A stretch of DNA of 64,000 nucleotides from positions 7,673,882 through 7,737,881 of the forward strand of contig CAJINV010000003.1 of NCBI GenBank assembly GCA_905178155.1. The letters are read 5' to 3'. The notes under the pieces were generated by a model that was not told the DNA's origin, searched no databases, and saw only the letters and a program-made list of their open reading frames with translations. This document shows positions 1 to 64,000 of the stretch, one piece after another. This stretch comes from Amoebophrya sp. A120. Lineage: Eukaryota > Protista > Dinoflagellata. Made by a program: the position numbers and the translations under genes. The first letter of the stretch is position 1, and each line of letters opens with the position of its first letter.

Positions 1-662
1 TCTGTCTGTCTGTCTGTGATTCTATCTACTTTTGCCTTCAAATTTCTTCTGTACTACCTTCTTCATCGCAGTGTTATAACATCCGGTACCGGTTTTCTGT
101 AGCTTTATTTACAAAGAAAGCGTAAGTACCAATTGAAATCGTTATGTTATATAGCGCCGCATGAGCCGAATTAATCTTGGAAAATTTCAACATGACTGGA
201 ATTGTCCGCATCCGTCGGGCGTCAACAGATTTCAGTGTACGGGACTCGCGTGGTGACCCGCGGGATAGTAATATTTCTCCATACTGATGCAGTCTAGTCC
301 AGCTCGTCCTTGATGAACTTCTCCCTCTACCGCCCGCCGTCGCCACGATCTGGAAAGGAACACTTCCCTGCCCGAGGTGCGCGCGTAACTACGCGAAAAA
401 AATATCCGATTCGTTCGGTCATTCCGGTATACTCGGCGCAGCCATTGTGTAGGAAAACCCCCCGTGGTACCTGCAGAGACACACTACACCGGACCTCGTC
501 GGACATCAAGCATAGCTGTCCCGCGAAAATTACTTCTTCGGTTGTCTCCTAGTATTACATGCCGGCTCGTCGCTTGTGAAGGGGATCCAGGCTACAGCAC
601 ATGGGTTGATGAAAACGCGGCCATCAATCGTGGTCACCAACAACAGCTGCTGTAGTTTTTGA

Positions 663-2300
663 TCAGCACGGGTGGTCTACATCCACGCGTCGTTCTGCCT
701 GTCCGAACGGTTTCAACTGCATCAGCCGGCGAGTCCGCATTAGCTGTTCTCTTTCACAAGTGACTGCATGGCCGCATGGCGTCGTGGTCTTGGAAAAAAC
801 CGGTGCAGCGCCGCGTCGCCCGAGGGGGCTGTGTCTTTGCGGAAGCAGAACATCGATGTAGCCCGCGTGACGCTGGTTTAGTATCTGTTTCTCCTCTTCG
901 ACCGCTATTTCCAAACTCGGCATTCATGGGGATGCACAATTAAAACTTCTTTTCACATGGTCCCGATGAACAAAAGGATGCACGCTTACAAAAGCAAGCC
1001 TCCGACGATCGTGGTTCTCGCTGCAAAAACAAACTCCACACTGCGATTCTATTCCTTGAAAGAACGTCTTCTTTGCGTCGATACATAACTGCTGCGACTG
1101 GTAGAACAGAAATTAAAACTGCTACGACGTCGCTTCACCAGGAGAGATGTGTCCTCGCGACGGTCGGAGTTGTGGTGCGATGTATCAGCTAAAAACTTCA
1201 CTGGCATTGCCCGCGGCCAAGCCAGTCGCTGCACTCGGTGCGCCGCCTTGGAGCAGCCGCTGGCTCTGCTGGTTTAAGACGCGGATTGCCAACAAAAACT
1301 CCGCGCGCTCGTGCACCCCTCCGAAAAGCACGCGCGTACCCCGAATGAGCAGCGAGCGGCTGGTGATTTTTAAGTTGTGTTTTTTATGATCATGTTGCTT
1401 GTGCTACTACAACGACGTCATTTGTAATGAATCAATATATCTGTTGAATCCGCGTACCCGGCCACACCCAGAAAAAATAAAATGCGCAGCCGAGCTCCAT
1501 AGTACTGTCATATAACAAATGTTGTATTTATCTCTGTGTATTAAGTATCTGTACTTGGTTTCTTCGTCCTCTGGAGTTTCGATGTCACCGGGCTGCAGCG
1601 GAAAGTGCAGCACCTCCATCGCGGTCATTTCATCCGGACCCATCCCATCCTCGAGACCGGGCATTGTCTGTCCTTGGCCAGCAGGATTATTAGAAGTCGA
1701 CGCTTTGGGGCAGTAGAAATGTAAGCTTTCCTGAAATCCCGCGCCGCCTTTTGTAGTTGTACCAACCGCCTGCTCCGGGGTGGTAGTACCGGCGTCCTGC
1801 GATTTCCGCACGAGCTTCAGCATGGCGGAAGTTTTCAACATTATCCCACCCACTTCAGCGCCCAACGCCATACCGGCACGCAGCTTGTGCCCCATTGCGT
1901 TCACGCGCTGTGCGGTATCCCGCAGCATTACCGCGCGCCCTCCAGCGCTACCAACGGGGCCCCCGACGGATGCTTGCGGCGTGCTCGCAGCGGATGGCGA
2001 GCTTGGCGGTACGGCTGCTGGCTCAGAGCTGTCAAGGAAGGAAGTAGTGGGTTTATACTATTCACACATAAACAAGCGATACGTGGATACTATCTACCAT
2101 AGCCGCTGCTCCGTGACAAATTTTTGTGCCAAATATGAACAATGCGAAGGAACATTGGGAAGTTGTGATACCCGCTGCTGGATGCTGCAGCTCCACTGCT
2201 GCTTGCTGCTGAAGCCCCGTGTTTCGCTGTCTGACCAAGAGAACGGCCCCAACTCCAGGAACGGGTATGAGAATGCACATCTCCTCATCACCTCATACTG
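663..2300 (-). CDS. Probable multi-exon gene(s) of unknown function; exon structure unresolved
   Basis: GC-rich minus-strand open stretches (e.g. 1407-1928, 663-923) separated by AT-richer segments; same orientation as neighbours; no recognisable domain. Confidence 0.3.
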
Positions 2301-3706
2301 ATTTGGAGGGCATGTATAGCATGAGAAACGGCGAGGAACATACTAGAGCCTGCGTCTAGAAAGTTCCTGTGCCGGCTGCAGTTCTGTTTGCCAAACAGAA
2401 CTGCAGCCGGCAGTTTTGACTGTTTAGGCTTCCGAAATAGATTTGACATGCAACCAGCGCCACAAGGCAACAACTACATCTGGAATTTTGCGTGACAAAT
2501 GAGGGGGACGGGAATAAATTGTGCACTCTCATACCGCACCAGCTCCATGCACAACGCCACAACGACAGCCGCGACGGCAATTCCCGTCTTCTGTACCGTT
2601 GTCGGGTCGTATCATGCATGACAACTCCCCCTCATCTGTTAGGAACTGTGAACCTTTTCATTAATTTCACAGCGTGTCATATCTCTGCTTCTGCTTCAGC
2701 CTACGTCATGCATTCTAGGTAAGTGGATACCATCGCCGATCGCGCTCGGACGTGAAGGGGGACATTCCTCAACCAAGACCAAGACAGATTCATTGGAGGG
2801 ACCCCCAACACCATAAAAAAAACAAAGTGACATAAAGAATTCGCAAAGCGCAGGGCGTGCTGACCCTTTCTTCCCGGTGCCACTGGCACTGATGCTTCTA
2901 CATACTCACAACGAGGGGGTGGAAGGGGAGGTGTTACAAATAATAGATCAGTGAGCAGCTCTATCGGGACTGCCTGCCACCCCTGCATGGCGACATGCTC
3001 GACCATCTTTTGAGACGTCTGACAGTGTGTGCAAAGTGAGTGTGAAACTGAGTGCAGCTACAACTACAGAGTTATTCCAATAGATCAAGCACGCAGCACA
3101 AAGAGCTGCTCAGGTCAGTAGAAACAAGCTAGACAACATCTTCTTACACGTGATTTTATATGAGCGCTCTGGGAGTACGTTTGAAAAACGAAACAAAAGA
3201 CAAATCCGAACGAACATATCGTTCTAGGCCAGCCGTACCAGATGAAACGCAGCTACAAAAATACTATACAGCCTGCTATCGCGTACCATTTTTCATTCAA
3301 CACTAGAAGCAAATCGCGAGCACGATATAGCTTCTCCAGTTCACGCATTGCCTTGTTCTCCAGTTCGTTTTCTTGTAGATTGCTTCCTCATGCAAAAACA
3401 AATTCGACTGATTTTTTGCCTCTCATCATGATTTGACAAGCGCAACAATATTGGTTCCGTTACACAGAAGTGCAAGATTTGGCCTCAGCTCGCTGAAATT
3501 GTGGTAGACGAGAGGAACACCGCTGTGAAAGAACTGCGCACAGGCCAACCGACACTTCTTTCCGCCACTAAGTGCCATCTATTGAGTTCTGCGATATAGG
3601 TGCGTCTTTGCAATCTCCGCGCAAGCACTCGCATTTCCATCGGTACAGTAAGAACTAGTAGTTCTAGTCGTAGCACCGTCCAGAAAGAAACACAAATACT
3701 TGGTCG

Positions 3707-6700
3707 TCAGGAAGATTCTTCTTTCGCGAAGCGTAGGAGAATCTTTCGCAGTGTGAAGTACGCGTTCTCTTGCCGTGCCTTCTCCGCGCACTGCAGTCGA
3801 TGTACCATCTCATTAGCGGCCACGCATTGATCAATCAGCCGCTGGAGGTTCTTCAGCTTCAAAAAAAAATCAGTGTCTTCCGTCTCCAGCATTTGTATCT
3901 GATGTCGTTTTGAGCGAAGAAAGAAAATTGAGAAGAAAAATCATGGCATCGTCACGATGGAACGACGTGTCGTGGGCTGTAGATGTACCATTACGACTAA
4001 CCGCAGCGAATCCCGCTGATCGTCACAAATCTTGCTGCAAGCAAAGAAAAATGCCGCGCATTTATTTTATCCGACATACCGCGGTGACTAGCTTGGTGAA
4101 GGGAATCTCGTCGGGGTCTGACACGTTGCTCTTCTTGATTACGCCACCCGTATGCGCTTCGACTCCCGCGATGGCTTTGTCGCTCTCCAGCTCGTCGTAC
4201 GTTTCCTGAAACTTTCTTCCCACAACCGCCACCGGCAGCGCGATCAGCAGTATACCTCAGAGACATAACAGCAAGTACTCAGAGGGCATTTTGTACAGAG
4301 CCCGGGAAGAGGAGGACTAGAATGATCGGCGAGCAATGAGTAATACATTGGCGCGCCAATTACGATTTCCTGCCTCCTCGTGGATATTACCAAAAACCTA
4401 CGGCAACAGGCCACCATCTTTTGCGAAGTAGGAACAATTAGCGGAGCAACTTTATGAGAACATGAGGATCTTGAAGATCTTCAGGCTCACGATCGAATAA
4501 AAAAAAGCGAACAGAGTACATGGGTACCAGCGAGCAGTGCTAACGACGCGACCACCTGGCCCTGAGGCGTGCGGGGCACGATGTCACCGTAGCCCACCGT
4601 GGTCATGGTGACGACGTTCCACCACACCGCGGTGAGGATGTTGGGAAAGTCGAGCGAGACGTCGTGCTGATCGCAACATAGGCCGTAGGTCTTGGAGAAG
4701 TGCTTTCCGCCCGACCCGGCCTCGCACTCCGACACATACTGGGTGTAGTCGGCGGCCGTCCAGTTGTCCTTATCCGGACAGTATGCATTGCAAATATAAG
4801 TATTCTGGAACGCTGCGAGGACTTGTGATACTGAGTCTAGAGCAGACAAAGATCGGTCATCTTGCTTAGTCAGCAAAATAACCGCACGCCGTTTGTCTCC
4901 ACCCGAAGGTGGCATGATTTCTCCGGCGGGCTCGGCATGGAAGAGCCTCCGCGCGTCGTGCTCCCTTGATGCAACCAGCATAGAAAATACATGCCAAATT
5001 GTTCTTCCAGACGAACAAAATTTTCGAAATATTTGCATTTCATAGACAGGAGAGCTTTTCGAAGTAGTAAATGATCGAGGAAAACAGGATGACCCCGATG
5101 CCCAGGAAGAAGAGCAACACGAGCAGGATCTGAATGGAGTCGAAAACCGCGTGGAACATGAGCTGAAGCGCGGTGCTGTACCGCCCGAGTTTAAAGATGC
5201 GAAACAGCCGCACCAAACGAATCGCACGCAGCACCCGGAGGAAGCCAGCGCCCCCGCCCTGGAACATGATCTCGATGTACAAGGGCATCACGGCGAGCAA
5301 GTCGCACACGTTCATGGGCTGCGCGAAGAACTGCTTCACGGTTTTGCCCGGCATCACGTTGCACACCCATAATCGGAGCGAAAACTCGACCGTGAAGACG
5401 ATGGTGGCGAACCAGTCGATGGCCATCCATATCCAGGAAAAAAAGTGTGTAAGTAAGTGTAACTTTCTTTGAGACACAGCATCACAAATTTGCTCTACAT
5501 GACAAAGAAAACCTGTCATGCGTGGCTTATAAGGGAAAACACACATGGAAAGAGGACTTCGTGTCTGTCTGGCATGACAGGTGTAACTCTGTTGCATGCT
5601 CTGCAACACAAGTTTACACTTACACAGTTTTTTTCTTGCATAATCCACGTGTCTTTTTCAATGATCAAGCTCTTCGTCTGCGTGGTCTTCTGTACCCCGT
5701 ACTTGTCCACGTCGGGCATGAAAGTGGGTGACGTTTCTGCGACCAGGCAGAGAATGCTGAAAATGATCACGGCCAAGATGAACAGCGAGATGCACTGGGC
5801 AACAGTGGAGGAGTGCGCGTCGTCAAACAGGCGGTAGATCTTCATCCGCACCTGAACCATCTCGATGGAGTACCACTTGGAAAGAGGCACGCTCGACAAA
5901 CTGTCCGCCACCATGCGACTGCGCACCACGCGACACCGCCACTTCGCTTGGATCAGGATCGCCGCTATTGTCTCTATCTTCCGCGTCGTCAGGCACCCGC
6001 CTACAATAATGTTGCAGACGTAGAGATAACAATTTTTCTTTTGATGACGACGTTGGAATGTCTATAGTTCGGTAAATTTGCTGCAAGCTTTTGCGCTGAA
6101 CCATCAACTACACTAAGTACTTCGCCTATAACTTTCAACCAAGTCCGCAGCCATAGTGTCCTTATCTAATGCAGCAGTCGCAGAAGTTTTTCAAAAACAC
6201 CTGTCTCTGCTGGAGTGGTCAGCACGCGTTCCCACCTGGACCCCAAGTTCATCTGGCGAATCAGTTGCGCGTCGTATTCCGGCTCTACGACAAACTTTCG
6301 TTTCGTCTTCTTTCCGCCCGTTGCGGCAATGCGCAGGCTCATCATCTCCTTGCCAACCGACGTCATCTTGCCGATTGTGGGATTCGCGGTTTTCCAACTG
6401 AATGATCAAAGGAACGAGAGCGCGGCAGGGACGATGTGTATTGTACCTAGTGATTCGTGTGTGCGCCTCGCCTTCTGATACTCTATTTTCACAGACCAGC
6501 GCGCGCTCCCGGATACGGACGAAGCCGCCAAACGAGCACCAGGTGGCCGGATGTATTGTCGCAAGGGTCCTTCGAGGGGCGGTTCTCCCCTATGCTGGAA
6601 AAGCAAAGTCAGGACCTGAATCAGTGTTGTTCTGGAAGAAGATTTGCACGGGCAGCTACAACAAGCAGGGCTGCTCCTTCGACAACGTAAGTAAGGAAAA
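3707..6700 (-). CDS. Voltage-gated K+ channel (Kv, 6-TM), multi-exon; 5' end approximate
   Basis: S4 [22 protein letters not shown], pore [17 protein letters not shown] (~4580-4625), S6 LLAG|[15 protein letters not shown] across a GT-AG intron, probable coiled-coil last exon ending at 3707; N-terminal IQ-like motif. Confidence 0.9.
4782..5044. mobile_element. Introner-like non-canonical intron in the Kv gene
   Basis: Ends TATGCATTGCAAATAT...ATATTTGCATTTCATA (inverted, 14/16); direct repeat GACAG at 4777-4781 and 5045-5049; removal gives in-frame YFEKLSC|PDKDNW. Confidence 0.85.
5430..5642. mobile_element. Introner-like non-canonical intron in the Kv gene
   Basis: 25-nt inverted ends TATCCAGGAAAAAAAGTGTGTAAGT / ACTTACACAGTTTTTTTCTTGCATA (22/25); direct repeat ATCCA at 5425-5429 and 5643-5647; removal gives EKDTW|[11 protein letters not shown]. 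Confidence 0.85.
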
Positions 6701-7297
6701 ATTTTGCTTATTGCCTCAACCAAGCAGACGTGGCAGTTGTGGATCTAGTTCTGACTCGAGAAGTCGCTGTATTCTTAGAATGTGCGAAACCGGACCACCC
6801 GCGCGAGGACGACATTTTTATCAAATCAATCTGCTTTTCAAAAAAATCTGACATTGAAGAATGCAAAATCTGGCTTCAAATCCTACACGTAATTCGCATC
6901 GCTGGGCCTACATCGCGGATTGAAACGGCTTGTTTCTGTGTCAATTCGCACGACCTTCTTTGGCTTGGCGACGAACCTCGGAGCTCTCTCAGCAGCGAAA
7001 AATCTCTCTATTGGAAGTTGGTGCAGCTGACTTTCCAACGGGCATAAACGTGCGACATATCCCTCTTATCGACAACATACTCGCGATACGTAAGAACAGC
7101 ACTACTTCGAACAGAAAACGCACGATGCACATGAGCCCAGCCCGTTCGAGAAAAGAACTCCGCGTCAAATATTTTCCAGGAACTGCCTTTTTTTTTACTT
7201 TGCTACCACGTTGTCGCGCGTACCTCCACAGTTTTCATCGGACTGCACATGTCAATCCCGCCTTGGAAAAACGAAGGCCGCTGTCCGGCTCGCGTCT

Positions 7298-9379
7298 CTA
7301 CGCCTCAACGACAAAGTCCAAAGCCGACGTTTCTCCATGCGTTCGCTTCCAATTTTGTCGTATCGCCATGCGAATGCTCTCCGCCACGCTGCCCGGGTCT
7401 TCAGCCGCAAGCATCCAGTGTCGAATCTGGTCCCCGCTGGGCCACATGGACACTACCGGCGTCGTGAGTGCACAGTCCAGTTCGTTCAGGCCTCCGCGGT
7501 CGGGCCACTGTACCGCGTCGAGCCACTGTGGGGACGCAAACACCGCGTTTCCGACACTGTACCAAATGAGCTCATACTGAAACCCGCGGAGCATCCTCGC
7601 CTGGTACGAGAGAGAGCAGCCCCATGGCTTGGGCATGCTGCCTCCGCTGCGAGCACGGCCGTCGAACTGGTAAAATTCCTCTAAGTTCTCCGCGGTGTAA
7701 GGAGATGAAAATGAAGAGGAAGCAGCCCCCGGGAAGATGTGGTCTGAACTATCTCGGAGCTCACTTTTTGTGCGTGTTTCGTCGCTCCGCCCAGCACGCG
7801 TCCACTTCTGGGAAAAACGGAAAGGCGGTGGAACCCCATCGTACACCTCCGTGAGAATAAGACTGGGCAGCGGCGGCAGTTCCTTTAGAACGCGTGGATG
7901 GCTACCCATGTTGGTTTCCGTGTACATATTTCCGGGTGCTGGTCTTTGCTGAAGCACAGTCTGCAGCAAGGCTTGTAACACGTCGCAATCAAAGCTATCG
8001 ATGTCTATCTTTACTATGTCCACGACCGGCAAGCCTCGTGACTTGCGTAGTGTTCGACGCGCGGCCACTTTCTCCTGCGACAAGGTGGTATCATTTTTCC
8101 GTGGGCCATAGTACCCTTCCGCCGCCAAAATTGCGCTTAAGACCCGCTGCCCGACGTTTTCCGGCGTCACGGAAGAACACAGAACGGGAATTCGCGGCCA
8201 GTTTCGCTTGTGCCGCTGGCAATCACGAGGGTTGGCCTCCACGGCCAACGCAAGGCGAATTTCTTGTTGCCGGTCAAAAAACAAGCTGGGAAACGGGTCC
8301 TCGTGCCACCCATCGTTGGCGCCCATGTTGATGAAAGAATCAAACTGGCGCTTGGTCTTCTGCAGCATGATCGTATTTAGTACCACCAACACATATTCAA
8401 TCGCCAGGGCCGAACTCGCCTCTAGTTGCCACTTTTTCTGTTCGCTTGATGAAGGCAGCTCGTGTGTTTTGCTTGCTTCGCGTCGACGTCCGGCTCGCAA
8501 AATGTCGCTCCACGCTTGCAGGATGTATCTCTGATCGCAAGGCAGAGTGCCGTACGTGAGCTTCTTCCTCTGTTCAAGCACTTCACTGTACGCCGGTTTC
8601 CATCTCCCGACCAGCGGAGCCCACCGATGGAGCGGCTCTTTCGGGCGGTCCGCATAGTGGCTCGAGTGCAGGACTGCTCGTCTTTTTTTCACACTCTCCA
8701 CGTCCAGAAGAGGAGCGGCGTCGTCACGTCCTTTTCCCCTGTAGTACACGGAGGGTGTTGCGTCGCGCGGTTCGGCGTCTCCGGGAAAAAAATTGAAGTA
8801 CTGGCTCGCAACGGCGACCTGCTGATGTCCCAACTCTGCAAAGGCATGCAAAAACTGGAATACTTGCACCCTCAAGTCACTGTGTGGTCCAAAATCTCGA
8901 TGCAGCCGCGTCCCCACCGGGATCGTGCTGAATAGCTTAACTTTTCTTGTGGGTCCAATGATCTGGGCTTCTGCAGCTCCGACGGTTGCAAAATTTGTCA
9001 CTCCGTGCAGACGGTGGAGCTGCGGTTCGTACCGCGCCAGCGCGCCCGGTGGAGCCTTGCTATTCACAGACGCCGGGAATACCGATTCGCGCACGTACCC
9101 CTCCTCGTACGAGTTAACCGGGAGGGCGAACGGGGTCTTTACAGCAGAAGTTGCAGAAGTTGCATTTGTACTCGCATAGGCTTGCACCTCGCGGTTATCC
9201 ACCTGCGGACTATCATTTGGATAAAACAACGCGAACGCGTCAGCATGCAGCGCTGGAAAAAGGAAGCCGAAGAACCCAGCCGGCTCCTCGTCGCATGCGT
9301 AATTCAGCTCTGCATCATTGAGAAAGGTACACCAATCGCAAATACATTTGTGTTGCCTAAAATCGTCATGCGCAGACAC
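7298..9379 (-). CDS. Protein with C-terminal FkbM-like SAM-dependent methyltransferase domain
   Basis: 693-aa ORF with FINMGANDG, AVEANP, VDIVKIDIDSFDC, LILTEVYDGVPPP, WGCSLS and GNAVF in the order typical of FkbM/Methyltransf_21-like proteins. Confidence 0.6.
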   Translation of the reverse strand: MSAHDDFRQHKCICDWCTFLNDAELNYACDEEPAGFFGFLFPALHADAFALFYPNDSPQVDNREVQAYASTNATSATSAVKTPFALPVNSYEEGYVRESVFPASVNSKAPPGALARYEPQLHRLHGVTNFATVGAAEAQIIGPTRKVKLFSTIPVGTRLHRDFGPHSDLRVQVFQFLHAFAELGHQQVAVASQYFNFFPGDAEPRDATPSVYYRGKGRDDAAPLLDVESVKKRRAVLHSSHYADRPKEPLHRWAPLVGRWKPAYSEVLEQRKKLTYGTLPCDQRYILQAWSDILRAGRRREASKTHELPSSSEQKKWQLEASSALAIEYVLVVLNTIMLQKTKRQFDSFINMGANDGWHEDPFPSLFFDRQQEIRLALAVEANPRDCQRHKRNWPRIPVLCSSVTPENVGQRVLSAILAAEGYYGPRKNDTTLSQEKVAARRTLRKSRGLPVVDIVKIDIDSFDCDVLQALLQTVLQQRPAPGNMYTETNMGSHPRVLKELPPLPSLILTEVYDGVPPPFRFSQKWTRAGRSDETRTKSELRDSSDHIFPGAASSSFSSPYTAENLEEFYQFDGRARSGGSMPKPWGCSLSYQARMLRGFQYELIWYSVGNAVFASPQWLDAVQWPDRGGLNELDCALTTPVVSMWPSGDQIRHWMLAAEDPGSVAESIRMAIRQNWKRTHGETSALDFVVEA

Positions 9380-9404
9380 AACTTACTGTCATGCAGGATG
9401 CAGT

Positions 9405-10283
9405 TTATGTATGATGCTGCTTGCGATCAGAGAGGTAGCAAAAAAGCTTGGCATGCTGAATAGCTAAAGCGTTTTTCTGCCTGGAAAGCCGCAAGGCAAG
9501 TTTATTCGCTTTTCTATTAGTATTGGTGTATACACCTTCAATAAGATACACTGCAAACTCTAAATCGGTTTCCGGGGCTCCAAAGTTTTTGCAGAATCTT
9601 GCCAAACTTGGCCTCACGCTCCCGCGGGGCGGGAGAAAAATGTTTGCTGCGCCGTCGCGCACCGCGATGTCTAGCGCCCGCCTTCTTTTCGTTGGGTCCT
9701 CCAGCAGTGTTTTCGCGGCGAAAGCCCGCGCCTCGCCATTCTGGATACAGCACTGCCATCGGAACTCTTGCGCGCGCGGAGGCAGCGAGGCCCGCACGCC
9801 GGCGGCTAACAGTCGGAAGTCTGCGAAAGGAACTTGAAAGCTGTAGTGCCACAGATCGCGAGCGACGTCGTTTGTGATAGAGAGGAACGGCTGCACTTCA
9901 AGCAACTGCGCATACTTGGCAATGCCTTCTCGCAGTTCGGGAACTTGACGGATCCGCTGCCAAGCTCTGCGGAGCAGCCCGTCGACGCTCGTGGTATTCT
10001 TCTTCTCGGTGTCGGTGCCGCCGACTGGCCCTAGAAATCGCCGGATCCCATCTGCAAGCAGGGCGAATTCCCCGATACCGCCCGAACGTGAATTTTTGTT
10101 CGGGGTGAAGAAGTACCGCAGACTACTTCGGTACAAATGACTAGAGCGCCATTCTGGCTCTGTAACGTAACCAAGTAGCTGATCGTAGAAGTACGGAGCT
10201 AGCCTCGCTTGACAAAAAACAACTGGAAAAGCAAAAACGAAAAAAATTACGCGGTGTCCTGGAGTCGACACGTTACATTGCAT
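9405..10283 (-). CDS. Signal-peptide-bearing ORF, possibly first exon of the methyltransferase-like gene
   Basis: 292-aa ORF, hydrophobic N-terminus VIFFVFAFPVVFCQA; ends 25 nt before the next ORF, which lacks an ATG start. Confidence 0.5.
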   Translation of the reverse strand: MQCNVSTPGHRVIFFVFAFPVVFCQARLAPYFYDQLLGYVTEPEWRSSHLYRSSLRYFFTPNKNSRSGGIGEFALLADGIRRFLGPVGGTDTEKKNTTSVDGLLRRAWQRIRQVPELREGIAKYAQLLEVQPFLSITNDVARDLWHYSFQVPFADFRLLAAGVRASLPPRAQEFRWQCCIQNGEARAFAAKTLLEDPTKRRRALDIAVRDGAANIFLPPRGSVRPSLARFCKNFGAPETDLEFAVYLIEGVYTNTNRKANKLALRLSRQKNALAIQHAKLFCYLSDRKQHHT

Positions 10284-10844
10284 GCCGTTTCTTACACGAC
10301 TTCTTTGGAGAGCCAGCAGCTCGGGGCAAACACGTTGCCATCGTAGGTATCCGGAATAAGTTCGCTTTCGTTAACATTGCTGATCAATCTAAGTAGCAGC
10401 AGACAAAAACATACGATGCTCATCATATTCATCTGTGATCTACTTTAGGTCACCAAAATAAACCAGTGCCGATCTCCGTCCAGTAAGCACAATCGAGAAT
10501 TGAACTAGATTCTTGAGCACGAAGCAGATAAGCAGGAAAGAGATGTTCAGGCCACCGACCAGTGGAAGGCAAGATTATTCGAAACGATCAATGACGAACC
10601 CCTCGTCGGAAGGCCTCTCTAGTCCGCAGGTAAAAAATGCATCAACGCATGAGCTTGGACAGTCGAAGCAGCAACAACCTCCAGCGTTCTTCTCGCGAAA
10701 TTCTTCTCGCGAAGATATTGTTGGGTTGCGCGAAGGCAGATTTGCGAGTTTGTTAAGGTGTGACTACAAAGCCGTGCACATTGGCGCGCGGATAGTCCCA
10801 AGAACGTTGTCTACAACTTCTCGGACTCCCAAGAACGTTCTACT

Positions 10845-13800
10845 TCACGATCTAGTCAGCGGCTTCCAGTCTGGGCGTGGCTGCGGCTTCTCCTTTTCCT
10901 TCTGGAGTAACCCCAACTGGATCTGCTGCAGACTTTCGAAGCCCCCGAAGTTCCGCACAAGTGTGCGGTAGGTCTCCGACCCGGCGAGCTTCGTCACGCA
11001 AACGCCGGCATTTTTCTGAGCCGGCCCGCTCTCCTTGCGTAGGTACTCGATAAAAGGCTCCACCACGCCGCCTAGGCCGAAGGTTTTCTTTCCGATTTTT
11101 TCAAAGTCTACCAGCTTCTCAAACAGCACCGCCAGGTTCCCGCGGCAGTTCGTCTGCATCTTCTTCACCTTGTCCGTTTCGGTCGGGGAACAATACTCCG
11201 TTGGCTTCAGGAAGCACACGAGACGCACCAGATTGGGCAGAAAGGTCTTGCGCGGGTCGACCGCGCCCGGACTCGCCGGTGCCTCGCGCACGAACAGCAG
11301 CTGGAACTTCGGCACCTTGCACACGCAGCTGGAACCAAGTTTCACGTACGCCTCGAGGTACTTCATTTGTTCCTCGTCGTCCAGATTCACCTCCCCGTGG
11401 TCCTTGTTCTTCACAATATCCTGGAAAGCAAACGCCTTGTCCACCGCTCGAAATAGCACCTCGGCAAACTCTTCCGTGACGCTGGTTGGCTCCGCGAGAA
11501 CGACTTTTTGCCTGCATAAAGTGTGAAAAACTTTCTGGCAGCATCGTAAAAGCAGTTCTTAAATCATACTTACTCCTCGAAACCAGCTCACGGATGATCT
11601 CCGACGAAAATGCTAGCCTTCAATGACAAAAACGTAGTATATTTTATAAAAACCGGTCTTTTACGAGATATTTGCGGCTCGCATTCGGCCCTCGTCGGTC
11701 CCGTGCTGCAGGTAGTGTGCAAGGCTCTCCTTCCCCTTGGCTGCGACAAGAGGTCGCGCAGCGGCCGAAACGTTTACAAGATTCTGGAGGGCGCCAAGAT
11801 ACTGTTCTTTCAAGTCGCTCAGACGCCCTGAGGGTAGTAGCTGTGTTACCCCTTCGTTTTTCGCGTACTCGGCTAGGACGTTGAGCAGCGGGTCCAGGCA
11901 GCGCTGTGAAGGGCAGTTATTGCTTTTTAGTATATTGAATTATTATACTTACTTACTTGGTGTACAATGGAGCATGGTTTGGTATCCGGAGGTGCTAGAG
12001 GTTCGAGACTTTGTCTTGTGCACGCCGGCACATCAGAACGGTCTCCTCTCCGATTTTGCTGGCAGCAGCAGCATATAGAGTACTTTGTTGAGAAATTTGC
12101 TTTCAAAAGTCGTACCTCCACTGCGAGAGTCGTGAAAACTGCGTCGGTCTTTCCCATCTCGTTTGCGACAAGGTTGCAAAACAGGTTCAGGGCTGCACTC
12201 TTCCAGTTCATGGGATCGAGTTTCTTTACGATGGATTCGATGATGAGCTCCTTCTCCGATACCAATACCGTTCGGAACTTCTTGCAGTGAAGTTGCAGGT
12301 TGCAAAGAATCTGTTGTCAATTCGATTACGGCGCAACATGGAGTTTGATTTCTGCCATGACAGGTATTCATTCATACATAAACACGCAAAAGCGGTCCCC
12401 GTTTCCGTCGAAACCCGAAAGTGTGGGGCTTCATCAAGAGTTGTACTCGTCGATAAATGATAAAGCCAAAGGCAATATTATCTACAGAAGTGCTGCCAAC
12501 AAATCATTTACCGCCAGAACATAATCGCGCGCGCAGGGCTGCAGCATCATTTCAAAGGACATGTCGTTTTCTAGAATCTGCTCCGGTCGCTCGAGAATTT
12601 TCTCTGCGTGTGGTGGCATCAGGTTTTCCTTCGAATCCACCCGGAGCACGTCAAACAACGGACCCAATCTCTCGGGATACCGCAAGACGAATTCCTAGAT
12701 TGGTTGTTTCAGTGACGAGAAATAGCACATTCATATCAAGGCAACGCAAAGTGAACTGGGGCAACATGGTGAAAGCCAAAGCTCCAACATTCCAAGATCC
12801 TGCATGAGAGTCTTAGGGATAGTCTCTCTGCTGGTCGAGTAGAATCAAACGCCTCGCCCAAGGATAGTACCGTAAGAAACTTTGGCAAGAAATCATGTAA
12901 GTAGTACCGCCATGGCTTGGCTGCTTTGCGCCCGGTGGCTCATGTGATCCATCAGCTTTAAGATGTCGTAGGGGGCCACCGATATGACTGGCCACAAGTG
13001 CCGTGCCGCTGGTGCGCAAAGTTCGCAGTGGAAGTCGCTCTCGCCGCACAGAGGAAGCAGCAGGCCCACGATTCGCTTGATGCTAGCCACGGTGTGCGTA
13101 GTTTCGCTTGCTTTTTCATCTGCGCGCTTCGACGATGTGTCCCCTGTGTTTTGCTGCTTGGGCGCGTATTTCTCCTTCGTCGCGCTTGCGTCCGCACTTT
13201 GCGTCTTCCACCGGTTAGAGAGCGTTTCTAGCTCTGCGAGCAGCAGGTCCAGCTGCGACTTCTGTTCCGTGCTTGCCCGCGCGCAGAACAACACTCGCTT
13301 TTCCTTCTCCTTTTCCAGCTGTACCATCAGCTTCAGGTACTCGCGCTGTGATAAATCGGAAATAGCGGTCGCGGAGGCGGATCTGATCGATCTAGCCGAC
13401 GACGACGACGAGCTAGATGAGGACCCGTTATTTGTTGCTGCAGTCGAGGATAATTCCGTGACCTTGCCGGTACCATTATTTTCATCTTCTTCTTTCGGCA
13501 ACAGGGTCTCGTTTTTCTGTTCCTCGTTTATTTCTTCGTCCTCTTCGTCGGAAGAATCCGCTTCGATTGCAATCCTGCGCATGGCAAAGTCATTTCCGCC
13601 TTCCCCAGACGCGGGCGCCTTTGCCGCTTCCGTTTCCGACGCGGTCGTCGCCGACGAAGATTTCGAATTTCTCGTCGAGGAGGAGGCACAATTTGCGGGA
13701 GGTGCGTCTTTCTTTTCCTCTGAAACATCCTCCTGCAACGAGGCTGCAAGGAAGGCCTGCTGCTTTTGCTTTTCCTCGGCGAGGCGGTTTCGCACTTCCG

Positions 13801-15805
13801 CAGAGTAGCGGGCCTCCGCCGCCGCCTCCTTAGACTTCTTCAGCAGGGCTTTCGCCTCCGCATTCTTCGGGTCTAGCTTCAGTGCCTCCTCCAGGTCCTC
13901 CACGGCCTTTTGCCACTCGTGCAACCCCCGGTACCCGAGCGCGCGCCGCGAAAACGCCTTGAAGCAGAGGTCCTTGGACTTCTCGAAACCGTCTTCGAAG
14001 ATCTCGCACAGCTCGAGCAGCTTGCTGCTGCTGTCCACGGCATCCTGGTACCGGTACGCCTTCACCTCTGCCAACGCCTTGTTCGTCTATCCTGCGCAAA
14101 GCCGTACGTACCCACCCCATACGCACGACGCAAGCACCTCCACTAGACAAAAAATCCAGCAGCTTCATTGCTAACTGCGCATGATGACAAACATGGACAC
14201 TCTACTTGAGAAACAAACTGCGCGGGTGCGACCACTTGGGACATGCAGCGTTGCAGTCGCGTGCAAAATTGATTGCAGCAGCATTCAAAGATCCCCTTCC
14301 GCTTCCACTATGTGATTTTTAGAGCAAAAAAACTTTCGACAAGGCAGATATGTAGTAAATGCAAAATCCAAAAAATAGAACTGAGAAGACCAGGTCATTG
14401 TAGCCAGGGCGAGCTGCTGTACAAGCGCCAGACAAGTGACAGGTGTGCTGGGACAAGCAAATTCAGTCCCTAGTATGTATGCGCGACAAGTCTGAGGTGT
14501 TGTGCGTTTTTAGGCAGGATAGCGTCCACAAGGGCTTCAGATCCTTCTGGTACTCCAGACCCTGCTGGTACGTGTCGATGGCCCTCACGAAGTCCCCCTT
14601 CTGCAGCAGCGCGTTCCCCTCATCCTTGCACCGCGTCGCCTGCAGGTGCCGTTCCTGCCGCTCCTTGTTGCGCTTCTTCATGTCAGCGTCCAGCGCTTTG
14701 AACTGCGGATCGTCTGCGAGTACAGCATTGTGTTCGATTTGAATAGGGTATAATTTCAACTACAGACATCATGGGTGCATCATCTACAACCGGCTGCAGC
14801 AGGTCCCTCTATGTCATATCCGGTTGTAACAACGGCGCAATAAAACATCACGTAGTTATAACTGGACGAGCATGATGAATTCAGTACTATTTTTGTCCTC
14901 TATCAAAGAAGCTCACCTTTGGGTAAAACGGGCTCCATGTTTTCTTCGTCCTCCCCGTCCGAATCCGGTTCCCAGTACTCCCACGCCTTGTAGTTGATCA
15001 CCTTGCTTTTGCCCAGCAGACTTTGGGACTTCTTCCACCGCACCCACTTATCCTTCCGCACTTGGTGCTTCGCCTTTTCCTCCTTGTAGTCGTCCAGTTT
15101 GGCGTACAGCTCCTTGTGGCGCGCCTCCTTGGTCATGAGCGGCCCCTTCTTGCAGCGCGTGCAGTTCTCCAAGCGGTCGGTCAGGTACTCGGTGAAGCAG
15201 AACTTGCAAAAAAGCAGGTAGTCGTCCGCCTGACCCTTGCCGTCACGGCCGTAAAGCAGTTTCTCCTCGCTCTTCCGGATCTGCTCCGCAATGCGGAGCT
15301 CGCGCACTTTCTTCTCAAACTCCTTCTGCTTTTCCGTCTCGGCGGTTTTCGCCGCCTCTTGCTGGTCGAAGGCGTCAAAGTCGGTGATTTTCCCGGACAC
15401 GATGTCCTTGACCTTTTGCGAGACATCGTCCACATCGTGCAGAAAGTTCTGGTACGCTCGGTCAATCTACTGTATCACCAGAAAAAAATCTTGAACGGTA
15501 AATGCAGATTCATTTATTTTTTCACCTCTCGTGGTCGCACCTTCACGAGTGTTATATCTTTTTAGGGCGCAGGAGCGTGAATTGTGCAGTGTAGCGATTG
15601 CGATTCATAACGCCGTTGTTTTGTTATCAAAAATACAAGTGCCTTGGCTCAAGAGTTTTATTCTAGTCATATCTGCAGGATTCATCTGCTCCAGATCTTC
15701 CTTGTTGAAGCGCGGCGCTATAGGCAACCCGGACGATGAAGACGCCGACCCCGTCGTCGGGGGGCCGAGAATCTTCTCCACGTCAATCTCTTCGGTGGGC
15801 GCCAT
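10845..15805 (-). CDS. TTC12: Tetratricopeptide repeat protein 12-like (TPR + ARM), multi-exon
   Basis: FLHDVDDVSQKVKDI N-terminus; FKALDADMKKRNKERQE...KDEGNALLQKGDFVRAIDTYQQGLE...PLWT|NKALAEVK TPR; C-terminal KNAGVCVTKLA...GGFESL; probable ATG at 15805. Confidence 0.8.
14088..14521. mobile_element. Introner-like non-canonical intron in TTC12
   Basis: Ends TATCCTGC...GCAGGATA; flanks TCGTC / GCGTC (4/5); removal restores TPR motif KPLWT|NKALAEVK; no GT-AG placement within the repeat. Confidence 0.8.
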
Positions 15806-16608
15806 GGTGCGTCGTGGTGAGGTGTAACTGAGTGAAGGCAACCCGAAATACAGGCAAAGACAGACTCTATCGAATCTTCTACGTTTTGAAATCAGCTAGT
15901 TGCAGGTCGTGTCTGTGTCGGCGCGGAACGACCGTTGCGCACGAAAATTTGATGTCTGGCGAATAGCGGACGGTTCGACGACAAGAATTGCGCGATCGCG
16001 CGTCGCTGTTATATATAAGCGACATTTCATCCGAACCCTCTTTCTTCTGGTGGCTCTCCCAGGTCAAAATCACTGACATACACGTCCCAGCCTCAGTACC
16101 ATTGAATTCCACAGCCTCGGTAGCGACCGCAACGCAATCGCCGCTACTCGGCAACAGAGTGCTGTAGTTAATGAGGCGGACGATACGCTTACTCGCCAAC
16201 ACCAAAAATAGCATGATACTGGCGAACGACCATTACCAGAAATAGTAGTGCGCAACGAGTCTACGCTCAATAAATCGATACGCCGTAGTCTATGATGGAT
16301 AAGCGCCACAATCCAGGTCATCGCTGTGCACTTCAGTAGGCCGGCGCATGGGAATCAATCCTATTTTATTTCGCTGTTAGCCGAACGTCTTTTAAAAACT
16401 TTAACTTTTTGTTTTCATTTCCTGGATACAGTTTCATTTTCTGACATTCTGCTCCATTTCATTCACAATCCCATATCAACACAGGAAACCTTCCATCGCA
16501 TATCATAAACTAGTGCTCTTGCATAGTGAGTCTGAGTGCAGCCACAAATAAGTAGGCCGCATTACCCCGAAGGCACTTTGTCGCTCGGCGGCCTCTTGTT
16601 TTACTTCT

Positions 16609-17993
16609 TCACGCGGTTTTCTTGCTGCTAGGGCGCTCGAAGCCTTTGTAGACTTCGTGGATACTGCCTGCCGGAATGCGGCAGAAGGGCTGGCCGGTCG
16701 TGTCCGAGACGCACAGCTGAAGTTTGAAACTTACGAGACCCCCGTTAGCAATTTTCCGCGTTTTGGCGAGCATTGCCAGCTCCGGCTCCTCGGTGGGTGG
16801 AAGGTACAGGTTGAAGAAGTGCTTGAACCACAAGGAGTGCCCCGCGACGACGAGGGGCTTTTCTACTGCGCCCGTGCCGCGGAAAACCGAGTTTGAACCC
16901 TCCCGCTCTCCCGCGAATTCGCGAAGCCGCGTCAACCCCGTCCGTGAGAGCGTTTTGTTCCCATCGAATTGCGACACGTCTAAGTTCCGCCGGTACATGC
17001 TCGCGCACACCGGGTACTTGGCCTCTTCCACGGCGCTCACGGTCGGAATCTCTCGGGCTTGCGTCATACCTTGGGTGGGGTGGGGGCAAGTGGGGGTGAA
17101 GGGCGTTCGTTTTGCCTTTCCAGAAGTAAGCACCTAAAGCAGACGGAATGCACACCAGGCCGAGATTTCTTGAAAATTAATTCTTGCTGTACTCGCTGTA
17201 TCCACGTTCCGGGATATTTCCTGGAGGCAGTGAAGTACTCGCACTTTTTTCGTGCGCAAACGACGTGGGAACGCGAGGAGCAGTGTTGAGATTGCCCGTC
17301 GCAGGGGACTGGTGACAAATTCCGCGTCACTGGGCACCCTAGCCTCGACATCGTCCGCCATCTCTGACGCCTGGCGCAGACCTAGGGAGATCATATTTCC
17401 ATTTTTTTGATCGCGACGCCTGCACAATGACAAACCCTGCCTGTGCGAGAAATGTGTGCCTAGCATTTGATGAGTACATGGCCTTAGATGGCAGCTGAAC
17501 CGCGTGACCGGCGGGTCTTTGGCTTCGGAGAGAGGGTAGGTATACCTTCGCCGTTGAGCGGGGAGTCCAGGAACAGCGAGTCGGCAAACCCGAGCAGAAG
17601 TTCCCGGACGAACGCGACGACGAGCCTGAAAGGTGCTGCGACCACGGGTTTTTTGTTAAACACCCAGTTCCACTCGCTCTCACCGTGTCGCAGGAAGTAC
17701 ACTTGCCGCTCGCGAATCACCCGCCCCTGCAACTGCGCGGCGCTCGGGGGCTTCGCCTTTTTCAGCCCTTTTGCGTCCGAGGACACAATCATGTAGACCA
17801 CGAAACGCAGCCAGGTAAGCGCGTAGGGCACGTATGACAGCAGAAACACGAAGGTCAATACCGTCGCGGTTGTTCCGAGGATAGGGCTCGCGGTTGCGAA
17901 TGCGCGCGCGGTGCTCAACCCGACCTGCGCGACGTCGACTGCTGCTTCCATTGCGGCGCCAACCGGCGAGTCGGCCCCGCCGCCCCACGACAT
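16609..17993 (-). CDS. Histidine phosphatase / phosphoglycerate mutase family protein, multi-exon
   Basis: VYFLRHGESEWN, DSPLNGEG|LRQA, TSPLRRAIST, LQEISRNVD, VVAGHSLWF; N-terminal TM segment. Confidence 0.85.
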
Positions 17994-18419
17994 CCTGAAT
18001 AGAGAAGAAGACAGTCGGCCGCCTTGGAACGACTCAAACTAGCACAAGAACGAGAAAACGGCTCCAGCTCGAGGAGACCTGCACTCTGGCCGCGCTTCGG
18101 TCGCGCAACCAAGTCGGCTTCAGATGCAGCACTTAACTCTAGGATCGACAAGACTAGCGCATTGCTTAGAGTTGGGGGCGGTTCCTTTCCCGGACAGGCG
18201 CTGAAACTTGATGGGCGTTGCTAACCAAGGGACGCAGAACACTTGTAAAAATCGTGCCCGAGTGGCGTCCGGCACGGAGCCGCGGAGCGTCGCTTCTCGC
18301 CGGACGAGATGACCGAAGCAGTCCCGCGCCAGCTGACCACAAGATGGCACTGGCGGCCCGGCGGGGGACGGGGGGGGGGGAGCTTCCGCGGCGGGTCGCG
18401 TCGCGGACCGGGAAGGGCG

Positions 18420-18743
18420 CCGACACCGTACACCCCGCAGCCCAGGGGCCCGCCGGCGCAAAGTACCGCGATCCCGGAGCCCGACGGCGGAAAGGACCGC
18501 ACTCCCGGGGCCGGCCGGCACAAGATACTGCGTCCCGGGGGCCGACTGGCGCAAAATGATGTATCCTCCAGGCTGGAGAGCCCTGGGGCCTGCAGGTGGA
18601 CAATTCCGCAACCACAGGGCCCACCGAAGTACAATATCGCAACCTGAGAGCTTCCCGGCGCAAAGTATCGCAACAAGTGGTCCGCTCCTTGTAAAAGAAT
18701 GACACTGTCGGGCCCACAGCTGGTCCAAAATACTGTGACCTAG
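18420..18743. repeat. Degenerate 31-bp-period GC-rich repeat (left of the LTR element)
   Basis: GGCGCAAAG-like anchors at 18455, 18486, 18517, 18548, then 18595, 18626, 18657. Confidence 0.7.
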
Positions 18744-21700
18744 TGTCAAAATCCTCCCAGATTTCACCAGTAAACCAGCAATAACTGCGAAACTGGCCAA
18801 AACTTTTCTGGCAACAACTTCCACGGGAGCAGTAAAGTTCTGCCAAGGCGAAGCAGGAATACGGGAAGTTTTGGACTTGGTGGATATCTTGCGGCTAAGA
18901 CGTCCGCTGTGGCTGTACTCGGGCGACCGTGCGGCGTGGCTGTATATACACCACACCGCACCAAGGAAGCAGTTACTTGGGGCACTCACTCAGAAAGGTG
19001 GGCCAGGTTTAGCATCTCTTACGGGAGAACGCCATACCTGGTATGCAGACGGTACAGGCATCCGCTGCTACGCGGACAACGTCAAAAATGGTCCAGATAC
19101 CGCGGGAAAGTTTTTCCCCCTTGCCACCGAATTTCCTGCGCGAAGATTCTGGAAAGGTGAAAGCAAGTTGGAAATTGTGTAAGAACGAGGAAACCTGCAG
19201 CGGTTTGCGCGACAGCTGCCGGAAAAGGATCCAGCGTCGTGGGTATCGGGAAGTCAGGAAGAGTCACAATAAGTCTTCTATTGGTGTTTATAAAAAGTCC
19301 CTATTCTTTTCAGGGAACAGCTTCAGGCTTAACAATTAGAAGAGAAAGAGAATAAGTGGCCAACTCTTTTCGAAAAGATCCACGCGTGGAGATCATCTTC
19401 GTGCTTATTTTTTGTGACAAAAAGATGAACTCTTCAGCAAGTTACTCAGAAAAGGAAAAGAAGACGTCTTTATCATCTGTGGAAGCGTCTTCTCATAAAA
19501 AGATCTACACTTTCTGCGTGCGAGCATTGGGCAGATCTTAGCTGCTGTCTCATTGGTTGGCGGTTTTGGTGGTCGTGCTTGTTTTTGAAATTATCATTAA
19601 GAATTTCTTTTCAGGGAAAATCATTTTCAAGCGGCTGTATCTTTCTTCAGGCGACAAAAAGATTTAAGATTGGAGCAAAAGCAAAAAAGTGAATCAACGC
19701 TACTTATTTGAAACAGGCGACACATCTCCACTGCAGTCATTCTTTGCATCCTTTTAAATACAGCGACTATTTACAGCGACAACTTTAAAGCGACTCTCTA
19801 AGCGACATTTTGAAAAAAACTTCCTTTGCTGTATCTCGAAAATAAACCCCAAAGATTAACTTAATCTGACTCCTTCCTGCACGATGCCGCCGAAGGCAAA
19901 GGCCAAGCCCAAGGCAAAGCCGCAGGTGAAGAGGCAGCCACGCAGCCATGGACTGCCTCCAGGACAACAGGCGCTGCCGAATCAGCAGGAACAACAGCCG
20001 CAACAGCAAGGAAATAACGCTGCTGGTCAGCTCCAGACTCCTGCGGGTTTTATCCCTATATTGGATCCGAGTGGTAATCTGGTAGGGATTCAGCAGCTGG
20101 CTCCGGCTGCTCCTGTGATCGCCAACCCCGGGGCTAAACCGAAGGCGGCTAGGGGAAGACCGCGTACGTCTAGTGGACATAAAAGACAGCTAAAGGCAAA
20201 ACGGCAGGCGAGGTGGAAGGAAAAGAAATTCGGGAAGAAGCAGTCAAAGAAGAAAGGAAAAGGGAGAAGGAGAGACGTGCTGTCTGATAGTTCGGAGTCG
20301 GAGGAAGAGAACAACAATTTTTTAGCAATCGAAAACGCACAAGGAGAAGGACTTCTTGCTATCGAGGATATTCCCCGTGACCCTCCGGTTGTCCAAGATG
20401 AAGCCAACGAATACGGCAACCGGTCTCCTGCTTTTGTCCCGGATCAAGGGCAAGAAAACGCAGGAGGAGAAGCACCAAGAAATGCGGGAATTATTAATGT
20501 ATCTATCACTCCGAACACAGGACCGGCTCCGTCCCCGCCTCCACCTCCGGTGTTGATTTTAGGAGCAAGCTCTTCTTCTGGGAGCCAGAATGTAGCACAA
20601 GGACATGCATCGTCTTCATCTTCTGGTGTACCGCGACCATTTCCGCTGCCGCAACTTCGTCCACGTATTCAGCCGAAGGCGAAAATTGGACAGTTGAACA
20701 TGTCCAGGATCAACCGTCTGTGTGCCGGTAAGCCTCCGAGCTCCGGGTCTGATTCTTCAAACAGCTCGGGATCTGACACGTGCACGGAGTCAGATGAGGA
20801 CGAAGAGGAGCACGCAATGCGAAAACAACAAAAATATTTAAACAAGGAAAACAGCAAAAAGCGGAAGCGCGGCTGCAGCTTTGACCGTGAAGAAGAAAGA
20901 GCTGTGCGTCGCGCGGAAACGGAAAGACGTTTTTGGCCTACCTATGGCGAGGATGATGACGAGGAGGAAGAAGAGGAAGAAGAAGGACAAGTGGATCTTC
21001 GTGGTGCAAAGTACGGACCAATTCTAGACATCGGAGATGATTTAAACGACTTTATTGTAGATGATCCTCTTGAAGCAGGAGTGGAAGAAGGAGAGGTGTT
21101 GGAAGACGGAGTTTACGTGTCGACTGTGTACGAAGATGCGCAACTGCGGATCACCATTATTCGTCGACCGGGAGAGCGGTGGCCAAAGGGTCTGCGGGTT
21201 TTCTGGAAGACGTCTAAACCTACGTTGACGTTGGAAGGATACAATCCGGAAAAATTCGACCGGTTTCTGTACCAAACAAAGGACACCGGTTTTGTTGACA
21301 AAACAGAACTCACGGAGTGGGCCCAAGTGATTGTCAACACAATTGACGGGCAGAATCGAACCTGGGATTATTTAACCGACTCTATGGTGGAAAACGACAA
21401 TGTGCTTGATTTTATCAAGTACATGCGGGGCCTTCAAGCAGCAGCTGCCTCCGCTCCTGTGCCCACAGCCTTGGACGAGTTAGATGACCTGTTCGCAGAT
21501 GACAACCCAGTCGCTCCGGCTGCAGTACAACCGTCTCCAACTGCTACTTCAGTTCAGACTTCTACCACGACAACGACTCATGCTCAACCCTCCACAAACA
21601 TCAGTTCAGCTCAGCCTTCGACAAACGTATCAAATACAACTGCGTCTTCATCAGTGGGTACGACGAAGAAAAAGGAGAAAAAGGAAACATTGCTGCCAAC

Positions 21701-24700
21701 CGAGTCAGATGAAGAGGGTGGAGACGAAAATGGGAATGAACCATCTCCAGAACAAGAACTCCCTGCCTCGGTGAGTCCTGAAAAATTAATTGAAGAAATT
21801 ATTTCCCCGACGGAAGCTCAACAAAACTTGACTCGCTTCCTGGGAAATAGCAGTGTCATTGTGGGAGGACGCACATCAGCGAGCGGCAGCAGTGCCAGTA
21901 GCGCTGCCGATGACGACCATCGCTACCCTCCTTTTCAGCTCGGAGAAGACATAGATTGGGATCCCTCCATGCCGTTGCCTGCCCCGTTTCCGACCATCAA
22001 CTCTCCGGCTCACAGTCCAGATGTGCAGCCAGAATCGGCCACGCAGAACGTTCTGCCTTTATCTGATTTGGACCATGCTCTTCCCGATCTGGACATTGCT
22101 ACCCTGGACCACCTGATCAATGTAACCGCGGAATTGGCGGGGCAAGAAAATGAAGACGTTCAAACCGGTTCGTCGCAGCTGCAACAACAGGCGTCTCAGG
22201 TTGAGCCGCTGGATCAGTCGATTTATGAACAAGTGGTGGCTGACCAACAGCTTGCGCTGGCATTGATGCAAGAGGAGCAAGCACTGGGACCGCTGGACAT
22301 TGGCACTACCTTAACGGGGGAGCGGTATAATGCAGATGTGCATCTACAAATCGCACCGAGCCCAGCGATGGCGTTTACTCCGGCATTGTTGCCGGGTGCT
22401 GCATCATCATCGTCTTCCGCGGCGCAGAACCACAACGACTTCCATCACCACAACATTGATCAACATTGGTCGGGAAGGAGACGCTCTAGATCAAGAAGGA
22501 GGCGATCAGTTTCTCGTGGAAGACGCAATAATGGGCTGCTAGCACGACGTACTCCGAGCAAGAAGTGGAGCAAGAGACATGATCCCTCCCACGCGCGGCG
22601 TAGGGAGTGCAAATACTTCTGTCAACTGCATGGTTGGAATACCACGCACGCCAGCGACGACTGTTATCGTCTAAACGACATTACGGAGTATGTGCAGGTA
22701 GAATGGAATCTGTGGGTTCCCTGGCACATCTATTGGAGGGATTACGCACATCTTTATTGGAACAACGCCGACGAGGAATGGAGAGATGAAGCAGTCGCAG
22801 CAGAAAACTCGTACACTCGAGCTCATCCAGAAGAACAAGAACCGGAGGCGGAAGCACCGCCACCCGTTACTCCTGTCGCTGCTCCTCAAGAAGATGTTGT
22901 AATGGAAGACGTGGAAATGGAAAATGCAAACAACAATGATCCCGTCCCGGTGGAGCCAGTGACTCAAGAGCAGCCTTCCGCAGGTGCGCGACGCGGTTCT
23001 CCAATCCCCGAATCCAGCCCGTTGGATGAAGATCGTACCCGTCGTACGTCTTCGGACATGGAGATCGATCTCCCTTCGGAAGGAAGTGATGAGATCTTTG
23101 GGGATGGGCAGGAAAACGAAGAGGAGACGGAAATTGCATCTCCGCCTCCTTCTGCGTCTCCACCTGAAACACAGCTGGCGATCTTTGACCCGGAAGTTAG
23201 AAAGGAGAAGCTGCGGGTTTGGGGATTGAACGTCAACGCTGTCCGATCTACGACGGAACAAATTCGGAACTTGCCGGAGTTCAAGAAAATTCTGGAAAAA
23301 TACGGAACAAATAAGTTCTTGCAGTTGGTCCGCTACGGTTTTAACAAGAACATGGCTTCTTCGCCGGTGATTGGGTTAGTGGATGGGGCCATCGAGCATC
23401 AACGGGAATTGGAGAGCGATGAGCAAATTCCCGCTTCTCCGTCTCCTGGAGATGTAGCTGCACCTCCACAAGAACAAGAAAATGCAGATCAAGAATTAAC
23501 GTCTCCTGACTTGTCACAACAAGGAATTCCCGTGAACAACGTCGCCTCGATCTTGGATGACGCCGTTGGTGCGACGGCTGAAGAGGAAGAAAGCTTTGCA
23601 ATGATGGATGAAATTCCCACGGAAGGACAAGAACAGGCAGAAGACCTTACAAGGATGTATGAAGTTCACACGGGAGATTATCTGCCGATTTTGTTCGGAT
23701 CTCCTGTGTCTCCAGAACAACCTGTTGTTCCATTGTGGTCTGATTTTGTGGAACAGGGAGGAAATGAACAAGAATTGGAAGCTCCGCGTTCTCCAGAAAA
23801 AGACGTCCAAGAAGAATACGAACCAGGTGGTGATGACAGTAATGAGAACGTCGGAAATGCTGACCAGGAGAATCAGCAGGCCAATGATCAGGATCTCGGT
23901 GGAAACAACAACATCGTCGTTCAAAACAACAACGTCGTCGTGCAGGACAATAATCAACAAGTGATTGCAAACATGTCTCCCGCTGTTGATCAAGGAAATA
24001 CGGCAAGCATAGCCGTGCAAACGACGGGCGATGATCAACAGGCGCAAGTAGATAGAGAAATTGATCTTGATGTGCAACCAGGAATTTACAACCTCGCTCC
24101 TGGAACTTACAACGTAAACTTCAGGATCTCGGAAGAGCGGCCCTGCAATATCCAGTAAAAGAACAATTCGTTACCAGCAAGGCAGAATAGAATCATCCGG
24201 AATAACATCAGAAGAATCCAGCAGTAGTCGCGAAAAGACGGGATTGAAGAGATGCGAAAAGGAGATGATTATCCAAAGAAAGATATTCGAACTATCTTCA
24301 GATTAGAGCGTGAGTATAACTATCACATCCTTTTATATCAAATGGGTAGCACTTCTCATTCAATAGATGAAAATCGCTGCTTCAGAAAAGACGTTTTTTC
24401 CAGAACCAAAGCAATACGCGCTTGCATCTACTGAGGCGTAGGATGCTAAGTGATCCATCAATTTCAAATTCCTCGGTAAAGTTTTTTGCTGAAGAACAAC
24501 TTATTGGAAAAAGCAAAGAAATAAAGCTGTCAAATATTCATCGGTGAAGACTGGATTGTCAATACTTGTTTTTTGGTAATAAGAAGAACACTGGGACACA
24601 CAAGTAACAAGACCTATAAAAGACAGCTTAATAAAAAAACTCATTCATCTTTTTGTTTCGCACGATCATCGGGCACAATCTTGAATTTTTATATCTCTCT

Positions 24701-25240
24701 TTTTTGCTGTCGCCCCACAGCCAATTTTTTGTTGGAAGTTTTCGAGGAAGGCAACACGACACTCATGCGGACAGAAAAAATCTCTCATTTTAATCAAAAA
24801 CAGTAGAAGAGATTTTCGTGAAGACGACAACGGCCTTGTTTGTCTGTCTTAACTCGACTTCTAGAACTAATTTCTGAATAAAAAACTGAAAAAAGTAAAA
24901 AACACTGAAAAACCAAAAAAACGCAAAAAATAACCTTGCTTCGCACTCTCGATCGACTCTCTGTTGATCTCCTTCTGGGTAAGGACGAACGGAGACTTAT
25001 CTCCAGTTCGTGTTTTCACAACATCACGGCTTTTAAGAAGAATCGGCTTAATCTGGTCTGACGTGTCGGCTTTATCGTAGGAAGACATTTAAATCGTACA
25101 TTACCTGTTGCCAATCGTATGTCGTTGCAGACGCACAAATAAATCGTCTACTTTCGGTGAACTCGTCCGTCGTTGAGGAGAGCGCTCAGTTGCGGATTTC
25201 TCGGAATTGTTCGATGACCAGTTTTAACCCGTTTCTGACA
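18744..25240 (+). repeat. 5' LTR (6497 bp)
   Basis: Begins TGTCAAAATCCTCCCAG, ends CCCGTTTCTGACA; similarity to 30244-36740 stops at these ends. Confidence 0.92.
19884..24158 (+). CDS. 1424-aa LTR-encoded protein: basic N-terminus, acidic low-complexity body, RS-rich patch plus CHHC zinc-knuckle-like motif
   Basis: Uninterrupted ATG-TAA ORF, intact in both LTRs; FCQLHGWNTTHASDDC at ~22617-22664. Confidence 0.85.
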   Translation: MPPKAKAKPKAKPQVKRQPRSHGLPPGQQALPNQQEQQPQQQGNNAAGQLQTPAGFIPILDPSGNLVGIQQLAPAAPVIANPGAKPKAARGRPRTSSGHKRQLKAKRQARWKEKKFGKKQSKKKGKGRRRDVLSDSSESEEENNNFLAIENAQGEGLLAIEDIPRDPPVVQDEANEYGNRSPAFVPDQGQENAGGEAPRNAGIINVSITPNTGPAPSPPPPPVLILGASSSSGSQNVAQGHASSSSSGVPRPFPLPQLRPRIQPKAKIGQLNMSRINRLCAGKPPSSGSDSSNSSGSDTCTESDEDEEEHAMRKQQKYLNKENSKKRKRGCSFDREEERAVRRAETERRFWPTYGEDDDEEEEEEEEGQVDLRGAKYGPILDIGDDLNDFIVDDPLEAGVEEGEVLEDGVYVSTVYEDAQLRITIIRRPGERWPKGLRVFWKTSKPTLTLEGYNPEKFDRFLYQTKDTGFVDKTELTEWAQVIVNTIDGQNRTWDYLTDSMVENDNVLDFIKYMRGLQAAAASAPVPTALDELDDLFADDNPVAPAAVQPSPTATSVQTSTTTTTHAQPSTNISSAQPSTNVSNTTASSSVGTTKKKEKKETLLPTESDEEGGDENGNEPSPEQELPASVSPEKLIEEIISPTEAQQNLTRFLGNSSVIVGGRTSASGSSASSAADDDHRYPPFQLGEDIDWDPSMPLPAPFPTINSPAHSPDVQPESATQNVLPLSDLDHALPDLDIATLDHLINVTAELAGQENEDVQTGSSQLQQQASQVEPLDQSIYEQVVADQQLALALMQEEQALGPLDIGTTLTGERYNADVHLQIAPSPAMAFTPALLPGAASSSSSAAQNHNDFHHHNIDQHWSGRRRSRSRRRRSVSRGRRNNGLLARRTPSKKWSKRHDPSHARRRECKYFCQLHGWNTTHASDDCYRLNDITEYVQVEWNLWVPWHIYWRDYAHLYWNNADEEWRDEAVAAENSYTRAHPEEQEPEAEAPPPVTPVAAPQEDVVMEDVEMENANNNDPVPVEPVTQEQPSAGARRGSPIPESSPLDEDRTRRTSSDMEIDLPSEGSDEIFGDGQENEEETEIASPPPSASPPETQLAIFDPEVRKEKLRVWGLNVNAVRSTTEQIRNLPEFKKILEKYGTNKFLQLVRYGFNKNMASSPVIGLVDGAIEHQRELESDEQIPASPSPGDVAAPPQEQENADQELTSPDLSQQGIPVNNVASILDDAVGATAEEEESFAMMDEIPTEGQEQAEDLTRMYEVHTGDYLPILFGSPVSPEQPVVPLWSDFVEQGGNEQELEAPRSPEKDVQEEYEPGGDDSNENVGNADQENQQANDQDLGGNNNIVVQNNNVVVQDNNQQVIANMSPAVDQGNTASIAVQTTGDDQQAQVDREIDLDVQPGIYNLAPGTYNVNFRISEERPCNIQ

Positions 25241-25255
25241 TGGTGAGGCCAGAGC
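25241..25255 (+). other. Candidate primer-binding site TGGTGAGGCCAGAGC
   Basis: TGG (complement of tRNA CCA) immediately follows the 5' LTR; cognate tRNA not identified. Confidence 0.6.
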
Positions 25256-25470
25256 TAGTGTTGACCACTAGCTGATAGCAACCACGTGATACAGGACAAG
25301 GAGACAACGTTTTCTCCTACACGTTTGCAACCTGTTGGACTCCTTCATCACCATCATTTTCACCTTCAACGGAGAAGCAGGATTTGTTCGACTCCATCAG
25401 CAGAGAAGGACAGACTCTCCTACTTTTCCAATTTTGAGATTTTGATGCACTACAAGGCCGTTCTGCGTAC

Positions 25471-26565
25471 ATGAACTTCAACTTGCCTCCAGCTGACCAC
25501 CTCACATTTCCCAACTTGCCCAATTCTGTTGAACCTCGAGAAGTAATTGAGCCTTGCGCTATCTTTTTCGGTAACTGCCCGGTCGGAGATCCCAGATATC
25601 TATTTTCCCACAACTCAGTTCCGTACGTGGTCAATTTGGACGAGCGAGCAGATCTTCGGATTCCCGGACGACGCGGAACTTTGTTATTGCCAACTGAACA
25701 CGTAGTCGATCTAATAGATCCGATTGCTCGGAAAGCAAACAATCAATTTTTGAACTGGACCTACGACCGCAACGCATTCGTTGTGTTGACAACCTTCAGT
25801 AGCAAGGAAGAATACCTGGCAAGTACCTTTCGGAGAACCCACCACTTGCGTGCTGACCAAGCAGACCGATTTGTGACGGAGAGTCGACGAGTCGTGCTTG
25901 CCTGGCCGATTCGGTGGTGCCAAGTGAGGACTCCGCAGAGAAGACAACAAGTCAACGGCGACTCTATCATCGGCTTTTCCACCATCCAACGGCATCTTCC
26001 TGAGTGGTGCATTCCTCCGGAAGACGCTAATACGGAGACGCAAATAAGGACTATTCCGTCTAGTGAAGATCGAGAAGTTAGAGCACAATTGCACGAAGGT
26101 CCTCCAACTACTACACCGGTCCATCGTTTAATCGCACCAGAAGACGCTCAAAGAATTGCTGCTCCTGCACCAACTTCCTTTTCGCTATCAAGAACCCTCG
26201 AGTTGGTGTACGGTCAATTAGCACCTACCTTTCCCCGGACCCTGGCTGACCAAGACAGATTCTTTGATCTCATCGGTTTGGGCGACAGACCATCATCGTC
26301 ACCATCGAATCAAAGATCGTCTCCGCCCCGGGAGGGAACCCCAAGACCGTATACCGCTCCGCGTCCTCAAACGCCTCTCCGCGTCCCATCGGAGAACGTT
26401 TGCATCATTTGCTTGGAGCAAGAAGCCAATGCAACCTTCCTCCATCGGTTCACTGGACACACGTGCTGTTGCTTTCGCTGCGCTCAGCAGGCCTTTGAGC
26501 GGGACCGCAGGTGTCCAATTTGTCGGATGCAAGTAGACCGGGTGATTAAAAACTATCGGAGTTAA
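25471..26565 (+). CDS. Element cargo: 364-aa protein with C-terminal MDM2-type C2H2C4 RING (putative E3 ligase)
   Basis: CIIC-x10-H-x4-H-x3-C-x2-C-x10-CPIC-RMQVDRVIKNYRS* at 26401-26565. Confidence 0.85.
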   Translation: MNFNLPPADHLTFPNLPNSVEPREVIEPCAIFFGNCPVGDPRYLFSHNSVPYVVNLDERADLRIPGRRGTLLLPTEHVVDLIDPIARKANNQFLNWTYDRNAFVVLTTFSSKEEYLASTFRRTHHLRADQADRFVTESRRVVLAWPIRWCQVRTPQRRQQVNGDSIIGFSTIQRHLPEWCIPPEDANTETQIRTIPSSEDREVRAQLHEGPPTTTPVHRLIAPEDAQRIAAPAPTSFSLSRTLELVYGQLAPTFPRTLADQDRFFDLIGLGDRPSSSPSNQRSSPPREGTPRPYTAPRPQTPLRVPSENVCIICLEQEANATFLHRFTGHTCCCFRCAQQAFERDRRCPICRMQVDRVIKNYRS

Positions 26566-26597
26566 GAAGAAAAGGAAAGAAGGAGACGGAAAAGTAT

Positions 26598-27176
26598 ATG
26601 TGGTATTTGATCGTCGATCAATCCAAACCATTACAACTACATCTTCAAGATTCTTCCCACAGTAAATCCAACGGTACCAAGTGCGGGTGGATATTGTTGA
26701 CCGTAAAGGACGAGCTCTGCATTCAACGGATTGTCTTTCCTCGAGAAGTGATTATCATTTTCCGCTCACATCTGGAAGAAGACCCGGAATCCCTTGGAGT
26801 TTGGGACGCACTGCTACAGATAAGAATTCTGGCTCGCTTTGCGTCAGTAGTCGTCTGCTACATTAAAGGACAATTCTACTTCACTCCCTTGCACTACGCG
26901 ACGGAAACAGCAGGACTGGGATCAGTAAGATTGCACTACATTCCGCGAGTAAAATTCCCGGAAAAGATCTCTGGTTTCTACCAGTCTGCAGTGGTAAGGA
27001 TAAACGAACTTCGGTGCCCGGACGTAATCGACTACAACGTTCTCAGTTACTCGAAGAAGACCTTGCAGCTGACAGGAAAAATCAATCGGACCCTCACGCA
27101 CCCTTTTTCGTATTCCAGTGTGAAGAACATTAAAGACGGCTACACCTGGAATTACGAGCCGGAACCAGAAGAATAA
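26598..27176 (+). CDS. Element cargo: 192-aa hypothetical protein
   Basis: ATG-initiated intronless ORF 32 nt after the RING ORF; globular-looking composition. Confidence 0.6.
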   Translation: MWYLIVDQSKPLQLHLQDSSHSKSNGTKCGWILLTVKDELCIQRIVFPREVIIIFRSHLEEDPESLGVWDALLQIRILARFASVVVCYIKGQFYFTPLHYATETAGLGSVRLHYIPRVKFPEKISGFYQSAVVRINELRCPDVIDYNVLSYSKKTLQLTGKINRTLTHPFSYSSVKNIKDGYTWNYEPEPEE

Positions 27177-27198
27177 ACCGTCTTCATCATAATGCTAC

Positions 27199-28104
27199 AT
27201 GGCTGATTACTCTCTCGACCTGAGACTATTCTTCGGATTACCAATAAGGGTGAATCGGGAAAACATCAGTAAAAGAACCGGTCTTCCAGGAATTCTAGCG
27301 GGGATCAGTACACGCGAGTACCTACGCTGTGGATTCCAAGGGCAACAACTCATTGGAGACCCAGAAGTACACGAGGAGTTACAAAAAACAGATTTGTTCG
27401 TCTTCTTGGAAAAGTCTCTCTGTGAAGGACTTTTGGTTTACCCGACTACAGGCGGAAAGCAACATAGATTCATCCGGGTGGCACCGTTGGAGTTTGTACA
27501 GCTGAACCGTAGTTCAGCGGCAACCTGTATTTCGCAAGCAGGCGAGCAACTCTTCTTGAGGAACATAAATCCTCTGTGCAACATCTGTGACGGCTCGCTG
27601 ATAATCCTGAACAAAGATCACCCGGAGGGATGAGAAAACAACTACTGCTTCGCCACACTCAAGCACGCATTGTTCTTGGCGTATCGGTGTAGGAGACCCC
27701 TTAAACCGCGAGAAAATTTCCAGAGAGTTCACTTCCGTGAAGAACCAGACGAAGAACAAGTGGACGACATACCAATCACGAGCAAGGAGGTAGCAAGAAT
27801 AAAATCGGAGCCGGTGATACCAAAGAACTACAACGCCTTTGAAAGCGACCCGTACTGTCAGTTCATTCACGACTCGGGAGCACCATTTCAAGCCATCAAT
27901 TTTGAGTGCGCTCTCGTACCGGAAATTCCGAATTTTATCAACCACTACAGCCATCCAGGTCGCCTCGGTTACTACCACAACGCACCATCGGAACCTTCAG
28001 TGAGTAACTACACTGGGACTCGGTCAGACGACTCGTTTCGGTCAAGCATTCGTAGCTTTAGGACAGCTCGTGCAATCCACTACATCGAAAACGGATACAG
28101 CTAA
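27199..28104 (+). CDS. Element cargo: ~301-codon frame interrupted by one in-frame TGA (27631-27633)
   Basis: ORFs 27199-27633 and 27670-28104 share a frame: ...CNICDG...HPEG*ENNYCFATLKHALFLAY... Confidence 0.55.
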
Positions 28105-28411
28105 GCTTCAGTTTTATGCTTTCCGCAATACTAGACTTCTTCGTCGACCTACTAGAAGAAGCAAAAAGAACAATCATACTCGGTATTGACGAAGCGATTA
28201 CATTCGTTCAATCCGCGCGCTAAAAGAACAAAGAAGACGGAAAAATCAGTACGCACAACTACAATTGGGCTAAAGGCTACGGACAACACTTTCGTGCGAT
28301 CAGGAGAAACATCGTACAGCAAGACGTTAAACAACAAACGGAATAAAATATCTTCAACAGCAACAACTACTTCAACAGTTCCCTCGTATTAAAACGACTC
28401 CCACATACAAC

Positions 28412-28647
28412 ATGTGTTGTTTTGAATTTCTCAACCGGGTGTTTAACACCAAAGCCTACCAAATCCAACAGCAGGCCGAATTGGAAGAAAAGATGAAGAT
28501 GATCGACGCTGCTGTTGAAGAATCCCTCAAGAAACACCGCACCCCATCCAAAAGACGGTCTAATCAGACGGAAGAAGATGATTTTTCTGCTGTTTCTCCA
28601 GGACCGCAACCCACTCCCATTTGCGTGGAAGTTGAGGAAGACGATGA
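28412..28647 (+). CDS. Element ORF start (MCCFEF..., coiled-coil-like), truncated by assembly gap
   Basis: ATG at 28412, open until the N run; link to pol across the gap unproven. Confidence 0.5.
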
Positions 28648-28747
28648 NNNNNNNNNNNNNNNNNNNNNNNNNNNNNNNNNNNNNNNNNNNNNNNNNNNNN
28701 NNNNNNNNNNNNNNNNNNNNNNNNNNNNNNNNNNNNNNNNNNNNNNN
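28648..28747. other. Assembly gap (100 N, probably placeholder length)
   Basis: Run of exactly 100 N. Confidence 0.99.
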
Positions 28748-30772
28748 CAAGAACTCGGACAACTCCACAGTGCGAAGCGGCAAGTAGAAGAGCAAAAAGA
28801 CGGAGAAATGGATTCGGATGGTGATCAAGACGGTTTGTACAGTATCACTTCGCGTGAGCTGGTAACCGATCTCACCAGTCTACATGAGTCTCATCCTCAC
28901 CGTTTTCTACTTGGAGCCGTAGGAATACACGTGGATGATTTGTTGACAGCAGGATCTGAACTTGTTTACCTTCGTCTTCAGATTTTGTTTGACATGTTCG
29001 ACGTCTCGGGACTCGCAATGTTGCAGTTAGGAAAAAGAGACGCTTTTGTCGGGAAGGAAATAGCCTGTCTTCCGGAAGCATTTGATGCTTATGAAGTTAA
29101 ACAGGAACTGGAAGAGGAGGTCAAGTTCTTGAAAGCCATTGAGTTTGAAAATCCGGAGCCCTTGTTTACCGTTAACTACACCGAAGAACAAATTGCGGAA
29201 GTAGAAAAAGCAACAGGTTTGAAGAGAAGCAACAAAGCAGAAGATTTACCTGCGGTGGAGCCAGTACCATTCACCTTTGAAGCTGCCGCAGAACGTCTTC
29301 GACCAACAATTCCTGTTTTTTACGTCCTCAGTCAAGAATCCTATGTGGAAAAGATAAAGTGTTTGGAACGGGAAGAGGTAGAGGAGTACTGGAGGAAGAG
29401 GTCATTTGCAAAGAATAAGTTTGCGTTGAGTCAAATCAAATCACCTTTTCGGGGAAGAATTGGCGAGCTTCTTTGGTGCACAAAGACGTCAGCGGTGTTA
29501 TTAGAACGTCTCTCGGACCTAGCAAGCGCGGTCCACTTGATGGAGAACTACAACACCTACGTGGAGGAAGTAGAACAATTCTGCGAGCGGCTGAACTCGT
29601 TCATCCTCTTTGCTCAGGGAAGTCAGTTTTGCTCTAGAAGAATCTCCCACACTGGCGGTTTGGGAGAATTCGGGGTGGTTGGATTAGCAGACGCATCCAA
29701 GACCAAGATTGGGGGTTTGGTCTGCCTTGCGGGACGAAACTCACAACGTGTCACGCCGATTACATCATGGAGCAAAGCTCCAAATCGTGTCTTTTCCAGT
29801 TCAACCGGAATTGAACTGTTGGCACAGCGGATCCTAGTGTCGGAGTGTTTGTGGCACAAACAAATTGGAATTGACCTGTCTCTCGTTCCGTACGACATGC
29901 CTCTCCTGCAATTCACGGACTCGAAGAACTTGGTGATCAGTGATCCTTCGGAGAAAAATTTGAAGTCGGACTTCTTGTTTTTAAACCAACTTTTGGAACT
30001 CAAACAGTTGGCAGTGGAACACACGCGTGGAAAAACAATGCCACCAGACGCGCTGACAAAGAGTCCGCTGTACTCCGAGGTTGCTACCCTTCACCTTGTG
30101 AACAGGTTTGGAATCCTAGATCGGGAACTGAGTAATCGGATTAGCACGTTCATAAGCCAGAACCTAGAACGACTCCAGGACCTCGACTCTGGCAACAAGA
30201 CGGAAAAGCCCCCAGTTTCGCAGCTACAAGAAGAAAATATTGGTGTCAAAATCCTCCCAGATTTCACCAGTAAACCAGCAATAACTGCGAAACTGGCCAA
30301 AACTTTTTTGACAACAACTTCTACGGGAGCAATAAAGTTTTGCCAAGGCGAAGCAGGAATACGGGGAATTTTGGATTTGGTGGATATCTTGCGGTTAAGA
30401 CGTCCGCTGTGGCTGTACTCGGGTGACCGTGCGGCGTGGCTGTATATACACCACACCGCACCAAGGAAGCAGTTATTCGGGGCACTCACTCAGAAAGGTG
30501 GGCCAGGTTTAGCATCTCTTACGGGAGAACGCCATACCTGGTATGCAGACGGTACAAGCATCCGTTGCTACACGGACAACATCAAAAATGGTCCAGATAC
30601 CGCGGGAAAGTTTTTCCCCCTTGCCACCGAATTTCCTGCGCGAAGATTCTGGAAAGGTGAAAGCAAGTTGGAAATTGTGGAAGAACGAGGAAACCTGCAG
30701 CGGTTTGCGCGACAGCTGCCGGAAAAGGATCCAGCGTCGGGGGTATCGGGAAGTCAGGAAGAGTCACAATAA
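28748..30772 (+). CDS. pol: Copia-type Pol C-terminal part: RT (C-terminal half), RNase H and extension into the 3' LTR
   Basis: GIHVDDLL (HVDD at 28928-28939), FVGKEI, LSQESYVEKI, FRGRIGELLW, GLADAS, WSKAPNRVFSSSTGIE, FTDSKNL, MPPDALTK. Confidence 0.88.
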   Translation, partial: QELGQLHSAKRQVEEQKDGEMDSDGDQDGLYSITSRELVTDLTSLHESHPHRFLLGAVGIHVDDLLTAGSELVYLRLQILFDMFDVSGLAMLQLGKRDAFVGKEIACLPEAFDAYEVKQELEEEVKFLKAIEFENPEPLFTVNYTEEQIAEVEKATGLKRSNKAEDLPAVEPVPFTFEAAAERLRPTIPVFYVLSQESYVEKIKCLEREEVEEYWRKRSFAKNKFALSQIKSPFRGRIGELLWCTKTSAVLLERLSDLASAVHLMENYNTYVEEVEQFCERLNSFILFAQGSQFCSRRISHTGGLGEFGVVGLADASKTKIGGLVCLAGRNSQRVTPITSWSKAPNRVFSSSTGIELLAQRILVSECLWHKQIGIDLSLVPYDMPLLQFTDSKNLVISDPSEKNLKSDFLFLNQLLELKQLAVEHTRGKTMPPDALTKSPLYSEVATLHLVNRFGILDRELSNRISTFISQNLERLQDLDSGNKTEKPPVSQLQEENIGVKILPDFTSKPAITAKLAKTFLTTTSTGAIKFCQGEAGIRGILDLVDILRLRRPLWLYSGDRAAWLYIHHTAPRKQLFGALTQKGGPGLASLTGERHTWYADGTSIRCYTDNIKNGPDTAGKFFPLATEFPARRFWKGESKLEIVEERGNLQRFARQLPEKDPASGVSGSQEESQ

Positions 30773-33700
30773 ATCTTTTATTGATGTTTATAAAAAGTCT
30801 CTATTCTTTTCAGGGAACAACTTCAGGTTTAACAATTAGAAGAGAAAGAGAATAAGTGATCAATTCCTTTCGAAAAGATCCACGTGTGAAGATCATCTTC
30901 GTGCTTATTTTTTGTGACAAAAAGATGAATTCTTCAGCAAGTTATTCAGAAAAGGAAAAGAAGACGTCTTTATCATCTGTGGAAGCGTCTTCTCATAAAA
31001 AGATCTACACTTTCCGCGTGCGAACATTGGACAGATCTTAACTGCTGTTTCATTGGTTGGTGGTTTTGGTGGTCGTACTTGTTTTTGAAATTATCATTAA
31101 AAATTTCTTTTCAGGGAAAATCATTTTCAAACGGCTGTATCTTTCTTTAGGCGACAAAAAGATTTAAGATTGGAGTAAAAACAAAAAAGTGAATCAACAC
31201 TACTTATTTGAAACAAGCGACGCATCTCTATTGCAATCATTCTTTACATCCTTTTAAATACAGCGACTATTTACAACGACAACTTTAAAGCGACTCTTTA
31301 AGCGACATTTTGAAAAAACTTCCTTTGCTGTATCTCGAAAATAAACCCCAAAGATTAACTTAATCTGACTCCTTCCTGCACGATGCCGCCGAAGGCAAAG
31401 GCCAAGCCCAAGGCAAAGCCGCAGGTGAAGAGGCAGCCACGCAACCAAGGACTGCCTCCAGGACAACAGGCGCTGCCGAATCAGCAGGAACAACAGCCGC
31501 AACAGCAAGGAAATAACGCTGTTGGTCAGTTCCAGATTCCTGCGGGTTTTATCCCTATATTGGATCCGAGTGGTAATCTGGTAGGGATTCAGCAGCTGGC
31601 TCCGGCTGCTCCTGTGATCGCCAACCCCGGGGCTAAACCGAAGGCGGCCAGGGGAAGACCGCGTACGTCTAGTGGACATAAAAGACAGTTAAAGGCCAAA
31701 CGGCAGGCGAGGTGGAAGGAAAAGAAATTCGGGAAGAAGCAGTCAAAGAAGAAAGGAAAAGGGAGAAGGAAAAACGTGCTGTCTGATAGTTCGGAGTCGG
31801 AGGAAGAGAACAACAATTTTTTAGCAATCGAAAACGCACAAGGAGAAGGACTTCTTGCTATCGAGGATATTCCCCGTGACCCTCCGGTTGTCCAAGATGA
31901 AGCCAACGAATACGGCAACCGGTCTCCTGCTTTTGTCCCGGATCAAGGGCAAGAAAACGCAGGAGGAGAAGCACCAAGAAATGCGGGAAATATTAATGTA
32001 TCTATCACTCCGAACACAGGACCGGCTCCGTCCCCGCCTCCACCTCCGGTGTTGATTTTAGGAGCAAGCTCTTCTTCCGGGAACCAGAATGTAGCACAAG
32101 GACAAGCATCATCTTCATCTTCTGGTGTACCACGACCATTTCCGCTGCCGCAACTTCGTCCACGTATTCAGCCGAAGGCGAAAAATGGACAGTTGAACAT
32201 GTCCAGGATCAACCGTCTGTGTGCCGGTAAGCCTCCGAGCTCCGGGTCTGATTCTTCAAACAGCTCGGGATCTGACACGTGCACGGAGTCAGATGAGGAC
32301 GAAGAGGAGCACGCAATGCGAAAACAACAAAAATATTTAAACAAGGAAAACAGCAAAAAGCGGAAGCGCGGCTGCAGCTTTGACCGTGAAGAAGAAAGAG
32401 CTGTGCGTCGCGCGGAAACGGAAAGACGTTTTTGGCCTACCTATGGCGAGGATGATGACGAGGAGGAAGAAGAGGAAGAAGAAGGACAAGTGGATCTTCG
32501 TGGTGCAAAGTACGGACCAATTCTAGACATCGGAGATGATTTAAACGACTTTATTGTAGATGATCCTCTTGAAGCAGGAGTGGAAGAAGGAGAGGTGTTG
32601 GAAGACGGAGTTTACGTGTCGACTGTGTACGAAGATGCGCAACTGCGGATCACCATTATTCGTCGACCGGGAGAGCGGTGGCCAAAGGGTCTGCGGGTTT
32701 TCTGGAAGACGTCTAAACCTACGTTGACGTTGGAAGGATACAATCCGGAAAAATTCGACCGGTTTCTGTACCAAACAAAGGACACCGGTTTTGTTGACAA
32801 AACAGAACTCACGGAGTGGGCCCAAGTGATTGTCAACACAATTGACGGGCAGAATCGAGCCTGGGATTATTTAACCGACTCTATGGTGGAAAACGACAAT
32901 GTGCTTGATTTTATCAAGTACATGCGGGGCCTTCAAGCAGCAGCTGCCTCCGCTCCTGTGCCCACAGCCTTGGACGAGTTAGATGACCTGTTCGCAGATG
33001 ACAACCCAGTCGCTCCGGCTGCAGTGCAACCGTCTCCAACTGCTACTTCAGTTCAGACTTCTACCACGACAACGACTCATGCTCAACCCTCCACAAACAT
33101 CAGTTCAGCTCAGCCTTCGACAAACGTATCAAATACAACTGCGTCTTCATCAGTGGGTACGACGAAGAAAAAGGAGAAAAAGGAAACATTGCTGCCAACC
33201 GAGTCAGATGAAGAGGGTGGAGACGAAAATGGGAATGAACCATCTCCAGAACAAGAACTCCCTGCCTCGGTGAGTCCTGAAAAATTAATTGAAGAAATTA
33301 TTTCCCCGACGGAAGCTCAACAAAACTTGACTCGCTTCCTGGGAAATAGCAGTGTCATTGTGGGAGGACGCACATCAGCGAGCGGCAGCAGTGCCAGTAG
33401 CGCTGCCGATGACGACCATCGCTACCCTCCTTTTCAGCTCGGAGAAGACATAGATTGGGATCCCTCCATGCCGTTGCCTGCCCCGTTTCCGACCATCAAC
33501 TCTCCGGCTCACAGTCCAGATGTGCAGCCAGAATCGGCCACGCAGAACGTTCTGCCTTTATCTGATTTGGACCATGCTCTTCCCGATCTGGACATTGCTA
33601 CCCTGGACCACCTGATCAATGTAACCGCGGAATTGGCGGGGCAAGAAAATGAAGACGTTCAAACCGGTTCGTCGCAGCTGCAACAACAGGCGTCTCAGGT

Positions 33701-36700
33701 TGAGCCGCTGGATCAGTCGATTTATGAACAAGTGGTGGCTGACCAACAGCTTGCGCTGGCATTGATGCAAGAGGAGCAAGCACTGGGACCGCTGGACATT
33801 GGCACTACCTTAACGGGGGAGCGGTATAATGCAGATGTGCATCTACAAATCGCACCGAGCCCAGCGATGGCGTTTACTCCGGCATTGTTGCCGGGTGCTG
33901 CATCATCATCGTCTTCCGCGGCGCAGAACCACAACGACTTCCATCACCACAACATTGATCAACATTGGTCGGGAAGGAGACGCTCTAGATCAAGAAGGAG
34001 GCGATCAGTTTCTCGTGGAAGACGCAATAATGGGCTGCTAGCACGACGTACTCCGAGCAAGAAGTGGAGCAAGAGACATGATCCCTCCCACGCGCGGCGT
34101 AGGGAGTGCAAATACTTCTGTCAACTGCATGGTTGGAATACCACGCACGCCAGCGACGACTGTTATCGTCTAAACGACATTACGGAGTATGTGCAGGTAG
34201 AATGGAATCTGTGGGTTCCCTGGCACATCTATTGGAGGGATTACGCACATCTTTATTGGAACAACGCCGACGAGGAATGGAGAGATGAAGCAGTCGCAGC
34301 AGAAAACTCGTACACTCGAGCTCATCCAGAAGAACAAGAACCGGAGGCGGAAGCACCGCCACCCGTTACTCCTGTCGCTGCTCCTCAAGAAGATGTTGTA
34401 ATGGAAGACGTGGAAATGGAAAATGCAAACAACAATGATCCCGTCCCGGTGGAACCAGTGATTCAAGAGCAGCCTTCCGCAGGTGCGCGACGCGGTTCTC
34501 CAATCCCCGAATCCAGCCCGTTGGATGAAGATCGTACCCGTCGTACGTCTTCGGACATGGAGATCGATCTCCCTTCGGAAGGAAGTGATGAGATCTTTGG
34601 GGATGGGCAGGAAAACGAAGAGGAGACGGAAATTGCATCTCCGCCTCCTTCTGCGTCTCCACCTGAAACACAGCTGGCGATCTTTGACCCGGAAGTTAGA
34701 AAGGAGAAGCTGCGGGTTTGGGGATTGAACGTCAACGCTGTCCGATCTACGACGGAACAAATTCGGAACTTGCCGGAGTTCAAGAAAATTCTGGAAAAAT
34801 ACGGAACAAATAAGTTCTTGCAGTTGGTCCGCTACGGTTTTAACAAGAACATGGCTTCTTCGCCGGTGATTGGGTTAGTGGATGGGGCCATCGAGCATCA
34901 ACGGGAATTGGAGAGCGATGAGCAAATTCCCGCTTCTCCGTCTCCTGGAGATGTAGCTGCACCTCCACAAGAACAAGAAAATGCAGATCAAGAATTAACG
35001 TCTCCTGACTTGTCACAACAAGGAATTCCCGTGAACAACGTCGCCTCGATCTTGGATGACGCCGTTGGTGCGACGGCTGAAGAGGAAGAAAGCTTTGCAA
35101 TGATGGATGAAATTCCCACGGAAGGACAAGAACAGGCAGAAGACCTTACAAGGATGTATGAAGTTCACACGGGAGATTATCTGCCGATTTTGTTCGGATC
35201 TCCTGTGTCTCCAGAACAACCTGTTGTTCCATTGTGGTCTGATTTTGTGGAACAGGGAGGAAATGAACAAGAATTGGAAGCTCCGCGTTCTCCAGAAAAA
35301 GACGTCCAAGAAGAATACGAACAAGGTGGTGATGACAGTAATGAGAACGTCGGAAATGCTGACCAGGAGAATCAGCAGGCCAATGATCAGGATTTCGGTG
35401 GAATCAACAACTTCGTCGTTCAAAACAACAGCGTCGTCGTGCAGGACAATAATCAACAAGTGATTGCAAACATGTCTCCCGCTGTTGATCAAGGAAATAC
35501 GGCAAGCGTAGCCGTGCAAACGACGGGCGATGATCAACAGGCGCAAGTAGATGGAGAAATTGATCTTGATGTGCAGCCAGGAATTTACAACCTCGCTCCT
35601 GGAACTTACAACGTAAGCTTCAGGATCTCGGAAGAGCGGTCCTGCGTTATCCAGTAAAAGAGCAATTCGTTACCAGCAAGGCAGAATAGAATCATCCGGA
35701 ATAACATCAGAAGAGTCCAGCAGTAGTCGCGAAAAGACGGGATTGAAGAGATGTGAAAAGGAGATGATTATCCAAAGAAAGATATTCGAATTATCTTCAG
35801 ATTAGAACGCGAGTATAACTATCACATCCTTTTATATCAAATGGGTAGTGCTTCTCATTCAATAGATGAAAGTCGCTGTTTCAGAAAAGACGTTTTTTCC
35901 AGAACCAAAGCAATACGCGCTTGCATCTACTGAGACGTAGGATGCTAAGTGATCCATCAATTTCAAATTCCTCGGCAAAGTTTTTTGCTGAAGAACAACT
36001 TATTGGAAAAAGCAAAGAAGTAAAACTGTCAAATATTCATCGGTGAAGACTGGATTGCCAATACTTGTTTTTTGGTAATAAGAAGAACACTGGGACACAC
36101 AAGTAACAAGACCTATAAAAGACAGCTTAATAAAAAAAACTCATTCAGCTTTTTGCTTCGCACGATCATCGGGTACAATCTTGAGTTTTTATATCTCTCT
36201 TTTTTGCTGTCGCCCCACAGCCAATTTTTTGTTGGAAGTTTTCGAGGAAGGCAACACGACATTCATGCGGACAGAAAAAATCTCTCATTTCAATCAAAAA
36301 CAGTAGAAGAGATTTTCGTGAAGACGACAGCGGCCTTGTTTGTCTGTCTTAACTCGACTTCTAGAACTAATTTCTGAATAAAAAACTGAAAAAAGTAAAA
36401 AACACTTAAAAACCAAAAAAACACAAAAAATAACCTTGCTTCGCACTCTCGATCGACTCTCTGTTGATCTCCTTCTGGGTAAGGACGAGCGGAGACTTAT
36501 CTCCAGTTCGTGTTTTCACAACGTCACGGCTTTTAAGAAGAATCGGCTTAATCTGGTCTGACGTGTCGGTTTTATCGTAGGAAGACATTTAAATCGTACA
36601 TTACCTGTTGCCAATCGTATGTCGTTGCAGACGCACAAATAAATCGTCTACTTTCGGTGAACTCGTCCGTCGTTGAGGAGAGCGCTCAGTTGCGGATTTC

Positions 36701-36740
36701 TCGGAATTGTTCGATGACCAGTTTTAGCCCGTTTCTGACA
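30244..36740 (+). repeat. 3' LTR (6497 bp)
   Basis: Copy of 18744-25240; preceded by a weak purine tract AAGAAGAAAA (30228-30237); followed by TSD CCTAG. Confidence 0.92.
31383..35657 (+). CDS. Second copy of the 1424-aa LTR-encoded protein
   Basis: Same length, near-identical to 19884-24158; substitutions mainly near the termini. Confidence 0.85.
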   Translation: MPPKAKAKPKAKPQVKRQPRNQGLPPGQQALPNQQEQQPQQQGNNAVGQFQIPAGFIPILDPSGNLVGIQQLAPAAPVIANPGAKPKAARGRPRTSSGHKRQLKAKRQARWKEKKFGKKQSKKKGKGRRKNVLSDSSESEEENNNFLAIENAQGEGLLAIEDIPRDPPVVQDEANEYGNRSPAFVPDQGQENAGGEAPRNAGNINVSITPNTGPAPSPPPPPVLILGASSSSGNQNVAQGQASSSSSGVPRPFPLPQLRPRIQPKAKNGQLNMSRINRLCAGKPPSSGSDSSNSSGSDTCTESDEDEEEHAMRKQQKYLNKENSKKRKRGCSFDREEERAVRRAETERRFWPTYGEDDDEEEEEEEEGQVDLRGAKYGPILDIGDDLNDFIVDDPLEAGVEEGEVLEDGVYVSTVYEDAQLRITIIRRPGERWPKGLRVFWKTSKPTLTLEGYNPEKFDRFLYQTKDTGFVDKTELTEWAQVIVNTIDGQNRAWDYLTDSMVENDNVLDFIKYMRGLQAAAASAPVPTALDELDDLFADDNPVAPAAVQPSPTATSVQTSTTTTTHAQPSTNISSAQPSTNVSNTTASSSVGTTKKKEKKETLLPTESDEEGGDENGNEPSPEQELPASVSPEKLIEEIISPTEAQQNLTRFLGNSSVIVGGRTSASGSSASSAADDDHRYPPFQLGEDIDWDPSMPLPAPFPTINSPAHSPDVQPESATQNVLPLSDLDHALPDLDIATLDHLINVTAELAGQENEDVQTGSSQLQQQASQVEPLDQSIYEQVVADQQLALALMQEEQALGPLDIGTTLTGERYNADVHLQIAPSPAMAFTPALLPGAASSSSSAAQNHNDFHHHNIDQHWSGRRRSRSRRRRSVSRGRRNNGLLARRTPSKKWSKRHDPSHARRRECKYFCQLHGWNTTHASDDCYRLNDITEYVQVEWNLWVPWHIYWRDYAHLYWNNADEEWRDEAVAAENSYTRAHPEEQEPEAEAPPPVTPVAAPQEDVVMEDVEMENANNNDPVPVEPVIQEQPSAGARRGSPIPESSPLDEDRTRRTSSDMEIDLPSEGSDEIFGDGQENEEETEIASPPPSASPPETQLAIFDPEVRKEKLRVWGLNVNAVRSTTEQIRNLPEFKKILEKYGTNKFLQLVRYGFNKNMASSPVIGLVDGAIEHQRELESDEQIPASPSPGDVAAPPQEQENADQELTSPDLSQQGIPVNNVASILDDAVGATAEEEESFAMMDEIPTEGQEQAEDLTRMYEVHTGDYLPILFGSPVSPEQPVVPLWSDFVEQGGNEQELEAPRSPEKDVQEEYEQGGDDSNENVGNADQENQQANDQDFGGINNFVVQNNSVVVQDNNQQVIANMSPAVDQGNTASVAVQTTGDDQQAQVDGEIDLDVQPGIYNLAPGTYNVSFRISEERSCVIQ

Positions 36741-36859
36741 CCTAGGCACCCAATAGTGGAAAACATTGCACCCATTTTGGCGCGTTGACGGAAAAAAATG
36801 CATTGTAACGGCCATCGCAGCTCTTTCATTGGAAAATCCTACAATTGGAAGGTTGGGCA

Positions 36860-37470
36860 GCACATATATTGCGCAGCTTGTGGCTGAGTGGCAAGATTTT
36901 CTGCGGCGCGCTGACCAACTTCCAAGATGTTGCGTGGTTCTTTCGCCAGCTGGCAAGATTTTCTGCTGCAAGGCCGCCAGCTGGCGAGATTTTGTAGAGC
37001 ACGGCGGCCAGCTAGCAAGATTTTGTGTGGTCAGGCGGCCAATTCACCAGATTTTACGCGACGAGGCGACCCGGACAGAAGATTTCGCGCGGTGTGGCGA
37101 CCGGCTCGCAAGATCTTGTGCGGCCACGCGGCCAGCTGGCTAGATTCTGTGCGGTGGGGCGGCCAGGTGGCGAGAGTTTTTGCAGAGGGGTAGCCAACTC
37201 GTGCGACTGCGCGCGGCGGGCAGCCGGCTGGCAAGATTTTCTGCGGCAAGGTAGTCGGCTGTCAAAATTTGGGACGGCAGCGCAAGGGCACTCGGCTGGC
37301 AAGATTTTGGGCGGCGGGGCTGGCAGCCGGCGAGATTGTGCGCCACAGGACGGCAAGCTGGAGAGATTTTGCACAGTGTGGCGGCAAGCTTGTCAGATTG
37401 TGCACGACGGGGCAGCCAGCTGGCAAGATTTTGCGCAGTGGGGTTGCCAGCTGGCAAGATTTTGTGCCCC
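36860..37470. repeat. Degenerate 31-bp tandem repeat (~19 units, core GCCAGCTGGCAAGATTTT)
   Basis: TGGCAAGATT-like anchors at 36889, 36920, 36951, 36982, 37013 ... 37452. Confidence 0.85.
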
Positions 37471-37474
37471 GCCT

Positions 37475-38170
37475 GGCCCCTGCCCGGCTCAGAGGTGACG
37501 CGCGATCAGAGGGCCCGGCCCCCGCCCGGCTCGGGGGCGGCGCGCGATCAGAGGCGGCGCACGATCCGAGGGCCCGGCCCCCGCCCGGCTCAGGGGCGGC
37601 GCGCGATCAGAGGCGACGCGCGATCAGAGGGCCCGGCCTCCGCCCGGCTCAGGGGCGACGCGCGATCAGAGGGCCCGGCCCCCGCCCGGCTCAGAGGCGA
37701 CGCGCGATCAGAGGGCCCGGCCCCCGCCCGGCGCAGAGGCGACGCGCGATCAGAGGGCCCGGCCCCCGCCCGGCGCAGAGGCGACGCGCGATCAGAGGGC
37801 CCGGCCCCCGCCCGGCCGCCGCCCGGCGCAGAAGCGGCACGCGAGCAGAGGCGACGCGGGATCAGAGGGCCCGGCCCCCGCCCGGCGCAGAGGCGACGCG
37901 CGATCAGAGGGCCCGGCCCCCGCCCGGCGCAGAGGCGACGCGCGATCAGAGGCGACGCGCGATCAGAGGCGACGCGCGATCAGAGGGCCCGGCCCCCGCC
38001 CGGCTCAGCGGCGACGCGCGATCAGAGGCGACGCGCGATCAGAGGCGACGCGCATTCAGAGGCGACGCGCGATCCGAGGCGACGCGCGATCACAACGCGC
38101 GATCACAACGCGCGAACAGAGGCCACGCGCGATCACAACGCGCGATCAGAGGCCACGCGCGATCAGACGT
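37475..38170. repeat. Very GC-rich composite minisatellite (42-bp unit, 17-bp and 13-bp subunits)
   Basis: CAGAGGCGACGCGCGATCAGAGGGCCCGGCCCCCGCCCGG(CT/CG) at 42-nt spacing (37692, 37734...), decaying into (GATCAGAGGCGACGCGC)n and (GATCACAACGCGC)n. Confidence 0.95.
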
Positions 38171-39390
38171 GCGAAAATGTGATGACGCCGGGTCCGTGCT
38201 GTTATGTGTCAGTGTGTGTTGGTTTTCGGCGTGTCATGGCTTGGGTGCCGTTTAGTTAGTGTTGGCGCTGAGATGTTTGTTGAGCGCCGTTCCATCTGGG
38301 CCCCTGACCGCTGCGGAGCATGCCGCTTTGCGGAGCATGCCGCTTAGATACTCATAAAGCCCAGCGAGGTTCTTGTAAGTCGCCTGCTCTCTATCCCTCT
38401 AGGTTGATCAGGTACAAGGCTAGAGTCCTTGCCGTTGTCGATTTTGTACTACTTGGATTTACTTACGTCTACGTTTGTACTACTTCGATTTGCATTTACT
38501 TGTCGTTTGTACTACTAGAGCCTGTTTGGATTTACTTACATCCCCGATAGGGAGCTTGTCGTCCGCCCGCGGGGGCCCCCGCGCCCGGATCCCCCGCCCG
38601 CGGCCGCGCACGCGCCTTCCGGTAGGTAATTGCACGTCTGGAAACCGAAGCACACCTTCCGCGTGTACGCGCGGGGGCCCGGCCTCGAACTCGTCTTCCA
38701 AGCAAATATTCCTTCCAAGTCTTGTCTCGGTGGAGATCCTGCTCGAACTCGCAAGGTCGTCATGTGTGTCTGATCCTAAGCGAGAAAAGCTAGTGCGTGA
38801 CGTAAGCCGATGCAGTTTGACTGCATAGAAATAGGCGTCTCATCTACACAGCATCCCTAAATTCGCATAATCGGATCCCATGCGTTCTGTAAACGATGTA
38901 TCCGTGGATGTGCGTATTGGCAAGTATACACACACACACATATACAGACGCTCTGCGCATTAGCATTTGTTACATTCTCCCTCAGGACAATTTTTTTTTT
39001 GAGTTTGGATAAGTATTCGCATATTTCTGTAACTCCTTTGTTCTTTTTACTACTGTCAGACCTCCGACGGCACATGCACCCGGTAGAACCTCCATCAACT
39101 ACGTCGCACCCTGCAGTGCACGTCGCATAGAACAATCCGTCGAGGCATATAGTAAGGCTGCGTTTTACTTTCTTCCTTCGTCCGCATGCATTCGCTCGTC
39201 GCGCGCGATGAACAGTCAGCGCTCATGAATGTGGAACGAGGACTGAGCTTCCTGCGCGCCAGCAAAGACCCGGCCCACGACGTTGCGTCGCCGAAGCCGG
39301 GGGGCAACGATGAGACGCAGTCGCCCTTTGAGACTCCGATGCAAAGCCGCTAAGTAGTTGCGAACAATAGAGGACACCCGGAGGACCACG

Positions 39391-42300
39391 ATGGCGGGCC
39401 GTGCGGGGGCGGGCGGCGCGTTTTCATCCGCCACCACAACAGGCGGAGGACCCCTCCGGCGAGTGGACAAGGATGCGGCCGGGAACGTCCTCCGCCTGCG
39501 AGAGAGCTTCGACGCCGAGAAGCGCGTTTTCGAAGGCAGCCTTGAGCCGCTGCTGTACGCGGATGAGTGGACATCGCCAGACACGGTGTGGGTTCGGTGG
39601 GCCCGAAAATGGCTTCTTCTGAGCATCGTGCTTCTCACGTTAGGCTTCCTGGTGGCAGACATCATTTTCCTGATTCAGATGGCGCGGAACCGCGTCATCG
39701 AAATGCCAAGCACCGTCTCGGAAGCCATGGCCGTCGGCACGGCGTACGCCCGCATCTACTATGGATTCGAGTTCATCGGCGCGCTTGTTCAAATGATATC
39801 CTTCTACCCGCTACGAAGGCATGATCCGTTCGCATCGCAAGCGCGACCACACCTATCTCTACATGTGGTAGTCATTTCGAAAAAATTTTGGAGCTAAGAG
39901 CAAGCTTGTGCGACAGTCAGTTATGTTTATCCGGTACTATTCCGGTGGTGCTTACCACAGACATTTCTAGCCTTCAGGCCAGTTCTTCTCGAACCAAAAC
40001 GGCAGCTGTGTCCTGGTAACGTTTTCAACCAAGAAGAAGGAGTTCCGCTAGTGCAGCGACGGCCCTGCATTGTTCGACTGCGTCGGGTCTTTCCCTTGCA
40101 TACCTTTTCCTGCTTCGGAACGGCGCCTGCAGTTGCAAGCGGTTCGGGATCAGTAATCGTATGCTCCGGTGGATGTCCCCGCTCTTTTACGTGTTCTTTA
40201 TTCTCATCCCCACGACCGAGGGACCGGACCCGCTCTCGCAGACCCAGCGCTACATCCACGAAGCTTGTGCTATCACCTCTTTCGCACTGTATTTGGCCGC
40301 GGAAGTTCACACCTTGTTCTGCTCCGACCTCATCCTTCGTGGGGCAAACGGCCGAGAGGAACCCCTGTATCACACGCGCGAAGAGACGCTGACGAAGCGG
40401 CGGCAGAGCACCTGGCAGCGCATGAACCTGAGTGCGCAGTCGTTGTTGGACTTCGCCGCGCGGCTGCTGGCCGCGGTCGTGCAGAAGTGCAGTTGCTGGC
40501 CGAGCGAATTGTTACAGCTCCTGAGCTCAGTTCCCAGCAATTTGCGGACTTCCTTTCTCGGACTTGACAACTTGACCCGCGAAGCACTCTTCGCCAGTCC
40601 GGCAAATCCCACGCGTGCAGATTTGAGTAGTTCGCCGCAGATGACTGAACCTGCCGACCCAGCAGGCGGCCTGATCCAACCGCGCACTCGCGGCCCTGCA
40701 GCGTCGAAAGTGTCGGCTCTAGAAACTCCCCTGCTCGTCACCAGCCGAACAAACGGAGAGGTTCTTTCAGAGAAGGATCGAGGCGTCCGAGGAATCATAC
40801 CGGTATCGGAATTCTCAAACAGCAGTAGCGGGGAATCAACAGCCGCCAAGGACCGCGCGGCTGCGCCGTTTCGCGTTTTGCCCGTGGTCCCTAGCACGCC
40901 TGCGAAACAAGTGGGCCTTCCGCAGGACGTTGTTCCCGTATTAGTTTCGGAAATCGGCGAGGCGCTCGATGAAAGCAGCGGAACGATATCAAAGCGAGGG
41001 ACGATTGCGGCGCACCGGGCGTTTTACATGTTTGCCGCAGAACGTGCAGCGCGACTGACCGCGGTAACTCTGTCCTGCCTTTCCTTCACACTCTTTTTTT
41101 GCCTCCAGGTATTGTACGTGGTCGGTGGTGTCCGACCTGCGCTGCTCGCGCTGCTCTCTTTTGTGTTGGAGATGTTCGGAGCGCTGTTTGTGTTCATCGG
41201 GCTTGCCAACATCTGGTACTTTGCCAAACCCCTGCAGTCGTCCCGGCAATTCGGGCGCTACCACCCGGAAGACGGCGCGAATGTATTTAAGCGCGCACTG
41301 GACGCCATCGCTCTTGCGGGGCTCGTGCTCATGGGTGCGCACCTCTGGGTGCTGGCAGATTACTGGTCCCCCGCAGTCGCAGTGAGCAACTGTCTCGACG
41401 ACACCTGCCAGACCTGTCTCCCGGGCACGGAACACGACCGAAACACGCAACCAGGCGGCTGGCACGCCTGCGATTCCTTGACCTCAAACGCGATTTTCTG
41501 GACGGAGAAACTCGGCGCGGCCTGCTTCTGCGATCCGAGACCCCACCTGCTAGATGGGACGTCGGATGGAGCCACACGAGACGGGGCTGAAAATTCTCAT
41601 CGTCTGTCCGAAGAAGCGCGTCGCTCTGCGGCTCGTGCTGCACAAGTTGGTACTACAATAATTTTGAGCAGTACGCGTATAGACAATTCATCTTCATCAG
41701 GAGGTCGATGCGAAATGATATCGAGGTATCGGCGGCCCGCGGTGCGACTTTTTGCCTCAGAAAGTCATGGTCTTCCTAGTGTACAAGTCGTACTTGCGGA
41801 GAGGGTAATGCCTACGCCTGTCTAGCAGCTATCGCGTCGACTTGTACAAGTATGCATCCTGGGCGCGATGAAAATGATTTGATAGGCGCTCTACTGCCAG
41901 TCGCCGCACTGCGGCCCCGTCCGTGCAACTCGCTCGCACTTTTGAAGCCCCGTCTGCACGGCGGGGGCAGCGCAATGAGCAGCTTCCGACTCCAATACTT
42001 ATTAGAGGGACGCTGCTGGTCTTTGATCAGAGGCCGCTATTGAAAAAATAAAACACAGGTCGCCTCGGCGGTGTAAGTTGCAACGCCCCGGCTTATCCGT
42101 ACGTGATCGATGTGGCGCCCGCACTGATGCCGTTTTCCCTTCTTCGGCTTGAGGGATGCCAGATTGATGATGTCCGCAGCCTGGAGGATCCCACGCTTTC
42201 GTACTTGACCACCCCCGGCAATCCGGTGTCCGACTTCGCTGCGAAGGGCATCGCCTGTGCCCTGATACCCGCGGACTACGAAAAGACGGGTTCCCTGTCG

Positions 42301-42423
42301 TGCAACAGTGATACGAAATTGACCGTGTACTGTGCTGATGAGATTGGACGCCCGGTCAGTTTCTTCGCCCAGCAAATCCAAGACGCTTGTTATGGGTCCG
42401 CGGCGTCAGTGCTGGACGCGTAG
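39391..42423 (+). CDS. Multi-pass membrane protein with Cys-rich C-terminal region, unknown function (3 exons)
   Basis: ORFs join in frame via a GC-AG intron (39819-40132) and a GT-AG intron (~41650-42058); several hydrophobic helices. Confidence 0.7.
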
Positions 42424-42771
42424 ATTTGTTGAATGCAAATGAGAATACAGCAAACGTAGTACGTGTTTTACAAAGACACAGGCTCACCCACCTAGGGATT
42501 TAGCGACGCGATCCTTCAAGAGGCAATTTATCATTTCCGCTGCGTCGTGATTACGGTTGACGACTGGTGTTCGCGCTTATTTGTTGTTTTTTTTTTGTGC
42601 TGACGCTTTTTTTCCGTTTCGTAGGCAAGAATAAACTTCGTACGAGAACAAGCTGCCGTGGAAAGTATTTGACACCACTCACATTGAGCCATTAATGTTG
42701 TCACTTTCGCTTTTACAGTGGACGCTGAAAGGCGGAGGAAATGCGCAGCCTCCTTACATATCGCGCAGATC

Positions 42772-45700
42772 ATGTATCGGCCGTGCATAGCCTCGTCGTA
42801 TACGCCCGCCACCGGTGTTGCTAGCTATCGGACATCCCGGGGAAACAAGCATGCGACCGGTCACCAATGCTCCACCATCGCAGTGCTGGACTGGGGCCCC
42901 ACGAACCTGGCCTTCGTGCAACCACGGGAACCAGTGCTACTGAAGGGGTTCACCTGGTTGCCCGAGGGCCCGGAGCTGCCGCCGTTCCTTGGAACCGTGG
43001 GGAAGCCGGAGTGGATTCTGAAGACCCAAGTGCGGTATGCCTTGTCACAGTACACGGACCTGCAGAGATGCATCCGCAACCTGCAGCGGTGTTACAACTT
43101 CCCGTATCCTGAGGCCGTCGTAAGAAAAAGAAAAATCCCCCCACCCCATATCAAATTGGAAATCTGTGATGCAGGATTTGTGTACACAAATCAGCTTTGT
43201 ATTGCAGGAAGGCACTGCGGCCAGATCCCCAGGCTATGTAGGGGCGTATCGGTCTAGTTGTTCAGCATGGCAAACGGCTGCCCTTTAGGCCCAACAGCAT
43301 GACAAAGCGCTTCCATAATGGGGGCGAAGCTTTTGCCCTTGTCTTCTTGCAAGACAAATGTGATTTGTGGCCTCACATCAGCAACGCAAATTTTTCGGAA
43401 ACATGCCCTTTCGATATGGGGAGGGGGAGTTTTTCCTTTCAATACATCGGCTACTATTCGCAGCACAATGGCGAGTGCCGCGTGCGGCGCGAGCACGAGA
43501 CGCTGGTTGAAAAGCTTCGGCTGTGGCTCAGCCACGCCAACGCAGACGCAGTGGTGTGGTTGGATTATGATAAGGAGAACTTTGTGTCCCGCCTCCTCAT
43601 GCGCGGGCTTTCTGCCTCCCCGTTCTCCGCACGCCACGTGTCTTTTCTCGGGCGCGTATCAAAAGGAAAAATCCCCCCTCCCCATATCAAAAGGAAGTTT
43701 CTGATGCTGGATTTGCGTAGACAAATCAGCTGTGTAATGCAGAGAGGCACTGCGGGCAGATCTCCAGGCTAGATGGGGGCGTATGCGTCTAGTTGTTCAG
43801 CATGGCAAACGGCTCCCCTTTAGGCCCAACAGCATGACAAATCGCCTCCATAATGGGGCGGAAGCTCCTGCCCTTGTCTTCTAGCAAGACAAATGTGATT
43901 TGTGACCTCAAATCAGCAACAAGACTTCTTGTCTTGCGGCCCTTTTCCCACATTAGAGACGGGGCCGCACCCCCGTGAGATCATCTCGTCCGGACTCATC
44001 GTGGAGATCAACCCCCGTGAGATCCAAGATCCGTAGAGGCACTCTGTAACAGGCATCAGGTGCGGCTGATGAACCTTTTGAAACTTCCTAGTAAATCAAA
44101 TCAAATCAAAATAATGAGGACACATTTGCCCTCCACCTGAAGCGCGTACGTGCGCAAAATGCTTCGGTGGCCCCAGTATGGTGAGCTCGCGACTCCGCGG
44201 GTGATCGAAGAGATGCCGACTTCTTCCGTGTTTCCGCTCCGATCAAACTTCCTCTTCTTCCCGGCCTCGCATGCGGACTTCCACGCTTCCTTGTGCCTGC
44301 CGGACGGGACCTCCGGTGTAAGCGGCTTTGCAGTGTCGGCGGGCTGCTCATAGAGGAGTGCGGATGTATGCCGGAGCGGGCGTCTGCACCAGGTCCACGA
44401 GGATGCCGCGCCCACCAGCGGAGAGCCTAGATGCGCGGGGAGATCAGGGACAAAATCTTTGTGTGTTGCAGTTCGCTATTGGTGTTGTCGTTATGCCTGT
44501 TCCTTGTGTACTCATGGGATGATCTATTCTTAACACTGAACTCAGGTCGAAACTCGTCGCTGCCACTCTCTCTTTTGGCCGGTGGTTTTCTACAATTCGA
44601 CACGGCTTCTTGCAGCGGCTCTCTGCGGCGCTGGTTCGGGCTCGTCTTCTGCCGCGTATGGATGTCTGTGTTAAGCGGGCGGCGTCGTGGACATCGTGTT
44701 TCGTGGGTGCCAGCAGCAACATTTTCTCCTGCTTTTACCATGCAGACAAGCCTGAGTCAGACCACAAGCGTTCTGGCCCGATCGCCGCCACAAGCGCAGG
44801 CGCGGACTCCCACAAGCGTGAGGTCAGGCTTGTAGGCATGGTAGCCGGTCCCTGTGTGGTGGGGCTCTTTACGGCGGTGGCTGCCTGCGGCCGGCGGCGG
44901 GTTGGTGCGCTTCTTCTGTTTTGGCGGCTGAGTGCGGCTTCGGCGAGGCCAAGGTGGAGAGGTTCGTTCGGTCTGCCGCACTTGCGCGAGCGGAGCCTTT
45001 ATTTTCCTACGTTCTTCTGGATCGGAAACGATACATCTTACGGCCAAGGAGGGAGCGGTGGGCCATACGTGCGCGGCGGCGTCGGTGCTCGTGGACTCGA
45101 TCGCGAATTTCCTCTCGGGAGAGGAGGATAATGTAGTTTCATTCCATACTTGGCTACATCTCCTCTCTTGCGGCTCCCGTGCTCGCGGTGGCAGCTGTTC
45201 CGGCGACCCTGGCCTACGTTACGTTGGAACTTTGGGATCCTGTTGCTTCTCCCGAGCGAGGCCGTCTTGCCTTCCACTCAGGGCTCTCGTGGATTGAGCC
45301 TGGCGGGAAATTCCCGTTGCGTGAGGCTCTTGCCAGGAGTGCGTCCACGCTTGCCGACGCGGTTTCGGGGGTAGACGGGGTCAGGGTGGCTATCGGAGCT
45401 TGCTCCGGGGCTTGCGGTGTGGGGGCGTGTTCATGGGGCTGTGCCCGGGCTCAGCGAGGATTTTTTCCCTGTCTGTGCTCCCTCGTGTTCATGCTACTGT
45501 GCTGCTTGACTGGTAGTCATTTTGGCTTTTGTTTTTCCTCCGTCGCTGTCGTTTGGTCCCCAGGGCTGCTACGGACAGAGCCCCCTGGGTTACCACGGTC
45601 GAGTGGTTGTGCGTTTCGGTTCTCCTATGCCCATGCCTACCGTGTACTTGCCGCTGGGTACTGGTAGAGCGTCTCTTTCGTCAGACTTTTTCGCTTCGGC

Positions 45701-48700
45701 GAAATGACATGACGATTGTTTGGGGAGGTTCCTAACGGTCCCCTCAGGGCATTGCCTCGTCGCTGACCTGTGGAGAAAGGCGGTTCAGGTCAGCTTCGGG
45801 AAGGGTATCCGGAGTTGAGTTAGCTTCGGCTTTCTCTTGTGTATTCGAGGGCAGTGGTTGGCGGAGGTTGTCGGGTTGTTCCTAATTGGTCATCCCAGAA
45901 CATTTGTGTTCCCTTGTGACTTCCTCATTTCCTGTGCAGTTTTATACTGCATATACAGGCGCCACCCTCGTTTATCACCTCCAGGGCTACGTGCGACCCC
46001 TCCGACGCTGCGTGTGGAAGGAGGAAGTTCGGCGTGTCGGGTGAGGGACGCCCGACGGCTGGCCTACGGATATCAGGTGGATCACAGGCTCAAATCAGCA
46101 ACACAAATTTTCGAAGTCATACCTTTTCAATATGGGGAGGGGGGGTTTTTCCTCTCAATAGCGCGCCTCGTCGGGGGGGACCACCGGCGGCCCCTCCGCC
46201 GAATTCGGGCAACTACACCTGGGAACGACAATGGAAAAGGGGGTCAGAAATGTCAACGTAGATGCTGGGGACAACGCGGGGGACCCTCCTATTGCGACCG
46301 GATCCGACGGAAACAGCGGGCGGCTCCTTGAGCTGGGAACTGCAGGTGACCTCGCGGCACTGATGAACTCTTCCCCACCAGAGGAGGGCGCGATGCCGGC
46401 GTCCAGCATGGCAAGGTGGCAGCAGCACTCCGCGTCTGCCATCGGCACAGCTCCCGGCGCCCGAAAGGAGAGGCCGAGTCTTCGAAGTTTGATGCCAATT
46501 TTGAAGTACCGCTACGGGTCGACCTTTGTGGACTACTGTTCTAGGGAGCGGGAGAAGGCCAACCCGTCCGCGCGCGTGGACGAGCCGCCCGGGAGGCACG
46601 GGGCTCAGCTGGCTCCGGTCGTTCACCACCAGGAACAGATGTCGACGTTCGAGCGCAAAGGCACAATAGTACAATATGTTTAATATTTCTGCATATGTTG
46701 AGGTCCTCTCGGATAATGAAAGAGCACGCGGTTTTCATATTCCGGATCGTTTGAAGATCCGATTTGTGAACTATAACACTCTGCCCGTCCCTCCTGTAGT
46801 GCCATGATATAGTACCAACAATTTCATCATTCGTCGCGATGTTGTTGTGTAGCATGTTACAAAAAGCTGCAGAACACGAACGCGAATCCGTCACAGGTGT
46901 TCACGCCGACGCGGGACTTGCGGAAGGTGTCGGTTGACTATGGAAGCATAATTCTTCCGGGAGAATTTTACCATCACGGGCGACGGGATTCGACGATATT
47001 CGGCTTTGCACGGCGCCAGAGCTCCGTGGCACCTCCGGCGGGGGACGCGGAGCGGCGCAGACCTAGCATGATGCTTTCCCGTGCGGGAAGCCGTGCGTTC
47101 CACGAGGTTGCGGGGCCCGGCGCCATTGCAGCACCCGGTGCGGCGTCCTCTGCGCAACAGCACCATCCCGGTTTGCTACGAAAAGACTCGCGCATAGAGG
47201 AAAACCCCACGTCGACCTCCGGTTCCGCCCGGCCCACTCTGCTTTTTCACCGCAAGGACAGCAGCATGCAACTCCTGCGCAAAGATAGCACGTCCTTCTT
47301 TCCAGAGCGGAAGAGTGCGCGCAGGACGTTTTCGCGCGCGGGCTCGGTCATGTTTCCCGACCAGATTTTGGAGGAGCCGGAGGAGCTGCCGAGTGGACCG
47401 CCACCTCCGTGCGTCAACAGTGCCGCGACTTCCACAACCGCCAACCTCCAGGCCGTGGCGAACAACCCGAGCCTGAAGAAGTTGTTGCGGCGCAAGGAAA
47501 GCACGGTTTTAGAGGAGCACGGGCTCGGCGACGGGAAACAGCTGCTTCGCACCGAAAACTCCACCTACGTGGTGGTGCAGTCGGACACTAACAGCAGCGC
47601 CTCCAAACCGGACCTCCGGCGAGGATCGTGCGACGCCGCCGCGGCGGCGGACCTGGTGTCGCTGAGCAATGCAAGAAGCTCGATTTTGAAAACACAGCAG
47701 CACCAGTTGGACCTGTTGAATAGCTCGCTGGAGCAGCGGCGGAGGCGCAGCACGCTGTCTCGTGGATCGGTGCTGCTGCCGGGCGGGATGGTCGTGGTGG
47801 ACCAGGCAACTGGTACCGCAGCGGAGCAGGAGAGCGGCGCATTAACAGTGTCTCCCACCGGCGCACCCGCGCAGGTGCGCGTGTCCGTACAGGGCGGGGG
47901 ACAGATTCTGGTACAGCCCCGGCGGCACTCCACACGGACGAGTGTAGCGGAACCGCGCATGTCGAAAGCTTTTTTGCTGGAGGACATCGACGAGAACACG
48001 TGTGCCCTGCCTGGCGGCAGCCCTAGTAGTACAACTGGGCGCAGAAACTCTCGGGCGCCCGGTGCCGTGCTGCGGCGGAAGGCCTCGGAAATCAACCGTG
48101 CGGAGGGACGTAATGTGGGTGTGCACCGAGGGATCATGGAACAAGATGCGGCCGAGTCGAAGATCAGCGTCCGCCGGATGACGCTAGAGTCGCCCAAGCA
48201 GAAGGCCGCGGCGGAGGAGGAGAGTGTGTCCCCGGCGGAGCTGCTGCGGAGCATTCTGCAGCAGGAGGCAACGGAAAGTATGCTGGCGAAGAGCAGCGGC
48301 GGGGTGCTGGTGACCGGAGGAGTAGACGGGGGTTCGTCCTCTTCGGGTTCCCAAGCTGCACCTGTGGGAAAAGCGAAGACCGAGGGCTCGGGTTCGGGCC
48401 GGCAGGGTGGAGCGAAGGGACTGTGGAAAGCGGTGGCAACAGTCGCTCGGATTTCGGTGAACTTCAAGAAGAAGAAAGGCGCAAAAAAGAATAAAGCCGG
48501 GTTGAGCAGTACTGCAGAGGTCGCAAAGACGCAGTCGATGCCCGCTGCCCGAAATCTGCAGCAGCTGCTGTTTGCGGATGAAGGTCCAACCTTGCTGGAA
48601 GATGAGCCGGAGCCCATTCTAAAATCGAGCAGTAGCTTCGCCAAAAAGACGCGGCGCGAGTCCACTGTCACTTTTGACTTATCAAATGACACGCAAACAT

Positions 48701-48729
48701 TTACTGCGCCCGAGACAATACTAGAGTAG
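42772..48729 (+). CDS. 4-exon gene: N-terminal GGCT-like-fold candidate domain plus long S/R-rich low-complexity tail
   Basis: Exons ~42772-43120, 43450-43656, 46166-46668, 46897-48729 join in frame after removing two introners and a GT-AG intron; motifs IAVLDWG, WLPEGPELP, ADAVVW. Confidence 0.65.
43121..43444. mobile_element. Introner (MITE-like intron), family A copy 1
   Basis: Inverted ends AAAAATCCCCCCACCCCATATC / GATATGGGGAGGGGGAGTTTTT; flanks CGTCG / CATCG; interior nearly identical to copy 2. Confidence 0.85.
43657..46160. mobile_element. Introner family A copy 2, expanded by a nested insertion
   Basis: TATCAAAAGGAAAAATCCCCCCTCCCCATAT ... ATATGGGGAGG...TTTTTCCTCTCAATA; direct repeat GCGCG at 43652-43656 and 46161-46165. 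Confidence 0.85.
43922..46088. mobile_element. 2167-bp insertion with 15-bp target-site duplication; possibly a degenerate non-LTR retroelement
   Basis: CTCAAATCAGCAACA at 43907-43921 and 46089-46103; introner sequence resumes after it; (AAATC)3 at ~44093-44110; no intact long ORF. Confidence 0.65.
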
Positions 48730-49297
48730 TAGCTTTGATGTTCGCAAGCCTTTTACCTTTTCTCCTGTGTATGATTAGCTGACAGAATTTTCTACAACGC
48801 GAAGTTGTTAAAGCATCATAACCATTATATTTGCATTTCGGCGTAATTAGAGCGTTGCGGCTGTACGAACTTCCGTCGTACCTACTGTAGACAGAGCTTT
48901 TGGAATGTAAAATGTACATTGTCCTCGACGAAAAAAGTTGATATCGCAATCGTGGTTGTCTCAGCCGCATTCAAGACAGTGTTCAGAGATGGAGTAACTG
49001 ACTGAATCAAACGCTACCAGTTTTCCACCCTGCAGAACCTCAACCTTATGTGACCACTCTGGATCGGTTTAGAGACATATGGATTTGTCTGTGTTTCTTT
49101 AGGTTAATGATGGTTTTTGCGCCAAGTGGTTCAGGTCTCCATTGCCGCTAACAGTGTTTTTCGCCGGTATGAGACAATGACGTAAGTATTCGGATTCGAA
49201 TTTTGCATGTCGGCTTTTGGATCCTCCTCGAGAACGTGGCCAAATTGTCGGCGCAGTAGCTAGTTGACCTTTTAAGTAGAGTCTGTTGCCGAGAAGG

Positions 49298-51775
49298 ATG
49301 GCGAACTCACCGGGCGCAGGTTCAGAGGAATGCAGTGGACTTGGCAGCTCTCCTGCGGACTCTGGCTCCGCGAAAGCACAGAGAACCGCAGAGACTCTAC
49401 ACCAACGCCTAGTTCTCTTCACCGAGCCTTTCGGGGCCGGTACCGACACGGAGGCGTGTCTGCGGGGCCCAGAAATTGCACATTGGCAGAGAAGACTTCA
49501 AGAATTGGATGGCACGTCGGAGGAAATGCCTTCATCGCATTGGTTTGACCGCACACAGATCGAAACGCCAGTGTCAACAAGAAACTGTGAGGCTGGGACA
49601 TTTCTTCGACTGCAGGTAGACCGATGCGGAGAGGGAGACGCGGAGTTCGGTGTCGCCTCGCCTGCCCCAGCGGAGGTGCCGCGGCTCCTCGCTGCCTCCT
49701 TCCGTCCCAATGCGTTTCAGAACGAGGTTGACACCGAGTGGCGCCGCCTCGGACTCGGCGACCAGGGAAATTTACCGTCAGGTGCCGCGTTCGATCGGCG
49801 GGCGGAAGAGTTAATTGGGCGTTGGCCCATGAGTCCAGGCTTGGTAGAAAAAATTACGTTGGGGCGAACCACGAAGCGGGGCACGCAGCGGCACCTTTGC
49901 AGGGTGGACCTGCTCACGTTTATCCGCGAGGCCTGCCTTTCCGCTGCTCCTTTTGCCGCTAGCACCGGTCGTGAAAAAGACGCTTCGCCGTTCACACCGT
50001 TGTCCCGTCGCGTCGCCCGTACCGAAGACCGCAAGTTAACCACGGAACTCGTAACCGCCGTTGCATCAGTCCTCGCTTCTATCTTGGGTGATGTGCATCT
50101 CGGTTCTGGTGGGGCGACCGTACCAGCCTGGGACGACCCCGGGCGAGGCCCGCCCGAAAGCTACTTCCCTGAACGCCGGACCTACCAGTGCACGCCTGAG
50201 CGGGTTGTGGAGTGCCTGTCGCCGTACACGGAAGTGGTGAAGCTGGTTGGTAAAAAAACCGACCGAGCCACCGCTGCATCGTCGCCAGAGGAGGTCGGCT
50301 TGAGCTATCAAATCTCACTCACGCTCGCGAAGGATCCGGGACGTCAGGGGGATGCGATTCGACGAAAGATCATACACCGGTTCTGGACGAGCAAGCTTGG
50401 TGCGTCGGGTACCACCACTGGCCGTCATTGCGAGGGCTTGGTGCGTGCGCTGCATCGGTTCTCCGCAAACTGCTGTGCTGCGTCAGAAAGAAAAAGCAAT
50501 ACCCGAGCGCGCATCGCGTTTCTGCACTACGGAGAGCTGGAAACCGCCTGGAACCGACCAATCTTGAGCGCACTGGAGGCTCGGTCTCCCGCGGCCGAGA
50601 TAATCGGGCTCGACGCACGGAGCGTAGAATACACTCTCTCTGAGACCGGAGGGGGAAAAAAGTTTGATTTTGACTTGGTTATCAACCGAGTTTCGGACGC
50701 GCAGCGCCCGGAACTCCACAAAGCGGCGCACGGATTCCTGCATCTGAGTGAGGCCGTACATCGTATTCCCGTGGTGAATGGTGCGAGAGCCCTGGGCATT
50801 GCCTCGAGCAAAGCGGTACAGACAGGAATCATTGAGGGCATCGGACTGCGGTCTCCGCCAACGGCGATGCTGCGGGAGCAGCAAATAGCATGGCAGGACG
50901 TGGTGGCCTCAATGCGTACGGGGGCGGGGACAAGTTCCGCCGGAAACATTCCAATAGAGACAGAGGCACCGGCAGGGGAAAGTGGAAAATGTGTTTCCAC
51001 GGAACCCATTATTCTAGCGGCTTTCAAGCGCCAAGTTTTGCAGAAAGTTGAAGAGGTAGGCGGGTTTCCGGTGCTATTGAAGCCGAACTGCGGTGGGTTT
51101 GGGCGGGGTATCATTCGGATAGATTCCGCCGAAGACTTACAAGGGGCGCGATTCGCAGCCCTGATCGCAGATGAATGCGAGAACTCGGAGGTGGAGCTAC
51201 ACAGCGGGGCACTATTGCACGAAAATCTGCAGAGCCAATATTCGAGGTTTTTTGGGCACGTAGCGGGGAACGATGGCACACTCCTAGTTCAAAAGTTTTT
51301 AGGCACGCCTGGAACGTTCGTGCGCCTCTGGCATGTTGCTCGTGGGCAGCGGATCGTTGGGGCTGTGACCGTGCAGAAAGGTGAAGAATCTCCAGACAAT
51401 TCGCGGTCTCCGACTTCCTTGGTATCCTTGCAAGACGCTGATGGGGTGGGACCACAGGCAAGGAGTTCTGCGTCGACCGAGAACGATTTTAACACCTGTG
51501 TTTGTCGACGAGCAACGCTGAATTTGCAGCCTTATGTCGTTTCCGCGGCCGTTGCAAGAGAAGTTCGTGCGCTGGCTGAAGCCTGCTTTATGGATGTCGG
51601 GAGCATCGAATTCTTCGAAAACGAAGGAGATAGGTTTTACTTCGACATCAACTTTCTCTCGACACTGCCTCGGAAGCGCGACTTGGGTGACACTGTGCAC
51701 GCAGACCCGAGCATCGCGTTTGCAAATTATGTGTATGATGAAGCTACGAGAACACGGCCGACCTTGACAGCCTGA
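49298..51775 (+). CDS. Protein with C-terminal RimK-like ATP-grasp domain
   Basis: DLVINRVS, PVVNG...SSK, GFPVLLKPNCGGFGRGI, LLVQKFL, DVGSIEF, YFDIN. Confidence 0.8.
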   Translation: MANSPGAGSEECSGLGSSPADSGSAKAQRTAETLHQRLVLFTEPFGAGTDTEACLRGPEIAHWQRRLQELDGTSEEMPSSHWFDRTQIETPVSTRNCEAGTFLRLQVDRCGEGDAEFGVASPAPAEVPRLLAASFRPNAFQNEVDTEWRRLGLGDQGNLPSGAAFDRRAEELIGRWPMSPGLVEKITLGRTTKRGTQRHLCRVDLLTFIREACLSAAPFAASTGREKDASPFTPLSRRVARTEDRKLTTELVTAVASVLASILGDVHLGSGGATVPAWDDPGRGPPESYFPERRTYQCTPERVVECLSPYTEVVKLVGKKTDRATAASSPEEVGLSYQISLTLAKDPGRQGDAIRRKIIHRFWTSKLGASGTTTGRHCEGLVRALHRFSANCCAASERKSNTRARIAFLHYGELETAWNRPILSALEARSPAAEIIGLDARSVEYTLSETGGGKKFDFDLVINRVSDAQRPELHKAAHGFLHLSEAVHRIPVVNGARALGIASSKAVQTGIIEGIGLRSPPTAMLREQQIAWQDVVASMRTGAGTSSAGNIPIETEAPAGESGKCVSTEPIILAAFKRQVLQKVEEVGGFPVLLKPNCGGFGRGIIRIDSAEDLQGARFAALIADECENSEVELHSGALLHENLQSQYSRFFGHVAGNDGTLLVQKFLGTPGTFVRLWHVARGQRIVGAVTVQKGEESPDNSRSPTSLVSLQDADGVGPQARSSASTENDFNTCVCRRATLNLQPYVVSAAVAREVRALAEACFMDVGSIEFFENEGDRFYFDINFLSTLPRKRDLGDTVHADPSIAFANYVYDEATRTRPTLTA

Positions 51776-52324
51776 AAAGGAGCTTATGTTTCATCAACTT
51801 CACAACAACATCAACATTCTGCCTGGAATCAAATCCACTTGATGCGTAAGCATTTCGACGATGTCGGACAAGTCCGCTGCACTCGAGATCCAGTGGTGAT
51901 CGCCTGTTGGGCTCCGCGGGCGGTAAGAATACGAAAAAATAACAAAGACACATTGTTCCTTGCACATGTCATACTTGCTACCTCGCATGAGAACTGGTTA
52001 AAATTCTGTTCAAACGGGTGACGACGAGAACGGGGCGCCATGACGCCGCGGGCGCACTTCATTATGTTAAACTGTTTAGCTTCGGACGGCTTTGGTTTGA
52101 TTTTCTCTTTTTGCCACAGTTCGTCTTTTGTGTAAAGTTAGTAGAAAGGGGCTTGTTGACCAGTACGCCACTGTTGCGCAGTGTTTTCCGGGAAGTAACA
52201 AATTACGGATCTCAGAAGTTGTACTCTTAGCTGCATTCCATCCCCAAAACAAGAATTTCTCTTTGATATTGCGTTTTGGAACCTAGTACGGCTTTATGTT
52301 CGCGTGACAACCACTAGCAAAGCG

Positions 52325-54700
52325 ATGGAAGACGACGTGTTTCCGTTTCGCCCCCGCGTGGACTACCTGACCCCCGATGTTTCTGCTCTGCCGTTGTCCG
52401 AGCTTTTTTTTTGTGACACGTCGGACCTACCTCTGGCACCGACCGAACTGGTGGAAGAGATCGACAGCTACTACTGTCCTCACTGTCTCCAGAATTTGCC
52501 CAGCCGCGAAGCGACGGGGTACGGCATGCGGTGCCCGAAGTGCTACGACTGCGTACGGTGCGGGGCCACGCTCACCATAGCCCAGGTTCGCGCATTGGAA
52601 TACACGCTGATGTGCCCAGGTTGCCGATGGCAGCCCGGCCCGCAGCTGCGCACGAAGCGTCCGGAAGATCTGGTATACCGGTTGCGGTGGAGCTGCCATT
52701 GTTGCTTTAAATAGTTCATACGCTTGATAAGAGACATGCACTAAAGAAGATAAGCTACGTGCATCGCATTTTCTCCTACTCATGCGTGTGCAAAAATGAC
52801 CACACTGCAGGTGAAACTGGTTCTAGCTCGTGAGGACGCAAGCACACAGAAAAGCGTGTTTGCGAACATGAAACGATCCTACCAGGAGCAGGCCCAACAG
52901 ACGCGACGGCAAAAAGAGCTTTTCGAACGAGTGAGGCGCCAGTCAATCACCGCGCAGGCCGAGCTTCTTGGCGGGGCTTCACCTCTCGGAAAATCGGACG
53001 CACGGCCCTGGAGGCTGCAAGACTTGGACCAGAAGCTTGCGGTACAGAAGGAGCAGCGAACTGCAGACAAGCCCACGCTTTCGGAGGGAGCGGCAACATT
53101 TCTTACGCCTGCCGAAGTGGTGCAGCTGCACGGGGGCGATATCCGCGACGAGCTCCCAAAGTCGAAAAAGAAAGAAGACAAACAGGACCGCGCCACGGAT
53201 TCCTTTCCGCGCGAACACGGCTATCTCGTGTTCGATCCCGACCGAGCGAAGCCTGAGTTGGCCGGTGAGCTGATCTCGCGGAGTGTCTGGAAGGACCGAG
53301 GTCTGTACGACCGTGAGGGGGGCAGATTTCTCCTCACCGACGGGGCGCCGGTGCGCGGGGTGTGTGGTCCCGAAACTGTGTCCCGACTTGCTACCGAGTC
53401 CATCTACCTGTACGGCCCGGATTCATCATCTTCGAAGGACCACAACCTGAGGAATGCGGCAGTAGAAGGAGGAGCTTCATCGACGACAGCACCGGCACTG
53501 CCCGCCCCGTCCGCTTACCGTTTTTTAGCTTCGCAAAAGCTGCTGGTGGAACAGGAGAGCCTTTCTGCCGCGAGCGGGGTGCCCTTCCCGCAGCACCGCT
53601 TCGTGCACAACTTGGCCCTGCCACTGCGTAAGCCGTTGCTGACGAAGCGCAGCAAGCGGTGTAAATATTCCGGGCGGATCGTGGTGAAACCCCAAATCAA
53701 CCCGTGCTCCGTCCCGCCGTTTCAGAAGGAAAACGTGGCCAGCAAGTTCCTTCCGCACATTGCGGTTTCCGTCAAACGCACGCCCGGCCGGGCAGACCTG
53801 CAGCACGCACTGATGGTAACCGGCGAAGCTACGGTGTTTCTAGTGCTCGCGAACCCGCTGGACGTGCCCGTGGACGTAACTCTTGCGGAGCTCACTACCG
53901 AGGAGCGCAGCACAGAAGATATTTTAGCCGATATTGCAAAGCGCACCTCCCGAGCGGGGTTGGAGCAGGCTTCATTATCCCCAAGCGGAGCTGCCGCGGA
54001 GCTTTCCGGCGGACGCCGGAGCTCGCAGAGTCCAACGAAAAGATCTTCAAGAGCTGCCGCGCCCGTGCGTCGCAGTCCGGCCCTCCTGAATTTTGCGCAG
54101 GCCGAGATCCAGCCCGATTCCGCAGTGAACCGGGCGGTGGTGCGCTTGTATCGTGACGCAGTGCTAGCGCGGGAGGAGGAACAGCAATTGGCGCCACAGG
54201 ATCTCCGTCGCGAGGCAGATGCTACAGCAGGTCCGCGCGGGGGAACAGGAACTGCACAATCGTCGCTCGTGCAGTTGCCGGGTGCTGTGGCAACTGGCGC
54301 AACTGGGTCGAGCATCCTGGATCGCAGTTTCGAATCCGGGTTTCAGCAAGAGGACCTCACGCAGTCCAACTGCCGAGCTTTCGGAACGCCCGGTGCGAGT
54401 TTACAGGTGGCTCTCCTTCCCCTTTCCGCTTCCTCTGCGGATACGCCGCGCGACGAGATGAACCAGGCGGACGCGAGGCAAGGAAATAGCGCAGCGGTTG
54501 TGGATCGGAAAGGCTGCAAAGTGCTCGTGAAATTTCTGCTCCGGCAAACCGCGCTGAGACGCCGGAAATCTTCGTTTCTGGCTAGGGAAAATACGTCGGA
54601 GGACGAAGAGCTGTTGTTTTACCTGAAAGTTCGCGCTTCATACACAGATCCCGCTGGACGTCGCCACACCATAGTTTTTCCTCTTCGCGTGCGTATCTGA
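52325..54700 (+). CDS. DCTN4: Dynactin subunit 4 (p62), 2 exons
   Basis: LPLSELFFC, EEIDSYYCPHCL, RCPKCYDCVRC, CPGCRW; PLRKPLLTKRSKRC...VVKP; GT-AG intron 52673-52810. Confidence 0.9.
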
Positions 54701-55135
54701 AGAACACATGGTCAGTCATCTGCGTTTTTCTGCGCACTGATATTTTCGAAGTTTTGGGACAAGAGCCGTCATCATGTGTGTTCGCGCGGACGACAGGCAG
54801 CACATATTTAGTAAAAACGACTGCTGTTTATCAATCTTACTGCAGCGATCTATCATGATGTGTTTTTTTGCACCATCTGTTTATGGTGGTTTTGATCATC
54901 TGCTGCATAACGGATCATCTAGAATTATCCTACTTCGACATCATCCTACGAAGCGAAGAAGTGAGTAAAGTAGAAATGCAGAGGGACTGAGTAAGAGGCA
55001 ACGCCAATCGCCACCTAATTCCGTCCGTCCATGCAGAATCAGTCTCAGTCTCAGAGCACGACTCCGGAATGATGTTGGTGCACTGGAAAGAATTCGAAAC
55101 CCCATTTGACTACTCCAGAAAGTAAGCAGAACAAC

Positions 55136-56314
55136 ATGAGCTCGACGTTTTCTGCAAGTGCGCGACTGCTGCATCCGCCAACGGTGATGGTTTTCCGGGC
55201 TTTCAACCAGCTGAGCGGCTCGATTCGTTCGCAGTACACGCGAAACCCGAACCTGGCGCCGCTCGGAGCGTCCTTTTGTTTGTTCGGATTGTCCGACGTG
55301 CTCGCGCAGACAGCCGAACGCCGGCACAACTCGGAGGGCCATGAGAACGGGCCGAGCGAAAACTTTGAAACCGAAAGTGAATCACGGGCCGCGCCCTCCC
55401 ATGGGACACCCGATGCAGGGCCGACGAGAATTGCTGCGGGGCCGCAAGAAGGGTTACTGACAACCCGCTCCGACGACCCGTTTTATTCCTGTCGTAGACT
55501 GGACGAAGCGGCTTTATGGGATTTTCGGCGCACGCTCGGGGTAGCGCTTTGCGCTCCTTTTTTTAATGGGGGGCCTCTGTTGTGGTTCCACCGCGCCCTG
55601 GACCGCTACATCGGTCCGGAAGCCAGTCTGCGCCGGGCGGTGCCGAAGATGCTCGCGGTGCAGTTTTTGTACATGCCAATTTCTACGCCAGCTTTCTTAT
55701 TTCTCTCCAAGTTCTTCGTCCTGGTGCTCGGCGGCGGGGGTGGTGGCATCGGCATCGGCCATGATGACAGTAGAAGAACTGCCTCGTGTAGTTCACCACG
55801 ACCGTCGACTGCGGAAGTTACAATGGTTATTTCCGCAGAGAGCAAAGTCGACGACACCGACGCTGGCGCCGCTTCGTTTTCGTCCAGCACGCCCATACAA
55901 AGCGCATTCGACACTGCGTACTCAGGAATGAGGGCGACCTTTTGGGAAAGCTACGTCGCGTCGTTTTTTTTCTGGCCTCTGAGCGATTTGCTAAATTTCA
56001 CGGTAATTCAGAGACGATTCGGACCCCATTTTCGCACAACGTGGGATTCGGTGGTGGATCTCGGCTGGAACTTTTACCTGTCTTCTGTCACTTTTCGCCG
56101 GGACCCCGAGTTTCTCAAGTGGTCCTCGTATTTCAAAGAAAAAGCACCGTCGAAAACAGAATTTTCCATCCTGCAACGTTTTGCTTTCGAGCTGAAAGAG
56201 CAACCTTCTGTTCAGGCCGAGCATCCGAGCTGGGAAAGCGACTTTCTACTTTCAGAAGGAGCCGAGATCTCAACAACACTCCAACATAACGAAGTATCGT
56301 TTTATTTTCTGTGA
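55136..56314 (+). CDS. Mpv17/PMP22 family membrane protein
   Basis: LFGLSDVLAQ, WDFRRT, KMLAVQFLYMP, FFWPLSDLLNF, LGWNFYLS. Confidence 0.85.
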   Translation: MSSTFSASARLLHPPTVMVFRAFNQLSGSIRSQYTRNPNLAPLGASFCLFGLSDVLAQTAERRHNSEGHENGPSENFETESESRAAPSHGTPDAGPTRIAAGPQEGLLTTRSDDPFYSCRRLDEAALWDFRRTLGVALCAPFFNGGPLLWFHRALDRYIGPEASLRRAVPKMLAVQFLYMPISTPAFLFLSKFFVLVLGGGGGGIGIGHDDSRRTASCSSPRPSTAEVTMVISAESKVDDTDAGAASFSSSTPIQSAFDTAYSGMRATFWESYVASFFFWPLSDLLNFTVIQRRFGPHFRTTWDSVVDLGWNFYLSSVTFRRDPEFLKWSSYFKEKAPSKTEFSILQRFAFELKEQPSVQAEHPSWESDFLLSEGAEISTTLQHNEVSFYFL

Positions 56315-56790
56315 GAGGTTTTTTTTTCCTTCCGTTTCACGTTGTGGCGTTGTTTTTTTCCCTAAATTTTGTCAATGGATTTCGATCGCAAGTATTTTTT
56401 CACCGAGATGTATCGATCAGTTTCAGGCTCACGAGCCAATTGGTCATATTCTGAAGGGGGAAGTAGCAACGCCCTGATTGAGTACTTAACAGGCAGTGCA
56501 GATGCGTACGCAGTTCCGTCATCGACACACGAAGATCCACCGCAGGGCCTGAGCCAGCAACTACAGTAGTTCTTGAAGCGACACGACTACAGCTTGCTTG
56601 AACAGTATGACTTACCCTTCTGTGCGATTTTTGGAACGCGGCAAAGAGTAGTTGATCGGCCCCATGTAGCACTGACCATGATAGTCAAAATCGAAAGCAG
56701 CAGGAGACGAGGCAGATAGAAATATGCTTGCCTCTGCGCCACCATATCACTGGACCTAGAAAGTTTATTTTTAGCCCGGGTTTTGTGCGC

Positions 56791-59700
56791 ATGAATCCTT
56801 TTCCCGTGGGGTACCAGCCCAGCCCGGAGCGGCTGGCCCGCTATCAAAGTGAAAAAAGCCCCCACCCCATATCGGAAACGAAGGATGCGCGAATTTGTGA
56901 TGCTGTATTTGAGTACACAAATCGACTTGTATTGCTAGAAGGCCAAGAGACGAAGCTGCGGCCTAAATTGCAGGTAATTTGTCATGCTGTTTCCCACTTC
57001 CAGTTGCCTCCTGTCATCCTGGAGCTGCAAGGCTTTCCCACGCTAGACAGCACTACAGTCCGCATCTTTTGCCTTCTAGCATCACAAAGCTGATTTGTGC
57101 TCACAAATCTGCATCACAGACTTCCGCTTTATGGGGAGGGGGGATTTTTCCTTATGATACCCGCGTCCGCGACTTCAGTAGCCCCTCGCCGTATCAAATG
57201 TAAAAATGTCTGGGTCTGGAAGAAATCAATTTGTGATGCTGCATTTGGATTCCAGAAGAATCTGTATTGCATGAGTACCAAAAGGAATGTAATTTTTGCT
57301 ACGCGGAGAGGGCATTTGTGATGTGGAATAGGCATCAAGAAGCTCTCAAAAAATCTGTGACGCTAGGGCATGCATCACAGACATCAGGGCTCATGCAAAA
57401 CGTGCATGACAAGTGTCAGAATCTTCCAGACCCAGACATTTTTACAGTTGATACGCCGCAACGAACACTGATTCCGCAGAAACAGCCGACGCATGGAAAC
57501 TTCAACCCGAACGTAAGCTACTTCGCGGTCAAGCGGCAATGGTCGAAGGAGCGCATTGTGCAGAAGAGAAGGTCCAAGGAGCGGATCAAGAATGCCAGAA
57601 CGCCGTGCGGCGCCTTGGCGTTTTACTTTCTGATGAAGTGGCAAAATCGGTTCCCCCATCTGTACGAGGTTTTTCTCCCGCCACGGAGCCGGCTGCTCCC
57701 GAAAGAGAAGTCCCAGGCCCACAATTACGCCGCGAACTTTCTGTGCGTGTTCCGGCTGGTGGTGACCGGTCTGCTTTGTTATTCGCTGGTACTGTGGAAC
57801 GAAAAGCTGGACCAGACGGTGGGGCTGTTTGAGGCCTCCTGCTACCTAGAGTCCTTCGAGACCCGGGGATGCAGCAGCCCCGAGGGGTGCGGCCTGATTG
57901 TTTCCGTTTTCGAGAAGGCCTCCGACGGAATCGGCTACACGGGGGAGCGCTACATGGCCCGGGACTTTTGGCCGGAGTTGAATACGGACTCCAACGCCAA
58001 GCTGGGCGAGGATTTTGTGGGCGAAGAGTTTCGTTGCTGCAAGGCGACTTCTTGCTGTGGATTCTCTACCACCACCACTACGACCACCACGGTGCAGACC
58101 ATGCTCACCTTGCTCGCCGACGAGCTGGCCGGCGGCACCACGGCGGCGCCGGCCAACACCGGGTGGCCGCGCACTTTCTGCGACAACTGGGGATCGGAGT
58201 GCAACGCGAAGCCGTGGCCCTGCTACCACACCGGGGTGGGCGGCAAGCGGACGGTGCAGAATCTGAAATACGGCGTGCCGGACTACGGAGAATCCGAGCT
58301 TACCGCCTTTCTCGTGTGCTTCGGGCTGCTGATGCTGTCTTTTTTCGCTTTCCTTCGCAAACTGGCCAACGCGGTTCTGCAGGATTTGTTTGGGATTTGC
58401 TGTTGTTGCCTGTTTGTGGACGTGGACGAAAATGGCATCCCGATTCGCAACGTGGCGGCGTTTCTCGCGCTACAGGAGCAGCAGGACCCCGTGCAGGAAG
58501 AAGTACCCGAGAACGCCATCGTGGACGAGGACGGAACCATCATGGTCGAGGACCCGGAGACCGGCTTGCTGTCGGTCTATGAGCCGCGACCGAACGTCGA
58601 GCCGCCTTGGAAGTACGCGCAGCGGGAGACGAAACGGACGTGGTGGGAGTGCCTCTTTCGCCTGAACGCGTGGGCCGCCCGCGGGAAGAGTGGACAAGCG
58701 CGCCAGGAGGAGCTGGATTCGGCTTTGGAGTGCAGGCGCGCGGAAAACAAGAGGGAACGCGAAGCCGAGGTGGCCTTTGAAGCGGCTCAGCAAAAGCGGA
58801 AACACGAGACCAAGCTGGAGAAAATGGTGCGACTGCTGAAGCGCAGGCACGAGAGCGAAAAGTTGCCCGTGACGGGTGTGCTGCTGCGCCCCATCGTGGA
58901 ACCGTTAGAGGAGACCTGGACCGCGAAACTGCGGCGGCAGAAGCTCCAGCAGGGCCGCAGCCGGCGGTTTGCGGAAGCGAGAACGCGGGACCGCGACCTG
59001 TACAAGCACGTGCAGCCGTTTAAATTTGACCCTGCGTTTTCGCGGCACGCGAGGGGTTCCGCCATGGAGCAGGGGGCGATGGCACTCACTTCGACCTTCC
59101 ACGGCCACTTCTCGCAGGTCCGCGACGGAAAGTTGCCTACGCTACTGGAGAGCAGCTTCACGCAGATTGGGCCGGACGGGCAGCCGCTGGTGCGAACGCC
59201 CCCGAATCGAGGGAAGCCGGAGAGCGAGTCTTCCTCGGGGAGCGTCGAAGAAGAGGGTCGTGACGCCGGTGGTGCAGCGGTATCGCGGCATTCTAGCAAA
59301 GGGCGGAGCCGACAATCCAGCAAAAGCCGGCCGAGCAAAGAAAAGGCGGTTGCGTCCGTCGACGATATCACGAAAAAACTGACCAATCTTTCCGGCAACG
59401 CGGTTGCGCGGGAAAAGTCGCGGCTCAAAATACCGCGCTTGAAGCAGCGCTCCTTTTCCTCCTCCGATGATGGTGGAGTAACAAGCGGCTCGAGCTCGCC
59501 GCGGTCTGCGCGTTCACACTCTCGCAGCAAGGAAACCGGTTGTGGCGGTGGCCCGCTGCAGCGGGGGTCAGTAGCGCTCGCGCGGCAAAAAACGGAAGCC
59601 ACCGATGGTGCTGCGCTTCCCCAGCAGAAGCCCGCGCAACAACAAGATCAGCAGCGCCGGTGCAGCGGTCCAGCGGTCCGCGCGCCCGCGTTGATTGCGA

Positions 59701-61511
59701 ATTCCTCCCGGGCGTCCGCCTCCGGTAGCGGTGCCCTGCCGGTCAACAAGCTGCTCACCTCCTTTGCGGCTAAACTCGCAAACAAAACGGAACCGAGCCC
59801 GGAAGGTAACGGACCAGCAAGCGGACAGAAGACCCAAATTGCGGCGCACCAACAGCCGGAGGAAACGACCAATAAGTTAAACATGAGCCTGACCGCAAAC
59901 GGGCTTCAGAACATGAGAGCGCTGTCGCTTATGATGAAAGTGCGGAAAAAACTCCAAGGCGGGCGCAGCGCGGCCACGCTGCAGAAGGCGCGCACTGCCG
60001 GCGTGTCGCAGATGCAAGGAGCGATCATGCGGAACCCATTCGATAGCGAACCGAACCTGATGGCGCAGCTCATGACGCAAAAGTTGACGCCCGGTGTGGA
60101 CTTGTTGCGAAAAGACTTCGCCGACAAGGGCAAGATCGACGTGGAACACCAGAAGGATGCCTTCGAGTGGCGCGCCATGCAGTTTGAAGACAATTTGCCG
60201 TTTGACTGCACCAATATGCGGTACAAGCCGGTTGTACTAAAAGCCGGTGAGAACAACAAGCAGAAGCACGACAACATGGAGCTGCACCAGGCCCCGCTGC
60301 AGCACATCGCGGGGAACCTGCAGGCGCCCTCGTTCGACCGGCGGCTCAAGGCGGACGCCTATCTCTTCCGCAAGTCCCAGCAGATGGCCACGCGGCTGTT
60401 GCGGTTTCTGCGGGGCAAAAACTACGACGAGGGACCGTCCCGGGTGGTCGACCAGGACTTCGCGCAGGGCTACCGCCTGTTTCTGCAGGATCCCCGTGCA
60501 AGAAGACTGAACAACAAGATCGACCCGAACGCGTCTCCGGAGCTCTACGCCGAACTGGAGCGAGAGCGGCGGGAAAAGGCGGACGCCAAGCGGCGTGCGC
60601 TCGAGCCGGCAACCAAGGAGTTCTCCCGACTCTTCAGGACAGCTGGTGAAGCTTCTTCTGCAAGAGCGTCCGATCGCGGTGCTGCCAGTGATCGTCAACG
60701 TACGGAAAAACCTAGAGACGGGCAGCATGATGACGCGACCTCATACACCATGGCTGCCGAGTATCAGGTCCCGGACCGGCGGGATGGCTTTTCGGCCGAA
60801 GTGCGCGCCATCTCGAATCCGGAGCTGCGGCGGTCCGCAGGAAAGGACTTGGATCGCCTAGTGTACGACGGTTACCGCGCGGCGGATTTGCAGATGGTGC
60901 CGCAGCGTCCCCTGCACTCGCCCACGGCGTCGCGGCTGCTAACTTTGCAGGCGCGGCGGACGGGTAACCGCAACACGATGATTGGTCGATTCGAAAACGT
61001 CCCCCACCGCGACGCGCACCCGGGGGACCGCGCGGGCCACCAGTTGCGGCTGCGGACCAAAGAGCAGTATTGGGACTTTGCGGACGAGATGTGGCGCCGG
61101 AAGGTGGACGAGATGCACAATCCGAATCGGACGGACGACGTCGCGCATACCGACTACCGTACCTTCCCCTGGGAGGCGGGCTACGAAAACAACGAAGTCG
61201 CTCAACACGACGGCGGCGAGAATGGAGCTGTCGGTGCGCATAAGCGGTCCAGCAGGCGGCGGAGCGCGAGTGCAGCTGCGAACAGGCAGAAACTGCGGAG
61301 TGAAACGGAAGAGGAGCGTTTTCGGCGGCTGCAGAAGGTACAGGTCCCCAACAAGCGGGCGGCGGTGGTGGTGCGCCAGGACTTCGGTGATGCACTCAAG
61401 CCTTCTAGGTTGGATCCGAAGCAAAAGGCGGATGTGCAAAGATTTCTGAAGCGGCAAGTTGCGCGAAACAAAAAATACGCAGCAGCAATCAACTCGGATT
61501 CGGATGATTAA
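56791..61511 (+). CDS. Large 2-TM protein with Cys-rich loop and long low-complexity tail (exons 56791-56841, 57165-57191, 57459-61511)
   Basis: Removing two introners gives MNPFPVGYQPSPERLAR|VRDFSSPSP|QRTLIPQK in frame with the long ORF. Confidence 0.8.
56842..57159. mobile_element. Introner with family A-type ends
   Basis: TATCAAAGTGAAAAAAGCCCCCACCCCATA ... TATGGGGAGGGGGGATTTTTCCTTATGATA; direct repeat CCCGC at 56837-56841 and 57160-57164. Confidence 0.88.
57192..57453. mobile_element. Introner with 32-nt TIR (31/32 match)
   Basis: TATCAAATGTAAAAATGTCTGGGTCTGGAAGA / TCTTCCAGACCCAGACATTTTTACAGTTGATA; direct repeat CGCCG at 57187-57191 and 57454-57458. Confidence 0.92.
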
Positions 61512-62608
61512 GATCAATTTTCGCGCAGATAAGAACAACTGCAGTGCCAATGTGTAGTAGTGCCCAAAATTCAGTACTTTCAACTTGATAGTCATTGTTA
61601 ACTTAATTCGGTTAAAATTGATGAACGGCAAACAGTAAAGTTGCAAGCCTATGGGTTTTCGTTTCTGTGCAACGCAGATTTCGTCTTTGTATGATTGTCT
61701 TGAGGTTATCACCTTGCTGTACAAATTTTATACCGACACTTTACTAATGTAGACATCGATGTTGAGAAATGTGCCTGAGCTGAATCTTGACGTAATCAAG
61801 ATTTGTTCACTTGGAAACCAAAGAATGAATGAGATGAACTGAAATGTACAATATTTGATTTTGAAGAGAGGGCACGATACGTGGAAAAAAAAAGAAACCG
61901 ATTTCCGCAGAGTGTGGAAACTAGCTGCTTTATTTCGTATTCCGAAGTGTGTTTTTGGTGTATGTCTAGGAGCAAGAGTCATATTTCACACAGTCTCGTA
62001 TCCAGCTGTACTACGATCGTCCATCTCCCAGGTCTCATCGTTTTCACTCTCTCAGAAAGTCGTGAATACAATAAAACGTCGGCACAGCAAGCACGTGCAC
62101 TGTATGCCGATGTGCGATGTCAAAGTTCTTTTCGTGCAATCGTCCAGCTTTTTTTTGCAAACTGATTCACCAAGTCGAATTCGTCCCAAGAAAACGTCGT
62201 CTAAGAAACCAAGTTTGATTTTTTACGTTCGTACGAAAAAGCACCTCAGTGCAGCAACGCTGGCGGAAATTTTCGTACTTCGTGCTGTACATTTTTTATC
62301 GCAATAAAATGCAAAATTGCAAGGCCATTTTTACCGACCTTTGTATTATGTTACACCCTTGAGTTCTAGGTAGAAGCCCTTTTTCCAATGCAAATTCTTT
62401 CTAAAAGACGCTCGCCCCATCTGAGCCGCGGCTTCGCGACCTGTAACGAGCTATAAACTTGTTTCCCCCAGCAGCAACGTGGCGCTTTACTGTATAATTA
62501 TGTGGTTGTGAATAACCCTTGACCAACCACCGTCCGCCATTCTACTGTGTGCCTTGACGTAGTGTAGTCCTCGTCCCATTCGGATCATCATATCCAGCCC
62601 ACGGGAAG

Positions 62609-64000
62609 ATGTCGGGAGGTTTTTTCATTGCGCCGAAGAACAAGGGGCCCAGCCGAGAGGAGGGTTTGGTGGCGATGCGGCGGTCGCTGGGGTTGGAAGT
62701 CGCCGAGGAGGAGCCCCCAGATCCGGTGGAGGAGAAGAAGTCGCGCAAGGGACGCAAGCTGCGAATCCTGGCGGAGATGGAGGCCGAGGAGGAGGCAAAG
62801 AAGCGCAAAAAGCCGAAGCCGCCGGCCACCATCATCGGCACGCTGACGCGCCCGATCCGGGACAAGTTCAAGGGCGTGGACGTGAAGCACGAGGTGAAGA
62901 ACTACGTGAAGAAGGAGCTTCTGCACCGGCGGAACTTTCGCGGCGGGGAGTTTTACCTCCGGGTGTTTTTGTTTTTGACCGCGGTGCTGTTCCTCATCCT
63001 GTACGAGATGCAGCAAGCGGCGGTGGCCAAGTACACGCTGGCTTTTTGCAAAATGAGTGGTTTCATGGAGCCCTGCGACAGCGGCGAGTGTTCGCTGATC
63101 ATCAGCGTGCGGACGATGGAAAACCCGGGCCTAGAGATCTACCAGCGCGGCTGGTTCCCGGAAACCGAGCCCGACGGCAACGACATCGTGTTCGTGGACA
63201 AGGAGATCTTCTCCTGCTGCCCGCTGTCCAACTGCTGCGGGTTCGCGTTCGAACCTCCCGGGCAGGAGGGGAGCCCGATGATTCAGCAGGTCTTCTGCGA
63301 CTCGGACGAGTTCGGGGGCGGCTGCGGGCCGGACCCATGGCAGTGCTACTTCGAGGAGTACCTCACGCCCTACGAGGTTACGGGCCTGCAGGTGGGCCGG
63401 CCCTGGGATGGCAGCGAGTTCGAAGTAATTTCCATCCTGTTCTGGGTATTCTTGATTCTCACCTACTGGCGAAAAATTTACGCGCTCTACAACGCGAGCA
63501 AGGAGTACGGCAAGAAAGCAGTGCTCTCGCTGCCGTGGTTTTTACGCGGGATCCTGTGGTGGACCCGATACGCCTTCGTCCACGTTTTCATGATCCCCGC
63601 AACAAAAGGTACAGATGTTTTCAGTTTTTTCTGTCGCATATGAAATTTGTACTTTAGGCATATTTCGCTTTTATCGACATTGTCGATAGGCATATTTCGC
63701 TTGGAACAATTGTCGTCCTAGCACATGATCGTCCGTGCATACGTGAGAAAAGTAGTTTTCGAGCAAGCAGAAAAGCAGCTATCGACGAAAAAACAAAAAT
63801 GAATTCCATAACAGCCATTGACGTGGTGAGCACAGTGTTTGGGATCCCGTTTCTCGTGGAGCGGCACAACGAGCGAATGATTTGGATCCGATGGATGAGC
63901 CAATTTGCGCAGCTCCCGGAACCACCCACGGAGAGCGAGAGCGAGGAGGAGCACCACACGGTCCAGGAGGTGGTGGAACATGTTATGGAAATCGTAAAGA
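62609..64000 (+). CDS. 2-TM Cys-rich-loop protein, paralog of the upstream gene; runs off the window
   Basis: Shared Cys pattern (C..CSLIISV..WFPE..FSCC..CCGF..FCD..PWQCY); GT-AG intron 63609-63814, then open frame AIDVVSTVFG... to the end. Confidence 0.75.

Follow-up and report, generated by a model that had tools for sequence, protein, structure and literature searches.

Judged by its sequence, the element at positions 18744–36740 of the window (the whole 64,000-nt stretch of Amoebophrya sp. A120 DNA that was analysed) appears to be a copia-type LTR retrotransposon. Each of its 6.5-kb LTRs contains the end of pol together with a complete 1,424-codon reading frame (LTR ORF), and in the reading that we favour with moderate confidence this frame is an accessory gene lying in U3. 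The sequence itself shows the LTR boundaries, the target duplication, the complementarity to tRNA-Trp, the pol overlap and an open frame with element-like codon use, whereas the place of the gene in U3 is inferred. New here are the extension of pol by about 175 codons into the LTR, four further ORFs past the primer site, one of which ends in an Mdm2-type RING finger, and an Arg-rich CHHC knuckle in the LTR-encoded protein. The features, in window coordinates, are as follows.

18400..18738, no strand: host array of 31-bp period, left part, interrupted by the element (periodicity)
18739..18743, +: target-site duplication CCTAG, left (sequence)
18744..25240, +: 5' LTR, 6,497 bp, TGTCA...TGACA (sequence, repeat alignment)
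18744..19272, +: copy of the pol C-terminal tail in the 5' LTR, premature TAA at 19180–19182 (alignment)
19759..19810, +: four 13-bp repeats containing AGCGAC, ~75–125 bp upstream of the LTR ORF, candidate regulatory element (sequence)
19884..24158, +: LTR ORF, 1,424 aa, 5' copy, orphan (ATG to stop)
22242..22277, +: DxxLAxxLxxEE motif in the LTR ORF (motif scan)
22620..22664, +: C-x2-H-x5-H-x4-C knuckle behind an Arg-rich stretch, nucleocapsid-like (motif scan)
25241..25255, +: primer binding site, 15 nt, complementary to the tRNA-Trp(CCA) 3' end after CCA addition (tRNA search)
25471..26565, +: ORF-A, 364 aa, C-terminal Mdm2-type RING finger, residues 309–362 (profile matches)
26598..27176, +: ORF-B, 192 aa, orphan (ORF; no family match)
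27199..28104, +: ORF-C, ~300 codons, one in-frame TGA at 27631–27633, orphan (ORF; no family match)
28412..28647, +: ORF-D start, 78 aa, truncated by the gap (ORF)
28648..28747, no strand: assembly gap, exactly 100 N (sequence; comparison with relatives)
28748..30772, +: pol, with RT end, RNase H and a tail of ~175 codons into the 3' LTR (motifs, alignment)
30228..30237, +: weak polypurine-tract candidate, 10 purines, ending 6 nt before the LTR within pol coding sequence (sequence)
30244..36740, +: 3' LTR, 6,497 bp (sequence, repeat alignment)
31383..35657, +: LTR ORF, 1,424 aa, 3' copy (ATG to stop)
36741..36745, +: target-site duplication CCTAG, right (sequence)
36746..37467, no strand: host array of 31-bp period, right part, interrupted by the element (periodicity)

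The initial annotation had described two 6,497-bp direct repeats with TGTCA...TGACA ends, and the alignment bears this out. The two LTRs are 98.2% identical, the 116 differing alignment columns comprising 114 substitutions and two one-base indels; both start with TGTCAAAA, end with TTTCTGACA and display the TG...CA termini of LTR retrotransposons. The target duplication claimed at the same time, CCTAG, is indeed exact, and its 5 bp fall within the 4–6-bp range looked for. Furthermore, a 31-bp periodicity of at least 0.45 was found only next to the two element ends among 1,266 scanned intervals and is absent elsewhere in the window, which indicates that the flanks represent one locus. All four LTR junctions are marked independently, two by flank and target duplication, one by the primer site and one by pol. 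No shorter repeat was detected within the LTR unit (best internal match 14 bp, E 0.13), and a tandem of short-LTR elements with four LTRs was therefore ruled out. Two TATAAA boxes (LTR positions 546 and 5872) were discounted as evidence for a promoter; their number is close to our estimate from base composition. The LTRs contain no spliced-leader relic: the motif has two matches in the window, both outside the LTRs, with 2.4 expected. An Rfam scan of the window returned no family at its cut-off, and no tRNA gene was found in it.

The RT (HVDD) and RNase H (DALTK) motifs on which a copia affiliation had initially been proposed are present in pol. Over the RT end and RNase H, pol is ~39% identical to three predicted polyproteins of Amoebophrya sp. 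AT5.2, P0002–P0004 (E 7e-78 to 3e-74), with which it also shares an unusual spacer between both domains; these relatives are known as gene models only. The pol fragment in the window has no RT match in Pfam, and P0002–P0004 match RVT_2 weakly (E 4e-5, 6e-4 and 0.1, below the curated cut-off) and no other RT family. The longer relatives, P0002 and P0003, have an H-x2-LGH zinc-binding start ahead of RT, in one case with a weak rve match, and their order, integrase–RT–RNase H, is that of copia elements. An integrase downstream of RNase H, as in Ty3/gypsy or BEL/Pao elements, was not found: pol ends ~240 aa after RNase H, and the relatives have integrase upstream. A PDB profile search gave nothing relevant, and no related locus encoding a pol relative was found among 209 metagenome and 102 viral pattern matches. 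A by-eye likeness of the pol tail to a three-copy motif of P0003 is unproven: blastp gave E 0.13, and a profile built from the three copies missed the tail.

The TGG with which the primer site had been said to start directly adjoins the 3' end of the left LTR, and 15 nt from there pair with tRNA-Trp. Among the tRNAs retrieved with the search pattern, 109 of 113 are Trp tRNAs, the commonest pairing at 15 of 15 nt, these being metagenomic tRNAs that may not equal the host's own. The RING finger of ORF-A matches zf-C3HC4_3 (E 1.5e-10) and the Mdm2 RING (E 2e-9), and residues 1–300 of the same protein had no homolog among 2,062 candidates. Profile searches recognised no gag in the assembled 3.4 kb past the primer site. 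ORF-D may be the beginning of gag(-pol), and gag may sit in the 100-N gap, which, by comparison with the relatives, should conceal ~3.2 kb or more, namely, protease, integrase and most of RT.

The LTR ORF runs from ATG to stop in both LTRs, as initially annotated, and fills 0.658 of the LTR, in agreement with the two thirds given there. When the ORF was base-shuffled 200 times, stop-free frames reached 314 codons at most, compared with 1,424 in the real sequence, and the other five frames of the region contain 32–76 stops. GC3 is 0.48 in the LTR ORF, 0.49 in pol and 0.59–0.83 in the flanking ORFs (n=7), and the codon use of the LTR ORF is closest to that of pol (r 0.48 vs 0.05–0.35). The two copies differ at 23 residues; their differing codons are nonsynonymous in 23 cases and synonymous in 9, where ~2.0:1 is expected free of selection, and thus there is no signal of purifying selection between them. 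The LTR protein is predicted to be ~75% disordered and has a basic N-terminus. It has no transmembrane-like segment (top 19-residue hydropathy 0.97) and is therefore not env-like. The pattern of the CHHC knuckle, with its x5 spacing in place of the canonical x4, appeared in 0.01% of 20,000 shuffles. The DxxLAxxLxxEE motif, which we take to be ubiquitin-binding-like, appeared in 0.2% of 20,000 shuffles, its pattern having been picked after the sequence was seen. No homolog of the LTR protein was found among 7,981 candidates of 783–2,492 aa, residues 375–1199 had no match among 1.84 billion representatives, and Pfam, NCBIfam and PHROG gave no family. In the Atlas, the best match (0.85) was to unnamed clusters only and a second segment had no usable match; a zf-CCHC cluster scored 0.78, no more than expected by chance. 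The structure models, predicted from single sequences, were too poor to use (mean pLDDT 41 and 39), and a fold search with these poor models gave no match at E 0.001; neither Pfam nor the poor models nor the fold search revealed a capsid domain.

It is very improbable that the repeats stem from a host gene beside retroelement debris, whether by tandem or segmental duplication or by a mis-join. The halves are indeed separated by a gap and LTRs this long are rare, but the TG...CA inverted ends with an exact 5-bp duplication, the tRNA-Trp primer site abutting the left repeat, the pol frame reading across the start of the right repeat and the 31-bp array common to both flanks uphold the initial annotation in interpreting the pair as LTRs rather than as a tandem gene duplication. 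A more serious possibility, although somewhat short of even, is that only a solo LTR, or else an old element in decay, exists at this locus, the assembler having filled both contigs from younger copies elsewhere. The family architecture would then be real and the present two-LTR copy not, which concerns the locus and not the function of the gene. Differences between the LTRs are distributed unevenly: 4.9% at LTR positions 1–1100, 2.0% at 1101–1950, 0.13% at 1951–5079 and 2.9% at 5080–6497, so that the middle 48% of the LTR carries 4 of the 116 differences (non-uniform, p 4e-27). At both ends, T is the base of the flank-side copy in 7 of 7 A/T differences, and the premature stop in the pol tail is carried by the flank-side LTR copy. 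The left-end differences are one-sided (56 of 66, p 7e-9). Moreover, the gap is exactly 100 N, and published Amoebophrya assemblies are described as short-read scaffolds that were kept, gap-closed and ordered on long-read assemblies (PMC7789003). However, the right-end differences are two-sided (22 vs 15, p 0.32), gene conversion or cDNA recombination into an old LTR would give an identical pattern in a real full element, and the internal part past the primer site has its own stop, hence no clean consensus. As assembled, the locus is probably mosaic, combining an older copy anchored in the flanks with sequence from younger ones. At least one of the two assembled LTRs may therefore come from another locus, and dating of the insertion from LTR divergence was rejected for the same reason.

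As for the function of the LTR ORF, it is unlikely, though worth considering, that an Amoebophrya copia lineage has relocated a structural gene from the internal region, the LTR protein being Gag or a separate nucleocapsid-bearing protein shifted wholly upstream of the primer site into the LTR. Consistent with this are the Arg-rich stretch followed by a single knuckle that is rare in shuffles, a CHHC arrangement that nucleocapsids of the Tat lineage are described as using (PMC2577118), the basic N-terminus, the failure to recognise a gag in the assembled sequence past the primer site and the zf-CCHC cluster, though at chance level. By contrast, the failure to detect a capsid domain, the extensive predicted disorder and the non-canonical knuckle spacing argue against it, and an ordinary gag could fit in ORF-D plus the gap. 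If the Gag assignment were true, each solo LTR would be a free-standing gene for a particle protein, and the internal region would be a virus-like accessory set including the Mdm2-type RING. Still more doubtful is a one-off passenger: a host gene or nested element that one LTR captured, that was duplicated on one or a few occasions and that plays no part in transposition. The lack of a selection signal between the copies and of any homolog among the Amoebophrya polyproteins and in the protein libraries would fit such an origin, but codon use is like that of pol and unlike that of host ORFs, no terminal repeats flank the ORF inside the LTR, neither introns nor a host paralog were found, and all 1,424 codons are open in both copies.

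A working precedent for the favoured U3 accessory gene is sag of MMTV. The sag product, a superantigen located in the membrane, has a few hundred residues, whereas the LTR ORF encodes 1,424 aa, shows no transmembrane-like segment and is contained entirely in the LTR; moreover, MMTV is a retrovirus with env and the present element is copia-type. In MMTV and related betaretroviruses, sag is reported to lie largely in U3, in both LTRs, and to survive in solo LTRs (490 of 527 sag contigs), documenting gene spread by solo LTRs, and LTRs are described as ordinarily non-coding with sag as the exception (PMC4667437). Ogre elements (Ty3/gypsy, Tat lineage) resemble the present element in their very long LTRs and extra ORFs of unassigned function; their LTRs, initially put at ~5 kb, are given as up to 6.5 kb in elements of >20 kb, which makes our LTR length a tie and no record, but they are gypsy-type with internal extra ORFs, and no LTR gene is described in the part of the source available (PMC6431247). 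In group A CRM centromeric retrotransposons, pol is likewise open into the LTR, but these are gypsy-type and tRNA-Met primed, the overlap is the integrase tail, and the accessible account describes no separate LTR gene (PMC3059260). SIRE copia and other plant elements are reported to carry a fast-evolving sense ORF downstream of pol, but that ORF precedes the 3' LTR and is present once per element, and tRNA-Met is the primer of most plant copia elements, whereas the primer site here fits tRNA-Trp (PMC6317226, PMC7264820). Burro, the giant gypsy elements of planarians, are similar in being very large and having accessory domains linked to ubiquitination, but these domains are described as lying in the internal region or the polyprotein (PMC6431247).

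The arrangement could be explained by a shift of the plus-strand priming site, which has likely moved upstream into pol and brought the accessory gene into U3. The minus strand would be primed by host tRNA-Trp, the plus strand would begin at the A-rich tract within pol, and everything downstream would be copied into both LTRs. Genomic RNA would begin late in the LTR and carry the gene once, at its 3' end, the place of env or other 3' accessory genes. The gene may be expressed from a separate mRNA, made at a U3 promoter or released by spliced-leader processing, in which case solo LTRs could express the LTR ORF. Its product may be a mostly disordered, nucleic-acid-binding regulator acting with the RING protein of the element on host ubiquitin or silencing pathways. 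Weighing against the U3 accessory reading, which rests on one locus, the polypurine tract is weak and the CHHC knuckle suits Gag equally; against an accessory function are the missing homolog or fold match and the 23:9 codon differences without a sign of purifying selection.

A 4.3-kb gene that takes up two thirds of the LTR would far exceed sag in size and, within the literature searched, would be the first LTR gene described in a copia element. A shift of the plus-strand primer site would offer an easy way for a gene to be duplicated and to spread, placing it in every LTR and solo LTR. LTR finders that admit only short LTRs would probably overlook such elements, and they would be taken for host genes in tandem. 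Both the LTR protein and the RING protein are testable candidates for a counter-defence of the transposon, in a lineage whose silencing systems have received little study.

The window, compared with itself, contains a single long repeat, with 6,497 bp per copy and 98.2% identity; both copies start with TGTCAAAA and end with TTTCTGACA, and CCTAG adjoins the outer edge of the pair on the left and right as a target duplication. The paired direct repeats of the initial annotation are thus confirmed. They are LTRs, as had been proposed, rather than a tandem gene duplication, because four junctions mark them, namely, the two outer target duplications, the primer binding site, which starts directly after the left repeat, and the entry of pol, in frame, into the right repeat. 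The LTR must span the whole 6,497-bp unit, as no shorter repeat lies inside it (the best match is 14 bp, E 0.13). Furthermore, when 1,266 windows of 300 bp are compared, only those at the immediate left and right of the element reach a 31-bp periodicity of 0.45 or more, implying that both flanks are one locus. Against these junctions, a plain duplication is highly improbable. The window has the following features:

18744–25240 and 30244–36740, 5′ and 3′ LTRs
19884–24158 and 31383–35657 (+), LTR ORF
25471–26565 (+), ORF-A, with a C-terminal Mdm2-type RING finger (E 2e-9)
26598–27176 (+), ORF-B
27199–28104 (+), ORF-C
from 28412 (+), ORF-D
28648–28747, gap of 100 N
28748–30772 (+), pol (RT end, RNase H and a tail running into the 3′ LTR)
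18400–18738 and 36746–38167, degenerate 31-bp array hosting the element and running on into a GC-rich 17/42/59-bp satellite
43119–43385 and 43655–43920, 267-bp direct repeat (88% identity)
57070–57164, partial inverted copy of the 267-bp repeat, 13 kb distant
2370–2412, 43-bp near-perfect palindrome
52754–54700, 55073–56314, 12893–14086, 7298–9382 and 57237–61511, host-like ORF regions (Pfam search)

The 31-bp array looks intergenic and occurs only here in the window, and the 267-bp repeat is possibly a small mobile element. Host-like ORFs match dynactin p62, Mpv17/PMP22, TPR and, weakly, FkbM methyltransferase in Pfam; the 1,396-aa ORF at 57321–61511 has no Pfam match.

The primer site was assigned with a metagenome scan for a T-loop and acceptor pattern derived from it; the tRNAs are metagenomic rather than the host's own. 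Among the matches listed, 113 of 128 stretches have a tRNA whose end falls on the pattern, and tRNA-Trp(CCA) accounts for 109. With CCA added, the commonest tRNA-Trp(CCA), from at least 26 loci, is complementary to 15 nt of the annotated primer site. The sole polypurine candidate is a run of 10 purines within pol, 6 nt upstream of the LTR.

Each LTR indeed has the complete reading frame claimed for it, running 1,424 codons from ATG to stop, with 23 residue differences between the two predicted proteins. In 200 base shuffles of the ORF, stop-free frames reach 314 codons at most, and the remaining five frames of the ORF contain 32–76 stops. GC3 is 0.48 in the LTR ORF, 0.49 in pol and 0.59–0.83 in seven long flanking ORFs assumed to be host genes, and codon use correlates best with pol, which together argue for long residence in the element. 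Codon changes between the copies are 23 nonsynonymous and 9 synonymous against ~2.0:1 expected without selection, and thus do not demonstrate selection; that the ORF is a passenger is nevertheless quite unlikely.

Searches identified neither a homolog nor a family or fold for the LTR protein, one homolog search covering candidates of 783–2,492 aa and another using residues 375–1199 only. The protein is predicted to be ~75% disordered (charge-hydropathy index), and no transmembrane-like segment was found. It has a basic N-terminus and, preceded by an Arg-rich stretch, a single C-x2-H-x5-H-x4-C (0.01% of 20,000 shuffles), and also a DxxLAxxLxxEE motif (0.2% of 20,000 shuffles), both patterns having been picked post hoc with the sequence in view. 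The latter is a putative ubiquitin-binding motif. From these motifs, the protein is likely a nucleic-acid-binding regulator, which would act with the RING protein. CHHC is described for Tat nucleocapsids (PMC2577118); a Gag or nucleocapsid role is nonetheless doubtful.

The four ORFs downstream of the primer site (ORF-A to ORF-D) lie on one strand. No homolog of the first 300 aa of ORF-A was found, and ORF-B and ORF-C are orphans. ORF-C is split by a single in-frame TGA (27631–27633), most simply read as decay, and ORF-D is truncated by the gap. The pol fragment has three relatives among 7,989 candidates of 1,181–3,370 aa (38–39% identity, E 7e-78 to 3e-74), all of them predicted from Amoebophrya sp. 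AT5.2, which points to a host of Amoebophrya type. All three score against RVT_2 without reaching its curated cut-off, and two have an H-x2-LGH zinc-binding start well upstream of RT, with a weak rve match there in one. The domain order of these two appears to be that of copia; the annotated copia-type RT/RNase H is thus supported through the relatives, whereas the window's fragment alone matches no RT family. Domain spacing in the relatives implies ~3.2 kb or more in the gap and thus an element of at least 21 kb. Pol extends into the 3′ LTR by ~175 codons. In the 5′ LTR, a premature stop interrupts the corresponding stretch. Pol tail and LTR ORF together make 74% of the LTR coding. One relative, P0003, is notable at residues 1–670, 1460–1640 and 2730–2830. 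A W..H..PR...R.T...W.G motif is present in it three times, which the pol tail resembles weakly (E 0.13). Judging by motifs, the N-terminal part of P0003 may be a second, unrelated RT/RNase H, and P0003 is perhaps a gene-model fusion.

The LTRs differ by 4.9% over positions 1–1100, 2.0% over 1101–1950, 0.13% over 1951–5079 (p 4e-27 for the low middle) and 2.9% over 5080–6497. In the left part, G/C is on the 5′ LTR for 56 of the 66 strong/weak differences (p 7e-9); in the right part the corresponding counts are 22 and 15 (p 0.32). At all seven A/T differences, T is on the flank-side copy, which also carries the pol-tail stop. Most simply, the flank-anchored ends are an older copy and the remainder younger copies. 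That an old element or a solo LTR was assembled here as a mosaic, a reading with no bearing on function, is a serious possibility at somewhat under even odds: it is plausible, if the window is of the same kind, because published Amoebophrya assemblies retained gap-closed short-read scaffolds (PMC7789003), but real conversion or recombination could give the same pattern. Mosaic or not, real copies should have the four junctions and an uninterrupted ORF, and thus the architecture stands; the locus is unsuited to dating and may not hold two LTRs. Separately, C/T changes with T as the next base on the pyrimidine strand make up 58 of the 101 transitions that separate the LTRs (background 27–33%, p 2e-10 to 4e-7), with GCT/GTT at 28 and ACT/ATT at 18. 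The apparently older flank-side copy tends toward C, a pattern suggesting T-to-C change at TT sites as repeats decay; any connection with the modified thymine of dinoflagellates is speculative.

The structure probably arose by U3 expansion: the plus-strand primer site would have shifted upstream into pol, and the pol tail and downstream accessory gene would therefore have been copied into both LTRs. The LTR gene would be present once on genomic RNA, at the 3′ end, and be expressed from a separate mRNA of its own. Amoebophrya has spliced-leader trans-splicing, for which the source paper reports no evidence of polycistronic co-regulation; no spliced-leader relic was found in the LTR.

The proposed precedent of MMTV sag holds, sag being described as mostly in U3 and mostly found in solo LTRs (PMC4667437). 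By contrast, Ogre LTRs reach 6.5 kb (PMC6431247) rather than the annotated 5 kb or so; LTRs above 3 kb are uncommon (PMC3485330). As in this element, coding regions of group A CRM run into the 3′ LTR (PMC3059260). For plant and rotifer elements, the location described for extra ORFs is the internal region (PMC6317226; PMC7264820; PMC5408684). By term search, 'ORF' and 'open reading frame' are absent from an LTR-structure paper (PMC3601003), and Amoebophrya LTR families are mentioned without the present structure in passages of PMC7789003 and PMC12130899. The literature searched, largely open-access papers, yielded no retrotransposon whose LTR wholly encloses a large gene. On the sequence of one incompletely assembled locus, the element is real and unusual, combining known features at an extreme scale. 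Independently of the LTR gene, a retrotransposon ORF with a terminal Mdm2-type RING, as in ORF-A, is noteworthy in itself.

Follow-up and report, generated by a model that had tools for sequence, protein, structure and literature searches.

A long open reading frame (ORF) is located inside each of the two long terminal repeats (LTRs) of a copia-type retrotransposon in Amoebophrya sp. A120, an unusual architecture that is well supported by the 64,000-nucleotide stretch of DNA analysed here (the window, to which all positions refer). Each LTR was 6,497 bp long and contained an intact ORF for a mostly low-complexity protein of 1,424 amino acids, at 19884..24158 in the 5' LTR and at 31383..35657 in the 3' LTR, which agrees with the LTR-encoded protein proposed in an initial annotation of this DNA. 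All features described below are on the plus strand unless another strand is given, while no strand was assigned to the assembly gap and the target-site duplications. From the sequence features of the product we infer its function, and we give about even chances to the reading that it is not a Gag protein but a nuclear accessory factor that binds RNA and regulates the element.

The 5' LTR (18744..25240) and the 3' LTR (30244..36740) are direct terminal repeats with TGTCA...TGACA ends, and thus have the TG...CA termini of LTR retrotransposons. They are flanked by a 5-bp target-site duplication, CCTAG, at 18739..18743 on the left and 36741..36745 on the right, which is within the 4 to 6 bp expected for such elements. 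A PBS-like site (25241..25255) that begins with TGG abuts the end of the 5' LTR; no tRNA genes were identified in the 64,000-nt window. The LTR ends, the target-site duplication and the PBS-like site are mutually consistent. A weak, short A-rich purine tract inside the pol coding sequence just before the 3' LTR (30226..30243) is a candidate plus-strand primer. The non-coding 3' part of the LTR, downstream of the ORF (24159..25240), contained putative signals in the form of AATAAA at 24520, 24630, 24877 and 25138, TATAAA at 24615 and a donor-like G/GTAAG at 24978, and a scan against Rfam gave a single match, at chance level.

The two LTRs differed at 116 positions (98.2% identity), with only 4 differing positions in the central 3 kb versus 112 in the remainder. 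Collapsed repeats would give such a pattern, and there is a gap between the repeats, as might be expected if the structure were a mis-assembled or tandem duplication with the ORF outside any true LTR. We consider such an artefact highly improbable, since the outer ends carry TGTCA and TGACA together with identical 5-bp duplications, and TGG follows exactly after the first repeat. Moreover, a collapse would alter the estimate of divergence but not the boundaries.

The 3' part of a copia-type pol gene, comprising the end of RT, RNase H and a tail, was identified at 28748..30772, with the HVDD motif of RT at 28928-28939 and RNase H at about 29681-30070. The pol frame remained open across the point where the 3' LTR begins and 176 codons into it, and a copy of the pol tail with a premature stop at 19180 was present in the 5' LTR (18745..19272). 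The RT end and RNase H showed 34% to 39% identity to five proteins of Amoebophrya sp. AT5.2, which are copia-type pol gene models in EukProt (g16474, g18344, g16792, g16987 and g18415, here P0002 to P0006); all five relatives found were Amoebophrya proteins. Their motif positions indicate the order PR-IN-RT-RH, and their best Pfam match was RVT_2, with scores below the gathering cut-off. A Pfam search of the pol in the window gave no RNase H match, and no integrase match was obtained downstream of RNase H. The RT and integrase arrangement of gypsy elements was not found. By its pol sequence the element is assigned to Ty1/copia and not to gypsy, which contradicts the Ty3/gypsy context assumed initially. 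Seven H-x2-PR domains of four-plus relatives were combined into a profile, which the pol tail in the LTR did not match significantly (E 0.74), and the likeness between them is therefore one seen by eye only.

Neither the LTR ORF nor the small ORFs described below had any similarity to the Amoebophrya sp. AT5.2 models, which, being gene models alone, without surrounding DNA, do not allow their gag to be placed. Two of the five models begin 35 to 50 amino acids before the protease site and none contained a zinc knuckle, which is consistent with gag being a separate ORF. Searches for the DNA of related elements found none, whether pol was used against metagenome, viral and prokaryote contigs or the RING ORF against viral contigs.

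An assembly gap of 100 N (28648..28747) separates the pol fragment from the upstream part of the element. In an intact element, this gap would have to conceal at least about 4 kb, including PR, IN and most of RT. It possibly also hides gag, for which there is room because the distance from PR to HVDD spans about 1,360 amino acids in P0006. The initial annotation had likewise seen no Gag elsewhere in the element and had suspected the gap, and a hidden stretch of this size could hold one. No gag was visible between the PBS-like site and the gap, a stretch that is occupied by unrelated ORFs. The element has gathered four extra ORFs besides the LTR ORF. The first (25471..26565) encodes 364 amino acids with a C-terminal MDM2-type RING finger (PF13920, E 1.5e-10), whose best PDB matches were MDM2 RING structures (E 2e-9). 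It is followed by an ORF of 192 amino acids (26598..27176) and one of about 300 codons (27199..28104) with a single in-frame TGA at 27631-27633, neither of which matched any family in Pfam, PHROGs or NCBIfam. The last, starting with MCCF, runs into the gap (28412..28647); it did not match the five pol relatives, and may represent either the beginning of gag or one more extra ORF.

The LTR ORF is an intronless frame of 4.3 kb that covers two thirds of the 6.5-kb LTR and is open in both copies. Across its 1,424 codons at 19884-24158 the remaining five frames contained 32 to 76 stops each, and the chance of so long an open frame, estimated from base composition, was about 1e-30. The encoded protein has a KKRKR run at residues 325-329 (20856..20870), as annotated before, which we take to be NLS-like. 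Its largest ordered-looking region spans residues 385-528 (21036..21467) and includes LRITIIRR at residues 421-428. A helix of the pattern D-x2-LA-x2-L-x3-E at residues 787-797 (22242..22274), a pattern match only, presumably resembles the MIU ubiquitin-binding motif. Further downstream, the previously noted RS/Arg-rich patch, RRRSRSRRRRS, was recovered at residues 865-875 (22476..22508), ending 38 residues before the core of a putative zinc knuckle. The knuckle, C-x3-C-x2-H-x5-H-x4-C, occupies residues 909-927 (22608..22664); its core, C-x2-H-x5-H-x4-C at residues 913-927, is the one reported earlier, to which an additional Cys at 909 is now added. It is followed by a Trp-rich stretch to residue 966, also noted at the outset, such that 7 of the 18 Trp residues of the protein are within residues 918-966. 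A relaxed form of the knuckle, C-x2-[CH]-x3-6-H-x4-C, was rare in shuffled sequences, arising in 1 of 20,000 whole-protein shuffles and in 12 of 20,000 shuffles of the local 100 amino acids, figures that are flattering in that the pattern was picked after the motif had been seen. Apart from this ORF, the six-frame translation of the window contained the relaxed pattern in the twin ORF and at one site on the minus strand, at 54301.

No homologue of the protein was identified. Residues 400-1190 had none among 7,981 candidates of 783 to 2,492 amino acids and no match among 1.84 billion representatives. In metagenome and viral contigs, 594 and 75 pattern matches were obtained, respectively, none of which was confirmed. 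An exact look-up gave no match, the protein fell into no family of Pfam, PHROGs or NCBIfam, including no Gag or capsid family, and PDB sequence searches with three ordered islands returned nothing below E 0.05. The structural check suggested in the initial annotation could be carried out on the islands but was uninformative: single-sequence AlphaFold models had pLDDT values of 37.5 (residues 385-528) and 45.7, and Foldseek searches with these low-pLDDT models gave no match at E ≤ 0.001.

The knuckle near a basic patch raises the question of whether the LTR ORF is a displaced Gag, as had been proposed. The ORF would then be the first gene on a genomic RNA transcribed from a point immediately behind the pol tail of the 5' LTR, with residues 385-528 as a divergent part of the capsid, the RS patch and CHHC knuckle as the nucleocapsid, and disordered linkers swelling the protein. 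To our eye, residues 445-520 presumably look like the beginning of an N-terminal capsid domain, and a knuckle that is not random, its absence from all five pol relatives and the lack of a visible gag from the PBS-like site to the gap are in line with this reading. So is the replacement of CCHC by CHHC in the Gag of Tat-lineage gypsy elements, as described in the available part of PMC2577118, which upholds the earlier remark on CHHC knuckles in Gag, although the spacing here is x5 and not the x4 then quoted. In these Tat-clade elements the C-H-H-C ligands are likewise placed beside basic residues, but the knuckle follows a capsid core with MHR, and the gag ORF is upstream of pol. In the LTR ORF no capsid and no MHR-like pattern were detected, the knuckle is spaced x2-x5-x4, and the element belongs to copia, not gypsy. 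The islands had no Gag family or PDB match, and 385 mostly low-complexity residues separate the ordered region at residues 385-528 from the knuckle. The CX2HX5HX4C motif also differs from the canonical CX2CX4HX4C of Gag, and the ORF is positioned after pol and inside the LTR, not between the PBS and pol. Knuckle variants and knuckle-less Gags exist, and the negative results for Gag are weak in that Pfam scores the RTs of this lineage below its cut-off. A displaced Gag would further require an R-U5 of 5 to 6 kb, and the gap has space for a gag. We found no support for it in these searches and regard it as unlikely.

The 611-nt spacer upstream of the ORF (19273..19883), with TATAAA at 19289 and AATAAA at 19841, is a likely promoter and 5' leader of the ORF. 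Its sense strand contained 1 ATG versus 6.6 expected (P 0.0025), whereas the antisense strand contained 11 versus 8.0, and the sense ratio of 0.15 was at or just below the lowest value (0.157) among 142 control window-strands. The test was post hoc and one of eight on the regions examined, giving about 0.02 after correction. The depletion of ATG suggests that the spacer is a translated leader, and an ATG-poor leader also fits a transcript with Gag first.

In the two ORF copies, 9 of 33 changes were synonymous versus about 10 expected (pN/pS 0.76), a neutral result that says little about selection, as the copies are the two LTRs of one insertion; the comparison of dN/dS among copies advised initially was thus performed but is not a valid test. 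A Fisher test (36 versus 11 differences in 611 nt, p 2.7e-4) is not taken as evidence of selection, since it is confounded by a gradient toward the almost identical middle of the LTR. Neutral differences would be expected of a passenger, that is, a recently captured host or viral gene without a role in transposition that is now drifting. LTR elements are documented to capture genes (PMC7264820, and the available part of PMC6431247), and one of the neighbouring extra ORFs has an in-frame stop. However, no source gene emerged from the searches with residues 400-1190 (0 among 1.84 billion representatives and none among the 7,981 candidates), and an intronless 4.3-kb frame that is open in both copies behind an ATG-poor leader argues against a passenger. 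We hold a passenger to be doubtful, to a similar degree as a displaced Gag.

Extra genes of this kind have precedents. Plant LTR retrotransposons carry homologue-less extra ORFs after pol, such as gene23 of Grande and those of RIRE2, Retand and env-like types, and the Grande product is nuclear and expressed from its own promoter (PMC7264820); these gypsy examples are internal and often antisense, whereas the LTR ORF is in sense orientation and in both LTRs. According to the available part of PMC6431247, Ogre elements have LTRs of 1.9 to 6.5 kb and 1 to 2 extra ORFs, and Burro/GYPSM1 carries RING, BIR, MATH and SUMO-like motifs. Both are giant gypsy elements, and their additional coding sequence is described as belonging to the internal region, not the LTR. 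Accessory coding sequence within an LTR is found in MMTV (sag) and HIV-1 (nef), and the available part of PMC12789967 places the entire sag ORF in U3 of MMTV and describes Sag as a type II membrane protein. These are vertebrate retroviruses, while here the element is copia, the 1,424-residue protein is soluble and pol overlaps the LTR; no homology to sag or nef was found and none is implied. The location downstream of pol is shared with env-like ORFs (PMC7264820) and the lineage is likely parasitic, which would suit an Env-like protein or a secreted effector that targets the host cell of the parasite. Nevertheless, the N-terminus is Lys-rich, hydropathy revealed no signal peptide or hydrophobic signal segment, and no transmembrane segment was identified (best 19-residue hydropathy 0.97, no dedicated predictor), which makes such a protein very improbable.

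Since pol continues 176 codons into the LTR, we read the LTR ORF as an added gene that follows pol in a Ty1/copia element and is copied whole into both LTRs, like sag of MMTV. Plus-strand priming inside the pol tail would, by standard reverse transcription, duplicate everything downstream, the LTR ORF included, into both LTRs. The ATG-poor spacer suggests that the gene may have its own promoter or a trans-splice site within the LTR, so that it could be expressed from either of the two LTRs or from a solo one. Least certain are the steps that follow, in which the basic RS patch and the single zinc knuckle may bind the RNA of the element and so promote export, stabilisation or transactivation, as do Rev/Tat-type or CERV-type factors, while the disordered acidic tracts, perhaps jointly with the RING ligase of the element, may bring in host factors, and a conventional gag would be located in the gap. 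For the anti-host effector that the initial annotation named as an alternative, the presence of an MDM2-type RING gene in this element is circumstantial support. The neutral copy differences, the weak Gag negatives and the weak purine tract speak against the regulator reading. A basic patch with a CHHC knuckle is, moreover, a nucleocapsid signature in Tat elements, according to the available part of PMC2577118.

The retroelements of this protist lineage are, to our knowledge, barely described. LTRs are usually regarded as cis-elements that do not code for protein, and solo LTRs are considered inert, but recombination between the LTRs described here would leave an expressible gene, and the dose of the protein would track the number of LTRs. 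With four further extra ORFs, one of them for a RING ligase, the element resembles a complex retrovirus. If the LTR ORF were Gag, the fixed LTR-gag-pol-LTR layout would be broken. It is somewhat less probable still that a syndinian copia lineage moved Gag, or at least the nucleocapsid function, into the LTR, with a virus-like accessory cassette including an MDM2-type ubiquitin ligase filling the gag slot and every solo LTR being a complete Gag-producing gene. If the product is an accessory factor, it would be a candidate for a protein that serves export or counters silencing, in a lineage whose chromatin is unusual.

Two direct repeats of 6497 bp (18744-25240 and 30244-36740, 98.2% identity) both start with TGTCA and end with TGACA, CCTAG is present at both outer flanks, and TGG directly adjoins the 3' end of the first repeat; they are therefore the true LTRs of a single insertion. 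LTR elements occur in Amoebophrya (PMC7789003). A frame of 1424 codons without stop, here called the LTR ORF, is located at 19884-24158 on the plus strand with a second intact copy at 31383-35657, so that the term LTR-encoded in the initial annotation was apt. The other five frames over the LTR ORF contain 32 to 76 stops each, and the chance probability of such a long open frame was about 1e-30, as estimated from base composition. An assembly artefact is a very improbable explanation.

To the right of an assembly gap of 100 N (28648-28747), the end of the reverse transcriptase (RT), with the HVDD motif, is followed by RNase H. The pol relatives identified were five EukProt gene models, all from Amoebophrya sp. 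AT5.2, with identities of 34% to 39% to the pol of the window. Their best Pfam match was RVT_2, with a score below the cut-off, and the order judged from motif positions was protease, integrase, RT and RNase H. Based on this match and order, the element is classified as Ty1/copia and not as gypsy, the context of the initial annotation. Its host would be an Amoebophrya-like alveolate. It was also noted that the pol tail (30245-30769) contains an H-x2-PR...L-T-G-E-R motif, by eye similar to repeated domains in the pol of the relatives (in P0002 at aa 1462, 1575 and 2732), with no significant profile match to these domains. The model of P0002 also carries an N-terminal extension of about 680 residues (aa 1-680) ahead of the protease, which by eye resembles the RT/RNase H of another retroelement class and is likely a nested insertion or a fused gene model.

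By the standard mechanism, the LTR begins at the priming site of plus-strand synthesis, and the priming site of the element would therefore be inside pol, where only a weak A-rich tract was seen at the expected position. All sequence downstream of this site, including the 1424-aa ORF, would be copied to both ends. A stop at 19180 interrupts the pol tail left behind in the 5' LTR, which fits a copy that is never translated. By position, the LTR ORF is an extra gene after pol, like sag of MMTV, where U3 contains the whole sag ORF (PMC12789967).

The spacer of 611 nt that separates the end of the pol frame from the start codon of the LTR ORF (19273-19883) contained 1 sense ATG versus 6.6 expected from 2000 dinucleotide shuffles (P 0.0025), and its copy in the 3' LTR, which is not independent, contained 2 versus 7.3; the antisense strand was not depleted (11 versus 8.0). 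The sense ratio of 0.15 was at or just below the minimum of 142 control window-strands, the spacer being one of eight regions put through the test. This suggests that the spacer may serve as a scanned leader, which would place a promoter or trans-splice site within the LTR. The LTR contains TATAAA and AATAAA sites as candidates, of doubtful relevance in this host lineage. Expression of the LTR ORF is thereby indirectly suggested.

The motifs named in the initial annotation were all recovered: KKRKR at aa 325-329, RRRSRSRRRRS (the RS patch) at aa 865-875, and the putative knuckle C-x2-H-x5-H-x4-C at aa 913-927, with an extra Cys at 909 and a Trp-rich stretch after it. Three of the 7 Cys in the protein are inside the 19 residues of the knuckle region, and a relaxed knuckle pattern, picked post hoc, occurred in 1 of 20,000 shuffles of the whole protein and in 12 of 20,000 shuffles of local 100-aa segments. 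Hydrophobic islands are located at aa 385-436, 463-528, 784-805, 919-964, 1113-1166, 1251-1286 and 1403-1424, and aa 787-797 form a predicted helix, by pattern match only, which resembles the ubiquitin-binding MIU motif. No transmembrane segment was seen in the protein, and an env-like or secreted effector seems most unlikely.

The protein resembled nothing detectable in the searches made: aa 400-1190 gave 0 matches among 1.84 billion representatives and no homologue among 7981 candidates of 783-2492 aa, none was confirmed in metagenome or viral contigs, and Pfam, PHROGs, NCBIfam and PDB gave no match. Single-sequence structure models were unusable and yielded no structural match.

The dN/dS comparison proposed in the initial annotation was run on the two LTRs of one insertion only. 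The LTR ORF copies differ at 33 nt, 9 of them synonymous versus about 10 expected under a context-matched null (pN/pS 0.76), and the differences are neutral. At face value this speaks against an accessory protein. The test is weak, however: once integrated, the two LTRs of a single insertion are subject to drift; of the 33 changes, 29 lie in the disordered ends of the protein; and only 4 sites differ within the central 3 kb of the LTR versus 112 outside it (p 2.5e-25), a sign of assembly collapse or gene conversion. That the LTR ORF is a passenger is rather unlikely. Transitions account for 101 of the 116 LTR differences, with T at +1 in 58 (p 1e-9 to 1e-5, depending on background) and a purine at -1 in 76. 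On both strands the differences show a bias in direction and in sequence context, and C is commoner in the flank-side half of each LTR (56/65 left, 21/36 right). This may reflect a signature of mutation or modification of the form R-[C/T]-T, or family copies mixed in the assembly.

It had also been proposed that the LTR ORF encodes a displaced Gag, which we consider doubtful. The nucleocapsids of Tat-clade gypsy elements have CHHC in place of CCHC (PMC2577118), a knuckle was found in none of the five pol relatives and, as noted initially, no gag is visible from the putative primer-binding site (PBS) to the gap. However, neither capsid nor major homology region signal was found in the LTR ORF, 385 low-complexity residues separate its largest island from the knuckle, the knuckle spacing is x5, the ORF is located after pol, and a Gag-first genomic RNA would require an R-U5 of 5-6 kb. 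Furthermore, protease and HVDD are about 1360 aa apart in one relative (P0006), so that the gap in an intact element would hide at least 4 kb, with room for gag, and 2 of the 5 relatives, as gene models without context, begin 35-50 aa ahead of the protease site, consistent with a separate gag ORF. The negative Gag searches are soft, since even the RT of this lineage was barely detected by Pfam.

The element sits in GC-rich tandem repeats (18445-18555 and 36945-38167), with a 31-bp unit on both sides, then 17-, 42- and 59-bp units. With all three long ORFs on the left in minus orientation and most of those on the right in plus orientation, the insertion site resembles a divergent strand-switch region. 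Judged by eye, host ORFs 57237-61511 (no Pfam match) and 62558-63643 have in common a Cys-rich segment (C...C...CC...CCG...FC...W.C) flanked by hydrophobic stretches and are apparently paralogous membrane proteins. Other ORFs matched dynactin p62 (52754-54700, E 6e-7) and, weakly, FkbM methyltransferase (7298-9382, E 0.008) and ATP-grasp (49280-51775, E 0.086). Small dispersed repeats (43119-43920, 46089-46160 and 57070-57164; 83-88% identity, both orientations) are possibly introner- or MITE-like.

The architecture of the element and the LTR ORF is directly observed, and a large ORF inside an LTR is both real and unusual. A literature title and abstract search, with most subscription papers and Repbase outside its scope, found neither this element nor any LTR retrotransposon whose LTR contains a large ORF in full, and the string CX2HX4HX4C occurred in none of the 15 papers listed by one topic search; the supplements of PMC7789003 and PMC12130899 may list the family. 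Ogre has LTRs of 1.9-6.5 kb and Burro has RING/BIR/SUMO-like motifs (PMC6431247). The comparison also took in PMC5408684, PMC12130899, PMC5776459, PMC2774666, PMC2806351 and PMC10309623 (CERV), and PMC7264820.

The PBS is followed by a compact cassette of sense ORFs. Directly 3' of it, in the position normally taken by gag, a 364-aa ORF (25471-26565) has a C-terminal MDM2-type RING (PF13920, E 1.5e-10; PDB MDM2, E 2e-9) and no Pfam match in its first 270 aa. Three more ORFs within 26598-28647 had no family match: one of 192 aa, one of about 300 codons, and one that starts with MCCF and runs into the gap. The single in-frame TGA of the second of these is a nonsense change or readthrough, and the MCC start of the third may be an acylation signal. 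The element evidently accumulates accessory genes, and the LTR ORF is therefore most simply read as one more of them. We put at roughly even chances that its product would be an accessory protein, nuclear and for the most part disordered, translated from a separate LTR transcript, which would use the RS patch and putative knuckle to bind RNA of the element and would recruit host factors, perhaps together with the RING ligase.

Follow-up and report, generated by a model that had tools for sequence, protein, structure and literature searches.

A predicted MDM2-type RING protein as cargo of a young, low-copy, copia-like LTR retrotransposon

Introduction

Several DNA viruses carry RING-type E3 ubiquitin ligases with shown targets, among them ICP0 of herpesviruses, the IAPs of baculoviruses and p28 of poxviruses. 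LTR retrotransposons are known to contain additional open reading frames (ORFs), as described in the accessible part of one review (PMC7264820), and elements with additional ORFs are also described in bdelloids in the accessible part of another (PMC5408684); the term "RING finger" does not occur in those parts of the two papers. A paper on copia-like elements of Symbiodinium mentions neither RING nor ubiquitin in its text (PMC5776459). In the literature searched we found no LTR element that encodes its own RING ligase, and the matches dealt with host ligases that act on retroelements, TRIM5, TRIM28 and UHRF1 among them. MDM2 is made up of four domains, according to the part of its description available here (PMC8901663).

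Here we describe an LTR retrotransposon that contains a predicted MDM2-type RING protein of 364 amino acids. It lies in a window of DNA, by which we mean the whole stretch of 64,000 nucleotides that was analysed. What appears to be new, by the literature searched, is the RING ORF as cargo, and not the presence of extra ORFs in an LTR element, which is already known.

Results

A young copia-like LTR retrotransposon

Self-BLAST of the window returned a single long direct repeat, pairing 18743-25240 with 30243-36740 at 98.2% identity, and alignment of the two LTRs with MAFFT counted 114 substitutions and two single-base gaps between them. The 5' LTR terminates in ...CTGACA at 25240 and is followed directly by TGGTGAGGCCAGAGC, starting at 25241. 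The element spans 18744-36740, or 17,997 bp as assembled, with an interior of 25241-30243, and there is no second copy elsewhere within the 64-kb window (Table 1). The primer-binding site (PBS) and the purine tract were called by position and sequence, and the window contains no tRNA gene to pair with the former. Because the LTRs have TG..CA ends, are bounded on both sides by CCTAG and enclose a PBS-like TGG and a purine tract, the element is a true LTR retrotransposon. It is young, low in copy number and copia-like.

Table 1. Features of the element, with positions in the window
Feature	Position	Strand	Remarks
5' target-site duplication CCTAG	18739..18743	.	5 bases repeated at 36741-36745
5' LTR, 6,497 bp, TG...CA	18744..25240	+	self-BLAST and MAFFT
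LTR-internal ORF, 1,424 codons	19884..24158; second copy 31383-35657	+	intact in both LTRs
Primer-binding-site-like stretch, TGGTGAGGCCAGAGC...	25241..25258	+	TGG adjoins terminal CA of LTR
uORF, 9 codons (MHYKAVLRT)	25446..25475	+	TGA stop overlaps ATG of RING ORF (ATGA)
RING ORF, 364 aa	25471..26565	+	ATG to TAA; apparent orphan residues 1-300 and predicted C-terminal MDM2-type RING
RING finger C311-C351 and 13-residue tail R352-S364	26401..26562	+	last 54 residues
U_AAA_AAC, imperfect -1 slippery-like heptamer	26547..26553	+	10 nt ahead of RING stop
Second orphan ORF, 192 aa	26598..27176	+	ATG 32 nt past RING stop
Third orphan ORF	27199..28101	+	144 aa to TGA at 27631-27633, then open in the same frame to 28101
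Pol-frame ORF	28412..30772	+	interrupted by assembly gap; ends 529 nt inside 3' LTR
C-terminal RT and RNase H region, copia-order pol	28835..30178	+	tblastn
Purine-rich tract AAGAAGAAAATATTGG	30228..30243	+	adjoins start of 3' LTR, read from sequence
3' LTR, 6,497 bp	30244..36740	+	self-BLAST pairing with 5' LTR
3' target-site duplication CCTAG	36741..36745	.	directly after 3' LTR

The pol frame is open from 28331, with its first ATG at 28412. By tblastn, its assembled tail matches two polyproteins of Amoebophrya sp. AT5.2, which we call P0162 (41% identity, E 1e-81) and P0163 (36% identity, E 2e-55). The domains of P0162 stand in copia order, with rve (413-498) ahead of RVT_2 (1420-1576), both at Pfam scores below the cut-off. 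The ESM Atlas, searched with the pol tail, led to RVT_2 clusters with a score of 0.92. The tail itself, of which only the C-terminal part of RT and RNase H are assembled, has no Pfam match; a PDB sequence search with it gave nothing significant, and a scan of metagenome contigs with a three-sequence pol alignment gave no match.

A run of 100 N at 28648-28747 interrupts this frame and hides at least the integrase and the front of RT. Contigs from DNA run X1 reach 652 and 876 nt into this gap, and P0162 has about 1,300 residues between its integrase and the RT motif where the window sequence resumes, so the real element is probably several kilobases longer than assembled. P0163 has about 1,200 residues ahead of its integrase. 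Neither polyprotein shows a RING, and an upstream ORF would fall outside those gene models; searched against the two, the upstream ORFs, the peptide ahead of the gap and the LTR ORF gave nothing below E 0.04.

Other ORFs of the element

The ORF inside the LTRs has neither a Pfam nor a PDB match, and a comparison of its two copies shows 9 synonymous and 24 non-synonymous changes. In this ORF a C-x3-C-x8-H-x4-C motif comes after a basic stretch, a combination that is rather nucleocapsid-like.

In the interior, the RING ORF starts 230 nt past the PBS, and the only ORF between the two is the uORF of nine codons. The sequence-only reading of this DNA had called the RING protein the first gene after the PBS, which holds for the PBS-like TGG at 25241. 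It had also placed the protein where gag normally starts: the RING ORF is indeed the first ORF past the PBS, but a role in place of gag is not supported; two orphan ORFs and the gapped pol frame follow it. Neither of these orphan ORFs has a Pfam or PDB relative. The in-frame TGA of the third is replaced by a sense codon in an X1 contig (depth 59.5) with G at 27631, and a single-sequence AlphaFold model of this ORF, with the TGA read as X, was unusable (pLDDT 29.0). The three ORFs form a row in which each ATG lies 22-33 nt past the preceding stop, an arrangement that looks more like kept genes than like decay.

A slip into the -1 frame at U_AAA_AAC, near the end of the RING ORF, may be a further route into the second orphan ORF. 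From 26550 on, the -1 frame stays open into that ORF, and no stable RNA fold was found downstream of the heptamer (z 0.25 against shuffles). We regard this slip as a weak lead.

The RING finger and its tail

The RING ORF ends in NVCIICLEQEANATFLHRFTGHTCCCFRCAQQAFERDRRCPICRMQVDRVIKNYRS, in which the zinc ligands would be C311, C314, H325, H330, C334, C337, C348 and C351. These are spaced C-x2-C-x10-H-x4-H-x3-C-x2-C-x10-C-x2-C, FTGH leads up to the second His, and the tail ends in VIKNYRS*, such that Y362 is third from the C-terminus. The spacing, the eight ligands and the 13-residue tail of this 364-aa ORF are thus as the sequence-only reading had given them. It had also suggested a profile search, and in Pfam the family zf-C3HC4_3 (PF13920) matches residues 308-358 over profile positions 2-49 of 49 with 41.2 bits, above the cut-off of 27 (E 1.4e-10); the match to zf-RING_2 is far weaker.

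Translated in six frames, the window contains one match to a looser RING pattern, whereas 100 block shuffles contain none. In those shuffles the longest open frame averages 262 codons and reaches 623, and the length of 364 codons is by itself weaker evidence than the RING pattern. By a codon score derived from the flanking genes, the RING ORF's own frame is the highest yet negative (-0.06), compared with +0.17 for the pol tail and +0.12 for the LTR ORF. Its GC of 0.51 and GC3 of 0.49 lie near those of the other ORFs of the element (GC3 0.48-0.55), whereas nine flanking ORFs have GC of 0.53-0.62 and GC3 of 0.56-0.83. The base composition of the RING ORF fits the element and not the flanking genes. 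RNA runs X5-X7 have no reads on the element and likewise none on 18 kb of flanking genes, and hence are not an expression test; the exception in the flanks is a set of 91 partial X5 reads on a 32-nt repeat.

Relatives of the RING

Among PDB chains, the 14 best distinct sequences are all MDM2 RINGs (E 2.2e-9 to 5e-8) and the next three are MDM4, followed by MUL1, MYLIP, cIAP1/2, synoviolin and COP1. From its first Cys through Y362 the query aligns to the MDM2 RING chains without gaps. In MDM2-type RINGs, a short C-terminal tail with an aromatic residue three from the end has a role in dimerisation and activity. By its spacing, its tail and its best solved relatives, the predicted RING is of the MDM2/MDMX type, in line with the subtype named from the sequence alone.

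Run in full against 1.84 billion cluster representatives, phmmer returned 1,343 matches at E <=1e-3, the best at 1.9e-14. The best 150 of these all align to the C-terminal portion of the query, and 144 of the 150 have exactly the C2H2C4 spacing. Among those 144, 134 have a tail of 11-14 residues past the last Cys (13 in the query) and 86 have an aromatic residue at -3. In an alignment of 40 sequences the eight ligands and P349 are invariant, and R352, V358 and I359 are present in at least 90%. The recorded sources of the phmmer matches are marine metatranscriptomes, MMETSP and Amoebophrya sp. A25, and one matched record is named "E3 ubiquitin-protein ligase Mdm2" by its source. Judged by shared spacing and tail, the RING is a member of a large protein family of marine protists.

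These relatives are not close. The best is 42-53% identical over about 60 residues, which argues that the uptake of the RING was not recent. In a tree of 76 RING segments and 58 columns the query joins no supported clade, and it falls outside the supported clade containing P0014, a 380-aa match that resembles animal MDM2 and in which a RanBP2-type finger was spotted by eye. As to whether the nearest homologues are host or giant-virus genes, a question raised by the sequence-only reading, those with a recorded source are RING proteins of marine protists; no giant-virus or other viral relative appeared in viral contigs searched with the RING ORF and with a seven-sequence RING alignment, in scans whose low reach extends to close relatives only.

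An orphan N-terminal region

Searching a word index of proteins with the entire RING ORF gave no hit, the ESM Atlas gave no usable match to residues 1-300, and no close relative of the RING ORF appeared in viral contigs or JGI metagenome contigs. Residues 1-310 match nothing in Pfam, with E values as high as 10 admitted. Among the best 150 of the 1,343 phmmer matches, no alignment starts before residue 231 except that to P0014, a 26% alignment across a low-complexity stretch. One third of residues 161-305 are Pro, Ser or Thr, and this part looks like a linker. A single-sequence AlphaFold model of the RING ORF was unusable (pLDDT 33.8). By these searches, residues 1-300 appear to be an orphan region with no detectable relative.

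Pfam also finds in the RING ORF neither the p53-binding (SWIB/MDM2) domain nor the central C4 finger of RanBP2 type. Since none of the other domains of MDM2 is present, the ORF is not an MDM2 orthologue; as judged from its domains, it has an MDM2-type RING yet is no orthologue of MDM2.

The first position after the PBS is that of gag, and no other recognisable gag lies between the PBS and the gap. It could therefore be asked whether the ORF is Gag-like, with an N-terminal region that would build the particle and a RING that would replace the CCHC knuckle in handling RNA; the MDM2 RING does bind RNA. We consider this very unlikely. Pfam gives no match to a gag or knuckle family, with E values as high as 10 admitted, and the more nucleocapsid-like motif sits in the 1,424-aa LTR ORF. 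The true gag may lie inside the gap, and in P0163 a long region precedes the integrase. The structural model mixes strands, helices and long coil rather than forming an all-helical capsid, at a quality too poor for this to count.

Copies of the element in DNA run X1

Contigs of X1 were aligned to the window, and the depths given here are summed contig depths, not copy numbers. X1 matches the flanks perfectly; the assembly may have been built from it, and it is not an independent data set. The flanking genes are covered by contigs of 8.9 and 17 kb with no differences, at a depth of 23.5-28. On the element the contigs are short, with few differences each, and the depth rises to 67-78 on the RING ORF, 48-139 on the rest of the interior and 105-218 on the LTRs. 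This suggests about three near-identical full-length copies with two LTRs each, all of which would hold the RING ORF. Four X1 contigs at LTR ends carry letters unlike the PBS or purine-tract side; some of these may be the element's own flanks, and other insertion sites of the element are suggested by them. Because the depth of the RING ORF does not exceed that of the rest of the interior, X1 contains no near-identical cellular copy of it.

The interior contains the 100-N gap, and the 72 differences between X1 and the window across 7 kb imply that the assembly of repeats is imperfect. Either could be taken to mean that the RING ORF lies outside any element, in host DNA between two separate LTRs or in an assembly chimera. 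We hold this to be most improbable: the 5-bp duplication is identical on both LTR sides, the PBS and purine tract are in place, X1 contigs bridge the leader to the start of the RING ORF (25294-25525) and the end of the RING ORF to the next ORF (26230-26767), and the roughly threefold depth runs along the entire interior.

Among the differences listed, the RING ORF has six substitutions, two synonymous and four non-synonymous, and no stop, and within 25241-30243 there are no indels; 32 further differences on the 7-kb stretch fall outside those listed. A ratio of two to four gives no sign of purifying selection. Retention of the ORF in other copies had been named as a point to check, and the depth of X1 does suggest that all of the approximately three copies retain it; since these copies are about 99% alike, however, an intact RING frame could be a matter of mere youth, and retention says little about selection.

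These data bear on a further reading, that the RING ORF is a passenger. Part of a host RING gene, or several host fragments joined into a chimera, would have been captured once through template switching or read-through and since copied a few times with no function. The inferred copies are only about three and near-identical, no diverged relative that carries the ORF was found, and the listed differences are mostly non-synonymous. Cellular MDM2-like RING genes are also plentiful in the likely host lineage, an example being P0008, a 597-aa Amoebophrya protein. We nevertheless think the passenger reading rather unlikely, though it deserves serious weight. The composition of the ORF is like that of the element and unlike that of the flanking genes, and the distance to its best RING relative is not that of a recent uptake. 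The frame is whole, with its ATG, all ligands and the tail present, and it stands in a tidy row of three ORFs.

Discussion

On balance we lean towards the view that the RING ORF encodes an accessory protein borne by the element, a putative RING E3 ubiquitin ligase, rather than Gag. We propose that its RING was once acquired from the large family of cellular MDM2-like RINGs in marine protists and was fused to the orphan region of 300 residues, which would pick the substrate. The 5'-proximal cistron of the element RNA, ahead of the two orphan ORFs and the gag-pol frame, would yield the protein, and its first place would make this protein the one translated best from the full-length RNA. Through its RING the protein would engage an E2 of the host, probably in the form of a dimer held by the C-terminal tail as in MDM2. 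The following two ORFs may be reached by reinitiation, or from separate mRNAs if the host trans-splices a spliced leader. In the accessible part of a study of the lineage, rather than of this window, a truncated DinoSL is reported on 18.5-37.8% of Amoebophrya transcripts (PMC7789003).

What such a ligase would act on can be stated only in outline. Candidate substrates would be proteins of the element itself or a factor by which the host keeps it in check; to single out either kind as the target, a restriction or silencing factor of the host included, is speculation by analogy. A more specific version is that the ORF is a counter-defence ligase, an MDM2-type E3 in the most strongly translated position of the RNA whose N-terminal region would direct the degradation of a silencing or restriction factor of the host. 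We judge this version clearly unlikely as it stands. An element of this kind would also keep a gene of 1,424 codons in each of its 6.5-kb LTRs.

If the accessory protein that we favour is functional, it offers a handle on the conflict between hosts and transposons in syndinean and dinoflagellate-like protists. If the ORF is a passenger only, the locus is a case of ordinary gene capture.

Comparison with known systems

The closest solved counterparts of the RING are those of MDM2 and MDM4 (PDB 7ahy, 2vje and 5mnj), which have the same C2H2C4 ligands and spacing and align without gaps over 54-64 residues. Shared as well are the Arg that follows the last Cys, a Tyr three residues from the end and the length of the C-terminus. 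Unlike the RING ORF, MDM2 and MDM4 also have a p53-binding domain, an acidic region and a RanBP2-type finger. The MDM2-like RING proteins of marine protists, including CAD7972359.1 of Amoebophrya sp. A25, are of the same subtype, with a C-terminal RING, a tail of 11-14 residues and 42-53% identity. Their N-terminal regions are unrelated to that of the query, in a comparison made at the level of the proteins.

As in the LTR elements with extra ORFs, an additional protein-coding ORF lies here inside a gag-pol element. This element differs from them in that its extra ORFs lie upstream of pol, straight after the PBS, and in that the cargo is a RING. Viral RING E3s offer the other parallel, that of a genetic parasite which brings its own RING. 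Here the ligase is a predicted one, and the likeness extends to the RING fold family only, with cIAP RINGs among the weak PDB matches (E 8e-4 to 3e-3). If the RING protein is functional, retrotransposons, like large DNA viruses, can bring their own ligase rather than hijack that of the host.

An open reading frame carried in each LTR

Each LTR of the copia-like element is 6.5 kb long and contains the whole of an intact 1,424-codon ORF (see table). Searches of Pfam and of PDB sequences with this ORF returned no relative. Its product has a run rich in Arg and then a C-x3-C-x8-H-x4-C motif, an arrangement that resembles a nucleocapsid protein when judged by eye. In the 5' LTR an AATAAA at 24877 lies 3' of this coding region, which would accordingly be placed in U3 or R and be duplicated to both ends of the element in every cycle.

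The 3' LTR also holds the end of the pol frame, which runs 176 codons into it (30244-30772), past the place, about 30200, at which the related P0162, a copia-order polyprotein of Amoebophrya sp. AT5.2, comes to its end. The corresponding frame in the 5' LTR (18744-19272) ends about 30 codons sooner, at a stop at 19180.

Features within and downstream of the element (positions on the window)
Feature	Position	Remarks
1,424-codon ORF, 5' LTR copy	19884-24158	intact; within LTR 18744-25240
1,424-codon ORF, 3' LTR copy	31383-35657	intact; within LTR 30244-36740
G+C-rich tandem arrays	36945-38167	periods 31, 42, 59 and 17 nt; start 200 nt past the element's 3' end
Flanking frame, Dynactin_p62	52796-54700	Pfam, E 6.5e-7
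Flanking frame, Mpv17_PMP22	55136-56314	Pfam, E 9.5e-11
272-bp element	57187-57458	37-nt terminal inverted repeats, 95% complementary

Differences between the LTRs and from the sequencing contigs

The 5' and 3' LTRs (18744-25240 and 30244-36740) differ at 114 sites, which are spread very unevenly: the initial 2 kb has 70 of them and the final 1.5 kb has 40, which leaves just 4 for the 3 kb in the middle (20744-23743). At 71 sites the 5' LTR has C or G where its 3' counterpart has T or A, and at 30 the opposite holds. Possible causes of these patterns are gene conversion, selection and assembly collapse.

A second lopsided pattern appears when the window at 24000-31000 is compared with contigs from the DNA sequencing run X1. 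T>A accounts for 19 of the 72 differences there and A>T for none; where the neighbouring bases were read, at 15 T>A positions, C comes next in 9, and 4 others are the first T of TTC. Long X1 contigs covering the flanking 15 kb show zero differences from the window. The excess of T>A could arise because the copies differ from one another, or because polishing introduced errors in the repeat.

Host genes and an apparently high-copy short element downstream

The Dynactin_p62 and Mpv17_PMP22 frames are ordinary eukaryotic host genes, and their GC3 is much above that of the element. Beyond them lies the 272-bp element; 56850-57160 and 46125-46160 belong to the same observation. Many joints in the X1 contigs connect 46160 with 57190-57192. 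In this part of the window 91 reads of the RNA run X5 were placed, and a 32-nt core lies between loose ends at 57192 and 57223. Summed X1 depth over the element reaches 30,000-134,000, against about 25 in single-copy DNA; it looks like a very high-copy sequence of the MITE or introner kind.
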